Counted from the stretch's first letter, positions 1 to 64,000 are shown. The stretch is DNA of 64,000 bases from a bacterium (GCA_963693055.1 OY843751.1:1216001-1280000), one strand, 5' to 3'. Made by a program: numbers and translations. The notes: generated by a model from the sequence alone, not told the origin.

Positions 1-1
1 T

Positions 2-313
2 ATGCGCCTGCTTGAACAAGGTGGAATGCCGGAGGTGGTTTACGCGGCTAATGATCAGATAGCTCAGGGTGTTTACCATGCCTGTGAAGACAAGGGCATA
101 AAAATACCGGAAGATTTAGGTGTAGTTGCCTTTGGGCATGACGATTTTGCAAATATAATGAGCCCCAAATTAACCATAATTGATAATCCCCCGGAATTGT
201 TGGGGAAAACTGCCATAGAGCAGTTGATTGATGAAATGAAAGGAACGCCCAATACCAATCCGTCAACGGTGCTGGTTGATTCACATTTGGTAGTAAACCG
301 GTCTATATTATAA
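2..313 (+). CDS. LacI-family transcriptional regulator, C-terminal sugar-binding domain (5' truncated by window edge)
   Basis: Typical LacI C-terminal motifs: VVYAANDQIAQG, GIKIPEDLGVVAFG, PKLTII, LVVNRS. Confidence 0.88.
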   Translation: MRLLEQGGMPEVVYAANDQIAQGVYHACEDKGIKIPEDLGVVAFGHDDFANIMSPKLTIIDNPPELLGKTAIEQLIDEMKGTPNTNPSTVLVDSHLVVNRSIL

Positions 314-323
314 ATTAACTGGA

Positions 324-2654
324 GTGATACCTTTGAGGCATTTCAAACTCTGTATTCCATTGATCCTGATTAGCGTTTTCTTTTCATGTACGGATACGTC
401 ATCTGTATCAGAGAAAGTGGACTGGAAATCGTTCATGACTCGTCATGACATGATCTGGAAAAAGTTACCAACAGAGTGGAGTCAGGGGCCGTTTTTCGGA
501 AATGGATTGATTGGATCGTTGATCTGGAAGGATGGAGACAAGAACCGTTTTCGGATGCAGGTGTTTCGCTCGGATGTGCAGGAGCACCGTTCCTTTGAAT
601 ATGGACATGCAGGGTATGCCCGCTACCGCATGCAAATTGGTTCTTTTTATTTCGAGCCTGTTGGTGAAATAAAAGGATGTGACTGGCGACTGGATCTGTA
701 TAATGCCGAGCTGGTAGGCACGATCCAAACAGACAAGGGTGAGATCCGTATCCGTCATTTTACCCACTCTCATGATATGATACTCTATACCGAGCTTGAA
801 ACAAGCGGTGATGAAACCGGCTGCAAATGGACCTGGGAGCCAGCTGATCCCTGGCCCACACGACAAGGTTTCCCCGAGTCGGAAGAACAGATTCCCTATG
901 TACAAAAGCGATATGATTCAAAGTTCCCCACAAAGGTTTATGATCGCAATCCTGCCCCCCGGATTGAAGAACGGAATGGCGTGAATGTCTGCATTCAGGA
1001 GCTGACACATGGTGGTCAGCATTCAACCGCCTGGACGCTAAAAGAAAATAATCATCTGCAACAGCATATCGTCTGTATTGCCAAGAGTTGGCCCGATGAA
1101 TCGGCAGTATCGGCCAAGGATGCGGTACATGCTGTACATACCATTGCAGATTTGAATAATTATGATAAATGGAAACAGGTGCATTACGACTGGTGGCACC
1201 AATATTACCCCAAAAGTTTTATTTCCCTCTCCGATACTCGTGCGGAAACGGTATACTGGACACAGATGTACAAACTGGCAAGCGCTTCACGGCATAACCG
1301 TCCTATGATGGATACTGCAGGATTGTGGCAGGTCCCTTCAAGTTGGCCTTTTGTGACCTGGAATCTGAATGTACAATTGTGTTACTGGGCACCTTTTCCT
1401 GCCAACCGCATGGGTGTCGGAGAATCTCTAATTTATAACCTGTGGAAGTTTAGACAAAACCTGATAGACAATGTGATGCCGGAAGAATGGCGCAATGATT
1501 CCGCAATGACCTCTGTGAATTCCGGTAATGATATGGCACAGCCCTGGGGTATGGATAATCGTGATTTTGCCACAAGCCTGGGAAATCTGGTTTGGGCACT
1601 GCATGATGTTTGGCTGCAATATCGCTACAGCATGGATGATGAAATGCTGCGGGAGAAATTGTATCCGTTGCTGCGCCGATCCGTAAACTGGATGCTACAC
1701 CATGTTTATGAAAAAGATGGGGTGTATCACTTGCCGCCTTCAGGTTCACCGGAATATGGCAAGGCGCCTGATTGTAATTATGACCTGGCGTTGTTGCGCT
1801 GGGGATGTGAAACTTTGCTGAAAATTAATGACCATTTGAACCTGAATGATCCTTTGAAAGAAAAATGGCAAGATACTCTGGACCACCTTGTTCCTTTTTA
1901 TATTGATGAAAACGGATACATGGTGGGAGCAGGTGTGCCATTTGTAAATGCTCACCGTCATTACTCTCATTTATTAATGTTTTATCCCTTGTACCTGGTC
2001 AGCCCTGAAGAGCCTGAACAAAAAAAGCTACTTCTCAAATCCCTTAAACATTGGCTCGACACCAATCGTAAGGAATATGAAAGATCGGGTAACTGGGGTG
2101 TGTTTGCTGCATATACCCATACCGGGGCATCATCCATGTACGCTGCACTTGGAGATGGTGATAGGGCATTGGAATATTTGAACGGATTTATTGATTATCC
2201 TTTGGTAAGAAAAAATAGTTTATATGCGGAATCCGGTCCTGTGCTGGAATCTCCGCTTTCAGCTGCACAAAATGTGCACGATATGTTAATCCAGAGCTGG
2301 GGAGCCAAGATTCGTATATTTCCCGCAGTGCCGGAATTGTGGCCTGATGTCATATTCCACAACCTCAGGTCCGAAGGAGGATTCCTGGTCAGCGCGGAAC
2401 GAAAAGCTGGCTCCCTGCAATGGATTCGTGTAACCAGCCTTGCAGGTGAACCCTGTACGTTGAAGGTTGATTTTGATGCACCGTATGAAATGGAACTTGG
2501 CGGTAAGACAACAACCTGCAATGCTGAACAAAAAATAGTATCTATTAATCTTTTAAAAGACCAAACCGTTCTATTAAAAATACCCGGAACCAAACCTAAA
2601 GTCCATGCCGTACCTGCTCAGACTGAAAATCTCAACTGGTATGGAGTGAAATGA
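324..2654 (+). CDS. GH95-like alpha-L-fucosidase / alpha-L-galactosidase, probable lipoprotein
   Basis: GPFFGNG N-terminus, TWNLNVQLCYW, SPEYG, HRHYSHLLMFYP, IRIFPAVP..W, LRSEGGFLVSA. Lipobox-like FFSC. The true start may be TTG at 333, after GGAG. Confidence 0.8.
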   Translation: MIPLRHFKLCIPLILISVFFSCTDTSSVSEKVDWKSFMTRHDMIWKKLPTEWSQGPFFGNGLIGSLIWKDGDKNRFRMQVFRSDVQEHRSFEYGHAGYARYRMQIGSFYFEPVGEIKGCDWRLDLYNAELVGTIQTDKGEIRIRHFTHSHDMILYTELETSGDETGCKWTWEPADPWPTRQGFPESEEQIPYVQKRYDSKFPTKVYDRNPAPRIEERNGVNVCIQELTHGGQHSTAWTLKENNHLQQHIVCIAKSWPDESAVSAKDAVHAVHTIADLNNYDKWKQVHYDWWHQYYPKSFISLSDTRAETVYWTQMYKLASASRHNRPMMDTAGLWQVPSSWPFVTWNLNVQLCYWAPFPANRMGVGESLIYNLWKFRQNLIDNVMPEEWRNDSAMTSVNSGNDMAQPWGMDNRDFATSLGNLVWALHDVWLQYRYSMDDEMLREKLYPLLRRSVNWMLHHVYEKDGVYHLPPSGSPEYGKAPDCNYDLALLRWGCETLLKINDHLNLNDPLKEKWQDTLDHLVPFYIDENGYMVGAGVPFVNAHRHYSHLLMFYPLYLVSPEEPEQKKLLLKSLKHWLDTNRKEYERSGNWGVFAAYTHTGASSMYAALGDGDRALEYLNGFIDYPLVRKNSLYAESGPVLESPLSAAQNVHDMLIQSWGAKIRIFPAVPELWPDVIFHNLRSEGGFLVSAERKAGSLQWIRVTSLAGEPCTLKVDFDAPYEMELGGKTTTCNAEQKIVSINLLKDQTVLLKIPGTKPKVHAVPAQTENLNWYGVK

Positions 2655-3622
2655 AAATAAAATATATACTTTTGCTTTTTTTATTATCTGTTTCCATTAT
2701 TTATGCTAAAAGTAATTTGCTGGGAGCACTGTCTTCCCCAATTCTATTCAAGGGTGATGATACAAACGCTTATCGTGATCCTGCGGTTCTGTATATTAAT
2801 CAAACCTTTTATCTCTTTTTTACGCTGGTGCAGGTAGAGCCTGATGGCGCAGTTTATTCATATACCGCGCAGAGCAAAAGTCGTGATCTGCAAGACTGGA
2901 GCACACCGGTGATTATAACGCCAAAGGGGCAGGACCTCAACTATTGCAGTCCCGGAAACGTTATACGATATCAAGACCAATGGGTGCTGTGTTTACAAAC
3001 CTATCCACGTCCCGGATATAATATTAAAGATCAACCGGTTTACGGTAACCAGACTGCCCGGATTTTTATCATGAAAAGCAATGATCTGGAGTATTGGTCA
3101 CAGCCGGAGCTGCTCCGGGTTAAAGGACCCAATATACCGGTTCAAGATATGGGACGTATGATTGATCCTTATCTGATTAAAGACAAGTATGATTCCGCTA
3201 AATGGTGGTGTTTTTATAAACAGAACGGTGTCAGCATGTCATGGTCCAGGGATCTGGAAAATTGGACCTTTTTCGGGCATACTCAATCCGGTGAAAATGT
3301 GTGTGTGCTGGTAGAAGATGATGAATATGTGCTGTTTCATTCACCTTCCAATGGTATTGGGATCAAACGATCATCTGATCTGAAAACATGGCAGGACCAG
3401 AGTAGATTGATCACATTGGGCCAGAAAAATTGGCCCTGGGCGCAAGGACGATTGACAGCCGCTACAGTAATTGATTTGCGCCATGTACCGGGTATTGAGA
3501 AATATGTTATGTTTTTTCATGGATCCGGGCCTGAGCCTGAATCGAAAATGTTTGATCAGTATGCAAGTATAGGTATTGCATGGAGCAAGGATTTATTAAC
3601 TTGGGAGTGGCCGGGAAAATGA
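2651..3622 (+). CDS. Secreted five-bladed beta-propeller glycoside hydrolase (GH43/32/117/130-like)
   Basis: Signal peptide; RDPAV and MIDPYL motifs; repeated S.DL..W Asp-box-like turns; ATGA overlaps with both neighbours. Confidence 0.65.
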   Translation: MKIKYILLLFLLSVSIIYAKSNLLGALSSPILFKGDDTNAYRDPAVLYINQTFYLFFTLVQVEPDGAVYSYTAQSKSRDLQDWSTPVIITPKGQDLNYCSPGNVIRYQDQWVLCLQTYPRPGYNIKDQPVYGNQTARIFIMKSNDLEYWSQPELLRVKGPNIPVQDMGRMIDPYLIKDKYDSAKWWCFYKQNGVSMSWSRDLENWTFFGHTQSGENVCVLVEDDEYVLFHSPSNGIGIKRSSDLKTWQDQSRLITLGQKNWPWAQGRLTAATVIDLRHVPGIEKYVMFFHGSGPEPESKMFDQYASIGIAWSKDLLTWEWPGK

Positions 3623-4632
3623 AAAAAACTGTATTGATGCTAATTATATGTTTTCTATTGTCTCAATCTATTGTATTGGCACAGCATAAGCCCATTATTG
3701 AGCGTTTATTGCCTGTTCCCAAAGAGGGTGGGTTTAAAATGGACGGTTACTTTGTTTGGGGAGGCTCGTTAATTAAAGCGGATGGCAAATACCATCTCTT
3801 TGCATCCCGATGGCCGACTTGGGAGACTTTGGGAAAGGAATTTGTCGAGAACGGTCCGGTGAGTATATTGGGCTTGTACCGCGAGTATTCCGAGATCGTT
3901 CATGCGGAAGCAGATGATCCGTTGGGCCCCTATACCTTTAAAGACGTGGTTGTGTCCGGTCGTGGTGACGGCTATTGGGATGGGCAAATGTGTCATAATC
4001 CTAAAATCATCAAGATTGATGATGAATATGTTTTGTTTTACATTGGTAGATATACTGACCGTCCTGAACGCAAAGTAGGCTATGCGGTTGCGTCTTCAAT
4101 TAACGGACCCTGGAAAAGAAGCGAAACACAAATCTTGTTGACCGAAGATGCCAACAATCCTGCACCCTATGTGAATAAAGATGGTAGCGTCTTGTTGTCT
4201 TTTCGTGACAGGCATCTTGCAAACTTTATTGTCAAAGCGGAAGCCTATGATGGAGATTACGAGTTTTTAGCAGGAAATATAACACCGGGTAAAGCGTTTG
4301 AAGACGCTTCAATATTCTACAAAGACAATGTTTACCATATGGTAATGGAAGATAATCGAGGATTATTTACCGGACATGTTCGTCATGGTGCGCACCTGGT
4401 ATCGGAGGATGCTATAACCTGGAAAGTTTTTGATCCTGTTCATATATATACACACACTGTACAATGGAATGATGGCACGGAAACCACGTTTGACCGACGA
4501 GAACGTCCAGAGTTGGTCAATCTGGATAATCCCCCAGAACGCAAGTATGATGGAGAACCCACACATCTGCTCACCGGTGCACAAATAGGTATGACGAGTT
4601 GGTGCATTATTCAAGAGATTGCAAAAGAATAA
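3619..4632 (+). CDS. Secreted GH43-like beta-propeller glycoside hydrolase
   Basis: VWGGSLIK..GKYHLFASRWP, HNPKI, NNPAP, EDA.I, RRERP. ATG at 3619 overlaps the upstream TGA and is followed by a signal peptide. Confidence 0.72.
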   Translation: MKKTVLMLIICFLLSQSIVLAQHKPIIERLLPVPKEGGFKMDGYFVWGGSLIKADGKYHLFASRWPTWETLGKEFVENGPVSILGLYREYSEIVHAEADDPLGPYTFKDVVVSGRGDGYWDGQMCHNPKIIKIDDEYVLFYIGRYTDRPERKVGYAVASSINGPWKRSETQILLTEDANNPAPYVNKDGSVLLSFRDRHLANFIVKAEAYDGDYEFLAGNITPGKAFEDASIFYKDNVYHMVMEDNRGLFTGHVRHGAHLVSEDAITWKVFDPVHIYTHTVQWNDGTETTFDRRERPELVNLDNPPERKYDGEPTHLLTGAQIGMTSWCIIQEIAKE

Positions 4633-4656
4633 GTAATTTTGTTGGAGGTTGGCAAG

Positions 4657-6132
4657 ATGAAAGTTAAACTTTTTTTGATATGCATAATACTAACAGGTTT
4701 TATTACTACTGCAACTGCAGTGGAATACAAAACCAAAGCATACGAACCAGAATGGGAGTCATTGATCCAGCATCCCACACCGGACTGGTTCAAAGATGCC
4801 AAGTTTGGTATTTATTTCCATTGGGGTGTGTATTCTGTCCCGGCACATGGTAATGAATGGTATCCGCGTAATATGTATCGTAAGGACAGTAAATTGTTCA
4901 ACTGGCACCGAGAGAATTGGGGGCCGCAGGAAGAATTTGGTTACAAGGATTTTATTCCCATGTTTACTGCTGAAAAATTCAACGCGGATGATTGGGTAGA
5001 TTTGTTTGTGAAATCAGGAGCGAAATTTGTCGGACCGGTTGCCGAACACCATGACGGTTTTGCCATGTGGGCAAGTAAACTAACGGATTGGGATGCAGGT
5101 GATATGGGACCCAAGCGCGATATTGTAGGTGAATTAGCAGAGGCTGTTAGAAAGCGTAAAGGATTAAAGTTTTTAACTTCATTTCATCATGCGTATAACT
5201 GGAAGTATTATGAACCCGCTTATGATTATGATGCCGGTGATGCACGTTTTGCAGGATTGTACAATTTACCGCATGCTGATGGTGCTCCCGAATCGGATGA
5301 TTTTTTAGAGGACTGGCTGGGTAAATTAATTGAAGTGATTGACAATTATCAACCGGATTATATCTGGTTTGATTTTGGCTGGCGTGAACATACTTTTGAT
5401 GCCTATAAGCGAGAATTCCTTGCTTATTACTATAACAAGGCAGAAGAGTGGGGCAAAGATGTGGTTGTTTCGTACAAACATGAACATTTACCTGTTGGTG
5501 CGGGAGTTTTGGATATGGAACGCGGTCGTCTGGATTCTTTGCGCCAGATTTACTGGATTACCGATACTTCTATTGATAAAGTATCATGGTGTTACGTAGA
5601 GCATCCTGATTACAAGGATGTCAATACCATGGTTGACAATCTGGTAGACCGGGTTAGTAAAAACGGTAATACCCTGATGAATATTGCACCCCGCGCAGAC
5701 GGGACCATTCCCGAAGGGCAAAAAGAACGGCTGCTGGGTATTGGTAAATGGCTGGGCGTAAACGGTGAAGCCATATACGGTACACGGCACTGGTTTAAAT
5801 ATGGAGAAGGTCCTACCCAGTTCAAAGGTGGTGGTTTTATTGATAAAAAGAAACTTGTATATACGGCAAAGGATGTGCGGTTTACCACCAAAGGCAATAC
5901 TTTGTACGCAATTGCATTGGATTGGCCCGAGAATGAATTAACTGTTGAATCGCTCAAGGTTTTGGATGCAGATCAAATTAAATCGGTTTCACTTTTGGGA
6001 AGTAAAGAAAAGGTTGACTGGGAAATGACAGAAACCGGTTTGAAATTGGTAATGCCCAAAAATAAACCTTGTGAACATGCATATTCTTTCAAGATTGAAT
6101 ATGGCGTGCGTTTGCCCCGTTCGGCAAATTAA
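4657..6132 (+). CDS. GH29 alpha-L-fucosidase (or alpha-L-galactosidase)
   Basis: PDWFKDAKFGIYFHWGVYSVP, AEHHDGFAMW, YIWFD nucleophile, VSKNGNTLMNIAPRADGTIP. RBS GGAGG and signal peptide. Confidence 0.93.
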   Translation: MKVKLFLICIILTGFITTATAVEYKTKAYEPEWESLIQHPTPDWFKDAKFGIYFHWGVYSVPAHGNEWYPRNMYRKDSKLFNWHRENWGPQEEFGYKDFIPMFTAEKFNADDWVDLFVKSGAKFVGPVAEHHDGFAMWASKLTDWDAGDMGPKRDIVGELAEAVRKRKGLKFLTSFHHAYNWKYYEPAYDYDAGDARFAGLYNLPHADGAPESDDFLEDWLGKLIEVIDNYQPDYIWFDFGWREHTFDAYKREFLAYYYNKAEEWGKDVVVSYKHEHLPVGAGVLDMERGRLDSLRQIYWITDTSIDKVSWCYVEHPDYKDVNTMVDNLVDRVSKNGNTLMNIAPRADGTIPEGQKERLLGIGKWLGVNGEAIYGTRHWFKYGEGPTQFKGGGFIDKKKLVYTAKDVRFTTKGNTLYAIALDWPENELTVESLKVLDADQIKSVSLLGSKEKVDWEMTETGLKLVMPKNKPCEHAYSFKIEYGVRLPRSAN

Positions 6133-6176
6133 AGATGTACTTTTGATGGTTTTATCTTTTAATAAATGGATTTTTG

Positions 6177-7721
6177 ATGCATAGACGCTCGTTTTTGAAA
6201 TCATTTTCAGTTGCAATGGGGACTGCATTGGCAGGTGGATTTTTAAATTGTCAACGCGCTCAAACCCAGCCCAATATAGTCTTTATTTTAGCAGATGATT
6301 TGGGATATGGAGAGTTGGGTTGCTATGGTCAGGAAAAGATTGAAACTCCCAATATTGACAAGCTGGCAACAACCGGAATGCGATTTACACAGTTTTATTC
6401 AGGCGCACCGGTATGTGCCCCGGCAAGATGTGTACTGCTTACCGGTAAACATAGCGGTCACGCTTATATCCGCGGTAATGATGAATGGGCCTCTCGCGGG
6501 GATGTTTGGGATTATGCCAAGATGGTCGAGGACCCCAATCTGGAAGGACAGCGACCCTTGCCGCAGGATACCGTCACTATCGGAAAACTGTTACAAACTG
6601 CCGGATATAAAACTGCGGTTGTAGGCAAGTGGGGACTGGGTGCACCCAATACTGAAGGCATCCCCAACAAGCAAGGCTTTGATTTCTTTTATGGGTATAA
6701 TTGTCAAAGACAAGCGCATATCTATTATCCCAAACATCTTTGGAAGAATACTAATAAACACTGGCTGGACAATGAACTGGTTATACCCAATACCAAGCTT
6801 GATAAAGATGCGGATCCTTATGATCCTGCCAGTTATGCAAAATTTAGTCAAAAATATTATGCCCCGGATTATATGTTTCATGAGATCCTCAATTTTGTGG
6901 ATGAGAATAAAAATACACCATTTTTTCTGTACTGGGCAACCCCCATTCCACATGTGTCTTTACAGGCCCCACAGAATTGGGTAGAAACATATGTGAAAAA
7001 GTTTGGTGATGAAGAACCATACCTGGGAGATATGGGGTATCTGCCGCACCGGTATCCACATGCTGCTTATGCGGCTATGGTTTCATATCTGGATGACCAG
7101 GTTGGTCAATTGATTGAAAAATTGAAATCATTGGGCATTTATGATAATACATTGATTATATTTACATCTGATAATGGTCCAACTTATGCGGGTGGGGCAG
7201 ATTCGGAATATTTCAATAGTGCATCTCCATTTTCAAATAAAAGGGAGCGCATTAAAGGCAATGTCTATGAAGGAGGGGTCCGAGTACCCATGCTTGCATC
7301 CTGGCCACGCAGGATTCAGGCGGGTTCACAATCGGTCCACATGGCAGCGTTTTATGATGTGCTCCCGACTTTATGTGAGGTGAGTGGTACAGTCGTTCCA
7401 GAGGATACGGATGGAATCAGCTTTTTACCGGAACTGCTGGGGAATGAGCAAAAGAGCCACGAGTTTCTGTATTGGGAGTTTCCTGGTTATGGTGGTCAGC
7501 AGGCTGTCAGAATGGGAGACTGGAAAGGCATTAGACGTGATCTGCAAAAAGGAGCGTCTGAAATTGCATTATATAATCTAGCCGACGATATTAAAGAAGA
7601 GCATAATGTTGCTGATAAATATCCCGATGTTGTAAAAAAGATTAGAGAAATAATGCAGCGTGAGCATGCCATTCCCCGGATTAAACGATTTCGTATAAAA
7701 GGTATGGGAGATATCGCTTAA
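6177..7721 (+). CDS. Arylsulfatase (S1 formylglycine-dependent), Tat-exported, possibly lipoprotein
   Basis: HRRSFLK twin-arginine motif; PNIVFILADDLG; CAPAR (CxPxR); GKWGLG; FTSDNG; YEGGVRVP. Confidence 0.93.
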   Translation: MHRRSFLKSFSVAMGTALAGGFLNCQRAQTQPNIVFILADDLGYGELGCYGQEKIETPNIDKLATTGMRFTQFYSGAPVCAPARCVLLTGKHSGHAYIRGNDEWASRGDVWDYAKMVEDPNLEGQRPLPQDTVTIGKLLQTAGYKTAVVGKWGLGAPNTEGIPNKQGFDFFYGYNCQRQAHIYYPKHLWKNTNKHWLDNELVIPNTKLDKDADPYDPASYAKFSQKYYAPDYMFHEILNFVDENKNTPFFLYWATPIPHVSLQAPQNWVETYVKKFGDEEPYLGDMGYLPHRYPHAAYAAMVSYLDDQVGQLIEKLKSLGIYDNTLIIFTSDNGPTYAGGADSEYFNSASPFSNKRERIKGNVYEGGVRVPMLASWPRRIQAGSQSVHMAAFYDVLPTLCEVSGTVVPEDTDGISFLPELLGNEQKSHEFLYWEFPGYGGQQAVRMGDWKGIRRDLQKGASEIALYNLADDIKEEHNVADKYPDVVKKIREIMQREHAIPRIKRFRIKGMGDIA

Positions 7722-7816
7722 AAAGCTGTAAATTAACATGTATTTTAATTTTTTTTTTTGTATACTAGAATTGATATAAACTATGTGAAGTAATTGTCAA
7801 TAAAAAGGAATTGTTT

Positions 7817-9064
7817 ATGCAAATTGGAAAATATTCATTTGGTGTTGGTGACCGTTTTGGCCACCAGGGAAAAGCACAACTGGCAGCATTTATTGAAGCC
7901 AAAAAACTGGGAGTAGATATTTCACCGGTTTGGAATAAATCATATCGTGAACATTCAACTATTCATACAAATCCTCAAGATACGCGTATGGAAGCCGATG
8001 AAGCTGTAAAGACATTGAACTGGGATGCCCCTTATTATGTAGATGCCGATCATATAAATATGAACAATGTTGATGGATTTATTGCATACAGTGATTTTTT
8101 TACATTGGATGTAGCGGATTATATTGGTAAAAAAGCAGAAGATGATACCATTCAGTCTTTTTACAAAAATAACGAAAAGTATTTGGGCTCTTTAAGCATT
8201 CCGGGAATTGATGAAACATTCGAGATCACCCAGGACCAATTAATGGGAATTGGTGTCAAGTATTTGTTTGCGGTTCAGGAAGCTGGTCGTATTTATCGCC
8301 ATATTCTGGAAACCAAAGGTAAAGATAATATGGTTATTGAGGTTTCCATGGATGAAACCGATGAACCTCAAACACCTGTTGAAATGTTTTTTATCCTTTC
8401 CGCAATTGCCGCAGAAGGTATTCCCGCACAGACTGTTGCACCCAAGTTTACCGGTCGTTTTAACAAAGGTGTGGATTATGTAGGAAACCTGGAACAGTTT
8501 ACCAAAGAATTTGAGCAAGACCTTGCAGTCGTCAGTTTTGCTGTTAAAGAATTTGGCATGCAGGAAAATTTGAAATTGAGTGTACACTCGGGAAGTGACA
8601 AGTTTTCAATTTATAAACCTATCCGCAAAGCCCTCCGCAAGTTTGATGCTGGTTTGCATCTCAAAACCGCAGGCACTACCTGGTTGGAAGAATTGATCGG
8701 TCTGGCTATGGCGGGTGGAGAAGGTTTGGAACTCGCCAAAGACGTTTACAGGGTTGCCTATGATCGTTTTGATGAATTGTGCAAACCTTATGCTACAGTG
8801 ATTGATATTGATGTAGAGAAACTTCCTGCTCCCTCTGTAGTAGATGAATGGGATGGAGACATGTATTCGGAATCGCTGCGTCATGATCAGAGTAATCCCC
8901 GTTATAATCTGCATTTTAGACAATTGCTACACGTAGGTTACAAAGTAGCAGCAGAAAAAGGTGACGAATACCTGGGTGCATTAAAGAAATTCAGTGATAT
9001 TGTTGCCAAGAACGTAACCGAGAACATTCTCGACCGTCATGTTAAACCCCTGTTTCTTGATTGA
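7817..9064 (+). CDS. uxaE: Tagaturonate/fructuronate epimerase (UxaE family)
   Basis: SFGVGDRF, YYVDADHI, EVSMDETDEPQ, KLSVHSGSDKFSIY, HLKTAGTTWLEE. Confidence 0.85.
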   Translation: MQIGKYSFGVGDRFGHQGKAQLAAFIEAKKLGVDISPVWNKSYREHSTIHTNPQDTRMEADEAVKTLNWDAPYYVDADHINMNNVDGFIAYSDFFTLDVADYIGKKAEDDTIQSFYKNNEKYLGSLSIPGIDETFEITQDQLMGIGVKYLFAVQEAGRIYRHILETKGKDNMVIEVSMDETDEPQTPVEMFFILSAIAAEGIPAQTVAPKFTGRFNKGVDYVGNLEQFTKEFEQDLAVVSFAVKEFGMQENLKLSVHSGSDKFSIYKPIRKALRKFDAGLHLKTAGTTWLEELIGLAMAGGEGLELAKDVYRVAYDRFDELCKPYATVIDIDVEKLPAPSVVDEWDGDMYSESLRHDQSNPRYNLHFRQLLHVGYKVAAEKGDEYLGALKKFSDIVAKNVTENILDRHVKPLFLD

Positions 9065-9084
9065 TCTATTTTTGAGGTAAGAAT

Positions 9085-10119
9085 TTGAAATGCGCACAAT
9101 TTCCGGGGGTGCGAAATATAGAATTGACCGAATTGGAACAGCCCGTTATTAAGAATGACGATGATGTTTTGATTCGTGTGGGTTCAGTTGGAGTATGTGG
9201 TTCGGACATCCACTATTATGTGGATGGCCGGATCGGGGACCAGGTTTTAGACTTTCCTTATATTCCGGGACACGAGTGTTCCGGTACAGTTGTAAAAACG
9301 GGCAAAAAAGTCAAACATATTAAACCAGGAGACAAGATTGCTGTTGAACCGGCTGTCTCTTGTGGCAAGTGCGATCAGTGCCTGGCAGGACGTGAAAATA
9401 CATGCCGCGAATTAAAATTTCTGGGTACTCCCGGAGAGCTGCGTGGATGTATGACTGAGTACCTGATTATGCCTGAACGTAACTGTTTTTTACTACCTGC
9501 CGGAATGACCCTTGAGCAGGGTGCTTTTGCCGAACCGTTATCCATATCCATATATGGATTAAAATATGTGAAAGAGATGGATGGCAAAAAGATGGCAATT
9601 CTTGGTTCGGGACCTATAGGCTTGACCGCTTTACTTGAAGCGCGTTTTAGAGGTGCGGAAACCTTGTACGTTACAGACAAGCTGGACAATCGTCTGCTCA
9701 CCGCAAAAAAGTGTGGAGCAGACTGGATCGGGAATCCCGATGATGAAGATATTGTGCAGGCTATCCTGGAAAAAGAACCCCTGGGTCTTGATGTTGTTGC
9801 GGAATGCTGTGGACAACAGGAAGCCATTGACCAGGCTGTAGATCTGTTAAAGCCGGGAGGTATACTGTTGTTAATAGGTATACCAACTGTTGATCGCATA
9901 TCTTTTAATATTAGCCGATTGCGTAGAAAAGAGATTACCATATACAATGTACGCAGACAAAATGATTGTTTGGGATTGGCTGTTGAACGTATTCACAAGG
10001 GACAGGTAAAAATTGATTCCTTGATAACACATTCCGGGAATTTGTCTCAAACAAAGGAATTTTATGATATGGTTGCAGATTACAAAGATGGAGTAATCAA
10101 AGCTATGATTACTATATAA
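9085..10119 (+). CDS. Zn-dependent MDR dehydrogenase (sorbitol/sugar-acid dehydrogenase-like)
   Basis: GVCGSDIHYY, GHE, structural Zn CxxCxxC...C, GSGPIG. TTG start after GAGG. Confidence 0.88.
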   Translation: MKCAQFPGVRNIELTELEQPVIKNDDDVLIRVGSVGVCGSDIHYYVDGRIGDQVLDFPYIPGHECSGTVVKTGKKVKHIKPGDKIAVEPAVSCGKCDQCLAGRENTCRELKFLGTPGELRGCMTEYLIMPERNCFLLPAGMTLEQGAFAEPLSISIYGLKYVKEMDGKKMAILGSGPIGLTALLEARFRGAETLYVTDKLDNRLLTAKKCGADWIGNPDDEDIVQAILEKEPLGLDVVAECCGQQEAIDQAVDLLKPGGILLLIGIPTVDRISFNISRLRRKEITIYNVRRQNDCLGLAVERIHKGQVKIDSLITHSGNLSQTKEFYDMVADYKDGVIKAMITI

Positions 10120-10126
10120 GTTTGTT

Positions 10127-10162
10127 TTCCCAATAATTGGTTTTTGATTATTGGGAATTTTT
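10127..10162 (+). terminator. Probable intrinsic terminator
   Basis: TTCCCAATAAT / ATTATTGGGAA stem followed by a T run, just after the stop codon at 10119. Confidence 0.55.
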
Positions 10163-10217
10163 ATTTATTTTTACTTACTCGAGTAATTAATCGGGTATTT
10201 TGCAGTAAGGATGATGT

Positions 10218-11258
10218 ATGCTGTACAAGTCTCTCGGTAATTCAGAGATATCTATTCCGCCTATTATTTTTGGTACCAGTTCTCTTGGTAATTTGTACCA
10301 GGCATTGAGTTATGAAACCAAATTCAAGATCATGAATGCTATTTATGAACAGATGGATGGTCCTTTTGTAATGGACACTGCCGGTAAATATGGTGCAGGT
10401 TTGGCACTTGAAGTCATTGGACAGGGATTGGATGATCTTGATATAACGGATGAAGCAATTATCAGTAACAAACTGGGTTGGATTAGGACACCTTTGAAAA
10501 CTCCCGAACCTATATTTGAACCGGGTGCCTGGATTGGCCTTGAAAACGATGCTGAGCAAAAGATCAGTTATAAAGGCATATTGGAATGCTGGGAACAGGG
10601 TTGTGAATTATTGGGTGGCAGAGAACCGCAGATCGTATCTGTGCATGATCCTGATGAATATCTGGCTCCGGCACAAAATGAAAAAGAACGAAAAGAACGA
10701 TTTGATGATATTTTGCAAGCCTACCGCGGGCTTGATGAACTTCGAAAAGAGGGTAAAACATCCGCCGTGGGTGTAGGCGCCAAAGACTGGCATGTAATAC
10801 GTAATATTGTGGAACAAGTGGATTTGGATTGGGTAATGCTGGCAGTAAGTTTTACCATATATACCCATCCACAAGAGATGCTCAATTTTTTGGATGAACT
10901 GCAAAAACGCAATATTGCGGTAATCAATTCTGCGGTATTTCATGCCGGATTTTTAACCGGCGGCAAATACTTTGATTATCAGGTATTGAATGAGCAGAAT
11001 GCTGAACATAAACATTATTTTGAATGGCGGGAACAGTTTTTTTCTCTTTGTAAAGAATGTCATGTACTGCCTTCTGATGCTTGTGTGCAGTTTGGAATGT
11101 CTCATCCTGCGGTTGTGAGTATTGCATTAAATACAAGCAAGCCGGAGCGAGTAGAACAGAATATTCGTTCTGTCTCAGCAGAAATCCCCAATGATTTTTG
11201 GGAAGCAATGAAATATAAAGGTTTGATGGATAAAGCTTATCCTTATGTAGCCAATTGA
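10218..11258 (+). CDS. Aldo/keto reductase, D-threo-aldose 1-dehydrogenase type (L-galactose/L-fucose dehydrogenase)
   Basis: FGTSSLGNLY, DTAGKYGAG, ISNKLG, VHDPD, GVGAKDW. Sits next to a lactonase and FucP. Confidence 0.82.
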   Translation: MLYKSLGNSEISIPPIIFGTSSLGNLYQALSYETKFKIMNAIYEQMDGPFVMDTAGKYGAGLALEVIGQGLDDLDITDEAIISNKLGWIRTPLKTPEPIFEPGAWIGLENDAEQKISYKGILECWEQGCELLGGREPQIVSVHDPDEYLAPAQNEKERKERFDDILQAYRGLDELRKEGKTSAVGVGAKDWHVIRNIVEQVDLDWVMLAVSFTIYTHPQEMLNFLDELQKRNIAVINSAVFHAGFLTGGKYFDYQVLNEQNAEHKHYFEWREQFFSLCKECHVLPSDACVQFGMSHPAVVSIALNTSKPERVEQNIRSVSAEIPNDFWEAMKYKGLMDKAYPYVAN

Positions 11259-11263
11259 GATGA

Positions 11264-12100
11264 ATGATGAAAATCATTGATTCACACCAACATTTTTGGA
11301 AATACACTCAATCGGAGTATGACTGGATTGATGACAGTATGCAGGTGTTGAAACGCGATTTTTTGCCACAAGACCTTGCCGCGGTTTATGCTGAAAATAA
11401 TATTTATGGATGTATCGCTGTACAGGCAAGGCAAAACCTTAAAGAAACCAATTGGTTGTTGGAGCTTGCTGAAAAGAATCCCTTTATTTTGGGTGTTGTT
11501 GGCTGGGTTGATCTTGTCAGCGAAAATGTTGATGAACAATTGGAAGCATTTACGGAATCAAAAAGTGCAGTTGGCGTTCGGCATGTTTTGCAGGACGAAC
11601 CGGATGACCGGTACATGCTGCAAGATGATTTTTTACGCGGTATTAGTCTGATTGAAAACTACGGGCTGGTTTATGATATTCTGATTTTTTCCCGTCAATT
11701 GCCATATGCTTGCGATTTGGTCAAACAGTTTCCTGAACAACAGTTTGTGTTGGATCATATTGCAAAACCTTTGATCAAAGACGGGATATTGGAATCCTGG
11801 GCCGGGAATATTCAGAAACTGGCGCAATATTCTAATGTGTCTTGCAAAGTTTCAGGAATGGTTACAGAGGCTGATTGGAATCATTGGACGGTTCAGGATT
11901 TTGGACCGTATCTCGATGTTGTGTTTAAAGCGTTTGGACCGGACCGGATTCTGTTCGGCTCGGATTGGCCGGTTTGTACAGTAGCCGGACAGTATAAGGA
12001 AATTTTGAATATAATTAAATCGTATTGTAATCCGTTGGATGTCTCTGATCAAATCAAAGTATTTGCAGACAATACGGAAAGAATATATAGTTTAAAGTAA
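11264..12100 (+). CDS. Amidohydrolase, L-fucono-/L-galactono-1,5-lactonase (COG3618 type)
   Basis: IIDSHQHFW, VGVRHVLQDE, FVLDHIAKP, CKVSGMVTEA, FGSDWPVC. Confidence 0.88.
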   Translation: MMKIIDSHQHFWKYTQSEYDWIDDSMQVLKRDFLPQDLAAVYAENNIYGCIAVQARQNLKETNWLLELAEKNPFILGVVGWVDLVSENVDEQLEAFTESKSAVGVRHVLQDEPDDRYMLQDDFLRGISLIENYGLVYDILIFSRQLPYACDLVKQFPEQQFVLDHIAKPLIKDGILESWAGNIQKLAQYSNVSCKVSGMVTEADWNHWTVQDFGPYLDVVFKAFGPDRILFGSDWPVCTVAGQYKEILNIIKSYCNPLDVSDQIKVFADNTERIYSLK

Positions 12101-12112
12101 CAGGAGTATACA

Positions 12113-13168
12113 ATGTCAAATAGTATGAAAGCAGCAGTTTTAACCGAATATAAAAATATTGAATGGAAAACCATACCAGTACCGGAGATCAGTGATGAAG
12201 AAGTGTTGATCCATGTAAGTTATGGCGGTATCTGCGGAAGTGATCAGCACATCTTTTTAGGAGAATTTGCACCGCGTACATCCACACCTCTTGTGCAGGG
12301 CCATGAATTTGGTGGAACTGTAACCAAGGTGGGCGATAAAGTAACGGGATTCAGGGAAGGAGACCGTGTTGTTGTGGACCCCATTATTCCATGTGGGGAG
12401 TGTGGTGCGTGTAAGGTTAAACATTATCCCGCCTGTACAACATTAAAGCTGGTTGGTGTAGATCTTGATGGCGGCTTTGCTGAATATGTCAAAGTTCATG
12501 AAGGCATGGTCTACAAGATCTCTGATAAAATATCAGACAGACATTCGGCACTGGTTGAACTTTTTTCAATAGGTTTTCATGCCAGCAATCGTTCCGGAAT
12601 TCAGGCGGGGCAGTCAGCATTGATCTGGGGTGGTGGACGTGTAGGTCAGTGCATTATGCAGGCTGCGCGAACCATTACTGATAAATCCATTTTTGTGGTT
12701 GATGTATTGGACAAACGTTTGGAAATTGCCCAATCTACCTGCAAGGATATTACCATTATTAATCCGTTAAAGGAAAATCCAGTTGATGTGGTTATGGAAG
12801 CAACCGGTGGTATGGGTGTAGATGTTGCCTTTGAAGCAGTAGGACATGGAAAGCATCTGGAGAATGTGCCGGACCCGGTTTTGGGATGTGTAAAGTCCAT
12901 TCGAGGTGGCGGAACCATCTGTGTATTAGGTTTGTCAGATGAACCAGTACCTCTGGTAATGAAACATATTATCTGGAAAGAAGCAAAGCTCATTGCTTCC
13001 CGTGTTAGCCACGGAGAATTTAAAGAGGCCATTGAATATATGGATAAAGGTGAGCTGAATCCTGAAGTATTGATCTCTGCAGAATTTGGCGGCGATCAGG
13101 CACAACATGCTTTTGAGATTCTGGACAAGGAACCACAAAACTATCTCAAAGTGTTGTTGAAATTTTAA
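12113..13168 (+). CDS. Zn-dependent MDR dehydrogenase (L-galactonate/L-gulonate 5-dehydrogenase-like)
   Basis: GICGSDQH, GHEFGG, CGECGAC...C, GGGRVG. Located between the lactonase and the mutarotase. Confidence 0.85.
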   Translation: MSNSMKAAVLTEYKNIEWKTIPVPEISDEEVLIHVSYGGICGSDQHIFLGEFAPRTSTPLVQGHEFGGTVTKVGDKVTGFREGDRVVVDPIIPCGECGACKVKHYPACTTLKLVGVDLDGGFAEYVKVHEGMVYKISDKISDRHSALVELFSIGFHASNRSGIQAGQSALIWGGGRVGQCIMQAARTITDKSIFVVDVLDKRLEIAQSTCKDITIINPLKENPVDVVMEATGGMGVDVAFEAVGHGKHLENVPDPVLGCVKSIRGGGTICVLGLSDEPVPLVMKHIIWKEAKLIASRVSHGEFKEAIEYMDKGELNPEVLISAEFGGDQAQHAFEILDKEPQNYLKVLLKF

Positions 13169-13180
13169 ATCAGAAAGTTT

Positions 13181-13582
13181 ATGGCAGAAACATTTAAACG
13201 CTATTGTAAAACATTAGAGTTGGTTGACAATTCTCAATTGATTGCAGAATACAAGAACCGTCATGCCATGGGTGCAGCCTGGTCGCAAGTGACTGAAGGA
13301 ATGAAAGCTGTTGGTATTCTGGATATGGAGATTTATATTAATGGTACATCTCTGTTTATGATCATGAATACCACGGCAGATTTTGATCACGATAAAGCTA
13401 TGGAAATGCTTGCCGGTTTACCCAGACAGCCTGAATGGGAAGCTTATATGTCTGATTTTCAAAAGACAGTCAAAGGTTCTTTGGAAAAAGAAAAGTGGAA
13501 GTTGATGGAACGCGTCTATAAAATGGAACAGGATGCGGAATACAAAGCAGTAGGCGGACAGGTTGAAAAAATAAATATATAA
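13181..13582 (+). CDS. L-rhamnose/L-fucose mutarotase family protein
   Basis: IAEYKNRH, GILDMEIY, LFMIM, EWEAYM, W.LMERV. Confidence 0.85.
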   Translation: MAETFKRYCKTLELVDNSQLIAEYKNRHAMGAAWSQVTEGMKAVGILDMEIYINGTSLFMIMNTTADFDHDKAMEMLAGLPRQPEWEAYMSDFQKTVKGSLEKEKWKLMERVYKMEQDAEYKAVGGQVEKINI

Positions 13583-13606
13583 TACTGTATTGAAAGGGTA
13601 AAAGTG

Positions 13607-14947
13607 ATGACAAATACAGCTACAGATCCAGTTACGGGTACCAGAAAAGAGACTGTCATTCCCAAAGAGTATTTTTTCTCATTTGTGTTGGTGACGAGTT
13701 TATTTGCTTTATGGGGATTTGCCAATGATATAACCAATCCCATGGTTGCGGCATTTAAAACCATATTGTTAACCAGTCATTTTCAAAGTTCTCTGGTGCA
13801 GTTTGCATTTTATGGTGGTTATTGTGTTATGGCAATTCCGGCAGCTCTTTTTATTAAACGATTTACCTACAAAAGTGGAATTCTTGTGGGGCTGGGTCTT
13901 TACTCGTTAGGTGCTTTGTTGTTTTTACCTTCCAGTTTGCTTGTAGCGTTTTGGGCGTTTTTAATCTCTTATTTCATTCTTACATGCGGTTTGTCTTTTT
14001 TAGAGACCAGTTCTAATCCTTACATATTGTCAATGGGACCAGAAGAAACATCTACTCGCCGTTTGAATTTTGCTCAGGCATTTAATCCTCTAGGTTCACT
14101 TACGGGTATGTTTATTGCCCAGCAGTTTATTCTGGCTCGTCTGGATGTTCGTTCTGATGAAGAACGACATCTCTTGTTGGAGACAGCCCCGGATAAATTC
14201 AGAGCATTACAGCTTAGCGATTTGGCAATTCTAAGAACTCCCTATATTATTATTGGTTTGATTGTACTGGTGTTTTTTCTGATTTTTGTATTGGCGCGCC
14301 TGCCTAAAACAAAAGGTGAAGAGGGTAAAGAACTTGATCTGAGTCCCACCTTGAAACGATTAGGTGCAAACAAAAAATATGTAGAAGGCGTAATAGCTCA
14401 GGCGTTTTATGTGGGTGTTCAGATTATGTGCTGGACTTTTATCATTCAATATGCTATGAATGAGTTGGGTATGACCAAAGATGCCGCACAAGGTTACAAT
14501 ATTATGGCTATGATCATTTTTTGTTCTAGCCGGTTTATCTGTACCTATTTGTTGAAATATTTCAGTCCCGGTGGTTTATTGATGAACCTTGCCGTCGCCG
14601 GATTGGTTTTGATACTTGGCACCATATTTATTAAAGGTATGGTCGGATTATACTGTCTGATTGGTGTGTCTGCGTGCATGTCTCTCATGTTTCCTACAAT
14701 TTATGGTATTGCTTTAAAAGGTTTGGGAGATGATGCCAAGTTGGGCGCAGCGGGTTTAATTGTTGCAATTGGTGGTGGTTCTATAATGCCGCCCATGCAG
14801 GCAGCAATAATGGATTTGAATGATTTTAATCTCGGTTTTATGACATTGTCCAGTACACGGGCATCTTTTGTATTACCGTTGATCTGTTTTATAGTTATTG
14901 CAATATATGGATTTAGAGCTTCATTGATTCATGGACATAAATATTAA
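13607..14947 (+). CDS. fucP: L-fucose:H+ symporter family MFS permease
   Basis: SLFALWGFAND, LVQFAFYGGY, FLETSSNPY, RRLNFAQAFNPLG, FYVGVQ, SLMFPTIY. Confidence 0.9.
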   Translation: MTNTATDPVTGTRKETVIPKEYFFSFVLVTSLFALWGFANDITNPMVAAFKTILLTSHFQSSLVQFAFYGGYCVMAIPAALFIKRFTYKSGILVGLGLYSLGALLFLPSSLLVAFWAFLISYFILTCGLSFLETSSNPYILSMGPEETSTRRLNFAQAFNPLGSLTGMFIAQQFILARLDVRSDEERHLLLETAPDKFRALQLSDLAILRTPYIIIGLIVLVFFLIFVLARLPKTKGEEGKELDLSPTLKRLGANKKYVEGVIAQAFYVGVQIMCWTFIIQYAMNELGMTKDAAQGYNIMAMIIFCSSRFICTYLLKYFSPGGLLMNLAVAGLVLILGTIFIKGMVGLYCLIGVSACMSLMFPTIYGIALKGLGDDAKLGAAGLIVAIGGGSIMPPMQAAIMDLNDFNLGFMTLSSTRASFVLPLICFIVIAIYGFRASLIHGHKY

Positions 14948-16374
14948 TGAGCATGAATCGAAGACAGTTTATTCGGAGGTTGGGTCAGGCAGCCGGATTC
15001 ATGGGACTATCCGGCTGCTCCTTTAATACACCGGCGGCTGATAAGCCAAATGTGCTGTTTATTTTTGCGGATGATCAGGCATTTGATACAATCAATGCAT
15101 TGGGCTATGAAGAGGTGCAAACACCGAACCTTGATCGTCTTGTTAAGAGCGGTGTTACGTTTACACATGCCTATAATCAGGGTGCCTGGCATGGTGCGGT
15201 TTGTGTAGCCAGCAGAACCATGCTAAATACAGGCAGATTTTTATGGGACGCTCAAAAATTGGAACCGGAACTGAAACAGGAGCAAAAGCATGGCCGGTTC
15301 TGGTCTCAGTATATGAAATCTGCCGGATATGAAACCTATATGAGTGGAAAATGGCATGTTAAGATTGATCCGCAACTTATCTTTGATCATGTTTTGGATG
15401 TAAGGCCCGGTATGCCCAATCAAACTCCTGAAGGATATGACCGGCCCCATAAGGGCAAAGATGATGTCTGGAAACCCTGGGATACCAGCAAAGAAGGATA
15501 CTGGAAAGGTGGCAAACACTGGAGTGAAGTGTTGGGCGATAACGCGGAAAAGTTTATTAATGATGCCCGGAATAAAGAGAATCCCTTTTTTATGTATCTG
15601 GCGTTTAACGCTCCTCACGATCCCCGCCAGTCTCCCAAAACGTTTGTAGAAAAGTACCCGGTTGAAGAAATATCAGTTCCGGAAAATTATCTGGATGAAT
15701 ACCCCTACAAAGATGCTATGGGTTGCAGTAAGGACCTTCGTGATGAGCGGCTGGCTCCTTTTCCCCGAACAAAATACGCTGTTAAAGTACATCGGCAAGA
15801 GTATTATGCAATTATCACCCATATGGATAAACAGGTTGGCCGCATTCTGGATGCGCTTGAAGCATCAGGTAAAGCTGAGAATACCGTCATCTTGTTTACT
15901 GCCGATCATGGATTGGCAATTGGCCATCATGGACTGATGGGAAAACAAAACATGTTTGACCACAGTATAAGGGTGCCTCTTTTTGTTTCCGGCAAAGGGA
16001 TCCCTCAGAATGTTAAAATTGATACCCCAGTGTATTTGCAGGATATAATGCCCTCAGCTCTCGAGATTGCAGGTGTTGTACAACCAGAGCAGGTCCGTTT
16101 CAAGAGTTTGATGCCGCTTTTGGATGGAAAGCAGCATGACCATTATGACAGTATTTATGGTGGTTATATGAATTTACAGCGGATGATTTGTGATGGGCAA
16201 TACAAACTCATCTATTATCCAAAGATTGAAAAAAATATTTTATATGACTTGGTTAATGATCCGCTTGAAATGAAAAATATTGCCGATGATCCTGCTTTTG
16301 CTGCTGTTGTTAGCAGACTGCAAAAGCAAATGATGAATAAACGTATTGAATATGGTGATCCTGCATTAGATTAG
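14947..16374 (+). CDS. Sulfatase (S1), Tat lipoprotein
   Basis: NRRQFI twin-arginine motif plus LSGC lipobox; PNVLFIFADDQ; CVASR; APHDP; ADHG; HGLMGKQNMFDHSIRVP. Confidence 0.92.
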   Translation: MSMNRRQFIRRLGQAAGFMGLSGCSFNTPAADKPNVLFIFADDQAFDTINALGYEEVQTPNLDRLVKSGVTFTHAYNQGAWHGAVCVASRTMLNTGRFLWDAQKLEPELKQEQKHGRFWSQYMKSAGYETYMSGKWHVKIDPQLIFDHVLDVRPGMPNQTPEGYDRPHKGKDDVWKPWDTSKEGYWKGGKHWSEVLGDNAEKFINDARNKENPFFMYLAFNAPHDPRQSPKTFVEKYPVEEISVPENYLDEYPYKDAMGCSKDLRDERLAPFPRTKYAVKVHRQEYYAIITHMDKQVGRILDALEASGKAENTVILFTADHGLAIGHHGLMGKQNMFDHSIRVPLFVSGKGIPQNVKIDTPVYLQDIMPSALEIAGVVQPEQVRFKSLMPLLDGKQHDHYDSIYGGYMNLQRMICDGQYKLIYYPKIEKNILYDLVNDPLEMKNIADDPAFAAVVSRLQKQMMNKRIEYGDPALD

Positions 16375-16403
16375 GGTAATGATGCAGATTGTCTATTCAT
16401 TCT

Positions 16404-16437
16404 AGAGGACCAGTTGGGTAGACTGGTCCTTTTTTTA
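16404..16437 (+). terminator. Intrinsic terminator
   Basis: AGGACCAGT / ACTGGTCCT stem followed by a run of T. Confidence 0.75.
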
Positions 16438-16497
16438 TTTGTATTCATGTTTTGAAAATTGTATTTTAATTAGATGTTTTGACGGAGGATGTACACC

Positions 16498-17169
16498 ATG
16501 GCTGATAAAGTAATACTTGTTCTTTCCTTGATACTCTTGTTTACCCTTTATGGTCGAAATACGAATGCCGCTACTTTTTTAACCATTGGAGATTCTAATG
16601 GTGCCAGTGAACACGGCTGGGTTGTGCAACTGCAAAAAATTTATCCCGATGTAAGAATTATTAACCGGTCTATTAGCGGTAATACCATTGGGTTTGATAA
16701 TAATGGTGACATTGGCTTGAACACATTACGTAAAATAGATCAATATCTTGCTACAGCCGTTAAGGATGCCAAACCTGAAAAGATTGATAAAATTCTGATT
16801 TGTCTGGGTACCAATGATTGCAAAGCCGTATTTGCCGACAGTCTGGCCAAAGTACCAGATAATATGAGGCAGTTGATTGTAAAAATACGTTCATTTTATA
16901 ATGAAAGCAGTCCCGAAATTATTATTGTTTCTCCACCGCCATACGGTCCTGATCGGATTTTGAAAGAAAAATATCATGGTGGTGATTCACGTGTCAAGGT
17001 ATTGACTTTTTTGCTCAGAGCTTTGGCTAAAGAAATGAACTGTGGATTTGTTGATATTTACTCTGTCCTTGAACCTGTTTATGAACAATATGCACCGGAT
17101 GGTGTTCATATGAAAGCTGAAGGACAAATGATTATAGCAAAAACCATTCAAGATTATTTGGATAAATAA
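16498..17169 (+). CDS. Secreted SGNH/GDSL hydrolase (putative carbohydrate esterase)
   Basis: GDSNG (block I), SISG, LGTND, DGVH. Signal peptide. ATG at 16498 fits the GGAGG spacing better than 16489. Confidence 0.85.
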   Translation: MADKVILVLSLILLFTLYGRNTNAATFLTIGDSNGASEHGWVVQLQKIYPDVRIINRSISGNTIGFDNNGDIGLNTLRKIDQYLATAVKDAKPEKIDKILICLGTNDCKAVFADSLAKVPDNMRQLIVKIRSFYNESSPEIIIVSPPPYGPDRILKEKYHGGDSRVKVLTFLLRALAKEMNCGFVDIYSVLEPVYEQYAPDGVHMKAEGQMIIAKTIQDYLDK

Positions 17170-17183
17170 AAAGGGAGTCTCTC

Positions 17184-18740
17184 ATGGCTGATGTATCTCG
17201 TAGAAATTTCACAAAAATGATGGCAGGGGGAATTATATCGAGTGCAGCCGTTACTTCTACAATTGCACCTAAAAATGCACAGGCTGCTAAAAAGAAACCC
17301 AATATTGTTTTTATCTGTTCGGACCAGCATAGTTATAAAGTCAATGGATTTATGGGGCACCCTATTGTACGAACACCCAATCTTGATCGTATTGCAAAAG
17401 AGGGTGTTGTGTTTGATAATGCCTACAGTGGGCATCCGGTATGTACCCCGGGACGGGCCAGTATGATGACAGGTATGTTTGCGCATGACAGTAATTCTTT
17501 CTGCAATTCAACCGTTTGGGATGGCAGTCAGCCGCTGTGGTCAAATTATTTAAAAGGTGAAGGGTATTATTGCCGGGCTATAGGCAAGCTCGATCTTTCT
17601 GATGAACATGATACCGGCTTTGAAGAAATTGAAACATCGCATGGACATCAATATAAACCGGATATTACCTCATTGTTTCGCAGACCGGTTGCATACCGTG
17701 TGAATGAACGCCCGAATGTTGATGGAAAGCCGCGTAATAAAGCGCACAAAGATGCCCAAAAAACTCAACTCGGACTCGATTTTTTACAAAAAGAAGCTAA
17801 AGATAAAAAACAGCCCTGGGCATTATACGTGGGTTTGACCCAACCGCATCCCGCTTTTGTTGCATTGAAAAAATATTATGACATGTATCCAACATACAGT
17901 ATGGATATGCCCAATATTCCACCGGGATTTTTGGAAGAACAACATCTGGTTTATCAGGAATTGCAGAGATTTAAAAGAATTGCAACTCCAATTAGTGAAG
18001 AACGGATACGCAAGGCGCGTGCCGCGTATTATGGAATGGTGTCTGAATTGGACGAGTATGTAGGCAAGATTTATAATGAACTGAAGCAGTCCGGCGAGTT
18101 GGAAAATACCCTGTTTATCTATACATCCGATCATGGAGAATCTTTGGGCGAACATGGTTTATGGTTCAAGAATAATCTGTATGATATGGCTGCACGTGTT
18201 CCGCTGGTAATGGCAGGTGCGGGTCTGCCAAAGGGTAAGCGGGTAAACGCACCGGTGGCGCATGTTGATGTAGCCGCCAGTATGCTGGACCTTGCCGGTT
18301 CAGATGGAGTTGAAAAACTACGTGGACACTCTTTGATCCCCATGGTGTTTGATCAAAAGGGTGACCATCCGGGATACGCGTTCAGCGAGTGTCATTCAGA
18401 GGGCAACGCAACCGGTTCATACATGATTCGTAAAGGCGACTGGAAATACATCCACTTTACCTGGTACGATGACATGTTGTTCAATATGAAAGACGATCCC
18501 GGCGAGTTTAATAACTTAATTGATGATCCCGCGGCTCAGGATGTAAGAAAAGAGCTTGAAGGTATTCTCAATTCACTGGTTGATGCGGATGCGGTTACCC
18601 TCAAAGCATTCAAAGCCCAGGAGGAAAAGTTGAACAGTATAGCTAAAGATAAATCCGTTACTGATTTGTTTGAACTGTTCAAAGGACGATTGGGAGATGG
18701 ACTTGCCATGGCGCTTGCAATGAAAACAAAAGGGAATTGA
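17184..18740 (+). CDS. Sulfatase (choline-sulfatase-like S1), Tat-exported
   Basis: SRRNFTK; PNIVFICSDQH; CTPGR; SDHGESLGEHGLWFK. Confidence 0.92.
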   Translation: MADVSRRNFTKMMAGGIISSAAVTSTIAPKNAQAAKKKPNIVFICSDQHSYKVNGFMGHPIVRTPNLDRIAKEGVVFDNAYSGHPVCTPGRASMMTGMFAHDSNSFCNSTVWDGSQPLWSNYLKGEGYYCRAIGKLDLSDEHDTGFEEIETSHGHQYKPDITSLFRRPVAYRVNERPNVDGKPRNKAHKDAQKTQLGLDFLQKEAKDKKQPWALYVGLTQPHPAFVALKKYYDMYPTYSMDMPNIPPGFLEEQHLVYQELQRFKRIATPISEERIRKARAAYYGMVSELDEYVGKIYNELKQSGELENTLFIYTSDHGESLGEHGLWFKNNLYDMAARVPLVMAGAGLPKGKRVNAPVAHVDVAASMLDLAGSDGVEKLRGHSLIPMVFDQKGDHPGYAFSECHSEGNATGSYMIRKGDWKYIHFTWYDDMLFNMKDDPGEFNNLIDDPAAQDVRKELEGILNSLVDADAVTLKAFKAQEEKLNSIAKDKSVTDLFELFKGRLGDGLAMALAMKTKGN

Positions 18741-18741
18741 T

Positions 18742-20088
18742 ATGAGACGAAGAGAATTTATGAAATCATTGGGAGTATTGGCGGCAACAACAATGACCGG
18801 CAGTATTGCCTGCTCGAAACCCAAAAAACTGCCCAATATTGTATTGATCATCTCTGATGATACCGGCTGGCATGATGTAGGATATCACGGATCAAAAATC
18901 AAGACTCCGGTTTTAGACAAGCTGGCAAAAGAAAATGTAGAGCTGGACCGGTTTTATGTGTATCCGGTTTGTTCACCCACGCGTGCTTCATTGTTGGGAG
19001 GAAGACCTCCAAGCAGATGGGGGATTAACGCACCCATAGGTGGCAGAAGTAAACAAGCATTGCCACATGAACAGCCTACGCTGGCGGGACTGCTGCAAAC
19101 AGTAGGCTATAAAACCGCTTTGGCTGGTAAATGGCACCTGGGATTACGACCGGAAGTGGGTCCCCGAAAATACGGATTTGACAGTACCTATGGCTATCTG
19201 CATGGGCAGATCGATCAGTATACGCATCATTATAAAAACGGAGACCGCAGCTGGCACCGCAATGACCAGTTTATTGATGAAGAAGGGCATGCAACCGATC
19301 TAATCACAAACGAAGCCAAGCGAGTGATCACCGAATGGAGCAAGGCCCCGGAGCCGTTTTTTCTACACATTGCATACAGTGTGCCGCACTATCCTTTACA
19401 AGAAGAAGATAGATGGGTTGAGCCTTATAATGATACTATTGAAAACAAGTCACGCAGATTGTTTGCGGCTTCCATGACGCACATGGATGCTCGTATAGGA
19501 GATGTGTTAGAGACCATAAAAGAATCCGGTATTGAGCAGGAAACCCTGGTGATCTATCTCAGTGACAATGGCGGGCAAAAAGACTGGTATCCTAAAACCG
19601 AGTATAACTTGAAGCATGGCCCCAATGATGTGCTGGGTAACAACCTGCCACTTAACGGATGGAAAGGGGATCTGTATGAGGGCGGCATCCGTGTGCCGGC
19701 AATTGTAAGATGGCCTGGTAAACTCGGCAGTGCCAAAGTGGATGAAACTATTATTGTTTATGATATTTTGACAACCGTATCCAGACTGACCGGTGTAACT
19801 TTTCAGCAGGATTGGGTATATGAAGGCATCGATGTTTGGCCAGCACTTGCTGAACAATCCAAGCTCCCGGAAAGGGTGTTCTACTGGCGCTCAAATAAAG
19901 AATATGCAGTGCGCAAAGGGAACTGGAAGCTGGTCCATGTTGGGAAAAAGCTGGAAGAGGGAGAAGAACTGCTGTTTGATGTGATTGCCGATCCCTATGA
20001 ACAATCGAACGTTTTGGACAATCATCCGGATATTGTGGCTGACTTGAAAGCCGAGATGGTAAAGCAAGCAGCAATGGATTTGGAATGA
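18742..20088 (+). CDS. Arylsulfatase B-like (S1), Tat lipoprotein
   Basis: RRREFMK plus SIAC lipobox; PNIVLIISDD.GW; CSPTR; GKWHLG; SDNGG; YEGGIRVP. Confidence 0.93.
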   Translation: MRRREFMKSLGVLAATTMTGSIACSKPKKLPNIVLIISDDTGWHDVGYHGSKIKTPVLDKLAKENVELDRFYVYPVCSPTRASLLGGRPPSRWGINAPIGGRSKQALPHEQPTLAGLLQTVGYKTALAGKWHLGLRPEVGPRKYGFDSTYGYLHGQIDQYTHHYKNGDRSWHRNDQFIDEEGHATDLITNEAKRVITEWSKAPEPFFLHIAYSVPHYPLQEEDRWVEPYNDTIENKSRRLFAASMTHMDARIGDVLETIKESGIEQETLVIYLSDNGGQKDWYPKTEYNLKHGPNDVLGNNLPLNGWKGDLYEGGIRVPAIVRWPGKLGSAKVDETIIVYDILTTVSRLTGVTFQQDWVYEGIDVWPALAEQSKLPERVFYWRSNKEYAVRKGNWKLVHVGKKLEEGEELLFDVIADPYEQSNVLDNHPDIVADLKAEMVKQAAMDLE

Positions 20089-20120
20089 AAAAAAGCCGCA
20101 AATTTTAGCGGCTTTTTTTT
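20088..20120. terminator. Bidirectional intrinsic terminator between convergent genes
   Basis: A-tract, GCCGC / GCGGC stem, then T-tract, between the sulfatase (+) and the nuclease (-). Confidence 0.8.
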
Positions 20121-20139
20121 ATTATGGTTTTACAAATAT

Positions 20140-21390
20140 CTACTTTATCAGCAAAATCTTTTGCAAAATACTCTCATTCCCACTTTGCCATTTTACAAAA
20201 TAGACACCACTATGCAGGTCCTTGGGAGTATAGTGTAATGTATAGGTGCCGGGTTTGTGGTATTCGGATTTGAGTGTTTCTATATGCTGTCCTATTACAT
20301 TGTAAACATCCGCGTGTACCATGCCAGGTGAATTCACTTTATACGAGAATACCGTAGACGCGTTAAAGGGATTGGGATAGGCATTGCTCAGTTCAAAGGA
20401 TTGTGGGAGTGCTGTTTCATTTTGGGAAACACCAGTAGTACTGTTGAAAACAATATCGGTGCAGACGGGCAGGTGGTCCGATGCAAGATAGAGGGCATCA
20501 GCTATACTGTCCGCAACGGCCTGGTTGGTACCTCCGTTGATATTGTTATTGAAATGTAGCCCGTCATTGCCAAAGGCTTGATATGATTCAGGGATACAGT
20601 ACCAGTCGCCTGGTTCCATTAAAGCTTTAGATACGAGAATAAAATCAAAGCGGTCATCCATGCCACCACCGGCTCCATCATCTACGCTGGAATAACGGGT
20701 TGACTGGGTATGGTAGGGGGTAACCGAGCGACTGTTGTTGTTATGCCAGGCAACCATGAGATCCACAGGATCATAGCATCTGCCATTGTTGTTTTCCTGC
20801 TCACCAATCAATACCTGGTAGGCTTCTTCCTGTGCGGTGTAGAGGTTGAAATCTCCGGCAACAAAAAAGCAAGCGTCCGATGGAAGTTGGTCCAGTTCTG
20901 CGCGCAAAATCTCTGCTTCGTTTTTGCGTAATAGTCGTGACCTGTCATCGTCACTGGCTTTGAGGTGCAAGGAATAGATGCGCAGCTTGGGCGCGTCTGA
21001 ATTGGTTTTCAAGGTAAACATGTATTCGCTGAAATCACGTAATCCGGATTGGATCTGTCTGTTAGACAAGAGAGAGATTCTGGACTTTTTATAAAACATC
21101 ATATTGTCAGTATCATTGCCATCGACATAAGGAGCATTGCTGTAGGTGTCCGGCATATAATAATTTAATATATCATTTTTAAAATAATCTACACCGCTTT
21201 CAGATGTTAGTTCCTGAATGACCAGCACATCCGGCTGCATTTCGTTCAGTACTTTGCGGAATCCGGGGATACGATTCTGTGCATTGACGTCTGGGAATTT
21301 CAATGTATTCCATGTTGCTATACGCAGGGTATCTTGAGCATTGGCAAATCCAAAACAAAATAATATAATCAGTAACAAAATTTTTTTCAT
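20140..21390 (-). CDS. Secreted endonuclease/exonuclease/phosphatase (EEP, DNase I-like) with T9SS type A-like CTD
   Basis: Signal peptide; IATWN, PDVLVIQE, SLHLKAS, AGDFN, DRFDFIL and SDHLPV catalytic motifs; CTD YPNPFN...SGVYFV...KILLIK; GGAG 6 nt before the ATG at 21390. Confidence 0.88.
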   Translation of the reverse strand: MKKILLLIILFCFGFANAQDTLRIATWNTLKFPDVNAQNRIPGFRKVLNEMQPDVLVIQELTSESGVDYFKNDILNYYMPDTYSNAPYVDGNDTDNMMFYKKSRISLLSNRQIQSGLRDFSEYMFTLKTNSDAPKLRIYSLHLKASDDDRSRLLRKNEAEILRAELDQLPSDACFFVAGDFNLYTAQEEAYQVLIGEQENNNGRCYDPVDLMVAWHNNNSRSVTPYHTQSTRYSSVDDGAGGGMDDRFDFILVSKALMEPGDWYCIPESYQAFGNDGLHFNNNINGGTNQAVADSIADALYLASDHLPVCTDIVFNSTTGVSQNETALPQSFELSNAYPNPFNASTVFSYKVNSPGMVHADVYNVIGQHIETLKSEYHKPGTYTLHYTPKDLHSGVYFVKWQSGNESILQKILLIK

Positions 21391-21503
21391 ATTCAACTCC
21401 AGTTTGATTCTTGAATAATATACAAAATTTTAACCAGTAACCCAAATGTACAATGTGTTTCCGATTTTGCTAAAAAAATTGTATCTTGTAAAAAGGAGAT
21501 TCG

Positions 21504-22193
21504 ATGAAAAAGATACTAGTTTTGTTATTGATTGTTTGTTGGATTGGTTTTGGCTGTAATTCAAATAAAAACAGTGATGTATTGACTTTTATGGATGTAG
21601 GGAGTTCATTGCCTTCAACAAATCCTGATGAATGGCTTATGGCTTTTGTAGATGTAGAGACAACCGGATTGATTCCCGGATATCATGAGATGATTGATAT
21701 CGGTATGGTGATAACGGACCTGGAAGGAAACGTAATTGATAGTATGTTTTGTCTTGTTCAACCGGAACATCCTGAGCGGTTATCTGAGGGTGCCTATGCG
21801 GTTAACGCTTTTGATCCGCAGCTCTGGAATTCAAGAGGAGCATTGTCTTCTAAAGCTGCTGTAGACAGTATCATGTCTTTTCATAATCGGGTTGCGGATG
21901 GAAGGTATGTTTTATTGACGGCATTTAACAGCCAGTTTGATACAGCTTTTATGGACCATCTCTTCAGGTCTTGTGATCATTCATGGCGTGAGTTGTTTCA
22001 TTATATGGTACTCGATGTTCCCTCTATGGCATGGGGACTTGGATTCCGGGATATCAGACCCTATACTTTGATGGAAAAATATAATGTGACGGATGAGCCA
22101 CATGTTGCAAAAGATCATACCGGAATAACTGGTGCTATGTTAAATGTTCGAATTTATCAGGCGATTATTTATCATTTAGAGCATATTCATTAA
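21504..22193 (+). CDS. DEDDh 3'-5' exonuclease family lipoprotein
   Basis: Lipoprotein signal ending in FGC; ExoI FVDVETTGL; ExoII AFNSQFDTAF; atypical ExoIII (HVAKDHTGITGA). Confidence 0.75.
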   Translation: MKKILVLLLIVCWIGFGCNSNKNSDVLTFMDVGSSLPSTNPDEWLMAFVDVETTGLIPGYHEMIDIGMVITDLEGNVIDSMFCLVQPEHPERLSEGAYAVNAFDPQLWNSRGALSSKAAVDSIMSFHNRVADGRYVLLTAFNSQFDTAFMDHLFRSCDHSWRELFHYMVLDVPSMAWGLGFRDIRPYTLMEKYNVTDEPHVAKDHTGITGAMLNVRIYQAIIYHLEHIH

Positions 22194-22326
22194 ATTTACT
22201 GTTGACTCGTAAGTTAAAAATGTTAAATTGAATTGTTGAAAATGATGTGACCCCGCTGATATGAGATTAAGATTTTCTTAATTGTGGCTTAATATTGCCT
22301 TAAATCCTAGTCCTTAAAATTAAATC

Positions 22327-22356
22327 TTGAATTATGAAAATTTTGTGTTTTATAAT
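22327..22356 (+). promoter_or_regulatory. Candidate sigma-70 promoter for the TBDR/PorV operon
   Basis: TTGAAT-N18-TATAAT, ending 36 nt before the ATG at 22393. A second candidate, TTGACT-N16-TAAATT, starts at 22202. Confidence 0.35.
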
Positions 22357-22392
22357 TTCCTGCAATTGTTCACTTAAACGATATAGAAAAGT

Positions 22393-24654
22393 ATGAAATT
22401 AAGTAATGTTGTTATCCTGAATTTATTACTAGTAGTTACTACCGGGTTATTCTCTCAAGCACCAACGCGCCCCTCATATATCCCAAAAGATCTGAAAAAA
22501 GTAGATGTCGATGATTACTGGCATTATCATGATGTTGGTAACCTGGGTTTATCTATTACCAATTATGGTGTATTGGGTGAAGGATATAATAATCCTGATC
22601 AGCCGTCTTGTATGTATCAGTTGAATACGGATAATATGAGAAAGCAGATTGAGCACATGTCATATGGTGGTCTGTGGATTGGTGGTCGTGGTGGTAACGA
22701 TGGTGCTGTACACGTTTCAACCGCAATCATAGATGGTGTGTTTGAAGCGGGAGAAGAAGGTTTTGAATTTACCAACACCAGCGATACCGGAGATACTATT
22801 CGGGTCCGTTCTTCCATACCAACATCTCCGTCTTTTGATCCGCAGGCTGTTTCACATCAGGACTTTATTTGTGATTTTACAGATGTGAATACAGTAGTGC
22901 CGGGGTCTGATTTTGAGATCCCCAATCACAATCCTCTTGGTTTGATGGTCCATCAGGAATCTTATGCCTGGAATTTTTCTTATACCGACGCATTTATCAT
23001 TTTAAATTATACAATTACCAATATTAACAGTTCTCCCATAACTGATATTTATGCTGGATTTTGGGCTGATGCTGCAATTGGTAATATGAATTATACCAGT
23101 ATTTATGAACCCGGTGGCGGTTGGTCCTGGTATGATAATATGAATGGTTTTGATGATGATTACAAGATGGCGTTTCAGTATGATGATGATGGTGATGATG
23201 GTTTTGCAGAGAGCTATTTTGGTATCCGGTATTTGGGTTCTTCTGGTTCACAGGATGATATCCTGGTTACATATGACCAATGGCAATGGTCTTCACCTTC
23301 AAGTCTTGCGTTCCCGGATTATGTAATGCCCATTGATGATGAAGGGCGATATGAAGTTATGCAGGGCCGTCATATTGGTAAATACCACAATGCGGTAACA
23401 GCAGGCGGGTATCCTACGGATCCATTAGAAGCCGCAAGCTGGATGCTTGTATTATCCGCGGGCACGTTAGGAGATCTTGATCCCGGTGAGTCATTGACAT
23501 TTACATTTGCCATTGTTTGTGGTGAATGGGCAAATAAAGATGAATTAGATAACGCGGAACGTCGCGCTAAATTGCGTTTGAATTCGGATTGGGCGCAGAT
23601 CGCTTATAATGGAGAAGATGTGGATGGCGATGGAAAACTTGATCCCGATGAAGATGTAAATGCCAATGGTGTTCTTGATCCCGAAGAAGATGAATATAGA
23701 GCTGATCTGGATTTGAACGGTAATGGTATTTGGGATCCGGGTGAAGAGATTTTTGGTGATGGCGATGGGATATTGGATATTGAAGAAGATGTTTATGCCA
23801 ACACTCTTAAAGGTATTATTGCCGGTAATGGAATTATTGACAGATTTATTCTTCCCAGTCCGCCTCCATCTCCGAACCTTAAAGTGATTCCCGGTGAAGG
23901 CAAAGTTACATTATATTGGGATAATGCCAGCGAGGAATATGAAGACCCAATAACTCGTGAAAAAGATTTTGAAGGATACAAGATTTATAGCGCTCCCAAA
24001 ACTGCCGGTAGTGAAGAAGACGAAACCATTCTTGCCCAGTTTGATAAAATAAATAATCTGGGTTATGACACCGGTTTTGAATTGATTAAAGTTGATACTG
24101 TAATTGATGGAAAAACATATAATTACAGATTTACCAATTCTAACCTTTTGAATGGTTGGCCTACCGAGTATTGGTACAGTGTTACCGCATTCGATTCAGG
24201 AAATCCTGACAATAATCTTCCCAGTTTAGAGAGCTCAATCCTCGAAAATAAAGTTTATGCAATCCCCGGTTCTAATCCTGCACAATCCAAAATGCGTCAG
24301 ATCACAGTATTTCCCAATCCTTACAAAGCAAATGCAATGTGGGATGGTAGTGGAGATCGTGATCGTATGCTTTGGTTTGCAAATTTACCGGAACGTTGTA
24401 CAATACGTATTTACACAATGGCTGGTGATTTGGTTGATGAAATTGACCATGATGGCGCCACCTATGACGGTGATGATGTTCAGCTCATGTCTGATCGAAT
24501 TGCCGGTAACAATACAGTCCTATCAGGCGGTATGCACGCCTGGGATCTGATCTCAACACATGATCAGGCAATAGCTACCGGTCTCTATATTTACAGTGTT
24601 GAAGATTTAGATACCGGTGACACGCAGGTAAGCAAGTTTGTAATTATAAAATAG
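22393..24654 (+). CDS. Secreted hypothetical protein with Dx[DN]xDG Ca-binding repeats, an FN3-like domain and a variant T9SS-like CTD
   Basis: Signal peptide; DVDGDGKLDPDED-type repeats; PPPSPNLKVIPGEGKVTLYWD and FEGYKIY; C-terminus VFPNPY...IYTMAGDLV...WDL...ATGLYIY...KFVIIK. Confidence 0.75.
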   Translation: MKLSNVVILNLLLVVTTGLFSQAPTRPSYIPKDLKKVDVDDYWHYHDVGNLGLSITNYGVLGEGYNNPDQPSCMYQLNTDNMRKQIEHMSYGGLWIGGRGGNDGAVHVSTAIIDGVFEAGEEGFEFTNTSDTGDTIRVRSSIPTSPSFDPQAVSHQDFICDFTDVNTVVPGSDFEIPNHNPLGLMVHQESYAWNFSYTDAFIILNYTITNINSSPITDIYAGFWADAAIGNMNYTSIYEPGGGWSWYDNMNGFDDDYKMAFQYDDDGDDGFAESYFGIRYLGSSGSQDDILVTYDQWQWSSPSSLAFPDYVMPIDDEGRYEVMQGRHIGKYHNAVTAGGYPTDPLEAASWMLVLSAGTLGDLDPGESLTFTFAIVCGEWANKDELDNAERRAKLRLNSDWAQIAYNGEDVDGDGKLDPDEDVNANGVLDPEEDEYRADLDLNGNGIWDPGEEIFGDGDGILDIEEDVYANTLKGIIAGNGIIDRFILPSPPPSPNLKVIPGEGKVTLYWDNASEEYEDPITREKDFEGYKIYSAPKTAGSEEDETILAQFDKINNLGYDTGFELIKVDTVIDGKTYNYRFTNSNLLNGWPTEYWYSVTAFDSGNPDNNLPSLESSILENKVYAIPGSNPAQSKMRQITVFPNPYKANAMWDGSGDRDRMLWFANLPERCTIRIYTMAGDLVDEIDHDGATYDGDDVQLMSDRIAGNNTVLSGGMHAWDLISTHDQAIATGLYIYSVEDLDTGDTQVSKFVIIK

Positions 24655-24682
24655 TTTAATCATTTAACGAAAGGAGCACTCT

Positions 24683-27310
24683 TTGAAAAAGTTGTTATTA
24701 GTACTCTTGATGGTTGGATGCCTTGCCGGTGTAACTATGGCACAGGTAACCCCAATTCATGACATTCAGTATACAGAAGACGAAAGTGGTGATTCTCCAC
24801 TGGCAGGTCAGACTGTTACTATTTCCGGTATTGTAACCGGTGAACCTGGTGCGTTTGGCAGCAGCTATTATGTTCAGGATGCTGAAGGCCCCTGGAATGG
24901 TATCATGGTTTATGATGGTGGCCGTGAAGTTGCTGAAGGTGATTCTGTAACTTTGACCGCTGAAGTTAGCGAGTATCATAACCTTACTGAACTTTCAAAT
25001 GTAACCGAGTTTACAATTGAAAAAGAAGGTGTATTTGGAATTAATCCCGATACTTTGACTACTGCTGAAGCTTCTACAGAAGCTTATGAAGGCTGTTTGG
25101 TTACTGTAGAAAACCTGACCATTTCTAACAATGATTTGGGATATGGTGAATGGGAAGTAGATGATGGCTCTGGTCCATGTGTTGTTGACAATGTAGCAGA
25201 TTATTATTTTGATCCTACTACAGCTACCGAAGTTGCTTCTATTACCGGTCTTATTGGTTATGATTATGGTGCATACAAAATCAGACCACGTTTGGCTTTT
25301 GATGTTGTTGAAGCTGGTGACTATACCCGTATTCAACGTATTCAGCAAGTACGTCAGAGCGACCTTGAAAAAGCTCCTTACGACAATACATCTGACATCA
25401 GCTATCTCGATGGAGATACATTGAAAATTAAAGGTATTGTTACTATGCCTACCGGTTTGAGTTATGCAGGTGACGGTATCAAATTTATCATCAGTGAACC
25501 CGACGGTGGTCCATGGTCTGCTGTTTTATCATACAATGCAGATTCTACAGCTTATCCACAGTTGTTCGAAGGTGATGAAATTGAAATGTCTGGTTATATT
25601 GGTGAATATTCCACCAGCCCCAGTAACATGACTGAATTCTGGATTACCAGTCCTATTAATATTTTGAGCATTGGTAATGAATTGCCAGAACCCGATTCTA
25701 TTGCTACAGGTGATTTGCGTTGGCCCACCACTGCAGAACAATGGGGCAATGTAATTGTTCAGGTTGGTAATGCAGTTGTAGATAATGTAACCCCGCAGTA
25801 TGAATTGTTCTCTGTAAATGATGGAACAGGTAGTGTATTGGTTGATGATGATTCTGACAGCCTTGCAAATTACGAAGACCCACCATTGGGCGCAATTGCA
25901 GAATATCTCTCTGGTTGGGTTTATCACCATTATGGTAGTTATGCAGACTCTACTGCTTATAAACTTGAACCTCTGTATGTAGGTGATATTGTTTGGGGCG
26001 CTGGTCCTCCTTCTGTAAAAAACACAGTACGTAGTATTGCTGCTCCTACAACACAAGATGATGTAGATGTAACAACTGAAGTTCAAACCAACCTTACTAT
26101 AGCCCAGGCTACCCTGAGTTATAATGTAGATGGTGGTGATTATACTGATGTTGCAATGACTGACAATGGTGATGGTACCTGGACAGGTACAATCCCTGCA
26201 CAAGCTGAAGGTGCTTATGTTAGTTATTACGTAACAGCAACTGATGATGAAGAACAGTCAACAACTGATCCTGCTGAACCTACCAGATTGAATTACAGCT
26301 ATACTTCAACAGATGCTGCATTAACAATTGCTGATTTGCAAAATACTCCATGGGAAATTGCTGACAGTCCTTATAACGGTTACGAAGTAGAGGTTTCCGG
26401 TTTTGTAACTGCTGGTGATGCATTCCTGGGTATCTATGAAGGTTTTGTAATTCAGGATATGACCGGTGCATGGAACGGTGTATATGTTTTCGATCAAACT
26501 GCTGATGATGTTAGCTTGCCGGCACTTAATGTTGGCGACTTTGTAATTGTAAGTGGTACTGTAAGTGATTATAATCCTGATTATCATTACAAATGGGACA
26601 ATAATACTGTAATTCTTGCAGACAGTGTAAAGAAACTGATTTCTAAAACTGCTTCTGAAATGCCAGAACCTGTCGTTGTTTCTACAGGTGATCTTGCTGA
26701 TGACGCTGATACTGCAGAACAATGGGAAGGTGTATTGACACGCGTTGAAGATGTAACTGTTAGCAGTGTTAATTCTTATGATTTTTCTGTAACAGATGGC
26801 TCTGGCGAATGTCGTATCGACGATGATGGTGTTGAAGATACTGTACTTGAAATCAATTCTGATGACGCCTATGTTGTTGTGAATGGAACAGATACACTTC
26901 GCGTTGGTGATGTTATTAGTGGTATTCAAGGTGTATTTACCTTTAGCTTTGGAACCTTTAAAATTGAAGTACGCGACGTAAATGATATGGGTGTAACAAC
27001 CGGTGTTAATGATGACTTTGTAGCTGCTCCATTGGCATACAATTTGGGTCAGAATTATCCCAACCCGTTCAACCCTGAAACCCGTATTTACTTTACTTTG
27101 CCACATACCCAGAATACACAAATTGTAATTTACAATGTTATGGGTCAGCAAGTACGTACATTGGTTGATCAGCAGTACCAAGCTGGACAACATGTTGTGA
27201 ACTGGAATGGCTTGAACAATGCCGGCCTCAAAGTTCCTTCCGGTGTATATTTCTACAGAATCGTTGCCGGTGATTTTGTAGCTACCAAAAAAATGATGAT
27301 GTTGAAATAA
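24683..27310 (+). CDS. Secreted protein with three tandem nuclease-associated OB-fold modules, an Ig-like domain and a FlgD-Ig/T9SS CTD
   Basis: Three repeats of I..IQ...SP..G..V.I.G.VT...QD..GPW.G..V...GD.V...G.V.EY, each followed by E..EG.LV...V.DGSG...VDD...G...Y.YG.YK..P. CTD LGQNYPNPFNPET...SGVYFY...KKMMMLK. TTG start after AAGGAG. Confidence 0.78.
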   Translation: MKKLLLVLLMVGCLAGVTMAQVTPIHDIQYTEDESGDSPLAGQTVTISGIVTGEPGAFGSSYYVQDAEGPWNGIMVYDGGREVAEGDSVTLTAEVSEYHNLTELSNVTEFTIEKEGVFGINPDTLTTAEASTEAYEGCLVTVENLTISNNDLGYGEWEVDDGSGPCVVDNVADYYFDPTTATEVASITGLIGYDYGAYKIRPRLAFDVVEAGDYTRIQRIQQVRQSDLEKAPYDNTSDISYLDGDTLKIKGIVTMPTGLSYAGDGIKFIISEPDGGPWSAVLSYNADSTAYPQLFEGDEIEMSGYIGEYSTSPSNMTEFWITSPINILSIGNELPEPDSIATGDLRWPTTAEQWGNVIVQVGNAVVDNVTPQYELFSVNDGTGSVLVDDDSDSLANYEDPPLGAIAEYLSGWVYHHYGSYADSTAYKLEPLYVGDIVWGAGPPSVKNTVRSIAAPTTQDDVDVTTEVQTNLTIAQATLSYNVDGGDYTDVAMTDNGDGTWTGTIPAQAEGAYVSYYVTATDDEEQSTTDPAEPTRLNYSYTSTDAALTIADLQNTPWEIADSPYNGYEVEVSGFVTAGDAFLGIYEGFVIQDMTGAWNGVYVFDQTADDVSLPALNVGDFVIVSGTVSDYNPDYHYKWDNNTVILADSVKKLISKTASEMPEPVVVSTGDLADDADTAEQWEGVLTRVEDVTVSSVNSYDFSVTDGSGECRIDDDGVEDTVLEINSDDAYVVVNGTDTLRVGDVISGIQGVFTFSFGTFKIEVRDVNDMGVTTGVNDDFVAAPLAYNLGQNYPNPFNPETRIYFTLPHTQNTQIVIYNVMGQQVRTLVDQQYQAGQHVVNWNGLNNAGLKVPSGVYFYRIVAGDFVATKKMMMLK

Positions 27311-27317
27311 TAAATTT

Positions 27318-27344
27318 TGCCTCCCGGATTTTTTCCGGGAGGCA
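27318..27344 (+). promoter_or_regulatory. Intra-operon stem-loop (mRNA stabiliser or partial terminator)
   Basis: Perfect 11-bp stem TGCCTCCCGGA / TCCGGGAGGCA with no downstream T tract. Confidence 0.6.
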
Positions 27345-27362
27345 TATAACCTGATAAAGCAA

Positions 27363-28877
27363 ATGAGACCGTTTAGATACTATATATTATTAGCCATAGT
27401 TTTTCTTGTTGCTGTGCAATGCAGTATAAAAGACCCTTTTGGGGATGAAAAAGATTCTCAATTGTTAGAGAATCAACCACCTGAAACCCATCTTTATCTT
27501 TTTGTTGATCAACAACAGATCACACAGTTTGATACGGTGCAGGCAGGTGATACAACTCAAATTATTCCCAAAACCTATACCACTGGAATTGATACCACCC
27601 CTAGTAAGCAAATTGTGCACTGGTGGGGAGATGACCCTGATGGTCAGGTCGTTGGTTATTATTATCAATGGGATTATGAGACCGAACCCACTTTTACTAC
27701 AGCAGAATATGATACGTTTTATGTCCCTATTCAAAGCAGTTATGATGAATTTGAAATCAAAGTGTGGGCTGTTGATAATGAGAATCTGTCTGACCCTTCT
27801 CCGGCAGTACTGATCTATCCCGTATTTAATACTCCGCCTGAAATTGCATTTAGGTTGGGTAGTAATCCGTCGGTCAGTAATAATCCGGAAGTAACTGCAT
27901 ACACATTCCCAACAAGAACATTTGTATGGGAGGCGTTTGATGATGATGGTAGAGAAACCATTACCAATATTTATTACGCCCTGGATGATACAACCACCTG
28001 GATTGCATTACCTGGTGATGAAACACAAATAACCTTGCGTGAACTTGAGCCTGGTGAGCATCGGTTCTTTGTTAAAGCACAGGATATTTCGGGTAAATTC
28101 AGTAATGTCGTTTCTTTCCCTGATCCTGATGATGATAATGTACCGCATCGTTGGGAAGTTCAGCCCGTACAAGGCTCTGTTTTACTTGTTAATGATTTTG
28201 CTCAAGATCAAAACCTCTATGAAGTACAAAATTTTTATACCGATATTTTGGATGAACTTTTAGGCTCTGATGGATATTCAGTTTGGGAGATCGGTACGGA
28301 TAATACACCGGTTGTGAATCCTGAAAATGCGATTCCATATTCTTCCATAGATATTGAAGCAAACTTGTCATATTTTGATAAAGTGATTTGGTTCTCGCAT
28401 TTGGGTAGACCCAGTTTAACAAGTGCCGGTTTGTCTATTACAAAGTTTATGAGTACTGGCGGTGGAATATTGATTACCAATGGTAATGAAGAAACCCCTG
28501 ATACAACATGGACTTTTACCAGTATTGATTCCGTATATCGTTTGAATCCGGGTGGACGTTTGCTACCGGGTATTGATATTCTTGCCTCATTTGGCAGCGA
28601 TAATGATGATGCTTATGATCTGAATCTGGGGCAGCTGGTTGGTAACCGCGTTTCGGCATTGATTCCCGGTTCCGATGCGGATGTAGTGTATTCAATGCAA
28701 CCCGATTCAACAGCATCGGTAACTGTTCCTTATACAGGGTCACCACCTGTTGGTATTCGATATCGGATAGGAAGCGGAGAATCGATCTATTTTTCATTGC
28801 CGTTACATTATTGTTTTGGTAATGATAACATGACAGACGTTCTAAGGTATATACTGTTTGAAGAATTTGAAAATTGA
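27363..28877 (+). CDS. Hypothetical lipoprotein (two Ig-like domains plus a C-terminal alpha/beta domain)
   Basis: Lipobox AVQC; repeated N.PPET/EI...W...D.DG...F.V.A.D motif; lies directly upstream of the TBDR. Confidence 0.7.
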   Translation: MRPFRYYILLAIVFLVAVQCSIKDPFGDEKDSQLLENQPPETHLYLFVDQQQITQFDTVQAGDTTQIIPKTYTTGIDTTPSKQIVHWWGDDPDGQVVGYYYQWDYETEPTFTTAEYDTFYVPIQSSYDEFEIKVWAVDNENLSDPSPAVLIYPVFNTPPEIAFRLGSNPSVSNNPEVTAYTFPTRTFVWEAFDDDGRETITNIYYALDDTTTWIALPGDETQITLRELEPGEHRFFVKAQDISGKFSNVVSFPDPDDDNVPHRWEVQPVQGSVLLVNDFAQDQNLYEVQNFYTDILDELLGSDGYSVWEIGTDNTPVVNPENAIPYSSIDIEANLSYFDKVIWFSHLGRPSLTSAGLSITKFMSTGGGILITNGNEETPDTTWTFTSIDSVYRLNPGGRLLPGIDILASFGSDNDDAYDLNLGQLVGNRVSALIPGSDADVVYSMQPDSTASVTVPYTGSPPVGIRYRIGSGESIYFSLPLHYCFGNDNMTDVLRYILFEEFEN

Positions 28878-28884
28878 TATAAAT

Positions 28885-31623
28885 ATGAAGAAAATGACAA
28901 AACTGAAACTATTATTCGTTCTCGTTATGCTGCCGGTTCTTGCATTTTCGCAAGCAATTAATACGACTATTTCAGGCCATGTCTATGACAAGGATACAGG
29001 TGATGGTCTGCCCGGTGTAAACATAATCGTTCAGGGTACTTATAAAGGTACTGCTACGGATGCAAATGGTTATTTTGAGATCAAAAGCCTTTCTCCTGGT
29101 GATTATGATATTAAAGCATCAATGATTGGTTACATTGTACAGATCCAAACCGGTATCAAAGTACAATTGAACCGTACAACAACTCTCGACTTTAAACTCG
29201 AACCTACAGTGTTGGCCTTTGGTCAAACCGTAGAAGTCGTTGGTGAAAAACCATTGTTTGATGCTGAATTGACAGCTTCTGAACAGCGCATGTCTGAAGA
29301 AGAAATCAAACAAAAGGTTGTTGAAGATGTAAATGATCTGGTAGCTGACCAGGTAGGTGTTGTAGTGCAAGACAACAAGATCTTTATTCGCGGTGGTCGT
29401 GCTGATGAAAGTATGTATGTGATCGACGGCCAGTCCATCAAAGATCCTTTGTCTGGTTATTCCAACACACTCTATATTAATGCTTCAGCCATCAAAGAGC
29501 TCAAGGTGATTACCGGTGGTTTTGACGCGGAATATGGTCAGGCCATGTCAGGCATTATTGACGTAGAGACCAGAGAAGGTGGAGATGAGTACGAGGGTAA
29601 CTTTGTGATCAAGACTGACAATCTTTTGTCAAACTATGTCAACAGTCACAATACAGATATCATCCAGTTTAATATTGGTGGTCCTGACCCTATTACTTCA
29701 AATTTGCTCCCCAATATCGGATTGGATCTTCCGGGTGAACTGGCATTCTTTTTCAGTGGTTATACTCATTTGTCAGATACCTACTTGCCTCATGCGAACA
29801 AACTCTATCCGTCAAAATCAGCATTTAATGATTTTGCACCCCGTGAGGAAAATGACTGGCATATACTTGGCAAATTGTCATGGACACTTAAACCCGGTCA
29901 AAAATTGACGTATTCCTATGATCGTTCATTAAACATTAACCAGGGATACTTTTTACCTCGTGTAAGTGGTGAACGTGGTTATCCTTATGATTTTCAGGAA
30001 AATCTGGATCATTATAACACATTTACCAAAGAGGGGTTCCTGAGTACTTTAAAGTGGACCCATACCTTGAATGCTACTACTTTTTATAATTTGAGCATTT
30101 CAAGATTTTATACCAGTTTACACTCTGCGGTTCAAAATAAACACTGGTCCGACTATGTTCAGTATCTTGACCTTGAACCTATCTATTATTATCCCACCAG
30201 TGATGGTAGTATTGAAACCCGCTTTGGAGATGGTTTCTGGGATTATGGTGATTCAGAAAACTGGTATGATTACTTTAGTGATACCTGGACTTTGAAGGGT
30301 GATTTTACCTATAACCCCAATGAACGCCATTCTATGAAAATGGGATTAGAATCCCGATATACGGATATGCAGGTGATTGATATCAATGCACCCTGGTATG
30401 GTGAATCTGGACTGGGACGTAACCATGATTTTTTCAGAGTATTTCCCAATGATGGCTCTTTATACATTCAGGATAGAATTACCTACAGTGGTATGATTGT
30501 GAATCTGGGATTGCGTTACGATTACTGGTTCCCGGGAAAATATGTTGACGATGCCATTCAAGATCCAGAAACCGTGATCATTACAGATGAAGCCCGTGAA
30601 AAATATCTTGAAGATACATTTGAGGTTTTTGGGCTGCACGGAAAAGGCCACCTGAGTCCACGGTTGGGTATTTCTCACCCAGTTACAGATAATGATGTGC
30701 TTTATATGCATTATGGCCATTTTTCTCAAAAGCCAAAAGGTCAATATGTATATGCCAAGTTGAAATCTACTTCCGAGGCAACATACCAATTGTTCGGGAA
30801 TCCTAATCTTGATCCTACAACTACGGTTGCGTACGAGTTGGGTTTAAAACACCGTTTTAACGCAAACCAGACAATTGAGATCAAGGCATATTATAAAGAT
30901 ATGTTTGATTATCCCACGGCTGTGAGTGTTAAAAAATACAGTCCGCGTTATGGAAACATTAGTTATCTCATGTATGTGAATATGGATTATGCAAGATCCC
31001 GTGGTATTGAGATGCGTTTTCGTCGTAGGTATTCAAAATACCTGAGTGGCAATATTGATTTTTCATATGCTGTTGCTACCGGTAAAAGCTCTTCACCCAA
31101 CACCAATCTGTTGGTTGCCGCGGGTAAAGTGGAAGAAAAACCACTTGGCGAAACCAGCCTGTCTTGGGACAAGCCCTACAGGGTTTCAACTGACATTTAT
31201 TTTGATGTTCCTAAAGGAGATGGCTGGAATTTATTTGGATTTAAAATGCCCGAAGATTGGGGTGTTAGCGTACGCTGGGAGCTTGAATCCGGTAAGCGAT
31301 ATACCAAGCTTGTGGATGTAGACAATAATATATATGAAAGCGACGAGTACAACAGCCTGTCTAAAATGAAAATGCGAACAGATTTAAAATTTTACAAGAA
31401 TTTTACAATGTTCAACACGCTGTTGTCCTTTTTTGTAGAAGCTGAAAATGTTTTCAATAATAAAATACCGAGAATCATCAACCCGGTAACCGGCCAGCCT
31501 TATGAGCCGGGGGATGTAATTCCCGTAACCTGGTATGATGAAGCACAGGATCTACCACCGTCAAACCCTGCCCGCTATGAATGGCCACGACGGGTTATGA
31601 CCGGTCTTGAATTTCAGTTTTAA
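28885..31623 (+). CDS. TonB-dependent receptor with N-terminal carboxypeptidase-regulatory-like domain
   Basis: ISGHVYDKDTGDGLPGVNI; plug IRGGRADE..YVIDG and VITGGFDAEYGQAMSGII; LSPRLGISHP; GNPNLDP; C-terminal F. Confidence 0.92.
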   Translation: MKKMTKLKLLFVLVMLPVLAFSQAINTTISGHVYDKDTGDGLPGVNIIVQGTYKGTATDANGYFEIKSLSPGDYDIKASMIGYIVQIQTGIKVQLNRTTTLDFKLEPTVLAFGQTVEVVGEKPLFDAELTASEQRMSEEEIKQKVVEDVNDLVADQVGVVVQDNKIFIRGGRADESMYVIDGQSIKDPLSGYSNTLYINASAIKELKVITGGFDAEYGQAMSGIIDVETREGGDEYEGNFVIKTDNLLSNYVNSHNTDIIQFNIGGPDPITSNLLPNIGLDLPGELAFFFSGYTHLSDTYLPHANKLYPSKSAFNDFAPREENDWHILGKLSWTLKPGQKLTYSYDRSLNINQGYFLPRVSGERGYPYDFQENLDHYNTFTKEGFLSTLKWTHTLNATTFYNLSISRFYTSLHSAVQNKHWSDYVQYLDLEPIYYYPTSDGSIETRFGDGFWDYGDSENWYDYFSDTWTLKGDFTYNPNERHSMKMGLESRYTDMQVIDINAPWYGESGLGRNHDFFRVFPNDGSLYIQDRITYSGMIVNLGLRYDYWFPGKYVDDAIQDPETVIITDEAREKYLEDTFEVFGLHGKGHLSPRLGISHPVTDNDVLYMHYGHFSQKPKGQYVYAKLKSTSEATYQLFGNPNLDPTTTVAYELGLKHRFNANQTIEIKAYYKDMFDYPTAVSVKKYSPRYGNISYLMYVNMDYARSRGIEMRFRRRYSKYLSGNIDFSYAVATGKSSSPNTNLLVAAGKVEEKPLGETSLSWDKPYRVSTDIYFDVPKGDGWNLFGFKMPEDWGVSVRWELESGKRYTKLVDVDNNIYESDEYNSLSKMKMRTDLKFYKNFTMFNTLLSFFVEAENVFNNKIPRIINPVTGQPYEPGDVIPVTWYDEAQDLPPSNPARYEWPRRVMTGLEFQF

Positions 31624-31632
31624 CCATGATTA

Positions 31633-32646
31633 ATGATATTGGGTATGAATGTGAAACAAATTAAATATATTACTTATGCACTAGTATTTTTATCTGCATC
31701 TTTTGTGTATTCACAAGGTTTGCTGCCAAAATTGGGTGAACAGCGTGCAGGAACAGCATCAATGACATTTTTAAAAATTGGAGTGGGTGCACGAGCTGTA
31801 TCCATGAGTGGTGCATACGTTGCAATGGCCGATGACGGTTCTGCAATGTACTGGAACCCCGCTGGAATTGTTCAAATTGGTAAAAATGAACTTGTAATGT
31901 CACATATGGATTGGCTTGCGGATATTAAATATGAATTTCTTGGGTACGCGCACCAGTTGAATTCAAATATTGGTATTGGTATGTATGTGGGCTATCTGCA
32001 TTTGGCAGATATGCCGGTAACAACTGAATATCATCCCTTTGGGAATGGTGAATATTTCGGATACAATGATATGGTGACCGGCCTTTCCGGTTCTTTGAAA
32101 ATGACCGATAAATTTTCATTTGGTATTACCTTGAAATATGTACGGGAAACGCTTGACGATCTGGTAATGGATGGCTTTATGGTCGATTTTGGTACTTATT
32201 ACTGGACTGGATTTAAATCTTTACGGGTTGCTGCTGCAATGCGTAACTTTGGTCCTGAAATGAAACCCGGTGGTACCTATATGCAAACAGAAACATCTGG
32301 TAGTGTGTCTGAAACAGATTACCAGGGTTTTTCACCACCAATTGTATTCAGTCTGGGAACCGCCATGGATGTGTATGAATATGCTGAAAATGTATTCACG
32401 CTTTCCATACAAATGGACCATCCTATGGATGATCAGGAAATATATGTTGCCGGTCTTGAATATGATTTTAACAATATCCTGCAATTGCGTTCAGGATACA
32501 AGGCCAATTTTGAGGAAAATCACTGGAGTTTTGGTGGTGGTTTGAGCGTTCCCATGTGGGGAAATGCATTGCAAATCGATTACTCTTATGCTGAATTTAC
32601 AAACCTGTCAATGACACAGCAATTTACTATAGGATTCAAGTTTTAA
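31633..32646 (+). CDS. PorV/PorQ family (UPF0164) outer-membrane beta-barrel
   Basis: AGTASMTFLKIGVGARAVSMSGAYVA..DD.SAMYWNPAG; C-terminal F. Confidence 0.88.
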   Translation: MILGMNVKQIKYITYALVFLSASFVYSQGLLPKLGEQRAGTASMTFLKIGVGARAVSMSGAYVAMADDGSAMYWNPAGIVQIGKNELVMSHMDWLADIKYEFLGYAHQLNSNIGIGMYVGYLHLADMPVTTEYHPFGNGEYFGYNDMVTGLSGSLKMTDKFSFGITLKYVRETLDDLVMDGFMVDFGTYYWTGFKSLRVAAAMRNFGPEMKPGGTYMQTETSGSVSETDYQGFSPPIVFSLGTAMDVYEYAENVFTLSIQMDHPMDDQEIYVAGLEYDFNNILQLRSGYKANFEENHWSFGGGLSVPMWGNALQIDYSYAEFTNLSMTQQFTIGFKF

Positions 32647-33878
32647 TGATGAAAAGAATACATTATATTATAATTGCAATACTATTGGTTTTGATGGCAG
32701 CATCTTGCGAGTATTCCAAGATGCCTTTACCTGTTGCGAATAGTTCCAGTTCCGGATTTGGAGCAAATGATACCAGTTATGTGGAATTGAATCCGGTATG
32801 GGATGCTGCATTTTTAGGTAATACACTTTCGCATCCCACTGATATCACTATTGGGCCTGATGGTTATATATTTATCGCTGATGAAGGTAATGACAGAATC
32901 CTGGTTGTTAATCAGTCCGGTGAACAAATGACCCAGAATGGCCTGGGCAATTTGAACAATATACCTGCACCCTCGGGTATTCATATTGATGCGAAATTAA
33001 ACCTATACGCCACAAATGGTTCAAATACTGTTTATGCCTGGAACCAATATTTTAATGCAGTTTCTATTGATTCGGTGTCTGACCGCATCGTAATCAAAAA
33101 TTATACAACGGGTGATACCTTGCATGTCACCTTGGCTGAAGCCTACTCTGGTGAAGATGCTTTTCCTGGATATCAATTCCAGTCTATATTGTTTGAAGGA
33201 TATTCCGTGGACAAGCACCCTATTCGGGATGTTTATACTTTTTATGAAGATACTCAAGCCGGAACCCAGATTAACGATATAACATCCATTGGTGATGATC
33301 TTTATGCTACCGATTCAGGTAATCAACGTATTATAAAAATTGCATTGGTCCCTGCCTGGTTTGTGAAAACCTCTGAGGGATTTGTTCTGCTACACTATCG
33401 AGGAGCATTCTCTTCGAATGCTGTAACATATGGTTCAGGAGCAGGAACTGTTGATACGCCCTGGAGCTTAGTTTCTGATGATGATAATATATATTTTAGC
33501 CAATTAGCTGGTAACTTTTTGGTGCAAAAATTGAGTGCTGTAGATTTTACTTCTCAATTTACGCTTTATCAGGATGCCATAATGGACCTGAATCGTTTTG
33601 TAGAACCCAGAGCCATAGCACTGGATGAAACAGGTGATTTGTTTGTTATGGATACCGGTTCACAAAAAGTACAGAAATTCTTTAACACGGGTACCCGTGC
33701 GGGTCAGGTTGCAGATTTGGGCGAACGCGGAATTGCAGTCACTGAATTTAATGACGCCAGAGGCTTGATGGTTAGTGACCAGGTTATTTACGTGGTAGAG
33801 AGTGGTGAAAATCAAATACGAAGATTCCAGTATTCTATATCTGATGAAGATATTCCTGATGATGAAAAACAACCCTGA
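32646..33878 (+). CDS. NHL-repeat beta-propeller lipoprotein
   Basis: Lipobox AASC; NHL repeats HPTDITIGPDGYIFIADEGNDRI and EPRAIALDETGDLFVMDTGSQKVQKF. Confidence 0.8.
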   Translation: MMKRIHYIIIAILLVLMAASCEYSKMPLPVANSSSSGFGANDTSYVELNPVWDAAFLGNTLSHPTDITIGPDGYIFIADEGNDRILVVNQSGEQMTQNGLGNLNNIPAPSGIHIDAKLNLYATNGSNTVYAWNQYFNAVSIDSVSDRIVIKNYTTGDTLHVTLAEAYSGEDAFPGYQFQSILFEGYSVDKHPIRDVYTFYEDTQAGTQINDITSIGDDLYATDSGNQRIIKIALVPAWFVKTSEGFVLLHYRGAFSSNAVTYGSGAGTVDTPWSLVSDDDNIYFSQLAGNFLVQKLSAVDFTSQFTLYQDAIMDLNRFVEPRAIALDETGDLFVMDTGSQKVQKFFNTGTRAGQVADLGERGIAVTEFNDARGLMVSDQVIYVVESGENQIRRFQYSISDEDIPDDEKQP

Positions 33879-33902
33879 TAATTTTATAAAAATTATAAAT
33901 TT

Positions 33903-33942
33903 AAAAAGCCCTGGTATTGAAAACAGTATCCGGGCTTTTTTT
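33903..33942 (+). terminator. Intrinsic terminator closing the TBDR/PorV operon
   Basis: AAAAAGCCC...GGGCTTTTTTT imperfect stem with a T tract. Confidence 0.7.
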
Positions 33943-34112
33943 GTTAATAGAAGAATATTGAATTATTTAGAATCGTTATTCTGTTAATAAGTAATAAATT
34001 GAGGGAAAATACTGAAATATTAGTAACTTGATAATTATGTTGATAAAAAAGATTTCATTTTATTTATAAATTAATTATACTGTAAACTGTTACAAAATAA
34101 TAGGATATTTGC

Positions 34113-34937
34113 ATGAAAACGCTCAGCCAGATTATCAATTATGCATTACCTGCATTATACTTTTTTGTTGTGATAGTTTATTACCAGATTTTTAAATTTC
34201 AAAAACGCGATCTTGAAAAATACACAGTTCCTTTATTACTGGTTTTACTCTTTTTTGATGGATTTAGTATTGTGTCCCGCATTATTGCTCTCAATTTAAT
34301 GCCTCTGAGTACAATATTTGACGCATTTTCTCTTTTATCCTTTTGTGTTATTTTTGTGTATTTGATTATTGAAACCACTATTAAAAACAAATCCACGGGT
34401 TTGTTTCTTGTGAGTTTTGCGTTTGTATTTAAAACTATTGCTGCATTTCATTTTAAATGGAATGCAAAAAGCAGTGCGATTTTGTCTGATCCTACCTTTG
34501 CTGTACATGCATCATTAACCATTTGTGGATATACTGCTTTGACCATTTCAGCAATTTATGCGGTTTTGTATATGGTGCAGGAACACAATATGAAAAAAAA
34601 GAAGTTTGATGTTGTGTCTTTACAGTTACCACCATTGGCGTATTTGGAAAGTATGAGTATCCGTTCTGTCACTATTGGAATACTTGTTATTGGTATTGGG
34701 TTAGGATTGGGGCATATACAAGCATATAAAATGTTTGGTAAACTTTGGCTCCCTGATCCCAAAATTATTATATCAGATTTGATTTTTATCTTTTATTTTA
34801 GTGGATATATAATTAATAAATTTTTGAAATTGAATAGTAAATGGATGGCAAGGTTTTCTCTGCTGGGATATATTATATTACTTGCAAGTGCGATTTCGGT
34901 AGTAACTATATCAAATTCGTTTCATAATTTTTATTAG
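34113..34937 (+). CDS. HemX/CcsA-family membrane protein (cytochrome c assembly domain)
   Basis: About 8 hydrophobic segments; HASLTICGY, LPPLAYLE, W.PDPK; first gene of the hem cluster. Confidence 0.8.
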   Translation: MKTLSQIINYALPALYFFVVIVYYQIFKFQKRDLEKYTVPLLLVLLFFDGFSIVSRIIALNLMPLSTIFDAFSLLSFCVIFVYLIIETTIKNKSTGLFLVSFAFVFKTIAAFHFKWNAKSSAILSDPTFAVHASLTICGYTALTISAIYAVLYMVQEHNMKKKKFDVVSLQLPPLAYLESMSIRSVTIGILVIGIGLGLGHIQAYKMFGKLWLPDPKIIISDLIFIFYFSGYIINKFLKLNSKWMARFSLLGYIILLASAISVVTISNSFHNFY

Positions 34938-34945
34938 AGTATAAT

Positions 34946-36226
34946 ATGAATTTAGAAAATGTCCCGTTTGCAATAATAGGGATTTCACATCATACAGCAC
35001 CGGTCCAGGTGCGAGGAGAAGTAGCTCTTAATGTAGAAGATCAAAAAATTACATTAGAGTATTTGAAAAAATCCGATTATACACAAGGCTGTATTGTTTT
35101 ATCAACCTGTAACCGGACTGAAATATATTTAAGCAGTGAAAATATAGAGCAATCTGTAATTGATTTTAAAGATTGGTTCAGTAATTATAAACAGTGTGAC
35201 TATTTCAATAATGCCGATTATACTTATGTTCATAGCGGAGTAAAAGCAGTTGAACATTTTTTCAAAGTTATCTCGAGTCTGGATTCGCAGATTGTAGGAG
35301 AAACCCAGATTACCGGTCAGGTTAAAGAAGCATATAATCTGGCTTTGGAAATGCATGCTACCGATTCTTTGATTAATAAAATTTTCAACTTTGGTATTCA
35401 GGCGCAAAAAGATGTGAGAAACAGTACATATTTGTGTGCCGGTGCAGTTTCAATCAGCTTTGCAGGTGTTGAACTTGCTGAAAAGATATTTAACAAACTT
35501 GAAGATAAAAAGGTTTTACTCTTTGGAGCCGGTGAGACTGCGGAGCTAGCCGCGGACCATTTTTCTAAAAAAGGGGTAAGGCAATTTCATGTGATTAACC
35601 GGACCTATGAAAAGGCGGAATCACTGGCTAAACTTTTAAATGGAAAAGCATTTTCTCTAGATCAAATGGATGATGCGTTTGAAGGTGTGGATATTGTTAT
35701 TTCTGCTACGTCAAGCACAGAGCATGTCATTACTTTTGCTTATATTAAACAATTGGGTAGAAAACGGCGAAATACTCCTTTATTTTTAATCGACCTGGCT
35801 ATTCCCCGAGATATTGATCCTGCGATTGAAAAACTGCAAGGTGTTTATCTCTATAACCTGGATGATCTGCAAGAAATTGTCAAGATCAATACCAGCAAAC
35901 GCACTAAAGAAATCCCCAAAGCTTTAAAATCAATTGATGATGTTATGCAGGACTGGGTAGAGTGGTATGGAACCTACTCTTTGTCTTCTACTATTGGTAA
36001 GCTAAAAAATTATTTTGAACAGGTTTGCACCAATGAAATCAATAGGGCTTTGAAAGCAATTCCCGAAGACTCTACGGATCCTTGTGATTTTGATGTATTG
36101 AAAACTAACCTGATCAACAAATTGGTTCGTCAGCATATTAAATTGTTGAAAAAAACAAATGGAAATCCCGATTACCAACAAACCCATATAAATCTAATAC
36201 ACGATCTGTTTGAACTGGAAAAGTAA
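34946..36226 (+). CDS. hemA: Glutamyl-tRNA reductase
   Basis: GISHHTAPV, LSTCNRTE, SLDSQIVGETQITGQVK, GAGET, DLAIPRDID. Confidence 0.96.
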   Translation: MNLENVPFAIIGISHHTAPVQVRGEVALNVEDQKITLEYLKKSDYTQGCIVLSTCNRTEIYLSSENIEQSVIDFKDWFSNYKQCDYFNNADYTYVHSGVKAVEHFFKVISSLDSQIVGETQITGQVKEAYNLALEMHATDSLINKIFNFGIQAQKDVRNSTYLCAGAVSISFAGVELAEKIFNKLEDKKVLLFGAGETAELAADHFSKKGVRQFHVINRTYEKAESLAKLLNGKAFSLDQMDDAFEGVDIVISATSSTEHVITFAYIKQLGRKRRNTPLFLIDLAIPRDIDPAIEKLQGVYLYNLDDLQEIVKINTSKRTKEIPKALKSIDDVMQDWVEWYGTYSLSSTIGKLKNYFEQVCTNEINRALKAIPEDSTDPCDFDVLKTNLINKLVRQHIKLLKKTNGNPDYQQTHINLIHDLFELEK

Positions 36227-36228
36227 AT

Positions 36229-37152
36229 ATGAGCAAGTTTATACGAATTGGAACCCGCGGCAGTCAATTGGCTTTATGGCAAGCTAATTTTGTGCAGAGT
36301 GAATTGGAAAAAAATAATCCCGATGTTTCTTTTGAGCGTGTTATCATCAAAACCACAGGTGACCGCGACCAAAAGTCGTCCCTGACTCAGATCGGTGGGC
36401 AGGGTGTTTTTACCAAAACTATTGAAGATGCCTTGTTGAATAAAGAAATTGATGTAGCAGTGCACAGTCTCAAAGATCTTCCCTCTCAAGAGACGGCGGG
36501 TCTTGTATTGGGTGCTGTACCACAACGTGGTTTTGTTGAGGATGTATTGGTTACCGAAAATGGCACAACTTTGCAGCAGCTTGCACAGGGTGCCAGAATT
36601 GCAACAGGTAGTATTCGCCGGCAATCGCAATTACTTGCTTTACGTCCGGATCTGGAAATCAAAGATCTGCGTGGTAATATTGATACACGTTTGCGTAAAT
36701 TGGCGGAAGAAGATCTGGATGCCATCATCATGGCAAAGGCAGCAATTGTTCGTTTAGAACTGGACCAGGTCAAGTACAGTGAATTTAAAGTGGATGACAT
36801 GGTGCCGAGTGTAAGCCAAGGTGCTATTGGTATTCAAATCCGACAAGGTGATGAGGAAACATTGTCAGCCGTTCATAAAATGAATCATGCGCCTACATTT
36901 CAGGCTGTAATGGCTGAACGATCATTACTACGTACGCTGGACAGTGGGTGTCAGTTCCCGGTTGGGGCTTTTGCCCAGGTTGTAAGTGACGAAGTTTTGG
37001 ATATTATTGGGTATGTGGGAAGTGTTGACGGTAAAACAATTATCAAAGAGAGACTGGCCGGCAGTCCCGAACAGGCCGAATTGTTGGGAGAGAGACTGGC
37101 TGAAATTTTAATTGATAAAGGTGCAAAGGATGTATTGAAGGAATTGTCCTGA
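36229..37152 (+). CDS. hemC: Hydroxymethylbilane synthase (porphobilinogen deaminase)
   Basis: IGTRGSQLALWQA, AVHSLKDLP, LRGNIDTRLRKL, GCQFPVG. Confidence 0.96.
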   Translation: MSKFIRIGTRGSQLALWQANFVQSELEKNNPDVSFERVIIKTTGDRDQKSSLTQIGGQGVFTKTIEDALLNKEIDVAVHSLKDLPSQETAGLVLGAVPQRGFVEDVLVTENGTTLQQLAQGARIATGSIRRQSQLLALRPDLEIKDLRGNIDTRLRKLAEEDLDAIIMAKAAIVRLELDQVKYSEFKVDDMVPSVSQGAIGIQIRQGDEETLSAVHKMNHAPTFQAVMAERSLLRTLDSGCQFPVGAFAQVVSDEVLDIIGYVGSVDGKTIIKERLAGSPEQAELLGERLAEILIDKGAKDVLKELS

Positions 37153-37922
37153 TGGGCGATATTCTGGCAAATAAAATTATATTAATTACACGGAATGTGA
37201 TTGAAGCTGCTGATATCATTCAGGCGGTAAAAGATAAAGGCGGCAAGACAGTTGTTTTTCCGACAATACAAATTTGCCCCCCGGATGATTGGACGAATGC
37301 AGATTTTGCAATTACATCCATGGATCAATTTGACTGGCTTGTCTTTACCAGTAAAAACAGTGTAGATGCTTTTTTGTCCCGTGTGAATGAACTTGGTTAT
37401 GAATTGGGACAGATTCAAATTGCCGCAATCGGTTCCAAAACCGCCAAACACTTGATTGAACGTGGAATGGAAATTCAGCTACAACCGGATTCCTTTACTG
37501 CAGCTGATCTGGTAAAAGCCTTTAAAAAATTGGATATGTCCGAAAAACGTGTGTTGGTACCGGTATCTGATATTGCCAGAACTGAGCTAACGGATGGATT
37601 GACAGAACAGGGCGCAATTGTAGACCGAATCGTGGTTTATAGAACCTGCAAAACCGAGCCGGAAAATCTGGACCAGGTAAAAACCATGATCAGCAAAGAT
37701 TCTATTGATTGTTTTACATTTTTTAGTCCATCAGCATTTGACAATTTTTTAAGCTTGCTGGGTGATGAAATAATTGAAGGTTTGAAAAGAAAGCAACCCC
37801 CTATGGCTATAATTGGCCCGACAACTGCAAACGCAGTGCGATCTGCAGGTTTTTTTAAAATCATTCAAGCGAAAAACAGTACATCTACTGATTTGATAAA
37901 TGCTCTACTTGCTTATTATTAA
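37152..37922 (+). CDS. hemD: Uroporphyrinogen-III synthase
   Basis: ILITR, DWLVFTSKNSV, AAIGSKTA, VYRT, FFSPSA, IGPTTA. Confidence 0.92.
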   Translation: MGDILANKIILITRNVIEAADIIQAVKDKGGKTVVFPTIQICPPDDWTNADFAITSMDQFDWLVFTSKNSVDAFLSRVNELGYELGQIQIAAIGSKTAKHLIERGMEIQLQPDSFTAADLVKAFKKLDMSEKRVLVPVSDIARTELTDGLTEQGAIVDRIVVYRTCKTEPENLDQVKTMISKDSIDCFTFFSPSAFDNFLSLLGDEIIEGLKRKQPPMAIIGPTTANAVRSAGFFKIIQAKNSTSTDLINALLAYY

Positions 37923-37940
37923 TTTAATGGAGTTGTCTAT

Positions 37941-38984
37941 ATGTCACAATCCTTTTTATATATTGATGCAATTCAGAAAAAGCCCATAGATAGAACCCCC
38001 ATTTGGATTATGCGGCAAGCGGGAAGATATTTGCCCGAGTATATGAAGATCCGTGAAAAATATGACTTTTTGACGGTTTGTAAAACCCCTGAAATTGCCG
38101 CTGAGGTTACATTACAGCCCATTCGTCGGTTTGGATTTGATGCATCAATTTTGTTTTCTGATATTCTGGTTATTCCGGAAGCCATTGGCCAAAAGCTGGA
38201 ATTTCTGGAAAATCATGGGCCTCAGCTTTCTCCGCAAATACTGGATGAAAAAGAGTTTGAGAAATTGTCTACAAAAGAACTCGAAGGAAAACTGGATTAT
38301 GTTGCACAAGCTATCAAGGTGATCAATTCGGAATTGCCTGCGGATGTTCCTCTCATTGGTTTCAGTGGATCTCCGTTTACTCTGGCAACTTATATGATTG
38401 AAGGAAAGCCAACCCGGAATTTTAAATATATCAAGCAATTGATCTTTAGTAATCCTAATTTTGTACATCGGCTGCTTACATTGTTAACCGAAGCGGTCAC
38501 CCGTTATCTGGAAATGCAGATTCGTGCAGGTGTTAAAGCGGTACAATTGTTTGATACCTGGGGTGGCATTTTACCCGTTCATCTTTACAATTCTTTTTCC
38601 GGCAAATATATGAAAAATATTGTAAATCGATTAAAACATTTTGATGTACCTTTTGTTTTATTCAGTAAAGGCGGAGTTGAAATACTGCACCAGTTAACAG
38701 ATAGTGAAGCTGACATGTTGGGTGTAGACTGGATGACAGATCTTGCACATGCAAAAAAACTTGTTGATGGAAAATTCGCTTTGCAGGGTAATCTTGATCC
38801 TACTGCCTTGTATGGAGATAAAGAAATAATCAAGAATGAAATTCAACATATTTTAAATATTATTGGCAAAGATTCAGGTCACGTTTTTAATCTGGGACAT
38901 GGAATTTTGCCGGACATTCCGGTTGATAATGTTGCCTTTATGGTAGACCAGGTGCGTGAACAGAGTATGAAAATCAGAGCATAG
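37941..38984 (+). CDS. hemE: Uroporphyrinogen decarboxylase
   Basis: PIWIMRQAGRYLPEY, ILFSDIL, LIGFSGSPFTLATY, QGNLDP, FNLGHGI. Confidence 0.97.
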   Translation: MSQSFLYIDAIQKKPIDRTPIWIMRQAGRYLPEYMKIREKYDFLTVCKTPEIAAEVTLQPIRRFGFDASILFSDILVIPEAIGQKLEFLENHGPQLSPQILDEKEFEKLSTKELEGKLDYVAQAIKVINSELPADVPLIGFSGSPFTLATYMIEGKPTRNFKYIKQLIFSNPNFVHRLLTLLTEAVTRYLEMQIRAGVKAVQLFDTWGGILPVHLYNSFSGKYMKNIVNRLKHFDVPFVLFSKGGVEILHQLTDSEADMLGVDWMTDLAHAKKLVDGKFALQGNLDPTALYGDKEIIKNEIQHILNIIGKDSGHVFNLGHGILPDIPVDNVAFMVDQVREQSMKIRA

Positions 38985-38996
38985 ACAGGCCCTCTT

Positions 38997-40388
38997 ATGA
39001 ATAATCAGAAAATTAAAGTTGATCTCGATTTAATCAAAAAATATGACCAACCGGGTCCCCGGTATACCAGTTATCCTACCGCTCCTTATTTCCATGACGG
39101 GATAACCGAAAAAGAGTATTTGCAGCATATAGATAGTGATGATATATCCTATGCTGTGCGCGATATATCTTTGTACTTTCATATCCCTTTTTGTAACAGC
39201 TTGTGTTATTTTTGCGGATGTAATTCCTTTGTAACTAAAAAGCCGGGAGTGATGGAACAGTATATAGATTATCTTGAAAAAGAGATTATAATGATTGCCG
39301 AGCGTTTGGGGCAAGACCGACATGTTGCCCAATTACACTGGGGAGGTGGTACACCTACTTATTTATCTCCGGATATGATTAAACGATTGGGTGATAGTAT
39401 TCATAAACATTTTAATTTCAAAGACGATGCAGAAGTAGGCGTTGAAATCGATCCGCGCGGACTAACCCATGATCATTTCAAGGCACTTTATGAAGCCGGA
39501 TTCAATCGCAGCAGTATGGGCGTACAGGATTTTGATCCACAGGTACAAAAAGCTGTGCATCGTATTCAGCCGGAAGAAATAACCATGCAGGCATTGCAAT
39601 GGGCCCAGGAATTTGAATTTGAAAGTATGAATGTTGATTTGATGTATGGTTTGCCGTTCCAAACCGTTGATAAATTTTCAGAAACTATTGATAAAGTCAT
39701 TAAAATGGACCCTGATCGTCTGGCGGTGTTTAATTATGCGCATTTACCGAATATTATGAAACATCAGCGCGTTATTAAAGAAGAGACGCTGCCCAAACCC
39801 GAGGTTAAATTGCAATTATTGAAAATGACTATTGAAAAATTATCAGAGGCTGGGTATGTTTATATTGGCATGGATCATTTTGCAAAACCCGATGATGAAT
39901 TGACAATTGCTATGCAAGAGGGGACACTGTATCGTAATTTTCAGGGATATTCTACGCATGCTGGTCTGGATCTGTTTGCCATGGGTATGTCGAGTATTAG
40001 TATGATGTCTGAACTGTATGTGCAGAATTACAAAACACTGGAAGAATATTATAAACCCCTTAAAGATGGTAAATTGCCAATCATGCGTGGTTATCAATTG
40101 AACCCGGATGATATATTGCGCAGAGATGTTATAACCGATTTGATGTGCAATTTTAAGCTGGAAAAACTTAAAGTCGAACAAAAGTATGACATCCGGTTCG
40201 ATGATTATTTTTCAGATGCACTGGAAGACCTGATCTCATTTGAACAGGACGAACTGGTAAAGCTGGACGCTGACAAAATTACCGTATTACCGCAGGGACG
40301 GTTGTTGATTCGAAATATTGCAATGAAATTTGATTATTATCTGAGACAAAAAACAAACGATAAACCTCAATATTCGAGAACGGTATAA
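38997..40388 (+). CDS. hemN: Oxygen-independent coproporphyrinogen III dehydrogenase (radical SAM)
   Basis: GPRYTSYPTA, YFHIPFC.SLCYFCGC, HWGGGTPT, IGMDHFA, RNFQGYST. Confidence 0.96.
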   Translation: MNNQKIKVDLDLIKKYDQPGPRYTSYPTAPYFHDGITEKEYLQHIDSDDISYAVRDISLYFHIPFCNSLCYFCGCNSFVTKKPGVMEQYIDYLEKEIIMIAERLGQDRHVAQLHWGGGTPTYLSPDMIKRLGDSIHKHFNFKDDAEVGVEIDPRGLTHDHFKALYEAGFNRSSMGVQDFDPQVQKAVHRIQPEEITMQALQWAQEFEFESMNVDLMYGLPFQTVDKFSETIDKVIKMDPDRLAVFNYAHLPNIMKHQRVIKEETLPKPEVKLQLLKMTIEKLSEAGYVYIGMDHFAKPDDELTIAMQEGTLYRNFQGYSTHAGLDLFAMGMSSISMMSELYVQNYKTLEEYYKPLKDGKLPIMRGYQLNPDDILRRDVITDLMCNFKLEKLKVEQKYDIRFDDYFSDALEDLISFEQDELVKLDADKITVLPQGRLLIRNIAMKFDYYLRQKTNDKPQYSRTV

Positions 40389-40390
40389 TT

Positions 40391-41353
40391 ATGCCAACAG
40401 CAATTTTGTTATGCAACATGGGTGGCCCGGATTCTTTGGATGATGTACAGCCCTATCTTGAAAACATTTTCATGGATCCGGATATTATTGATATCCCACT
40501 TTCAGGAAAATGGAGAACCGTATTTGCCAGGTATCTCGCAAAGAAGAGGGCTCCCAAATCTACAAAAATATTTGAGCATATGGGCGGCAGCAGCCCATTG
40601 CTTGAAATTACTCAAAAACAAGCGGACAGGCTTGCCGAAAGGTTAACCGATAAAGGGAAAATATGCAAGGTGTATCCGGCTATGCGTTACTGGCATCCCT
40701 TGATACCGGAAGTTTGGCAGCAGATTGCTAAAGAAGATTTTAAAAAAATAGTTGTAATATCGCTTTTTTCTTATTATTCTACTGCTACCTCAGGATCCAT
40801 ACAACGCTTGCTTTTAGAGATCTCCGGGAAATATCCGGTAAATGCTGATGTCTATTTTATTGATCGGTTTGGAAATCATCCTGAATTTATACATGCTATG
40901 GCAAAGCAAATGAAGCATTATATTGGCGAGGAAAACAATCAGCATGATATTCATATATTGTTGAGTGCTCATAGTATTCCTCAGAGCCGGGTTGCAAAGG
41001 GTGATCCTTATCAGGATGAGATTGAAGAAGCTGTGGGGCAGTTGCGCGATGAATTGCCGGAAAATTATAAATTACATATATCTTATCAAAGCAAGATTGG
41101 TCCTGTCAGGTGGCTCGAGCCGGCAACATCTGAAAAGATTTTAGAGTTGGCAGAGCAGGGAGTACAAAAATTGTGGGTATATCCGTTGGGTTTTACAGCG
41201 GATAATTCAGAAACCATTTATGAAATTGGTTCTCTTTATCATGATCTTGCGAAAGAGCATGGTATTAAAGAGTATATCCGCATTCCGGCATTGAATGATG
41301 ATAATGGATTCATTGCCGCATTAGAGCGGATCATAATTGACCATGTTGACTAG
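40391..41353 (+). CDS. hemH: Ferrochelatase
   Basis: LLCNMGGP, GGSSPL, AMRYWHP, SAHSIP, YQSKIGPVRWLEP, DNSETIYEI. Confidence 0.93.
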   Translation: MPTAILLCNMGGPDSLDDVQPYLENIFMDPDIIDIPLSGKWRTVFARYLAKKRAPKSTKIFEHMGGSSPLLEITQKQADRLAERLTDKGKICKVYPAMRYWHPLIPEVWQQIAKEDFKKIVVISLFSYYSTATSGSIQRLLLEISGKYPVNADVYFIDRFGNHPEFIHAMAKQMKHYIGEENNQHDIHILLSAHSIPQSRVAKGDPYQDEIEEAVGQLRDELPENYKLHISYQSKIGPVRWLEPATSEKILELAEQGVQKLWVYPLGFTADNSETIYEIGSLYHDLAKEHGIKEYIRIPALNDDNGFIAALERIIIDHVD

Positions 41354-41385
41354 AATCAGGTTAAATAAAACCAGGCAGGGTTAAA

Positions 41386-42753
41386 ATGAGCAAAAGTGTA
41401 GCAGTAATTGGCGCCGGTATTTCAGGATTATGCACATCGTACTGGTTGCATAAGGACGGTTATGAGGTAACCGTTTTGGAAAAACTGGACCGTGTGGGTG
41501 GATCGATTATTTCCGAAAAAAAAGATGGTTTTGTAATCGATTTGGGCCCCAATACGGCCCTTGAAACCTCTGAAACATTAAAAGATCTGATAAAAGATCT
41601 GGGAATTGAAGATAAAAAGATTTATGGCAGTTACGAGGCAAATAACCGATACATTGTGCGCAATGGGCAATTGCATCCGCTTGCCATGTCACCGCTAAAG
41701 TTCTTAACATCAAAATTATTTTCTACCAAAGCAAAAATCCGTTTAATGCGGGAACCGTTTATCAAAAAGATAGAGGCAGAAGATATTTCCTTGTCTGATT
41801 TTGTTAAATATCGCCTGGGACAAGAGTTTCTGGATTATGCCATTAATCCCTTTGTTGCGGGTGTTTATGCCGGTGATCCCGATAATTTGAGCACCCCTGC
41901 GGGTTTTCCCAAACTTTGGGCGCTTGAACAAAAATATGGTTCGTTTATAAAAGGAGCTGTTATAGGTGCCAGAGAACGTAAAAAACGCAAAGAAGTGGCC
42001 AAAGACCGCGCCAAGATGTTTTCTTTTGAAAACGGATTGCAATTCTTTACGGATACCATGGCTGAAAAAGTAGGTGGTGTACAAACCGGTGTAGATATCC
42101 AAAAATTAGAAAAGAACGGAACCGGCTGGAACATTACCTATGTTCAAAATGGTGAGACCCAAACAAAATCGTTTGATAATGTTGTAATCTCTACTCAAAC
42201 GGATTCCATTGCACAGTTTGTTAAGGACCTTTCCTCCGAAGCATCTGAAGCATTCAAGAATATTTATTATCCACCGGTTACCCTGGTGTTTATGGGATTC
42301 AAAAAAGAACAGATTGGCAGACCGTTAGATGGATTTGGTTTTTTGGTACCCAAAATTGAAAATCGCAAGATTCTGGGCACGTTGTGGAGCTCGGTGATCT
42401 TTCCGGATCGCGCTCCTGAAGGACATGCCGCATTAACTACGTTTGTTGGCGGAACACGACAGCCTGAAATGACAGATCTGTCTGATGAAGAATTGGAAGC
42501 TGTTGTTCTACAAGAACTGGGTGATCTGATGCAGATCAGCGGTAAACCGGTTATAACCCGTATGTTGAAATGGCCGCGTGCAATTCCACAATATACTATG
42601 GGATACATGAAGATCAAAACCATGTTTGACGAGCTGGAACAAAAGAATGCAGGTCTTTATTTTGCCACTAATGCGCGTCGAGGAATCAGTGTGGGCGATA
42701 GTGTGTTGTGCGCCAGAGAGACTTTTGAAAGAATGACCGATACAAAAGCGTAA
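41386..42753 (+). CDS. hemY: FAD-dependent protoporphyrinogen oxidase (HemY family)
   Basis: [55 protein letters not shown]. Confidence 0.93.
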
Positions 42754-42787
42754 AAAAGTATTTTTTATAAATGTGGAAAGGATGACC

Positions 42788-43762
42788 ATGTATACACCTT
42801 ATTATCGTCCAAGAAGATTAAGACGTAATGAAAATATCCGTAGAATGGTGCGTGAAAATTTTGTGAGTGTTGATGATTTATTATACCCGCTTTTTGTAGT
42901 AGAGGGCAAGGGGATTAAAAACGAGATCAAGTCCATGCCAGGTAATTATCAAATGTCTATTGATGAATTGGTCAAAGAAGTCAAAGAAATCCACTCTATG
43001 GGTATTCCATCCATAATGCTGTTTGGAATTCCCGCTGAAAAAGATGCTGTGGGTAGTGATGCTACCTGCGATACCGGCATCATCCAGCGCGCGGTGAGAG
43101 AAGTGAAATCCGCAGTGCCTGATATGTACCTGGTAACCGATGTATGCTTTTGCGAGTATACCGACCACGGCCATTGCGGTCCCATTGTGGATAATGATGT
43201 AGATAACGATGCGACATTGGAGCTATTGGGAAAACAGGTGATTACCCACGCCAAAGCGGGAGCGGATATGGTTGCGCCCTCGGGCATGATGGACGGTATG
43301 ATTGGTGCTATTCGCGATGCATTAGACGGAGAAGGATTCAGTCAGATTCCGGTTATGAGTTATGCTGCCAAATATGCATCCGCTTTTTATGGCCCGTTTC
43401 GGGATGCGGCTGATTCGGCACCTCAATTTGGTGACCGACGTTCGTACCAGATGGACCCCGCAAATGCGAGAGAGGCCCTGAAAGAAGTGGAACTGGATAT
43501 TGAAGAAGGCGCCGATATTGTGATGGTAAAACCGGCCTTGTCGTATCTGGATATTATCTCTGCTGTACGCGCAACCACCAATTTGCCGGTAGCCGCTTAT
43601 AATGTGAGTGGCGAGTTTTCTATGGTCAAAGCCGCAGCCGCAAATGGCTGGATAGATGAACAGCGTGTTGCAATGGAGATGTTGTTGTCTATGAAGCGCG
43701 CGGGCGCTGATATTATTTTGACCTACTTTGCCAAAGATGTTGCCAAATGGTTGAACGGGTGA
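42788..43762 (+). CDS. hemB: Porphobilinogen synthase (Zn-type ALA dehydratase)
   Basis: [43 protein letters not shown]. The start could be 42782 or 42788. Confidence 0.97.
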
Positions 43763-43770
43763 TTTAGTCA

Positions 43771-44082
43771 TACCGGACTCAAGTCCTGTAATATATTCCG
43801 CAGGGTATAAATATACCCTGCGATCAGGTATATATTAAATCGAGACATCGATCGTGATGCATATCCATGCATCACGGGATATTACCCGGGATATATATCC
43901 CGAACAAAAGACTTTTACTCCTTCCGAAACTCTTGTTTCGGAAGGAACTGAAACCCAAAACTCTGTTTTGTGTCATCTAATCATGACGCATATATATGCG
44001 TCATGGGATAATGTGTGGGATATGTGTCCCGGACTTGAGTCCGGTAATATATCCCGCAGGGCATAAATATACCCTGCGATCA
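43771..44082. repeat. Cluster of REP-like palindromes: three full or partial copies of a ~90-bp three-hairpin element plus a different REP-like hairpin
   Basis: 43771-43826 is nearly identical to 44029-44082. Hairpins TGATGCAT/ATGCATCA, TGACGCAT/ATGCGTCA, CAGGG(T/C)AT/ATACCCTG, CCGGACT/AGTCCGG, TCCTTCCGAAAC/GTTTCGGAAGGA. Confidence 0.85.
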
Positions 44083-44115
44083 ATGAGGATAAGTGATAAA
44101 AAATTGGAGATACAT

Positions 44116-45396
44116 GTGAGCAAGAGTGAACAATTGTTTGAAAAATCCAGAGCTGTTATGCCGGGTGGAGTCAATTCTCCCGTACGGGCATTTAAATCTG
44201 TTGACCGGACACCGGTGTTTATTGCATCTGCCAAGGGCTGCAAGATCACGGATGTGGACGGCAAAGAATATATCGATTATGTAGGATCGTGGGGACCGCT
44301 CATTCTGGGTCATGCCCATGATGAAGTTTTAGAGGCCATCAACAGCGCGGCTGCCAACGGTACAAGCTATGGCGCACCCACTGAAATTGAAATTGAATTG
44401 GCGCAAAAAATTATAGATATGGTGCCATCGGTAGAGATGGTACGTCTGGTAAATTCAGGAACCGAAGCCACCATGAGCGCAATCCGCGCGGCAAGAGGAT
44501 TTACCGGCAGGGACAAGTTTATTAAATTTGAAGGTTGTTATCATGGCCATGGCGACAGCTTTTTGATCAAAGCCGGCTCTGGCGCGCTGACACTGGGTGA
44601 ACCCACGAGTCCCGGTGTACCGAAAAATGTTGCGCAGGATACCCTGACTGCGGATTTTAACGATATTTCATCTGTTGAAGCGCTGTTCAACGAGTACAAG
44701 GGCCAGATTGCCGGTGTAATTGTAGAACCCATTGCCGGAAACATGGGTGTTGTGCCGCCAGCGGATGGATTTTTACAGAGATTGCGAAAATTGTGTGATG
44801 AAAATAGTAGTGTTTTGATTTTTGATGAAGTGATGACCGGTTTTCGTGTAGCTCCCGGTGGTGCGCAGGAACTGTATGGCGTTACTCCGGATCTTACTAC
44901 CATGGGCAAAGTGATTGGCGGCGGTTTGCCGGTAGGTGCCTATGGCGGTAAAAAAGAGATCATGAGCAAAATTTCTCCCGATGGCCCCATTTACCAGGCG
45001 GGAACGCTTTCCGGTAATCCATTGGCGGTTTCGGCAGGACTCAAAACACTCGAGATTTTAACACGACCCGGATTCTTTGATACGCTCAATGCCAAAGCGA
45101 GAGCTTTTTTTGAATACACGCAAAAGATGATCGATGAGAAAAACTTGCCCTTGACATTGAATGCTGTCAACTCTATGGGCTGCCTCTATTTTAATCCCAA
45201 CAAGGTAATGGGATTCAAGGATGCTACCGCATCCGATACGGCTACATTCAGCCGATTCTTTGGTGAACTGCTGGACAATGGTGTATATATCGCGCCGTCA
45301 CAGTTTGAAGCCATGTTTATATCCGCCGCCCACTCGGATGATGATCTTGCCCGCACCGGAGATGTGGTTGCTGCTGCATTGGAAAAAGTGTTGTAA
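44116..45396 (+). CDS. hemL: Glutamate-1-semialdehyde 2,1-aminomutase
   Basis: PGGVNSPVRAF, YIDYVGSWGP, VNSGTEA, FDEVMTGFR, GKVIGGGLP. GTG start at 44116 after GGAGA. Confidence 0.97.
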   Translation: MSKSEQLFEKSRAVMPGGVNSPVRAFKSVDRTPVFIASAKGCKITDVDGKEYIDYVGSWGPLILGHAHDEVLEAINSAAANGTSYGAPTEIEIELAQKIIDMVPSVEMVRLVNSGTEATMSAIRAARGFTGRDKFIKFEGCYHGHGDSFLIKAGSGALTLGEPTSPGVPKNVAQDTLTADFNDISSVEALFNEYKGQIAGVIVEPIAGNMGVVPPADGFLQRLRKLCDENSSVLIFDEVMTGFRVAPGGAQELYGVTPDLTTMGKVIGGGLPVGAYGGKKEIMSKISPDGPIYQAGTLSGNPLAVSAGLKTLEILTRPGFFDTLNAKARAFFEYTQKMIDEKNLPLTLNAVNSMGCLYFNPNKVMGFKDATASDTATFSRFFGELLDNGVYIAPSQFEAMFISAAHSDDDLARTGDVVAAALEKVL

Positions 45397-45527
45397 GACT
45401 TTTGAAAGAAACCTCCCGGAGGTGGAAATTCTCCCCCGGAACTTAATTTAACAAGTTACGTTAAATAGGAACAGTCAGAAATTTTTATTTTCTGTTTATT
45501 TTTACTATTTATTTCAAGGGGTGTATT

Positions 45528-46208
45528 ATGCACAAACCAAAATTTTTATCCCGTCTCATGTTTACCGTTTTGATTGTTGCTCTTCCCGGTTTTTTGTTAG
45601 CCGAACCGGATTTGTACCTGGGGCTGACCGGAGGATTGAATCGATCGCAACTGACTACAGATTCCAATTTTTCAACATTTGGCCCTTATGATCAGGCTGC
45701 TTTGAACCTGAACGGAGGGATATCCGTATTGATGCAATTTGAACGTTGGGGAGTTGAATCCGGGATTAGTTACAGCCAGGCGGGTGCCAGAACTGAATCT
45801 ATGGTGGGCACAACTGAAAGCGGTGCCATTCAGGGAGAATTCTGGATTTCGCAGAAGCAATCTTATCTGGAAGTGCCGATTCTGGCTTCTTATTCATTTA
45901 ATACTGGCGGATTCAATCCCTATCTGTTTGCGGGACCGAATGTTCGATTTCTGTTAAATGGAGAAGAAAAAATGGATTCCGATTACGGTGAGCAGGAATG
46001 GAATCGAGAGATTGATGGGTATATGAATGATGTGAACATTGCGCTGGAAAGTGGTGCCGGTGTGCGATACGCTGTCACTCCTGTGCTGAATATGGGTGTT
46101 TCAGCCTCTTATCTGTTTGGGCTCAACAACCAATTGTCCAGCAACGCGTATGGTGAGCAAAAGGCCAGAGATTTTCGTTTCAATTTCGCTCTCTATTATC
46201 TGCTATAA
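45528..46208 (+). CDS. Small outer-membrane beta-barrel (porin family, PorT-like)
   Basis: Signal peptide; GLTGGLN.S, YSQAG, YLEVPILA, PYLFAGP; alternating aromatic residues at the C-terminus. Confidence 0.75.
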   Translation: MHKPKFLSRLMFTVLIVALPGFLLAEPDLYLGLTGGLNRSQLTTDSNFSTFGPYDQAALNLNGGISVLMQFERWGVESGISYSQAGARTESMVGTTESGAIQGEFWISQKQSYLEVPILASYSFNTGGFNPYLFAGPNVRFLLNGEEKMDSDYGEQEWNREIDGYMNDVNIALESGAGVRYAVTPVLNMGVSASYLFGLNNQLSSNAYGEQKARDFRFNFALYYLL

Positions 46209-46231
46209 GGTTTTACTAAACTCTTGATGAT

Positions 46232-46272
46232 AACCGTCCTGATGCAGTATCCTTCCACCGGGACGGTTTTTT
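46232..46272 (+). terminator. Probable intrinsic terminator
   Basis: AACCGTCC / GGACGGTT stem followed by a T run. Confidence 0.6.
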
Positions 46273-46297
46273 ATTTCTTCCAATTTTAACTTTTCTC

Positions 46298-46456
46298 TGT
46301 AAAAATGACAAATCCGTGATTTTGATATGTAATTTTGACATACAGACAAATTCTTGTCTGTCAATTTTACAAAATCAGTATTTTAGATTGATATTTTATT
46401 AACTTGTTTATAATTAATTATTTACGTAAAGATTGTGGGTTTGGCATATATTTTGT
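46298..46456 (+). promoter_or_regulatory. Candidate sigma-54 promoter with three upstream activator sites
   Basis: TGGCAT-N5-TTGT at 46442-46456 (-24/-12, with GT in place of GC). TGTAAAAATGACA at 46298, TGTAATTTTGACA at 46328, TGTCAATTTTACA at 46359. AT-rich spacer in between. Confidence 0.55.
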
Positions 46457-46537
46457 ATTTCCCCAGGTAAATGAATTAGCAACACAATCATACAGATTGT
46501 GAGAGTACAGTAACTATTATATTCAGGAGGTAATGTT

Positions 46538-46972
46538 ATGGATATACGTTATATGTTGGGCGGCAATCCTTTTGAAGAGATGAATCGATTAAGAAATGAA
46601 ATGGACCATCTTTTTAATGGATTTAATACGCTGAAAAGACCGGCAGTATATCCTGCAGTTAATATCTGGAGCAATAAAGATATGGCGATATTGACGGCTG
46701 AATTGCCCGGATATGATTTGAAGGATTTTAACGCGTCGGTTGTTGATGATACCCTGGTCTTAACAGGTGAACGTGAATCCCTAAAAACCAGTGATAAAGA
46801 AGCTTTACAGCGTAATGAACGCATGACAGGAAAATTTGAGAAACAGGTTCGTCTGCCGTTTCCGGTAGACGCAAATAAAATTGAGGCAACCTATAAAGAC
46901 GGTGTACTGAATATTACAATGCCGCGAAAAGAAGAAGACAAGCCTCGTAAAATTACTATAAAAGCAAACTGA
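46538..46972 (+). CDS. Hsp20/alpha-crystallin small heat-shock protein
   Basis: YPAVNIW, AELPG, L.LTGER, RNER..GKF, ATYKDGVLNITMPR. RBS CAGGAGG. Confidence 0.93.
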   Translation: MDIRYMLGGNPFEEMNRLRNEMDHLFNGFNTLKRPAVYPAVNIWSNKDMAILTAELPGYDLKDFNASVVDDTLVLTGERESLKTSDKEALQRNERMTGKFEKQVRLPFPVDANKIEATYKDGVLNITMPRKEEDKPRKITIKAN

Positions 46973-46989
46973 GAAAGGAGGGATGGAGA

Positions 46990-47394
46990 ATGGAAGCATT
47001 GAAAAATAAAATACAAAAACGTGACAGTGAAGCGGTTGATACCGTTGAACGTACCCGCTCGGGCAAAGTCTTTGTCCCTGCTGTAGATATACTGGACTCT
47101 GATGATCATTTGACCTTGTACGCGGACATGCCCGGATGTGAAAAAACATCCATTGATATTACTCTTGAAAATGATGTGTTGTCAATTCAGGGAAATATCT
47201 GCTGGCAGCCGCCCAAAGATTATGAACTGGTATATAACGAATATGAGGTGGGTGATTATCGCAGAGCATTTACATTGGATGAATCCATTAATCGTGAAAA
47301 GATTGAAGCGGATTATAACAACGGAGTTTTGCGATTGACCTTGCCCAAACTGGAACCGGCAAAACCGAAAAAAATTGCTGTAAAATTTTCATAA
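46990..47394 (+). CDS. Hsp20/alpha-crystallin small heat-shock protein
   Basis: PAVDI, ADMPG, GDYRRAFTL, ADYNNGVLRLTLPK. Confidence 0.93.
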   Translation: MEALKNKIQKRDSEAVDTVERTRSGKVFVPAVDILDSDDHLTLYADMPGCEKTSIDITLENDVLSIQGNICWQPPKDYELVYNEYEVGDYRRAFTLDESINREKIEADYNNGVLRLTLPKLEPAKPKKIAVKFS

Positions 47395-47447
47395 CCCCTT
47401 GTGGTATACCTGAAAAACTGTTTTGTTCATATCAGTAAGTCATTGAG

Positions 47448-47484
47448 AATGGGTGGCATTCAAAATTGTGCCGCCCATTTTTTT
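47448..47484 (+). terminator. Intrinsic terminator after the Hsp20 pair
   Basis: AATGGGTGGCA / TGCCGCCCATT stem followed by a T run. Confidence 0.7.
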
Positions 47485-47519
47485 ATCTGAAATGTAATTA
47501 AACCGTGAGGTATATGATT

Positions 47520-48221
47520 ATGGCAAAAAATTATTATCTCATTCTTGGCCTTGCTTCTGATGCATCTGATCAGGAAATAAAATCAGCATATAAACGACTC
47601 GCCAAAGAATTACATCCCGATATATCCGGAAATGACAGTGTACCTTTTCTGGAATTGCAGGAAGCTTATTCAATATTAAATGATCCTGAAAAAAGACAGC
47701 AATATGATGATCGCCGTGTTAAACGGCAGACTATATCGCGTGTACCAATAGAGCCTCTGGTGCGAAAGAGAAGTGATGTTGAACCACTCATTCCCCGCAA
47801 GCGGTCTGCTAATCCCGGCTATTCCATAAGAAATGAATTTCATACATTTATACCTTCTTTTGATGAATTGTTTGATTACCTTGATCAGAATGTTAGCCCG
47901 ATTGCCCATAGAAAAACCGATTTTGTAAAAAGCATAGCAGTGGATGTACCAGTAACCTCGATGCAGGCGTTCAGGGGTGGGCAGGTACAGATTCGAGTAC
48001 CGATACATTTTGAATGTAATGTCTGTCAGGGAGTGGGAAATGTTGGCCCCTTTGTGTGTGGGCGATGCTCCGGTGAAGGAAAGCTGGCGGGTGAGTATCC
48101 TGTTTCAATCCGTTTTCCGGGTGGTATTCGGGATGGATATACAATGGATGTGTCGTTAACAAGCCTGGGAATTCGCAATGCGTATTTATCGGTTCGTTTT
48201 TGTATTGATGGTACATTTTAA
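47520..48221 (+). CDS. Short DnaJ-family protein (J-domain plus two CxxCxGxG motifs)
   Basis: NYYLILG...IKSAYKRLAKELHPD...EAYSILNDPEKRQQYD; CNVCQGVG and CGRCSGEG. Confidence 0.85.
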   Translation: MAKNYYLILGLASDASDQEIKSAYKRLAKELHPDISGNDSVPFLELQEAYSILNDPEKRQQYDDRRVKRQTISRVPIEPLVRKRSDVEPLIPRKRSANPGYSIRNEFHTFIPSFDELFDYLDQNVSPIAHRKTDFVKSIAVDVPVTSMQAFRGGQVQIRVPIHFECNVCQGVGNVGPFVCGRCSGEGKLAGEYPVSIRFPGGIRDGYTMDVSLTSLGIRNAYLSVRFCIDGTF

Positions 48222-48322
48222 ATTTATAGAAAAATAGTAAATATTTTTGTATCTTGCACGGTACCTAAAAAATGATTATACTTTTATTATAACTATTCAT
48301 TTTGAATTGTTGGGGTACCGTT

Positions 48323-49408
48323 ATGAAAAAAAATGTACGAATCTTTTTGCTGTTGTTGCTGGGTGTATTGCCTGTTTTTTCTGCTACATCGCTGGAACAG
48401 GATAAACCTTTGGAACTCTTGTTTATTGGAAGCAGCTATTTTAATTTTAATGATTTGCCGCACATGTTTCAAACGCTTACGCTATTTTCCGGTCACCCTG
48501 TACATGTTTCCGAGCAGATTACCAATGGACTCTTTTTGGCAGATCACGCTGCCAGTGCCAGTACAGAAGAAAAGATAAACTCGCGACGATGGGATTATGT
48601 AATATTGCAGGGTTCAGCTTCTCGAACAGCTTATCCCGATTATTATAAAGACAAACCTGCATTTAAAGCGCTTACCTTGCTCAAAAAGAAAATTTTAAAT
48701 AATTGCGATTCCACAAAGATTATTTTCTGTATGCCCTGGGCGTTCGAAGATGGCATGACCTGGGTGAAAGGATGGACCGATGACTATACAGATATGCAAT
48801 TGGAAATTTACAAAAACACATTGATTTGGTCAAAAAAGTTAGACATTTTGATTGCGCCTGTTGGGTGGGCATGGAATACCGTGCTGGAGGAAAAGGACTT
48901 TCCTCTGCATTATTTGCACAAAAGCGACTGGAACCACCCGACTGTGCGGGGTTCATATCTGACGGCTTGTGTTATCTATTCGACAATTTTCAAAAGTCCG
49001 GTTGTATACCCCTGGTTTAGTACGCTTGATGAGGAGGATGCAAAATATTACCAGGAGGTGGCGTCCAATACGGTTTTAGAGAATCTTGTGCTTTGGAATG
49101 TTGTAGATTTTATAGATGCAATTGATGAGACCTTTCAAACGCCAACCCGGTTTCAATTGTATCAAAATTACCCCAATCCCTTTAATCACAATACTCGCAT
49201 ACATTATACTGTATCCAATCCATCACACATTAAAATCGAAATTATAAATACGTCAGGACAAAGTGTCGCAGTCTTGGCGGACAGGTTCCATGAAAAAGGA
49301 GAATATTTTAAATCCTTTAATGCAGGCGAGTTGGCTACCGGGATCTATCTGTGCCGAACCAGCGGACCGAACGTCCAGCAAACAATCCAAATGTTGTATG
49401 TAAAATAA
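48323..49408 (+). CDS. Secreted SGNH-like hydrolase with T9SS type A-like CTD
   Basis: Signal peptide; LFIGSSY, WDYVILQ, APVGWAW, DWNHP..GSYL.AC; CTD LYQNYPNPFN...TGIYLC. Confidence 0.75.
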   Translation: MKKNVRIFLLLLLGVLPVFSATSLEQDKPLELLFIGSSYFNFNDLPHMFQTLTLFSGHPVHVSEQITNGLFLADHAASASTEEKINSRRWDYVILQGSASRTAYPDYYKDKPAFKALTLLKKKILNNCDSTKIIFCMPWAFEDGMTWVKGWTDDYTDMQLEIYKNTLIWSKKLDILIAPVGWAWNTVLEEKDFPLHYLHKSDWNHPTVRGSYLTACVIYSTIFKSPVVYPWFSTLDEEDAKYYQEVASNTVLENLVLWNVVDFIDAIDETFQTPTRFQLYQNYPNPFNHNTRIHYTVSNPSHIKIEIINTSGQSVAVLADRFHEKGEYFKSFNAGELATGIYLCRTSGPNVQQTIQMLYVK

Positions 49409-49431
49409 AACCTATAACCTGCAGGTGGATC

Positions 49432-51003
49432 ATGATGACAATAATAGATATGGATCACTATCAGCAACACCTGAAAGTAAGAGAACCGGGACGTTTGTCC
49501 CTGGTACATGAACTGTGGCTTCCCATGTTATTGTTTGCGGGAATGGGGGCCATTACCTGGGCCATACGCGGTACAGCAGGTTGGGGAGGTGTGGATGGTA
49601 CCATTTTATCCGGACTCACCTGGGGTTTGATTTGGTATTATTTGAGCAGACGCAAGGGCATTGACGCCAGCAGCATTGTATTCTGGCTGGGGATGGGCAT
49701 TGCTCTGGGTGGCGAATTGGGATACGGTCAGTATACCGGCTGGATTTTGGGTCGTTTTTCTGTGGGTGATGAGGTTCTGTCCATCTCTCCGTTCACGGGT
49801 TATTGGTGGTTCTTTCTCTGTGGTATTGGCTGGGCTGCACCCGGTGGAATCTTGTTGGGTTGGGCTCTGGGTGGACGCGTATCCACTGGTAAATGGATTA
49901 CCCGTATTCTGCTTATGATCCCCCTGCTCATCTTTTTATTCGCCTGGCCCATAGTGGATTGGTTTGCTGCGATATTTGTAAAAAACATACCGGGATTACT
50001 GTTTCCGCATGCGGATATGGGATTGTATGCGGGAGAACTTGACAAGCACCTTGGCCGGACCGTTTATACCAATTCTCAAAATTTTCTGGTGGTGGTCTGG
50101 TGGATAGCCGCATTGATCATTGCTGCTATTCATAAAGACAAAAAAACGCTGGTTTCCGGATTGATTATTGGTGGTGGATTCGGATTTGGTTTTATGCAGA
50201 GCGCAGCTTGGTGTCTGGGATACGGTTCGGCACGAGGTTACATGGACTGGTGGAAAGTGTGGGAAATCAATTCCGGTTTTAATTTAGGTGTTCTCTATGC
50301 CATTGTCTGGTACTGGTCCATTAAACAGCTTGATAAACAGCAATTGGGTAAAGATAATGCCATGTCAGATGGTCCGGTTGAGGCTATTGCGCTGAACCGA
50401 AAACGCATGGATACAATTTTGATGACCATTGCAGGATTTGTTTTGATTTATTTTGCCGGATTTGAATATTTTCCACAAACAGGCATGTTTCTCTGTTTGT
50501 TTTTTGCTGCGGCAATGCTGCTGACATTAAGGTTACGAGAAAAAAATGTTGATTTATTATCTGTTACAGAGCGTAGGAACCAGATCCTCTTGATTTTTAG
50601 TGCATTTTTACTGGTATTTCTGCTGTTTCATGGCGGATCGGAACGGGCTGGAGTGATTATGGAGCTCTACGGTCCCGATGCAGTGGACCAGTACGCCTGG
50701 CCAGTGGCTCGTATCATTCTGTTTGCACCGGTTGCGTTGATTATTACGGGTGTTGCAGTATATCGAATATGGCAGGTGTTAAAAGTGAAAAGATTTGAAC
50801 ACGTGACCGCTACGTCAACTTTATCCAATCGGATGGCAGATTTGTTTATGGTAACCGGTTTTATTGGGGCACTGTCTATCTGGCCGGCCAAGATTGGGGT
50901 GCTATACGCATTGATTATGATTTTTGTGATTTTTGCTCATACCCGCCTTGAACAGCGCTTTGCGTATATTGACGGCACATTGGGTGATGGAGGCGATTTA
51001 TAG
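49432..51003 (+). CDS. Hypothetical polytopic membrane protein
   Basis: Long ORF with many Gly/Trp-rich hydrophobic segments. ATG at 49432 follows AGGTGG. Confidence 0.7.
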   Translation: MMTIIDMDHYQQHLKVREPGRLSLVHELWLPMLLFAGMGAITWAIRGTAGWGGVDGTILSGLTWGLIWYYLSRRKGIDASSIVFWLGMGIALGGELGYGQYTGWILGRFSVGDEVLSISPFTGYWWFFLCGIGWAAPGGILLGWALGGRVSTGKWITRILLMIPLLIFLFAWPIVDWFAAIFVKNIPGLLFPHADMGLYAGELDKHLGRTVYTNSQNFLVVVWWIAALIIAAIHKDKKTLVSGLIIGGGFGFGFMQSAAWCLGYGSARGYMDWWKVWEINSGFNLGVLYAIVWYWSIKQLDKQQLGKDNAMSDGPVEAIALNRKRMDTILMTIAGFVLIYFAGFEYFPQTGMFLCLFFAAAMLLTLRLREKNVDLLSVTERRNQILLIFSAFLLVFLLFHGGSERAGVIMELYGPDAVDQYAWPVARIILFAPVALIITGVAVYRIWQVLKVKRFEHVTATSTLSNRMADLFMVTGFIGALSIWPAKIGVLYALIMIFVIFAHTRLEQRFAYIDGTLGDGGDL

Positions 51004-51034
51004 TTTTTTGGATCTTTTTTAACGTTACAACCCA

Positions 51035-51124
51035 GATCGCCCGGTATATTCATGCCGGGCGGGATATATTTCAGGACATTTGTCCAAAAAAATATACCGG
51101 GATGCAGGGACCTGCATCGCGATC
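51035..51124. repeat. Complete copy of the ~90-bp three-hairpin element (GATCG...CGATC)
   Basis: GATCG-CCCGGTAT/ATGCCGGG-CGGGATATA...GGACA/TGTCC...AATATACCG-GGATGCAG/CTGCATCG-CGATC. Same layout as the 43771-44082 copies. Confidence 0.75.
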
Positions 51125-51132
51125 ATTTAATT

Positions 51133-51203
51133 CACCACAGATGAACGCAGATTAACGCAGATAGATATTTTGTTCTCCCGCCCAAGTTTCACTTGGGTGG
51201 GAA
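51133..51203. repeat. 10-bp tandem repeat (ACAGATGAAC GCAGATTAAC GCAGAT) followed by a REP-like hairpin
   Basis: About 3 units of (A/C)AC(A/G)CAGAT(G/T) at 51133-51162; TCCCGCCCAAGT / ACTTGGGTGGGA hairpin at 51176-51202. Confidence 0.65.
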
Positions 51204-51372
51204 ATTTGATAGGATGCTTTACTTTCCGATAAATTGGGTATATATCAGGTTTGAACTATTCATGTAATCTGACTGGTCTATCCTGTCCCAATATTTCTGT
51301 CCATTCGATAACTGGATGCTGGATCAGAGGAAAAACGATATGAACCAATAAATTAATATTGGAGAGATATTT

Positions 51373-52353
51373 TTGAGAAAAAATATTTTATTACTTTTAT
51401 ATTCACTTTTGATTTTATTAGAATGTCAATTTCAACCTCCTGAAGGATTTATTGAAATCATAAATAACAATATTTTCCTTTGTCGAAATAATATGATTAT
51501 TGTTTTTAAAAAAGAACCATTACAGTATTTAGGGATTATTAAAACAAAAGGGATTGCAAATTCTTTATATTGGGAGGAAAACCATTTTATATTTTGTGAT
51601 GAAACTGGATTTACAATATTGGAGATGAATGATCCCCAAAATCCTAATTTTATTTATAAAAAAGCCTTGCCTGAAAAACTTGTTATTAGTAAAAGATATG
51701 ATAAACGGCTATTTGTAGCATCTTCAAATCTGATAAGAATATTTGATTTTGTTAAAATTAATGAGCCTGTTAAAATTTTTGAAATTGATACCAAAAGTGA
51801 AAATAAAATAATTGATATAGAGTTTTATAATAATAACTTGTATGTATTATTTGACAATGGATATATTTCTTGTTTTAATTATAAAAATGATCAATTGTTA
51901 TTTGTAAACAAATTTCAACATTTGTTTGACAATAATATGGATTGTCAATATAATGATGTCTTTGTTAAAAATGATTTTTTATATGTATTAATTACTGAAC
52001 CTAAAAAAGTAATGAAAAGTATTATTGCATTCAAGGTATTCAACAATAATAGTCTTGAATATTATGATATATTTTCATTTGGAATAAATGAAAATATCAC
52101 AATTTCAGATGATAATTTAATTATTGCATACGATGGTTATCATATTAAATTTTATGATTTTCATAGAGAAATACCTCAATATATTTGTAAATCAAGTTTT
52201 TATGATTTCCGAATTATTAATTCTAATGATGATAAAGAATTATGGCTAAATAATTATGAAGAAATTGTAGGTTATAATATTTCAAATCCATGCAAACCAA
52301 CATTAATAGATAAATTACAAGGGAAAATCAAGATTCACTATTTATATGAGTAA
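51373..52353 (+). CDS. AT-rich hypothetical protein, LVIVD-repeat-like beta-propeller
   Basis: GFTILEMNDPQNPNFI, IRIFDFVKINEPV, VGYNISNPCKPTLI; N-terminal hydrophobic stretch ending in Cys; TTG start after GGAGAG. Confidence 0.55.
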   Translation: MRKNILLLLYSLLILLECQFQPPEGFIEIINNNIFLCRNNMIIVFKKEPLQYLGIIKTKGIANSLYWEENHFIFCDETGFTILEMNDPQNPNFIYKKALPEKLVISKRYDKRLFVASSNLIRIFDFVKINEPVKIFEIDTKSENKIIDIEFYNNNLYVLFDNGYISCFNYKNDQLLFVNKFQHLFDNNMDCQYNDVFVKNDFLYVLITEPKKVMKSIIAFKVFNNNSLEYYDIFSFGINENITISDDNLIIAYDGYHIKFYDFHREIPQYICKSSFYDFRIINSNDDKELWLNNYEEIVGYNISNPCKPTLIDKLQGKIKIHYLYE

Positions 52354-52465
52354 TTGTTTTTCTCAAGTCTTAATATCAGCCCACCTGACGGCGGGCAATC
52401 CCATTGAAATGGGACATACAGAATAACCAGGTAATCTATAATCTAACCAGAATCGAGATTCTAAC

Positions 52466-55400
52466 ATGGACCGTTATTTATTCGTTTTGTCAAGAAGCAC
52501 AGTCGTATTGTTTATTATTTTTGTATTTATCGTAATTCCCACATGTCTTTTTGCTTTGCCCAATGGTGTGTTTGAATTAGAGACTGAGGTGTTTATTAAA
52601 GACTGGCTCATCTGCGGTCCATTTCCCGGTGACAGTGATGCCGGAGTGGGGATAGAAACGGATTTTTTAACAGAGCATGGCGGTGAAACCGGAATCGTCC
52701 CGACTGTATCTATGCAGCATTCGAGTGCATCTGTTCCGGCCGGTAGTGTCTCCTGGAAGTACGTTAAAGCCGATGATACCGGAAAACTCGATTTTACCCA
52801 GCATTTGGAACCCAATCAAAGGCATGTTGCTTATGCGTCCGCAGTTATTCATTGTACAAAAGAGACCTATGCACTGCTCAAAACCGGCAGCAACGATGGT
52901 TTGAAAATATGGTTCAACGGGCAGCCTGTATATAACAGTCCTGCACCGAGAAGCACCGGTCCGGATGAAGACCACATTCCGGTTGTGCTGAAAAAAGGCG
53001 ACAACCTGCTGCTGGTAAAAGTTGATCAGGTGGGAGGTCGCTGGTGGTTATACGGCCGTTTTGAAGAAATGCGTTCCGTGGGAAATCGTCTCTTTTTTAC
53101 AGAGCCCTTAGTGGCTTCTGTTCCACAGAGTGAATCCCAGACCACTGTAATCGATGTTTTTTCAGTATTGGCAACCAATCCGACAAACAATCCTGTTGGT
53201 CCGGTTTATTTTGATGTCATGGCTGGCAAGGGGAGAATAGCGAACCGTGTAAATTGCGGTACGGTTGAGCCGGGTGAGAGCAAATGGCTCATTGCCGAAT
53301 CTGAAGCGGATGTGTCTGATGGCGGAAAATTCATTGATGCGGAAATTCAGATTTCTTCAGGCAAAGATAAAACCAGCGTGCGCGTAAAGCGGCAACGTCC
53401 CAATCCGCCTCAATATCCTGATCTGCAAGTGTATATTGTTCCGCACTCTCATGCAGACTTGTCTTGGCCGCATACACCGGAGGTCAGCACAAATTTGAAT
53501 GTGCAGGCTGTATCCGAATCTATAAACATCTTGAAAGCGTTGCCGGAATTTAAATTCTCTGAAGAAGATGTATTTGTGTTTGAAGAGTTTCTACGCCGGA
53601 ACCCTGATCGGTTGGAAGAGGTAAGAGACCTATTGAACAAAAATATTCTGGAATGTGGTGGATTCTATTTTGGCCCGAGCGAGCTTTTGTTGGGTGGCGA
53701 AGGCCTGGTGCGAAATATCTATTATGGCAAGCACTGGCTTTTGGATACCTTTGGTATTGATACGGATTTTGCCTGGAACCTGGATGAACCGGGACATACC
53801 CTGCAAATGCCACAGATTTTGACCAAGGCGGGAATCGATAAATTCGTGATTTGGAAAGTGTTGTTAAGACCCGAAAACAATTTGAACGTTACGGGTTATG
53901 TAGGACCGAATATCTTCCGCTGGCAGTCCCCGGATGGATCTGATGTTCTGGTTACCCATTGCCCCGAGGAATACGGTATTGGAAAAATGTTGCGTACCGA
54001 TTCATTCTTTTCGGCATCAAAGCAATTTAGTGATTTTGTACAGCGGGAGATCAAACATAATAACGAGTGGGATCTTCCGCCGGTTATCATGATGGCGGAT
54101 GGCTCGGACTGTACAATTCCTGATCCACGTGTCGGGCAAAACGCTAGGCTGTGGAACCAGATGTACCGTTTCCCGAATGTAAAAATTGGGTCTGTTGCCC
54201 AATATTTTGATGCCGTTGAAAATGCAGTTGAGCAAGGCAAGGGTACAATTCAAACCATAAACGGTGAATTCCCCTGCTGGTGGGCCGGCACTCAGTCCGT
54301 TGAAAATGATGCGTTTATGCTATCAAGACGCGCCGAAGCCATAGTGACAGCTGCCGAAAAATTCTCTACTGTCAATGATTTGCTTTTTCCGGATTACGAG
54401 TATCCCCAATATGCCATTGAGAATGTATGGAAGGGCAAGCTTTGGGTACATGAGCACAACTGGGGCGGTACAGACGGTGATATCAGCGATGCAATAAAGC
54501 TTGCCAGAAGCAGGGAAACCTATCGTCTTGCAGATGATCTGCATAAAAACACGCTCGGTACTCTGGTCTCCAATATTCGATACAAAGATCTGGGAATTCC
54601 GCTGGTAATATTTAACAGCCTGACCTGGGACCGTACAGATATTGTTGATGAGATTGTTGCAGTGGATGAAAAAGGCATCACTGAGCTCTGTTTGCTGGAT
54701 GGTTCGGGAAAAGAGGTCCCCGTGCAAACAAACGTGTTGGCTGAAAATAAAGATGGTAGTATTGCCCGAGCGCAGGTTGTATTTGAAGCGAGTGTACCAT
54801 CAATGGGTTACGCAACTTATTATCTTGCTCCGGGAGCAAACCATAGCAGGTCAGAGCTCATTGCGAATGAAACGATTTTGGAGAATGGATATTTCCAAGT
54901 CAGCATTGATCCCGAATCTGGTGGAATTTCCAGTATTTATGATAAGCAAAATGAGACTGAAATTCTCGACACATCCGTATACAAGGGCAATGAACTCATT
55001 GCGCTGGAGAATTTTGGTGTGGATGAAGGTGAAGAATTCAGCGACAACTGGTGGAGAATGAGCGAGGATCCGGTAACGGTGACGCTGGTCGAGTCCGGCC
55101 CCATCCGGGCAACATTACGCATTGCCGGTAAAATTTTAAATTCCAGTTGGGAACAGGACATTTCTCTGTATGCCGGCTTACCCAAGATTGATATAAAAAC
55201 AATATTGGACTGGGACGGGCAAAAAGAAATTCAGATCAATTCCACATTCCCGTTTAGCCTTGAAAATCCCAGGCTCACTTATGAAGTCCCATTTAGTCAG
55301 GTTGAATATGGCGATGAGAGTCCTGCGGCAATGGCGAGCCATCCCACAGTGAGGGCCACCAATAACTGGATCAATTTATCAAATACGGATATGGGAATAA

Positions 55401-56050
55401 CCCTTGCTACTGAAGTAACCCCATTTGATTGTAAAGATCGAAGGGATCCGCGTTTTCATGATGCCAGAGTGATCAAGGGAGAATGGGAAAAAAGTCGTTT
55501 TTCAATATACAACGGGGAAGACTATACTGTACACAAGCGGATTGCACTGCAAGATCCTGTGTTATTGGAAACGGATTTTGTAATCCAGCCTATTCTTTTG
55601 CGAAGCGTGTTTAGTTGTGGTGATCCTAATCTCTTTTTTACCCAGGAAGGCAAACATGATTATCGGTTTGCAATTACGACACATAATGGCTCCTTGATCT
55701 CGCATGATGCAGTGCGGTTTGGTTGGGAACACAATACCCCGTTTTGGGTAGAGCGTGGCAAAGCATCAGCAGGTAACCTGTCAGATTCAGATACTTTTAT
55801 AAATATTTCTTCACCGAATGTTTTAGTGTCCATAATCAAGAAAGCGGAGGATGGCAATGGTTATGTTTTACGATGTTATGAGACAGACGGAAAAGATACG
55901 AATGTTACGTTGACGTTTAACACATTATTAAAATCAGCAGAACATACCAATATTATTGAACAGCATGGAGAACCCGTCAGGATTAAAGATGGCAAACTGG
56001 ATTTCCATATAGGGCATCACGCTATTGAAACATTTAGATTGTTTTTTTGA
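52466..56050 (+). CDS. GH38 alpha-mannosidase family protein with an N-terminal beta-sandwich domain
   Basis: VPHSHADLSW, GEGLVRNIYYG, WNLDEPGH..QMPQIL, FRWQSPDGS, VIFNSLTWDR, VPSMGY, IKKAEDG..YVLRCYE. N-terminal WLICGPF...GSNDGLKIWFNG...LKKGDNLLLVKV domain. Confidence 0.88.
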   Translation: MDRYLFVLSRSTVVLFIIFVFIVIPTCLFALPNGVFELETEVFIKDWLICGPFPGDSDAGVGIETDFLTEHGGETGIVPTVSMQHSSASVPAGSVSWKYVKADDTGKLDFTQHLEPNQRHVAYASAVIHCTKETYALLKTGSNDGLKIWFNGQPVYNSPAPRSTGPDEDHIPVVLKKGDNLLLVKVDQVGGRWWLYGRFEEMRSVGNRLFFTEPLVASVPQSESQTTVIDVFSVLATNPTNNPVGPVYFDVMAGKGRIANRVNCGTVEPGESKWLIAESEADVSDGGKFIDAEIQISSGKDKTSVRVKRQRPNPPQYPDLQVYIVPHSHADLSWPHTPEVSTNLNVQAVSESINILKALPEFKFSEEDVFVFEEFLRRNPDRLEEVRDLLNKNILECGGFYFGPSELLLGGEGLVRNIYYGKHWLLDTFGIDTDFAWNLDEPGHTLQMPQILTKAGIDKFVIWKVLLRPENNLNVTGYVGPNIFRWQSPDGSDVLVTHCPEEYGIGKMLRTDSFFSASKQFSDFVQREIKHNNEWDLPPVIMMADGSDCTIPDPRVGQNARLWNQMYRFPNVKIGSVAQYFDAVENAVEQGKGTIQTINGEFPCWWAGTQSVENDAFMLSRRAEAIVTAAEKFSTVNDLLFPDYEYPQYAIENVWKGKLWVHEHNWGGTDGDISDAIKLARSRETYRLADDLHKNTLGTLVSNIRYKDLGIPLVIFNSLTWDRTDIVDEIVAVDEKGITELCLLDGSGKEVPVQTNVLAENKDGSIARAQVVFEASVPSMGYATYYLAPGANHSRSELIANETILENGYFQVSIDPESGGISSIYDKQNETEILDTSVYKGNELIALENFGVDEGEEFSDNWWRMSEDPVTVTLVESGPIRATLRIAGKILNSSWEQDISLYAGLPKIDIKTILDWDGQKEIQINSTFPFSLENPRLTYEVPFSQVEYGDESPAAMASHPTVRATNNWINLSNTDMGITLATEVTPFDCKDRRDPRFHDARVIKGEWEKSRFSIYNGEDYTVHKRIALQDPVLLETDFVIQPILLRSVFSCGDPNLFFTQEGKHDYRFAITTHNGSLISHDAVRFGWEHNTPFWVERGKASAGNLSDSDTFINISSPNVLVSIIKKAEDGNGYVLRCYETDGKDTNVTLTFNTLLKSAEHTNIIEQHGEPVRIKDGKLDFHIGHHAIETFRLFF

Positions 56051-56147
56051 TGTGAATTGATAATTGTAAATAATGATTTCATATTTTGAAATTATGTCAG
56101 CAAATAAAAATACTCAAAATCGAACAAAAAACACGAGGAAAGCGGAA

Positions 56148-58319
56148 ATGAAAAGAATGAGTATAGTTGTGACACTGTTGTTGGTATTATTGTTTCAAAT
56201 GACACTGGCGAAAGATAAAGCTGATTATCCGATTGGAAAGCCCGGAACCAGTTTGAAATATACTTTGAAAGCAGATGGAATACAAACGTCGAATGTAAAG
56301 AATGTTGAATTAACTGCTGGTGATGTAATTGAAAAGCAGGGTGCAAAAGTACAATGGCTTCAATTGCGTGCTCAAAAAGTGAATCATGAGACATTTTCAG
56401 TATACTTGCTTGCCAAATCTTATCCTTCTGCATCTTTGGAACAAGCGGAAACAGAGGTTGTGAGATATATTGTTTCCATTCCCGGCAAAGATGCCATTGA
56501 ATTTTTGGATCAGAATAGTGGAGCTGCCATTCTGCCCAATACCGGTGCGTGGAAATTTCTTTTCCCCGGTCTTGTGAACAATGTGAATCCTTTTGAAGGC
56601 AAGGTTAAAAAAATAAAATACCTGGGACTCGAGTATGTACTTGATAGTAAAAAGAAGACAGACATACCGTCAATTCCTGAATCATGTAAGAAAATAGAGC
56701 TGACTCCCGATCTGCTTATTGGAGTTCCTCATAATAAAAAAGTAAAAAATGAAACCCGACGGTATGATGAATCCGATTACGAGTATATAGAACTCACAAA
56801 GGACAATTATTTTGAAATGATTGATCATGGCATGAATGTGTTTAATGTGAATGCAGAGCAGGTTAAATGGATAGAGAATGAAAATGTCTATTATTGGGGA
56901 ATAGGTGGTAAAGATATTGATTATCCCGAACATCTTTACAAGAGCAACTATGTAGGACCTGCTATTTTCTTTGATGAGCCCATGGTGCATGTACGTGATT
57001 ATATCATTAAACCCAAATTCAGAGAGAATCCTGAATTACGCAAAAGCATTACACCTGAATACTATTTTCAGGAATTTAAACAAGAATACCATGAAGCAAA
57101 ATATGAACGCTCAACCGTGTATTTGATAAAAGGATTAAAAGACCGTAATGATATAGACCTGGGTGATATGGATTTTTTACAGCAGAATGTCTATTCCTGG
57201 GAAACCATGATCAGTTCTGCCATATATCAATTGACTGAAGGGGACCCGACAACTCCCGCCGCAATTGTATTTGAACCTCCCGGTCGTCTTGGTGCAAGAC
57301 GTGTATTGCCTGAGCTGAACATGTGTTTTGACTGCCAGATACCTACGGATGATCCCAAGAATATGATTGGTATGATCAAGGGATTTGCCCGGGGTGCTGC
57401 CAGAGTTGCCGACAAAGAATGGGGAATTAGTATCTATGGACAGGTAATTCGTTCGGAAGCCTATTGGTACATGACGCATGCGTATGATCAGGGCGCCACC
57501 CGCTTCTTTTACTGGGATTCTTATCAACTCGCTGCTGTTCCGTATAGTGAGTATTTGTCGCTTTCCAAAAACCTGAGAGAATATGCGAAGAACTTTCCTC
57601 GCAAGGATGTGGAAAAGCTTAGATATGATGCAGAGGTCGCCATAGTAATACCAACAGGATACAATCTGGGGCATGTCAAGATGGGTATTGGGAATTTTAG
57701 TGGTATGGGCGAAATGAACATGGAACGCAAAAATGAATTTGGCATAAAATACCGTGATGTGATGAATAATTTTTATACCGAGGTTGAGCGCTGCATCCGG
57801 TTGGGAATTGAATATGATCTGTTTTGGGGAATAGACGGACTCGAGTTGGAGGGATACCGCGAAATTGTAACCATACGTAAAGACGGTAAAGTTGAAATCG
57901 TTCAAAATGGAAATTCTCATATATTGGATTCTGCCAGAACACCTGAACGACCTGCCGGTGATGCACCGGAACTGGTTGTTGATATCGATCAGACGGGTAC
58001 CAGTGCGCCTGGTACTATAACGGCACGAGCAAATGTAAAACAAGGCTCTGCACCTGTGTATTATACCCAGGGTGCAAATAAAGAAGGGATTTACAGAAAT
58101 ACCTATGTTTTGTGGGAACTGTATGGTCCGGGTGAAGAAGATTATACGGATTTCTGGAATGAAAGATGGGATGTAGATGTGTCTGAAAAAGATGATGCGG
58201 CAACTGTAGAGATAAAATTTACCCTTGATAAACCGGGAAGTTATCGGCTACGCGTATCAGCTTGTGATGTGGCGGGCAGAAGTTCAGTTGTTTGGAAAAA
58301 TATAACTGTTGCAGAATAG
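56148..58319 (+). CDS. Secreted hypothetical protein, possible glycoside hydrolase
   Basis: Signal peptide from ATG at 56148 (after GAGGA); FFDEP; AYDQGATRFFYWD; AEVAIVIP; C-terminal Ig/PKD-like PGSYRLRVSACD. Confidence 0.6.
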   Translation: MKRMSIVVTLLLVLLFQMTLAKDKADYPIGKPGTSLKYTLKADGIQTSNVKNVELTAGDVIEKQGAKVQWLQLRAQKVNHETFSVYLLAKSYPSASLEQAETEVVRYIVSIPGKDAIEFLDQNSGAAILPNTGAWKFLFPGLVNNVNPFEGKVKKIKYLGLEYVLDSKKKTDIPSIPESCKKIELTPDLLIGVPHNKKVKNETRRYDESDYEYIELTKDNYFEMIDHGMNVFNVNAEQVKWIENENVYYWGIGGKDIDYPEHLYKSNYVGPAIFFDEPMVHVRDYIIKPKFRENPELRKSITPEYYFQEFKQEYHEAKYERSTVYLIKGLKDRNDIDLGDMDFLQQNVYSWETMISSAIYQLTEGDPTTPAAIVFEPPGRLGARRVLPELNMCFDCQIPTDDPKNMIGMIKGFARGAARVADKEWGISIYGQVIRSEAYWYMTHAYDQGATRFFYWDSYQLAAVPYSEYLSLSKNLREYAKNFPRKDVEKLRYDAEVAIVIPTGYNLGHVKMGIGNFSGMGEMNMERKNEFGIKYRDVMNNFYTEVERCIRLGIEYDLFWGIDGLELEGYREIVTIRKDGKVEIVQNGNSHILDSARTPERPAGDAPELVVDIDQTGTSAPGTITARANVKQGSAPVYYTQGANKEGIYRNTYVLWELYGPGEEDYTDFWNERWDVDVSEKDDAATVEIKFTLDKPGSYRLRVSACDVAGRSSVVWKNITVAE

Positions 58320-58424
58320 CAGCCATTAGATTTGAATGATAACATCTGGAATGGAATTGAAATGAAAAAAAATATATATACGAGTTGATGGAATAGATAT
58401 TATTTTTTTAAATTCGGGTTTATT

Positions 58425-59174
58425 ATGAAGCTTTCTAGTCTGGATTTGAAATCCAGGAAAAATATCGAAAAAATAGCCATGCTTACGGCATATACAACAC
58501 CGGTCGCCAAATGTTTGGAGGCGGCCGGAATTCCGGTCATTCTGGTAGGAGATACAGTTGGCATGGTTGAGATGGGATTTGGCTCTACCCAATCGGTTAC
58601 GATTGACCATATGAAATATCATGTGTCTGCTGTGCGACGAGGGGCTCCCCATACCCATATCATTGGGGATATGCCCTATAAAAGCGATACGGATCAGGAA
58701 ACTGCATTAGATAGTGCAAAGCAACTATTGGATGCAGGTGCCGACAGTGTCAAACTGGAAGGCCCCAAATATGAAATAATCGAATATTTGGTCAGTCATG
58801 AAATTCCGGTTGTTGGTCATACAGGTCTAACACCGCAAACCGCACAGAATTTCAAGCAAGTGGGGAAGAATGAACAGGAAGCATCCCGAATATTGACAGA
58901 ATCACAGGGCATTGCCAATGCAGGGGCGTTTATGATAGTCCTGGAACATATCCCAAGTGAATTGGGTGACAATGTGACCCGCCAGATATCTATTCCTACC
59001 ATAGGTATTGGAGCGGGACCTGGTTGTGATGGGCAGGTTCTGGTTATAAATGACATGATTGGGCTTGATGATACCTGGCCGCCGTTTTCAAAACAATATG
59101 CGCATGTGAGTGATATTATTCACAAAGCAGCCAGCCAGTATAAAGATGAGGTGGAAAGGAACAGTTTTCCGTAG
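58425..59174 (+). CDS. panB: 3-methyl-2-oxobutanoate hydroxymethyltransferase
   Basis: IAMLTAY, ILVGDTVGMV, GDMPY, VKLEG, GHTGLTPQ, IPTIGIGAG..CDGQVLV. Confidence 0.93.
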   Translation: MKLSSLDLKSRKNIEKIAMLTAYTTPVAKCLEAAGIPVILVGDTVGMVEMGFGSTQSVTIDHMKYHVSAVRRGAPHTHIIGDMPYKSDTDQETALDSAKQLLDAGADSVKLEGPKYEIIEYLVSHEIPVVGHTGLTPQTAQNFKQVGKNEQEASRILTESQGIANAGAFMIVLEHIPSELGDNVTRQISIPTIGIGAGPGCDGQVLVINDMIGLDDTWPPFSKQYAHVSDIIHKAASQYKDEVERNSFP

Positions 59175-59222
59175 CGTCTTGGTGTTGTGAAAAACGATTG
59201 ACAAGCAAAGTCAGTTAATAAA

Positions 59223-59258
59223 ATCCTTCTCCTTCGTCAACAGGCGAAGGAAAAGGAT
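59223..59258. other. Stem-loop downstream of panB (terminator or REP-like)
   Basis: ATCCTTCTCCTTCG / CGAAGGAAAAGGAT near-perfect inverted repeat with only a weak T tail. Confidence 0.5.
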
Positions 59259-59333
59259 CTTAATCTCGGGGTAAACCATTCGTTGGATTTTGAATAAATT
59301 CTGAGTAGATGTGTACAAAAATAGGGGTGTACA

Positions 59334-60032
59334 ATGAAGCAGAATATCGATGTGGTATTGGAAAATCATTCGTTGAAATCAATGTTTAAATCAATGGGGC
59401 TTGATCTTGCCGTTGTTTTTGATGAAATTCCGGATGATCTTGAGCGTGAAAATGTAATGCTGCAGTATTTGTTGTCATGGGTAAACGTATATCAGGAATG
59501 TAAGAACCGAAAAGAGATGGAAGTGAAGGGATTCATTTTTCCACCAATTTCCTCTGGTTTAGATTTTGAAAATGATTGGTACCGGTTTGAGTGTTGGATT
59601 GAAAATAAAAAATTAACATTTACAATTCGTGAACGATTGTTGGATTTTAATTATATAACCAAAAATGTTGAGGAATTGTCGTATGATGATTTGATACATG
59701 AATTAAATTTATTGTACGAGTTGCTGAAATTTTCAAATATAGTTGTTGACAATACTAATGATGTTCCTCCTCAACTTGTTTATCAATATATATTGTCAAG
59801 TTTTGATGATGAATTTGATGTAATTGTTGATGGGTATTGGCATCTTGATGGGTGCAGCGGTTTTTGTCCGGGGTGTTTTCAACGTCCATGGTGTGAGCTA
59901 GGTATATGTTCGTGTTGGCGGGAGGATGAAGAACAGGGTGATATGGTGATTGAAAAGCTGGCAAGAAAATTTGTGAGCCCAAGCCCAATTTCTTTGGAAT
60001 TATTACAAAAAAGTCAGGCACAAAAAGAGTAG
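59334..60032 (+). CDS. Hypothetical acidic protein with a Cys-rich C-terminal motif
   Basis: 232-aa ORF preceded by AGGGG; WHLDGCSGFCPGCFQRPWCELGICSCW. Confidence 0.7.
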   Translation: MKQNIDVVLENHSLKSMFKSMGLDLAVVFDEIPDDLERENVMLQYLLSWVNVYQECKNRKEMEVKGFIFPPISSGLDFENDWYRFECWIENKKLTFTIRERLLDFNYITKNVEELSYDDLIHELNLLYELLKFSNIVVDNTNDVPPQLVYQYILSSFDDEFDVIVDGYWHLDGCSGFCPGCFQRPWCELGICSCWREDEEQGDMVIEKLARKFVSPSPISLELLQKSQAQKE

Positions 60033-60115
60033 GAAATAGAAGCCTTTTTGAATGATCGTAATGATTCAATGGAGCCCTGTTTTTAAATTAAAAGAAGTGA
60101 AAAAAAATAAAGGTT

Positions 60116-60496
60116 ATGATGGTGAGAAAGAGAAAGATTAACAGCGCGCATGTTTTGGCTGCCTTTATAGTCATTGCTTTGGGCATAGTATTTATCCAGT
60201 TTAAAAGTGATGTAATTGTAATCAGCCATATTAAAGGTTCATACACCGGGGACCAATTCAAGATTCGGTTTACGGCAAAAAACAATTCAAACAAAACCGT
60301 TTATTGTACCTTTTTACTCAAAGCAGTTGAAGCTTCAACAAATTATGATAAGCAACATTCAATTTTAGGAAACAAGATAATAACTGTACATTTTTATCCC
60401 AATGAAACACTCGAGATCAAAGAAAGTTTTGAAATTGTATCAACATATAAAAGAAAAAGTGCACAGGTTTTTATACAAAAAATAAGCTATGATTAG
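60116..60496 (+). CDS. Hypothetical membrane-anchored protein
   Basis: One N-terminal hydrophobic segment followed by a beta-rich domain. Confidence 0.55.
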   Translation: MMVRKRKINSAHVLAAFIVIALGIVFIQFKSDVIVISHIKGSYTGDQFKIRFTAKNNSNKTVYCTFLLKAVEASTNYDKQHSILGNKIITVHFYPNETLEIKESFEIVSTYKRKSAQVFIQKISYD

Positions 60497-60610
60497 CTAT
60501 AGGGGGATCAACAATCACCAATTGCTTGTTTTGGAACATTTTTTTTATATATTAGTTGTATTCAGTTACTTGTGTAATATCTGTAAACCTTTCAGGTTAA
60601 AAATATCCGG

Positions 60611-62014
60611 GTGGTTATGAATCCAATTGTATTAAAATTTCATATCCGTGCGATCCGTAATTATATCCGTTCCCGACTGGACTGGATAACCGTAATAGAA
60701 ATCTTGTTGTTTGGCGGATTTCTCGTCTATTATGTACTGGGCTCTTTGCATGCTCAGTTTGAGAATGTACTACTCAAACAGGGAGTAGGGGCTGCATGGA
60801 ACGCTTTTTATCGCAATCAGGCAATAGCGTTGTTGATATTTCTACCCAGTGGAATGGCCTTTGCCCGCAAACAACTAGCCAGTCCCGGCCATCAGGTTCT
60901 TTTAGTTATGCCAATGACCATGTATCGGGCTTGCTCTACAATTGTTGACCAGATTTTGTTCAGTTGGGCACTTTTATTACCGATATGGATTGGATTTCTA
61001 TTCAGTTTTATATTTCAGGTACAAACGGATACTGTCGAGTTTATAACCATAATTGTTTACCATACGCTGATTTTTTTGAGTCCTGTGTTGCTGGGGATGT
61101 TTATCTGGACTGCCTGGAAATCCACAAGATTAAAACACGGAGTGCTGCGCTGGTTCAATACCCTTGTTTTGATCTCGGTGCTAACAGCGATTGTATTGTT
61201 GAGTGCCTACAATCACAAAATGCACCATTGGATAGTGCATACACTGATCACATTGGGCTTGTTGGTACTGTCGCGTTCACTGATCATTCATCAACTCGTG
61301 AATTTATATACTGAAATCCCGGACAAGCTCATATCTCAAAAATGGAATATTTATTGGCCCTTTATGTTCTGGATACGCGTATACATGTTTTTTACACCAA
61401 AAGGCATTCGTCCGTTTGTGCGCAAAGACACGTTATACATACTTCGACGATACAAAGTTTATGCATTGATGGTCCCGGCATTTATGATAGCAATTGTTGC
61501 TGGCATCTTTCATGTAAAAACCTTTGATGAAGCCATGCAATGGATGCTGTCCATATCCATCGCATCCGGGTATGTATTTGCAAATATGGCTTTCCGGTTC
61601 AGCGACCAGGGCTGCGAGTTGTTATTTGTTGTGCGTTCACAGCCTGTTTCCATGAAACGATACTGGTTTGCCAAGTTTTGGGATGCTTTGCTGCCAGTTA
61701 TCTGGATCACCGGGGTGGGAAGTATTGCGATGTTCTTGATACCCGATTTTAATCTGGTTATTTATTTACGAATACTATTAGCAGCAGTTTTTATTAATGT
61801 TACGTTGGTTTTTGTTCAAACCAACTTTGCGCTATATTCTTATCCCTATACCCGTTACGCCAGTATGTGGTATAATTTGTATCTGATAATGGGAGTTTTG
61901 TTTTTTACTATACTGTTGTTTCCACCGCTTTCAATAGCCTTTTGGCTATTTGGTTATTTTGCAATTTTTAGAGTGCTTAAACAGCTCAAACAAACGGATG
62001 TGCTTTATGATTAA
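60611..62014 (+). CDS. Putative ABC-2 type exporter permease
   Basis: Polytopic membrane protein; FVRKD...ILR and SQPVS...WFAKF motifs; overlaps the downstream ATPase. Confidence 0.7.
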   Translation: MVMNPIVLKFHIRAIRNYIRSRLDWITVIEILLFGGFLVYYVLGSLHAQFENVLLKQGVGAAWNAFYRNQAIALLIFLPSGMAFARKQLASPGHQVLLVMPMTMYRACSTIVDQILFSWALLLPIWIGFLFSFIFQVQTDTVEFITIIVYHTLIFLSPVLLGMFIWTAWKSTRLKHGVLRWFNTLVLISVLTAIVLLSAYNHKMHHWIVHTLITLGLLVLSRSLIIHQLVNLYTEIPDKLISQKWNIYWPFMFWIRVYMFFTPKGIRPFVRKDTLYILRRYKVYALMVPAFMIAIVAGIFHVKTFDEAMQWMLSISIASGYVFANMAFRFSDQGCELLFVVRSQPVSMKRYWFAKFWDALLPVIWITGVGSIAMFLIPDFNLVIYLRILLAAVFINVTLVFVQTNFALYSYPYTRYASMWYNLYLIMGVLFFTILLFPPLSIAFWLFGYFAIFRVLKQLKQTDVLYD

Positions 62015-62732
62015 AATTCAAAATCTGTCAAAAAAATATGATCGTACCCAGGCTTTGGATGATTTTTCATTGTCCATTGGCAGGGGAGAGTTTTGGGGAC
62101 TCATTGGTCCCAATGGAGCAGGTAAAACGACGTTGTACAAGAGTTTGTTGGGATTATTAACCATTGACAACGGAACCATTATTATTGACGGAAAAAAAGT
62201 TGATAAACATCCCGAGCATGTAAAAAAAATAATAGGATATGCAGCCGAACCACCGGTATTGTACGAATATCTTACCGGACCAGAGTTTCTCGAGTTTACC
62301 GGAACGTTGAATGGTATTGAAAAGAATGAATTGATACCAAAAATCAACCATTTATTAAAAGATTTTGACCTGGAATTCAAGAGCAAAGATCCGATTGCTG
62401 ATTATTCTCATGGTATGCGTAAAAAAATATCATTGGCTGCTGCCTTTCTCAAGGAACCCTCAATATTGTTGTTGGACGAGCCAACAAACGGTTTGGACGC
62501 TGAAAGCATTTACAATTTAAAGAACCATTTGTTGTCTTTTCGGGATAAAGGTGTTACATTGCTCTTGTCGTCTCATATCATTGATACAGTTGAAAAATTG
62601 TGCAGCCATGTTGCTATAATCAACAAGGGACGAATCATTTATAAAGATACAATTGATAATATTTATAACGCGCTGGGTCCCGGTGAGACACTGGAGACTT
62701 TATTAATTCGTATATTAAAAGAATTCGAATAA
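62007..62732 (+). CDS. ABC transporter ATP-binding protein (ABC-2 type)
   Basis: GPNGAGKTT Walker A, YSHGMRKK signature, LLLDEPTNGLD, SSH. Confidence 0.95.
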   Translation: MIKIQNLSKKYDRTQALDDFSLSIGRGEFWGLIGPNGAGKTTLYKSLLGLLTIDNGTIIIDGKKVDKHPEHVKKIIGYAAEPPVLYEYLTGPEFLEFTGTLNGIEKNELIPKINHLLKDFDLEFKSKDPIADYSHGMRKKISLAAAFLKEPSILLLDEPTNGLDAESIYNLKNHLLSFRDKGVTLLLSSHIIDTVEKLCSHVAIINKGRIIYKDTIDNIYNALGPGETLETLLIRILKEFE

Positions 62733-62762
62733 ATTACGGTATGATATTTTACAGGAAGTTTT

Positions 62763-64000
62763 ATGAGAAAAGAGATTAAAGGAATTCTGGTTGTCCTGGT
62801 TTTAATTTTTATCAGTATTTCTTACAGTTTTTCTGCAACAATCACGGTTGTGTATCCGCGTGAAGGGACAACTTTAAGTGCCGCTCCGAACGATTCCATG
62901 TTTGTATTCGGGCAGGTAACTCCATTTTCCGCGTCTTTGACCATTAATAATGAAAAGGTCAGAGTTTATGAGAACGGAACGTTTCTGGCTTATGTACCTG
63001 TAACTGAAGGTGATTTTGTGTTCCATTGTGCCGTAGCAGCAGGTAGTGACAGCAGCTTTGTTGACCGTCATGTAACCGTTCGTCCTGTTGCAAAAACTGT
63101 GAATTCGGATTCTTTGCTGATACTGCAAAATACATTGTCTCCATCTGTTGATTATGAACTAATGGCGGGGGATTTGTACCGGGTCTCTTTTCAGGGAGTG
63201 CCCGGCTGTAAAGCGTATTTCGAGATTGCTGGCATTACCGGTCCCGTTCCCATGCAGGAATTGCCGCCAGAACAGGATACCTATTGGGGAGAAGTGATTT
63301 TTGGCGAGGCAAAACAAACGTCTCAAATACCAGTAAAAGGCAGATACGCGGGCAGTTATCTGATCCAATCAGGCGATTATGGTTATATGCGTCCGACGAA
63401 TGTTTATCTTGTTGATGATAATGGAGATACTCTAAGCTTAACATTACCGGGTAAATTGTCAGTAATGGACAGCCGGTTTCCCTATATGGTGGAGACTGTG
63501 GAGCGTGAAAATGTTTTGCGCACTGCACAGGGATGCGGATATTACTATTTCGTACCCCAGGGAGTGAATTTATGGATTACCGGGCGAAAGGGGGAATATT
63601 TACGGGTACGGTTATCGAATGTGGAAGAGGCCTGGGTACCCCGTTATTTTACCCGTCCCTTGCCGCAGGGCTCAGTTCCGCCACAGACTATAGTTCATAC
63701 TGTTAGAACCCAACTCTTTCCTGATAAAAGCCGGGTGCGCGTCTTTACGGGTACACGACTGCCGTATAGAATAGAGCAGGACCCCAAATCACATACAATT
63801 ACCATATTCATGTACGGTGTGTTATCTGATACGGATTGGATCCGTCAGGAATTTGGAGATTCCAATATTCGTGATATTCGCTGGAGTCAGGATGCACCCG
63901 GCAGTTATCGGTTGATCATAGAGCTGGCTCATCAAAATCAGTGGGGTTATAATGCAGGTTACGATGAGCAGGACCATTTTTACATAGACATCAAACGTCC
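62763..64000 (+). CDS. Probable N-acetylmuramoyl-L-alanine amidase, N-terminal part (runs off the window; absent from the ORF track)
   Basis: My own translation, open to the window end: MRKEIKGILVVLVLIFISISYSFSATITVVYP...NGTFLAYVP...ITGRKGEYLRVRL...IRWSQDAPGSYRLIIEL..QNQWGY...IDIKR. This resembles the region preceding Amidase_3 domains; the catalytic domain is not visible. Confidence 0.6.
   Translation, partial: MRKEIKGILVVLVLIFISISYSFSATITVVYPREGTTLSAAPNDSMFVFGQVTPFSASLTINNEKVRVYENGTFLAYVPVTEGDFVFHCAVAAGSDSSFVDRHVTVRPVAKTVNSDSLLILQNTLSPSVDYELMAGDLYRVSFQGVPGCKAYFEIAGITGPVPMQELPPEQDTYWGEVIFGEAKQTSQIPVKGRYAGSYLIQSGDYGYMRPTNVYLVDDNGDTLSLTLPGKLSVMDSRFPYMVETVERENVLRTAQGCGYYYFVPQGVNLWITGRKGEYLRVRLSNVEEAWVPRYFTRPLPQGSVPPQTIVHTVRTQLFPDKSRVRVFTGTRLPYRIEQDPKSHTITIFMYGVLSDTDWIRQEFGDSNIRDIRWSQDAPGSYRLIIELAHQNQWGYNAGYDEQDHFYIDIKR

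Follow-up and report, generated by a model that had tools for sequence, protein, structure and literature searches.

We propose that a six-gene operon and two accessory genes, found in a 64,000-nucleotide stretch of bacterial DNA (the window; GCA_963693055.1 OY843751.1:1216001-1280000), form a locus for the use of DNA or RNA that is built on a chassis without SusD, a reading to which we assign a probability of roughly 60%. The locus likely acts at the cell surface, where it would catch extracellular DNA or RNA and pass fragments inward through a TonB-dependent receptor (TBDR) as a source of phosphate, nucleosides and carbon. A machine of this kind is likely because the order of the core genes is kept across several little-studied phyla and unrelated nuclease and nucleotidase genes recur beside them. 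The original prediction of a PUL-like nucleic-acid machine is thus strengthened by its recurrent hydrolase neighbours; binding, cutting and import are steps that we infer.

Layout and conservation of the locus

The eight contiguous genes predicted at 20140..33878 were all confirmed as ORFs (Table 1), and their families are backed by Pfam and NCBIfam. The predicted bounding terminators at 20088 and 33903 coincide with hairpins, the second of which was not listed by the terminator scan. As had also been predicted, SusD, glycoside hydrolase and peptidase families gave no Pfam or NCBIfam match in any of the eight proteins.

Table 1 Genes and hairpins of the locus, numbered from the first letter of the window
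Feature	Position	Strand	Description
EEP gene P0001	20140..21396	-	Accessory; EEP (DNase I-like) with ordinary T9SS CTD; PF03372 7e-11, PF18962
DEDD-type lipoprotein gene P0002	21504..22193	+	Accessory; DEDD/RNase T fold; PF00929 7.8e-7
Core 1, P0003 cassette partner	22393..24654	+	Without Pfam match; PorZ-like C-terminus 1.9e-6
Core 2, P0004 OB protein	24683..27310	+	ExeM N-terminal module 6e-21; DUF5689 30.2 bits
Core 3, P0005 predicted surface lipoprotein	27363..28877	+	No family match
Core 4, P0006 TonB-dependent receptor	28885..31623	+	PF13715, PF07715; longest frame starts at 28858
Core 5, P0007 PorV/PorQ-family barrel	31633..32646	+	NF033709 190.9 bits, cut-off 90
Core 6, P0008 NHL-repeat predicted lipoprotein	32646..33878	+	PF01436 1.3e-14; C21
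Terminator-like hairpin	20084..20123	.	89% complementary; A and T tracts either side; in the gap between sulfatase gene and EEP gene
GC-rich hairpin	27318..27344	.	Between P0004 and P0005
Hairpin, then T run	33894..33949	+	Closes the operon

The genes of the core are separated by 28, 52, 7, 9 and -1 bp, the DEDD gene lies 199 bp from the core, and the divergent EEP gene lies 107 bp from the DEDD gene. Judged by its sequence, the GC-rich hairpin inside the operon may set differential expression of the genes on its two sides. Promoter-like sites in the window occurred at chance level (59 vs. 60.5 expected), and short repeats around the EEP gene, considered as a meaningful element, were set aside since they look like chance.

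The core consists, in order, of a CTD partner, an OB-repeat protein, a lipoprotein, the TonB receptor, a PorV-family barrel and an NHL lipoprotein. We examined 141 loci and found that 82 of the 83 with all six genes keep this order; these 83 come from genomes labelled KSB1, Calditrichota, Marinisomatota and Ignavibacteria. The core marker was present in 38/61 KSB1 genomes and in 25/51 and 22/81 genomes of two other sampled phyla. The core is single copy, and P0003, P0005 and P0006 retain 64-73% identity across an order. In a quick rather than careful tree, P0006 formed a clade with 28 other six-gene TBDRs (SH-aLRT 100).

Proteins of the core

The predicted model of P0003 (pLDDT 79.8) combines a galactose-mutarotase-like beta-supersandwich with a Ca-motif insert, an FN3 domain and a partner-type CTD. 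Its fold match (Z 18.1, rmsd 3.3, 247 aligned) was to domains of glycoside hydrolases and phosphorylases, which we counted against the nucleic-acid reading. The CTD and three DxDxDG-like motifs (at 409, 421 and 440) agree with the CTD-bearing Ca-repeat protein first described, but most of P0003 is predicted supersandwich and FN3. No sequence relatives of P0003 were found in the PDB, and Atlas searches with P0003 and P0005 returned unnamed clusters only; the nearest named clusters of P0005, DUF4960/fn3 at 0.89, served only as a lead. Against an HMM built from the CTD subtype of the 11 other cassette partners in the genome carrying the window (G000), P0003 scored 94 bits and others at most 58. 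P0003 is likely held by the PorV-family barrel.

P0004 had been described as a triple OB protein. Its predicted model (pLDDT 85.3) and fold matches revise this to a tandem of three OB-pair modules (roughly aa 21-210, 215-438 and 547-775), that is, six predicted OB folds, followed by an Ig-like domain and an ordinary T9SS CTD. Whole-protein Foldseek was dominated by long low-TM matches and was used as a lead only. The first OB module shares 37-40% identity with the OB module of full ExeM proteins, and 17 plasmid matches included six annotated as ExeM/NucH, one as SpnA and one as 5'-nucleotidase. The DUF5689 score of P0004 exceeds the cut-off of 28.6 bits, with no single stretch passing, and is marginal because a six-frame search of G000 with DUF5689 gave no match; P0004 orthologues reach up to 71.8 bits and down to 1e-19. 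The OB modules in the window are acidic (Asp+Glu 15-18% vs. Lys+Arg 3-4%) and near neutral in some orthologues only; we counted the acidity against the nucleic-acid reading. P0004 is likely a nucleic-acid binder.

The predicted lipid Cys of P0005 (C20) is invariant, and P0004 has no comparable N-terminal lipobox Cys context. P0006 is built of an N-terminal extension, a plug and a barrel and scored 61.9 bits against the SusC/RagA model TIGR04056, below its cut-off of 368. P0007 fell below the PorV and PorQ equivalog cut-offs.

Accessory nuclease-family genes

P0001 belongs to the EEP fold family (PF03372 42.7 bits, cut-off 24.5) and carries N30, E62, H144, D182/N184, D248/D251 and D307/H308, residues of the active-site motif whose roles we take from EEP family knowledge. 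The best solved-structure match, TDP2, is weak and EEP folds include non-nucleases, both of which we counted against the nucleic-acid reading. P0001 scored only 15 bits on the ExeM model.

P0002 is a predicted lipoprotein (lipid Cys C18) that had been called a DEDDh exonuclease. The DEDD fold and invariant D50, E52, D146 and H205 uphold part of this assignment, but DEDDh enzymes have four acidic residues and a His, and the fourth-acid position (H+5) is G210, a Gly in 32/32 aligned sequences. The activity of P0002 is uncertain because of this replacement, which we counted against the nucleic-acid reading; the invariant E198 might substitute for the lost acid.

The CTD-EEP, DEDD lipoprotein and OB-pair protein genes are each single copy in G000, and all lie within 8 kb of the 6.5 Mb genome. 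Whether the nuclease genes belong with the six-gene operon, left unproven at first, is answered by their distribution: across 61 KSB1 genomes, EEP occurred in 6 and DEDD in 3, vs. 38 with the core marker. The P0001 family adjoins the core in 4/5 KSB1 genomes having both, and the DEDD family does so in three separate arrangements. Both genes lie outside the conserved core, yet they are recurrent accessory genes and not chance neighbours.

Nuclease and nucleotidase neighbours of orthologous cores

A nuclease or nucleotide-hydrolase gene lay at most two genes away in 30/71 loci with both flanks visible (KSB1, 3/18; phylum of G063, 3/13; phylum of G061, 12/16; best-80 set, 12/24). Linkage to nucleases in orthologous operons, whose absence had been named beforehand as grounds for giving up the prediction, is thus present, vs. 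0/15 paralogous receptor-partner-PorV cassettes within the same distance; these 15 adjoin glycan, peptide or peptidoglycan enzymes. The neighbours fall into seven unrelated families: EEP (at least three subfamilies), endonuclease I, PLD-like proteins with an OB/DUF5689 module, NPP (PF01663), 5'-nucleotidase, DEDD and IU nucleoside hydrolase. They form about ten arrangements, upstream or downstream and co-directional or convergent, and the rough chance rate for such a neighbour is 0.7-2.3%; related genomes are not independent, and seven NPP loci and seven EEP-LTD loci each probably represent one event. The 41/71 loci without such a neighbour were counted against the nucleic-acid reading.

These neighbours, set against the rough chance rate, make it improbable that the core is an ordinary glycan, peptide or envelope-related cassette with nucleases beside it by chance. 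In favour of such a cassette, loci of starch, pectin, peptide and peptidoglycan type use the same chassis, the fold of P0003 is of the kind seen in sugar enzymes, and the Ig domain of P0004 scores against CBM56 (below cut-off). Against it, glycoside hydrolases are only sporadic near orthologues (L030, L090 and L139), and LacI regulators, present at four of the paralogous cassettes, were not seen beside the orthologous cores.

Among the 38 KSB1 carriers, 31 had no match to the three nuclease types searched (P0001 family, full ExeM and endonuclease I), and cutting may therefore not belong to the system everywhere. ExeM as the mark of a second uptake cassette in KSB1 genomes without the operon was rejected, as ExeM genes stood in 17 loci without a TBDR/PorV cassette. 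In family f1, the core marker was found in 5/18 genomes, full ExeM in 8/18 and both in 1/18; this exclusion is not significant.

In three KSB1 or Marinisomatota lineages, the near neighbours include a phosphate porin together with PstS, a regulator resembling PhoB, or a Na/Pi cotransporter, which we counted in favour of the nucleic-acid reading. Using an E. coli-type Pho-box consensus, at least 10/14 positions matched in 18% of 96 upstream regions vs. 13% of shuffles (9 in the window), and 11-bp-spaced direct repeats numbered 2.3 vs. 1.7 per upstream region (7 in the window). Pho-box regulation of the operon is unsupported, with no enrichment upstream, and was counted against the nucleic-acid reading.

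The TBDR-partner-PorV chassis

G000 encodes 11 further TBDR-partner-PorV cassettes, 12 in total with the window operon. PF07980 (SusD) had no match in G000 and did match in Bacteroides thetaiotaomicron, the positive control. P0001 and P0004 both scored above the TIGR04183 (CTD) cut-off and qualify as T9SS cargo, for which a signal peptide, a CTD and a translocon in the genome are expected. The genome also holds an SprA_N match in a 2107-aa frame and six C25 (PorU-type) domains above cut-off; GldM gave no match in a search run without a working control. The chassis is present in a cultured organism, on Rhodothermus marinus plasmid pRMAR01. We found no description of the operon or the cassette in the literature covered, which left out most subscription papers.

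Proposed mechanism and alternatives

We envisage that P0003, P0004 and the EEP protein use their CTDs to leave the cell by a T9SS-type route. The PorV-family barrel of the operon would keep its grip on the special P0003 CTD, in the manner of PorQ with PorZ, and so place the supersandwich over the receptor at the position of SusD; a secreted surface protein is predicted here in the role that a lipid-anchored lid has in gut Bacteroides. Nucleic acid would be caught by the OB pairs of P0004, and P0005 and P0008 would serve as a lipid-anchored scaffold or co-binders. The polymer would be cut by each lineage's own secreted nuclease (here the EEP protein; elsewhere endonuclease I, PLD-type enzymes or other EEPs), and oligonucleotides would enter through P0006. 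An NPP-type phosphodiesterase, 5'-nucleotidase, nucleoside hydrolase or the DEDD lipoprotein would finish the breakdown.

The main rival, which we consider unlikely, is natural transformation: the core would take up long DNA for this purpose, or for both uses, and the nucleases would be later nutritional add-ons. Single copy number, strict order and the identity of P0003, P0005 and P0006 look housekeeping-like, most KSB1 carriers lack the searched nucleases, and G000 has ComEC, which is however also present in 10/14 control genomes and does not discriminate. A DUF5689-TBDR pair is reported to be essential for transformation in Riemerella anatipestifer (PMC8459023). Against this, no comEC, comEA or dprA was seen among the scanned neighbours, and the 5'-nucleotidases, NPP and nucleoside hydrolase found there destroy genetic information. 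G000 also has three secretin genes, and therefore a pilus route is possible.

Rather less probable is that what enters through the receptor, for phosphate scavenging, is not polymeric DNA but small or non-nucleic-acid phosphodiesters (nucleotides, cyclic nucleotides, nucleotide cofactors, glycerophosphodiesters or teichoic-acid fragments). Such compounds are substrates of NPP, 5'-nucleotidase, GDPD (five Marinisomatota loci), PLD-like and EEP folds, and the nearby phosphate-uptake genes and acidic OB modules fit them. However, one protein of the invariant core has six OB folds with homology to the modules of ExeM and DdbD, endonuclease I is DNA-specific, and small phosphoesters usually pass porins.

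Beyond the DNA/RNA-utilisation locus itself, we see an even chance that KSB1, Calditrichota, Marinisomatota (SAR406), Ignavibacteria and relatives share a second, SusD-free uptake design. Here the TonB receptor would carry a cap, a supersandwich protein that is exported by the T9SS and held in place by a PorV-family barrel of its own, and the most conserved version would be an importer of nucleic acids, ancient in origin, that catches them with six OB folds. In seawater and sediments, extracellular DNA makes up a large C, N and P pool. If the proposal is true, these uncultured lineages would be major but hitherto overlooked consumers of DNA and RNA, both dissolved and sedimentary, and might also be naturally competent with no need of a pilus. 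One study (PMC8630151) notes how poorly catabolic nucleases are characterised across genomes and found a Marinisomatota class in DNA-amended cultures. With the single-copy six-gene marker, metagenomes, metatranscriptomes and DNA-SIP can be used to ask which organisms feed on eDNA and by what means. The marker also provides a defined substrate class for probing a transporter architecture, apparently undescribed, in which T9SS export and TonB import are linked.

Comparison with known systems

The novelty is confined to the chassis, because ddbABCDEF DNA-utilisation loci are already known in Bacteroidota. As described by Sharan et al. (bioRxiv 10.1101/2025.03.18.642099 = PMC12478041), ddbABCDEF of B. 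thetaiotaomicron is a DNA-utilisation locus, ddb loci are defined by a homologue of the TBDR DdbC, and DNA serves B. thetaiotaomicron poorly as its only C, N or P source even when ddb is present, the last of which we counted against our reading. As far as that text describes them, ddb loci share with the window a PUL-like layout, a TBDR, a presumed DNA binder of DUF5689/OB type and variable secreted nucleases; DUF5689 is the DdbD domain, which P0004 passes marginally. In contrast, DdbD is a lipoprotein encoded beside DdbC, whereas P0004 is a CTD-secreted protein of tandem repeats two genes from the TBDR. The supersandwich partner, PorV-family barrel and two lipoproteins of the window core are not listed for ddb in that text, and nucleases are optional neighbours in window-type loci.

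The R. anatipestifer pair RA0C_RS04915/RS04920 (PMC8459023) likewise joins an outer-membrane barrel with a carboxypeptidase-regulatory-like N-domain to a DUF5689 protein and is implicated in DNA uptake. It is a two-gene Flavobacteriaceae system (DUF5689+DUF5017), and the part of the paper at hand describes no PorV-family or CTD partner gene. ExeM/NucH/SpnA nucleases combine the OB-pair module with an EEP catalytic fold, whereas the binder P0004 and the catalytic protein P0001 are encoded by separate genes here.

SusC/SusD PULs of Bacteroidota resemble the chassis in having a TBDR, co-encoded surface binders and substrate-specific enzymes; in both, a genome carries numerous paralogous cassettes, accompanied by LacI regulators and symporters. 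Here, however, the partner that stays constant is a CTD protein with a beta-supersandwich and not a helical lipoprotein, and no susD stands beside the TBDR. PorQ-PorZ and PorV-PorU are pairs of the T9SS attachment complex. They too consist of a PorV-family barrel and one CTD protein, and the C-terminus of P0003 scores weakly against PorZ; unlike them, the pair seen here recurs in 12 cassettes of a single genome and is coupled to a nutrient receptor.

Locus layout and conservation of the six-gene core

All eight open reading frames of the original prediction were recovered at their positions, hairpins bound the locus at both ends, and the family calls held in family-model scans of all eight proteins. 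The genes from P0003 to P0008 follow one another with gaps of 28, 52, 7, 9 and -1 bp. The DEDD gene, P0002, lies 199 bp upstream of this run, and the EEP gene is divergent.

Features of the locus and of related loci (window positions, or L numbers for fetched loci with relatives; G000, the window's own genome)
Feature	Location	Description
P0001		EEP + CTD; divergent from P0002
P0002		DEDD/RNase T fold
P0003		CTD protein without assigned family
P0004		OB-repeat CTD protein
P0005		lipoprotein without assigned family
P0006		TBDR
P0007		PorV/PorQ-family barrel
P0008		NHL lipoprotein
Upstream co-directional run	13604-20088	MFS-type sugar permease, three sulfatase-like genes, SGNH-like protein (named by sequence motifs); stops at 20084 hairpin; neighbours operon only in same-genus locus L001
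Directly downstream run	34113-40388	haem-biosynthesis-like: CcsA-, HemA-, HemC-, HemD-, HemE-, HemN-like (recognised by sequence); not kept beside operon outside genus
Second, more distant TBDR-like gene of many KSB1 loci, co-directional with core	downstream: L004, L007, L009, L012, L013, L016-18, L022, L024-26; upstream: L030, L033	
P0004 orthologues with cytochrome c-like/lamin-tail domains	L081:6053-9946, L089:4821-8624, L091:5689-9945, L095:6619-9573, L101:6081-9935	Marinimicrobia-type
Stand-alone ExeM-type nucleases	L178, L180, L181, L182, L183	1200-1330 aa
Protein with next-best partner-type CTD score	G000:C1:4251113-4257444	1398 aa, 58 bits; about 1.3 kb from comEC match
TBDR-partner-PorV cassette, Rhodothermus marinus DSM 4252 plasmid pRMAR01	L137:11665-21339	cultured organism; with peptidoglycan-recognition protein and serine hydrolase, between two CRISPR-cas operons
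Core neighbour: endonuclease I	L097	
Core neighbours: further EEPs	L091, L092, L167-169, L177	one fused to UshA-like domain
Core neighbour: PLD-like protein	L108, L109, L113, L114	own OB/DUF5689 module
Core neighbours: 5'-nucleotidases	L063, L108, L113, L154	
Core neighbour: NPP phosphodiesterase	L170-176	

The six core genes form a single conserved system. Matches to P0005 occurred in 38 of 61 KSB1 genomes (one, L029, a lone gene), in 25/51 genomes from the phylum of G063 (a record labelled Calditrichaceae) and in 22/81 from the phylum of G061 (labelled Ignavibacteria), 16 of the 22 being fetched; a species collection gave matches in at least 405 stretches, many labelled Marinimicrobia. All six genes were present in 83 of 141 loci (duplicates L038-L051, L102 and L103 left out), in the same order in 82 of these 83, L090 being the rearranged exception. 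Across the order, identity of P0003, P0005 and P0006 was 64-74%, and the nearest named homologues of P0003 were KSB1 proteins; on that basis G000 is treated as a KSB1 genome. One branch (SH-aLRT 100, quick tree) split 29 TBDRs of six-gene loci from 16 paralogues.

The OB-repeat protein resembles nucleic-acid binders

P0004 had been described as a triple OB-fold protein with a CTD. The CTD and the triplication were borne out by a structural model (pLDDT 85.3), but each unit is an OB pair, and the protein has an Ig-like domain as well. The three homologous pairs share 28-32% identity. Their structural matches were RPA, tRNA-synthetase anticodon domains and MCM (Z 10-12, rmsd 1.6-3.2, 79-96 aligned), and Foldseek placed the p204 HIN-dsDNA complex among the matches (E 9e-7, low TM). 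Complete ExeM nucleases from the same bacterial family have an OB module that shares 37-40% identity with module 1, and plasmid hits were annotated as nucleases or nucleotidases in 8/17 cases. P0004 barely passes as DUF5689, a domain that its orthologues clearly pass. DUF5689 occurs in DdbD, which is proposed to bind DNA as partner of the receptor DdbC and whose model its authors likened to a HIN domain (bioRxiv 10.1101/2025.03.18.642099), and in RA0C_RS04920, essential for R. anatipestifer transformation (PMC8459023).

The OB modules of P0004 are strongly acidic, and over 105 orthologues they average 13.7% Asp+Glu versus 5.0% Lys+Arg; nucleic-acid binding would therefore need cations or base stacking. 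Some Ignavibacteria-type copies are near neutral. Marinimicrobia-type orthologues carry a cytochrome c-like domain (PSCyt1/Cytochrom_C) at the N-terminus and/or lamin-tail domains, which puts a haem domain on some of these presumed surface binders of nucleic acid. The stand-alone ExeM-type nucleases come from KSB1 genomes without the operon marker; their OB pairs resemble those of P0004, and they have a CTD-type tail where complete.

The receptor cassette is a generic chassis

The chassis of TBDR, partner and PorV-family barrel is generic and not peculiar to this locus. G000 has 23 PorV-family genes, 12 with a related TBDR at most three genes away, and all 12 of these have a partner with a C-terminal ...K(F/L)xIxK/R-type tail. 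With an HMM built on the C-terminal regions of the other 11 partners, P0003 left out, P0003 scored 94 bits and all other proteins at most 58 (159 hits), so it is the partner of this cassette even though it lies three genes upstream of the receptor. The 11 other cassettes adjoin genes for alpha-amylases, GH28 and pectate lyase, GH2, GH5, GH43, M6/S8/C10/S15 peptidases, LacI regulators and symporters, and are therefore PUL-like; the scan covered 86 of the 92 partner and flanking proteins listed. SprA and PorU-type C25 proteins are present in G000. Searches of this genome gave no match to SusD (PF07980; the positive control matched in B. thetaiotaomicron) and none to GldM, the latter without a working positive control.

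The P0003 model (pLDDT 79.8) comprises a galactose-mutarotase-like beta-supersandwich, FN3 and CTD. Unlike SusD in fold, the supersandwich matches non-catalytic domains of GH15/94/116-type enzymes (Z 18.1, rmsd 3.3, 247 residues). P0003 may cap the receptor P0006, held by the barrel P0007, and its sugar-enzyme-like fold, being chassis-wide, need not report the substrate. Another cassette subtype, kept in three KSB1 genomes (L134-L136), has the gene order TBDR, partner, PorV, P0005-like lipoprotein and two CTD proteins, with no recognisable enzymes.

Nucleases and nucleotide hydrolases recur beside the core

On whether the EEP and DEDD genes belong with the operon, which had been left unproven, the loci showed repeated adjacency but not core membership, their families occurring in 6/61 and 3/61 KSB1 genomes, respectively. 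The P0001 family adjoins the core in four of the five KSB1 genomes with both family and marker, in two arrangements. Seven Marinimicrobia-type loci have it immediately upstream, and L139, L140, L149 and L164 have it immediately downstream. The DEDD family follows the OB gene in genome G030, and in L090 it precedes the rearranged core together with an IU nucleoside hydrolase.

Family motifs upheld the EEP identity of P0001, with only a weak match to its solved relative, TDP2. P0002 has the DEDD fold but not the fourth acid expected of a DEDDh exonuclease, Gly standing there in 32/32 aligned sequences. Its family numbers at least 1003 exported proteins with the DEDD fold, many of them labelled Pol III epsilon/alpha-like. 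An HTGITG motif (invariant in 32 aligned) replaces the usual HxAxxD, and this is apparently an uncharacterised extracytoplasmic DEDD subfamily.

In other lineages, different enzymes occupy the same neighbour slots. In the synteny check that had been proposed, both flanks could be seen at 71 loci, and at 30 of these a nuclease or nucleotide-hydrolase gene lay at most two genes from the core: 3/18 in KSB1, 3/13 and 12/16 in the phyla of G063 and G061, and 12/24 in the best-80 set. This tally was made by hand from scans of cluster representatives rather than of each member; it counts the PLD-like gene of L114, visible in its N-terminal part alone, and excludes GDPD (five loci), a metallophosphoesterase (L032), L090 and G030. 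Kin inflate the count, and about ten distinct arrangements with seven unrelated enzyme families remain. The rough chance rate is 0.7-2.3%, assuming 8 such genes in 4929 and 15 in 2600; G000 contains 4 EEP genes, 1 5'-nucleotidase and 0 endonuclease I, and the 2.9 Mb genome also used gave 7 EEP matches. Among the 38 KSB1 carriers, searches for the P0001 family, full ExeM and endonuclease I gave no match in 31.

Proposed function

The most likely reading, at a probability of about 0.6, is capture and cutting of DNA/RNA, followed by TBDR import of oligonucleotides and salvage. P0004 would capture nucleic acid at the cell surface, a lineage-specific secreted nuclease would cut the polymer, oligonucleotides would enter via P0006 beneath the PorV-anchored partner, and nucleotidases would carry out salvage. 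In three lineages, a phosphate porin with PstS and ABC permease, a PhoB-like response regulator with kinase, or a Na/Pi cotransporter lies divergently one or two genes upstream of the core (L004, L016, L017, L018; L019, L037; L057, L059, L062), which suggests phosphate as one payoff. A Pho-box search upstream of the core gave no signal. This counts against the reading, as do the 31 KSB1 carriers without a match to the nucleases searched, the acidity of the OB modules, the Gly in P0002 and the weak solved relative of P0001.

It is unlikely that the core takes up DNA for transformation: G000 has ComEC, but it also has three secretins, and the scanned core neighbours include no competence genes. 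Somewhat more doubtful still is a receptor whose substrate is small phosphodiesters. Least credible is an ordinary cassette with nuclease neighbours by chance; such a gene lay at most two genes away in 0/15 paralogous control cassettes (11 in G000, three in L134-L136 with selected neighbours scanned, one on pRMAR01). In one control, GDPD and metallophosphoesterase genes lay three to four genes off; in another, a Sde182 nucleoside-hydrolase-like gene lay at a distance of five.

Comparison with known systems

A literature search, which covered the ddb paper apart from its supplements, found no description of the six-gene operon or of the TBDR-partner-PorV cassette. DNA-amended cultures contained a Marinisomatota class, and the available portion of that report does not name the six-gene system (PMC8630151). 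The core is not a SusC/SusD locus. In its proposed working it resembles ddbABCDEF, the DNA-utilisation locus of Bacteroides thetaiotaomicron, of which it is at most a candidate member. There the binder is a lipoprotein adjoining the TBDR, whereas here the DUF5689-like binder, P0004, is a CTD-secreted repeat protein.
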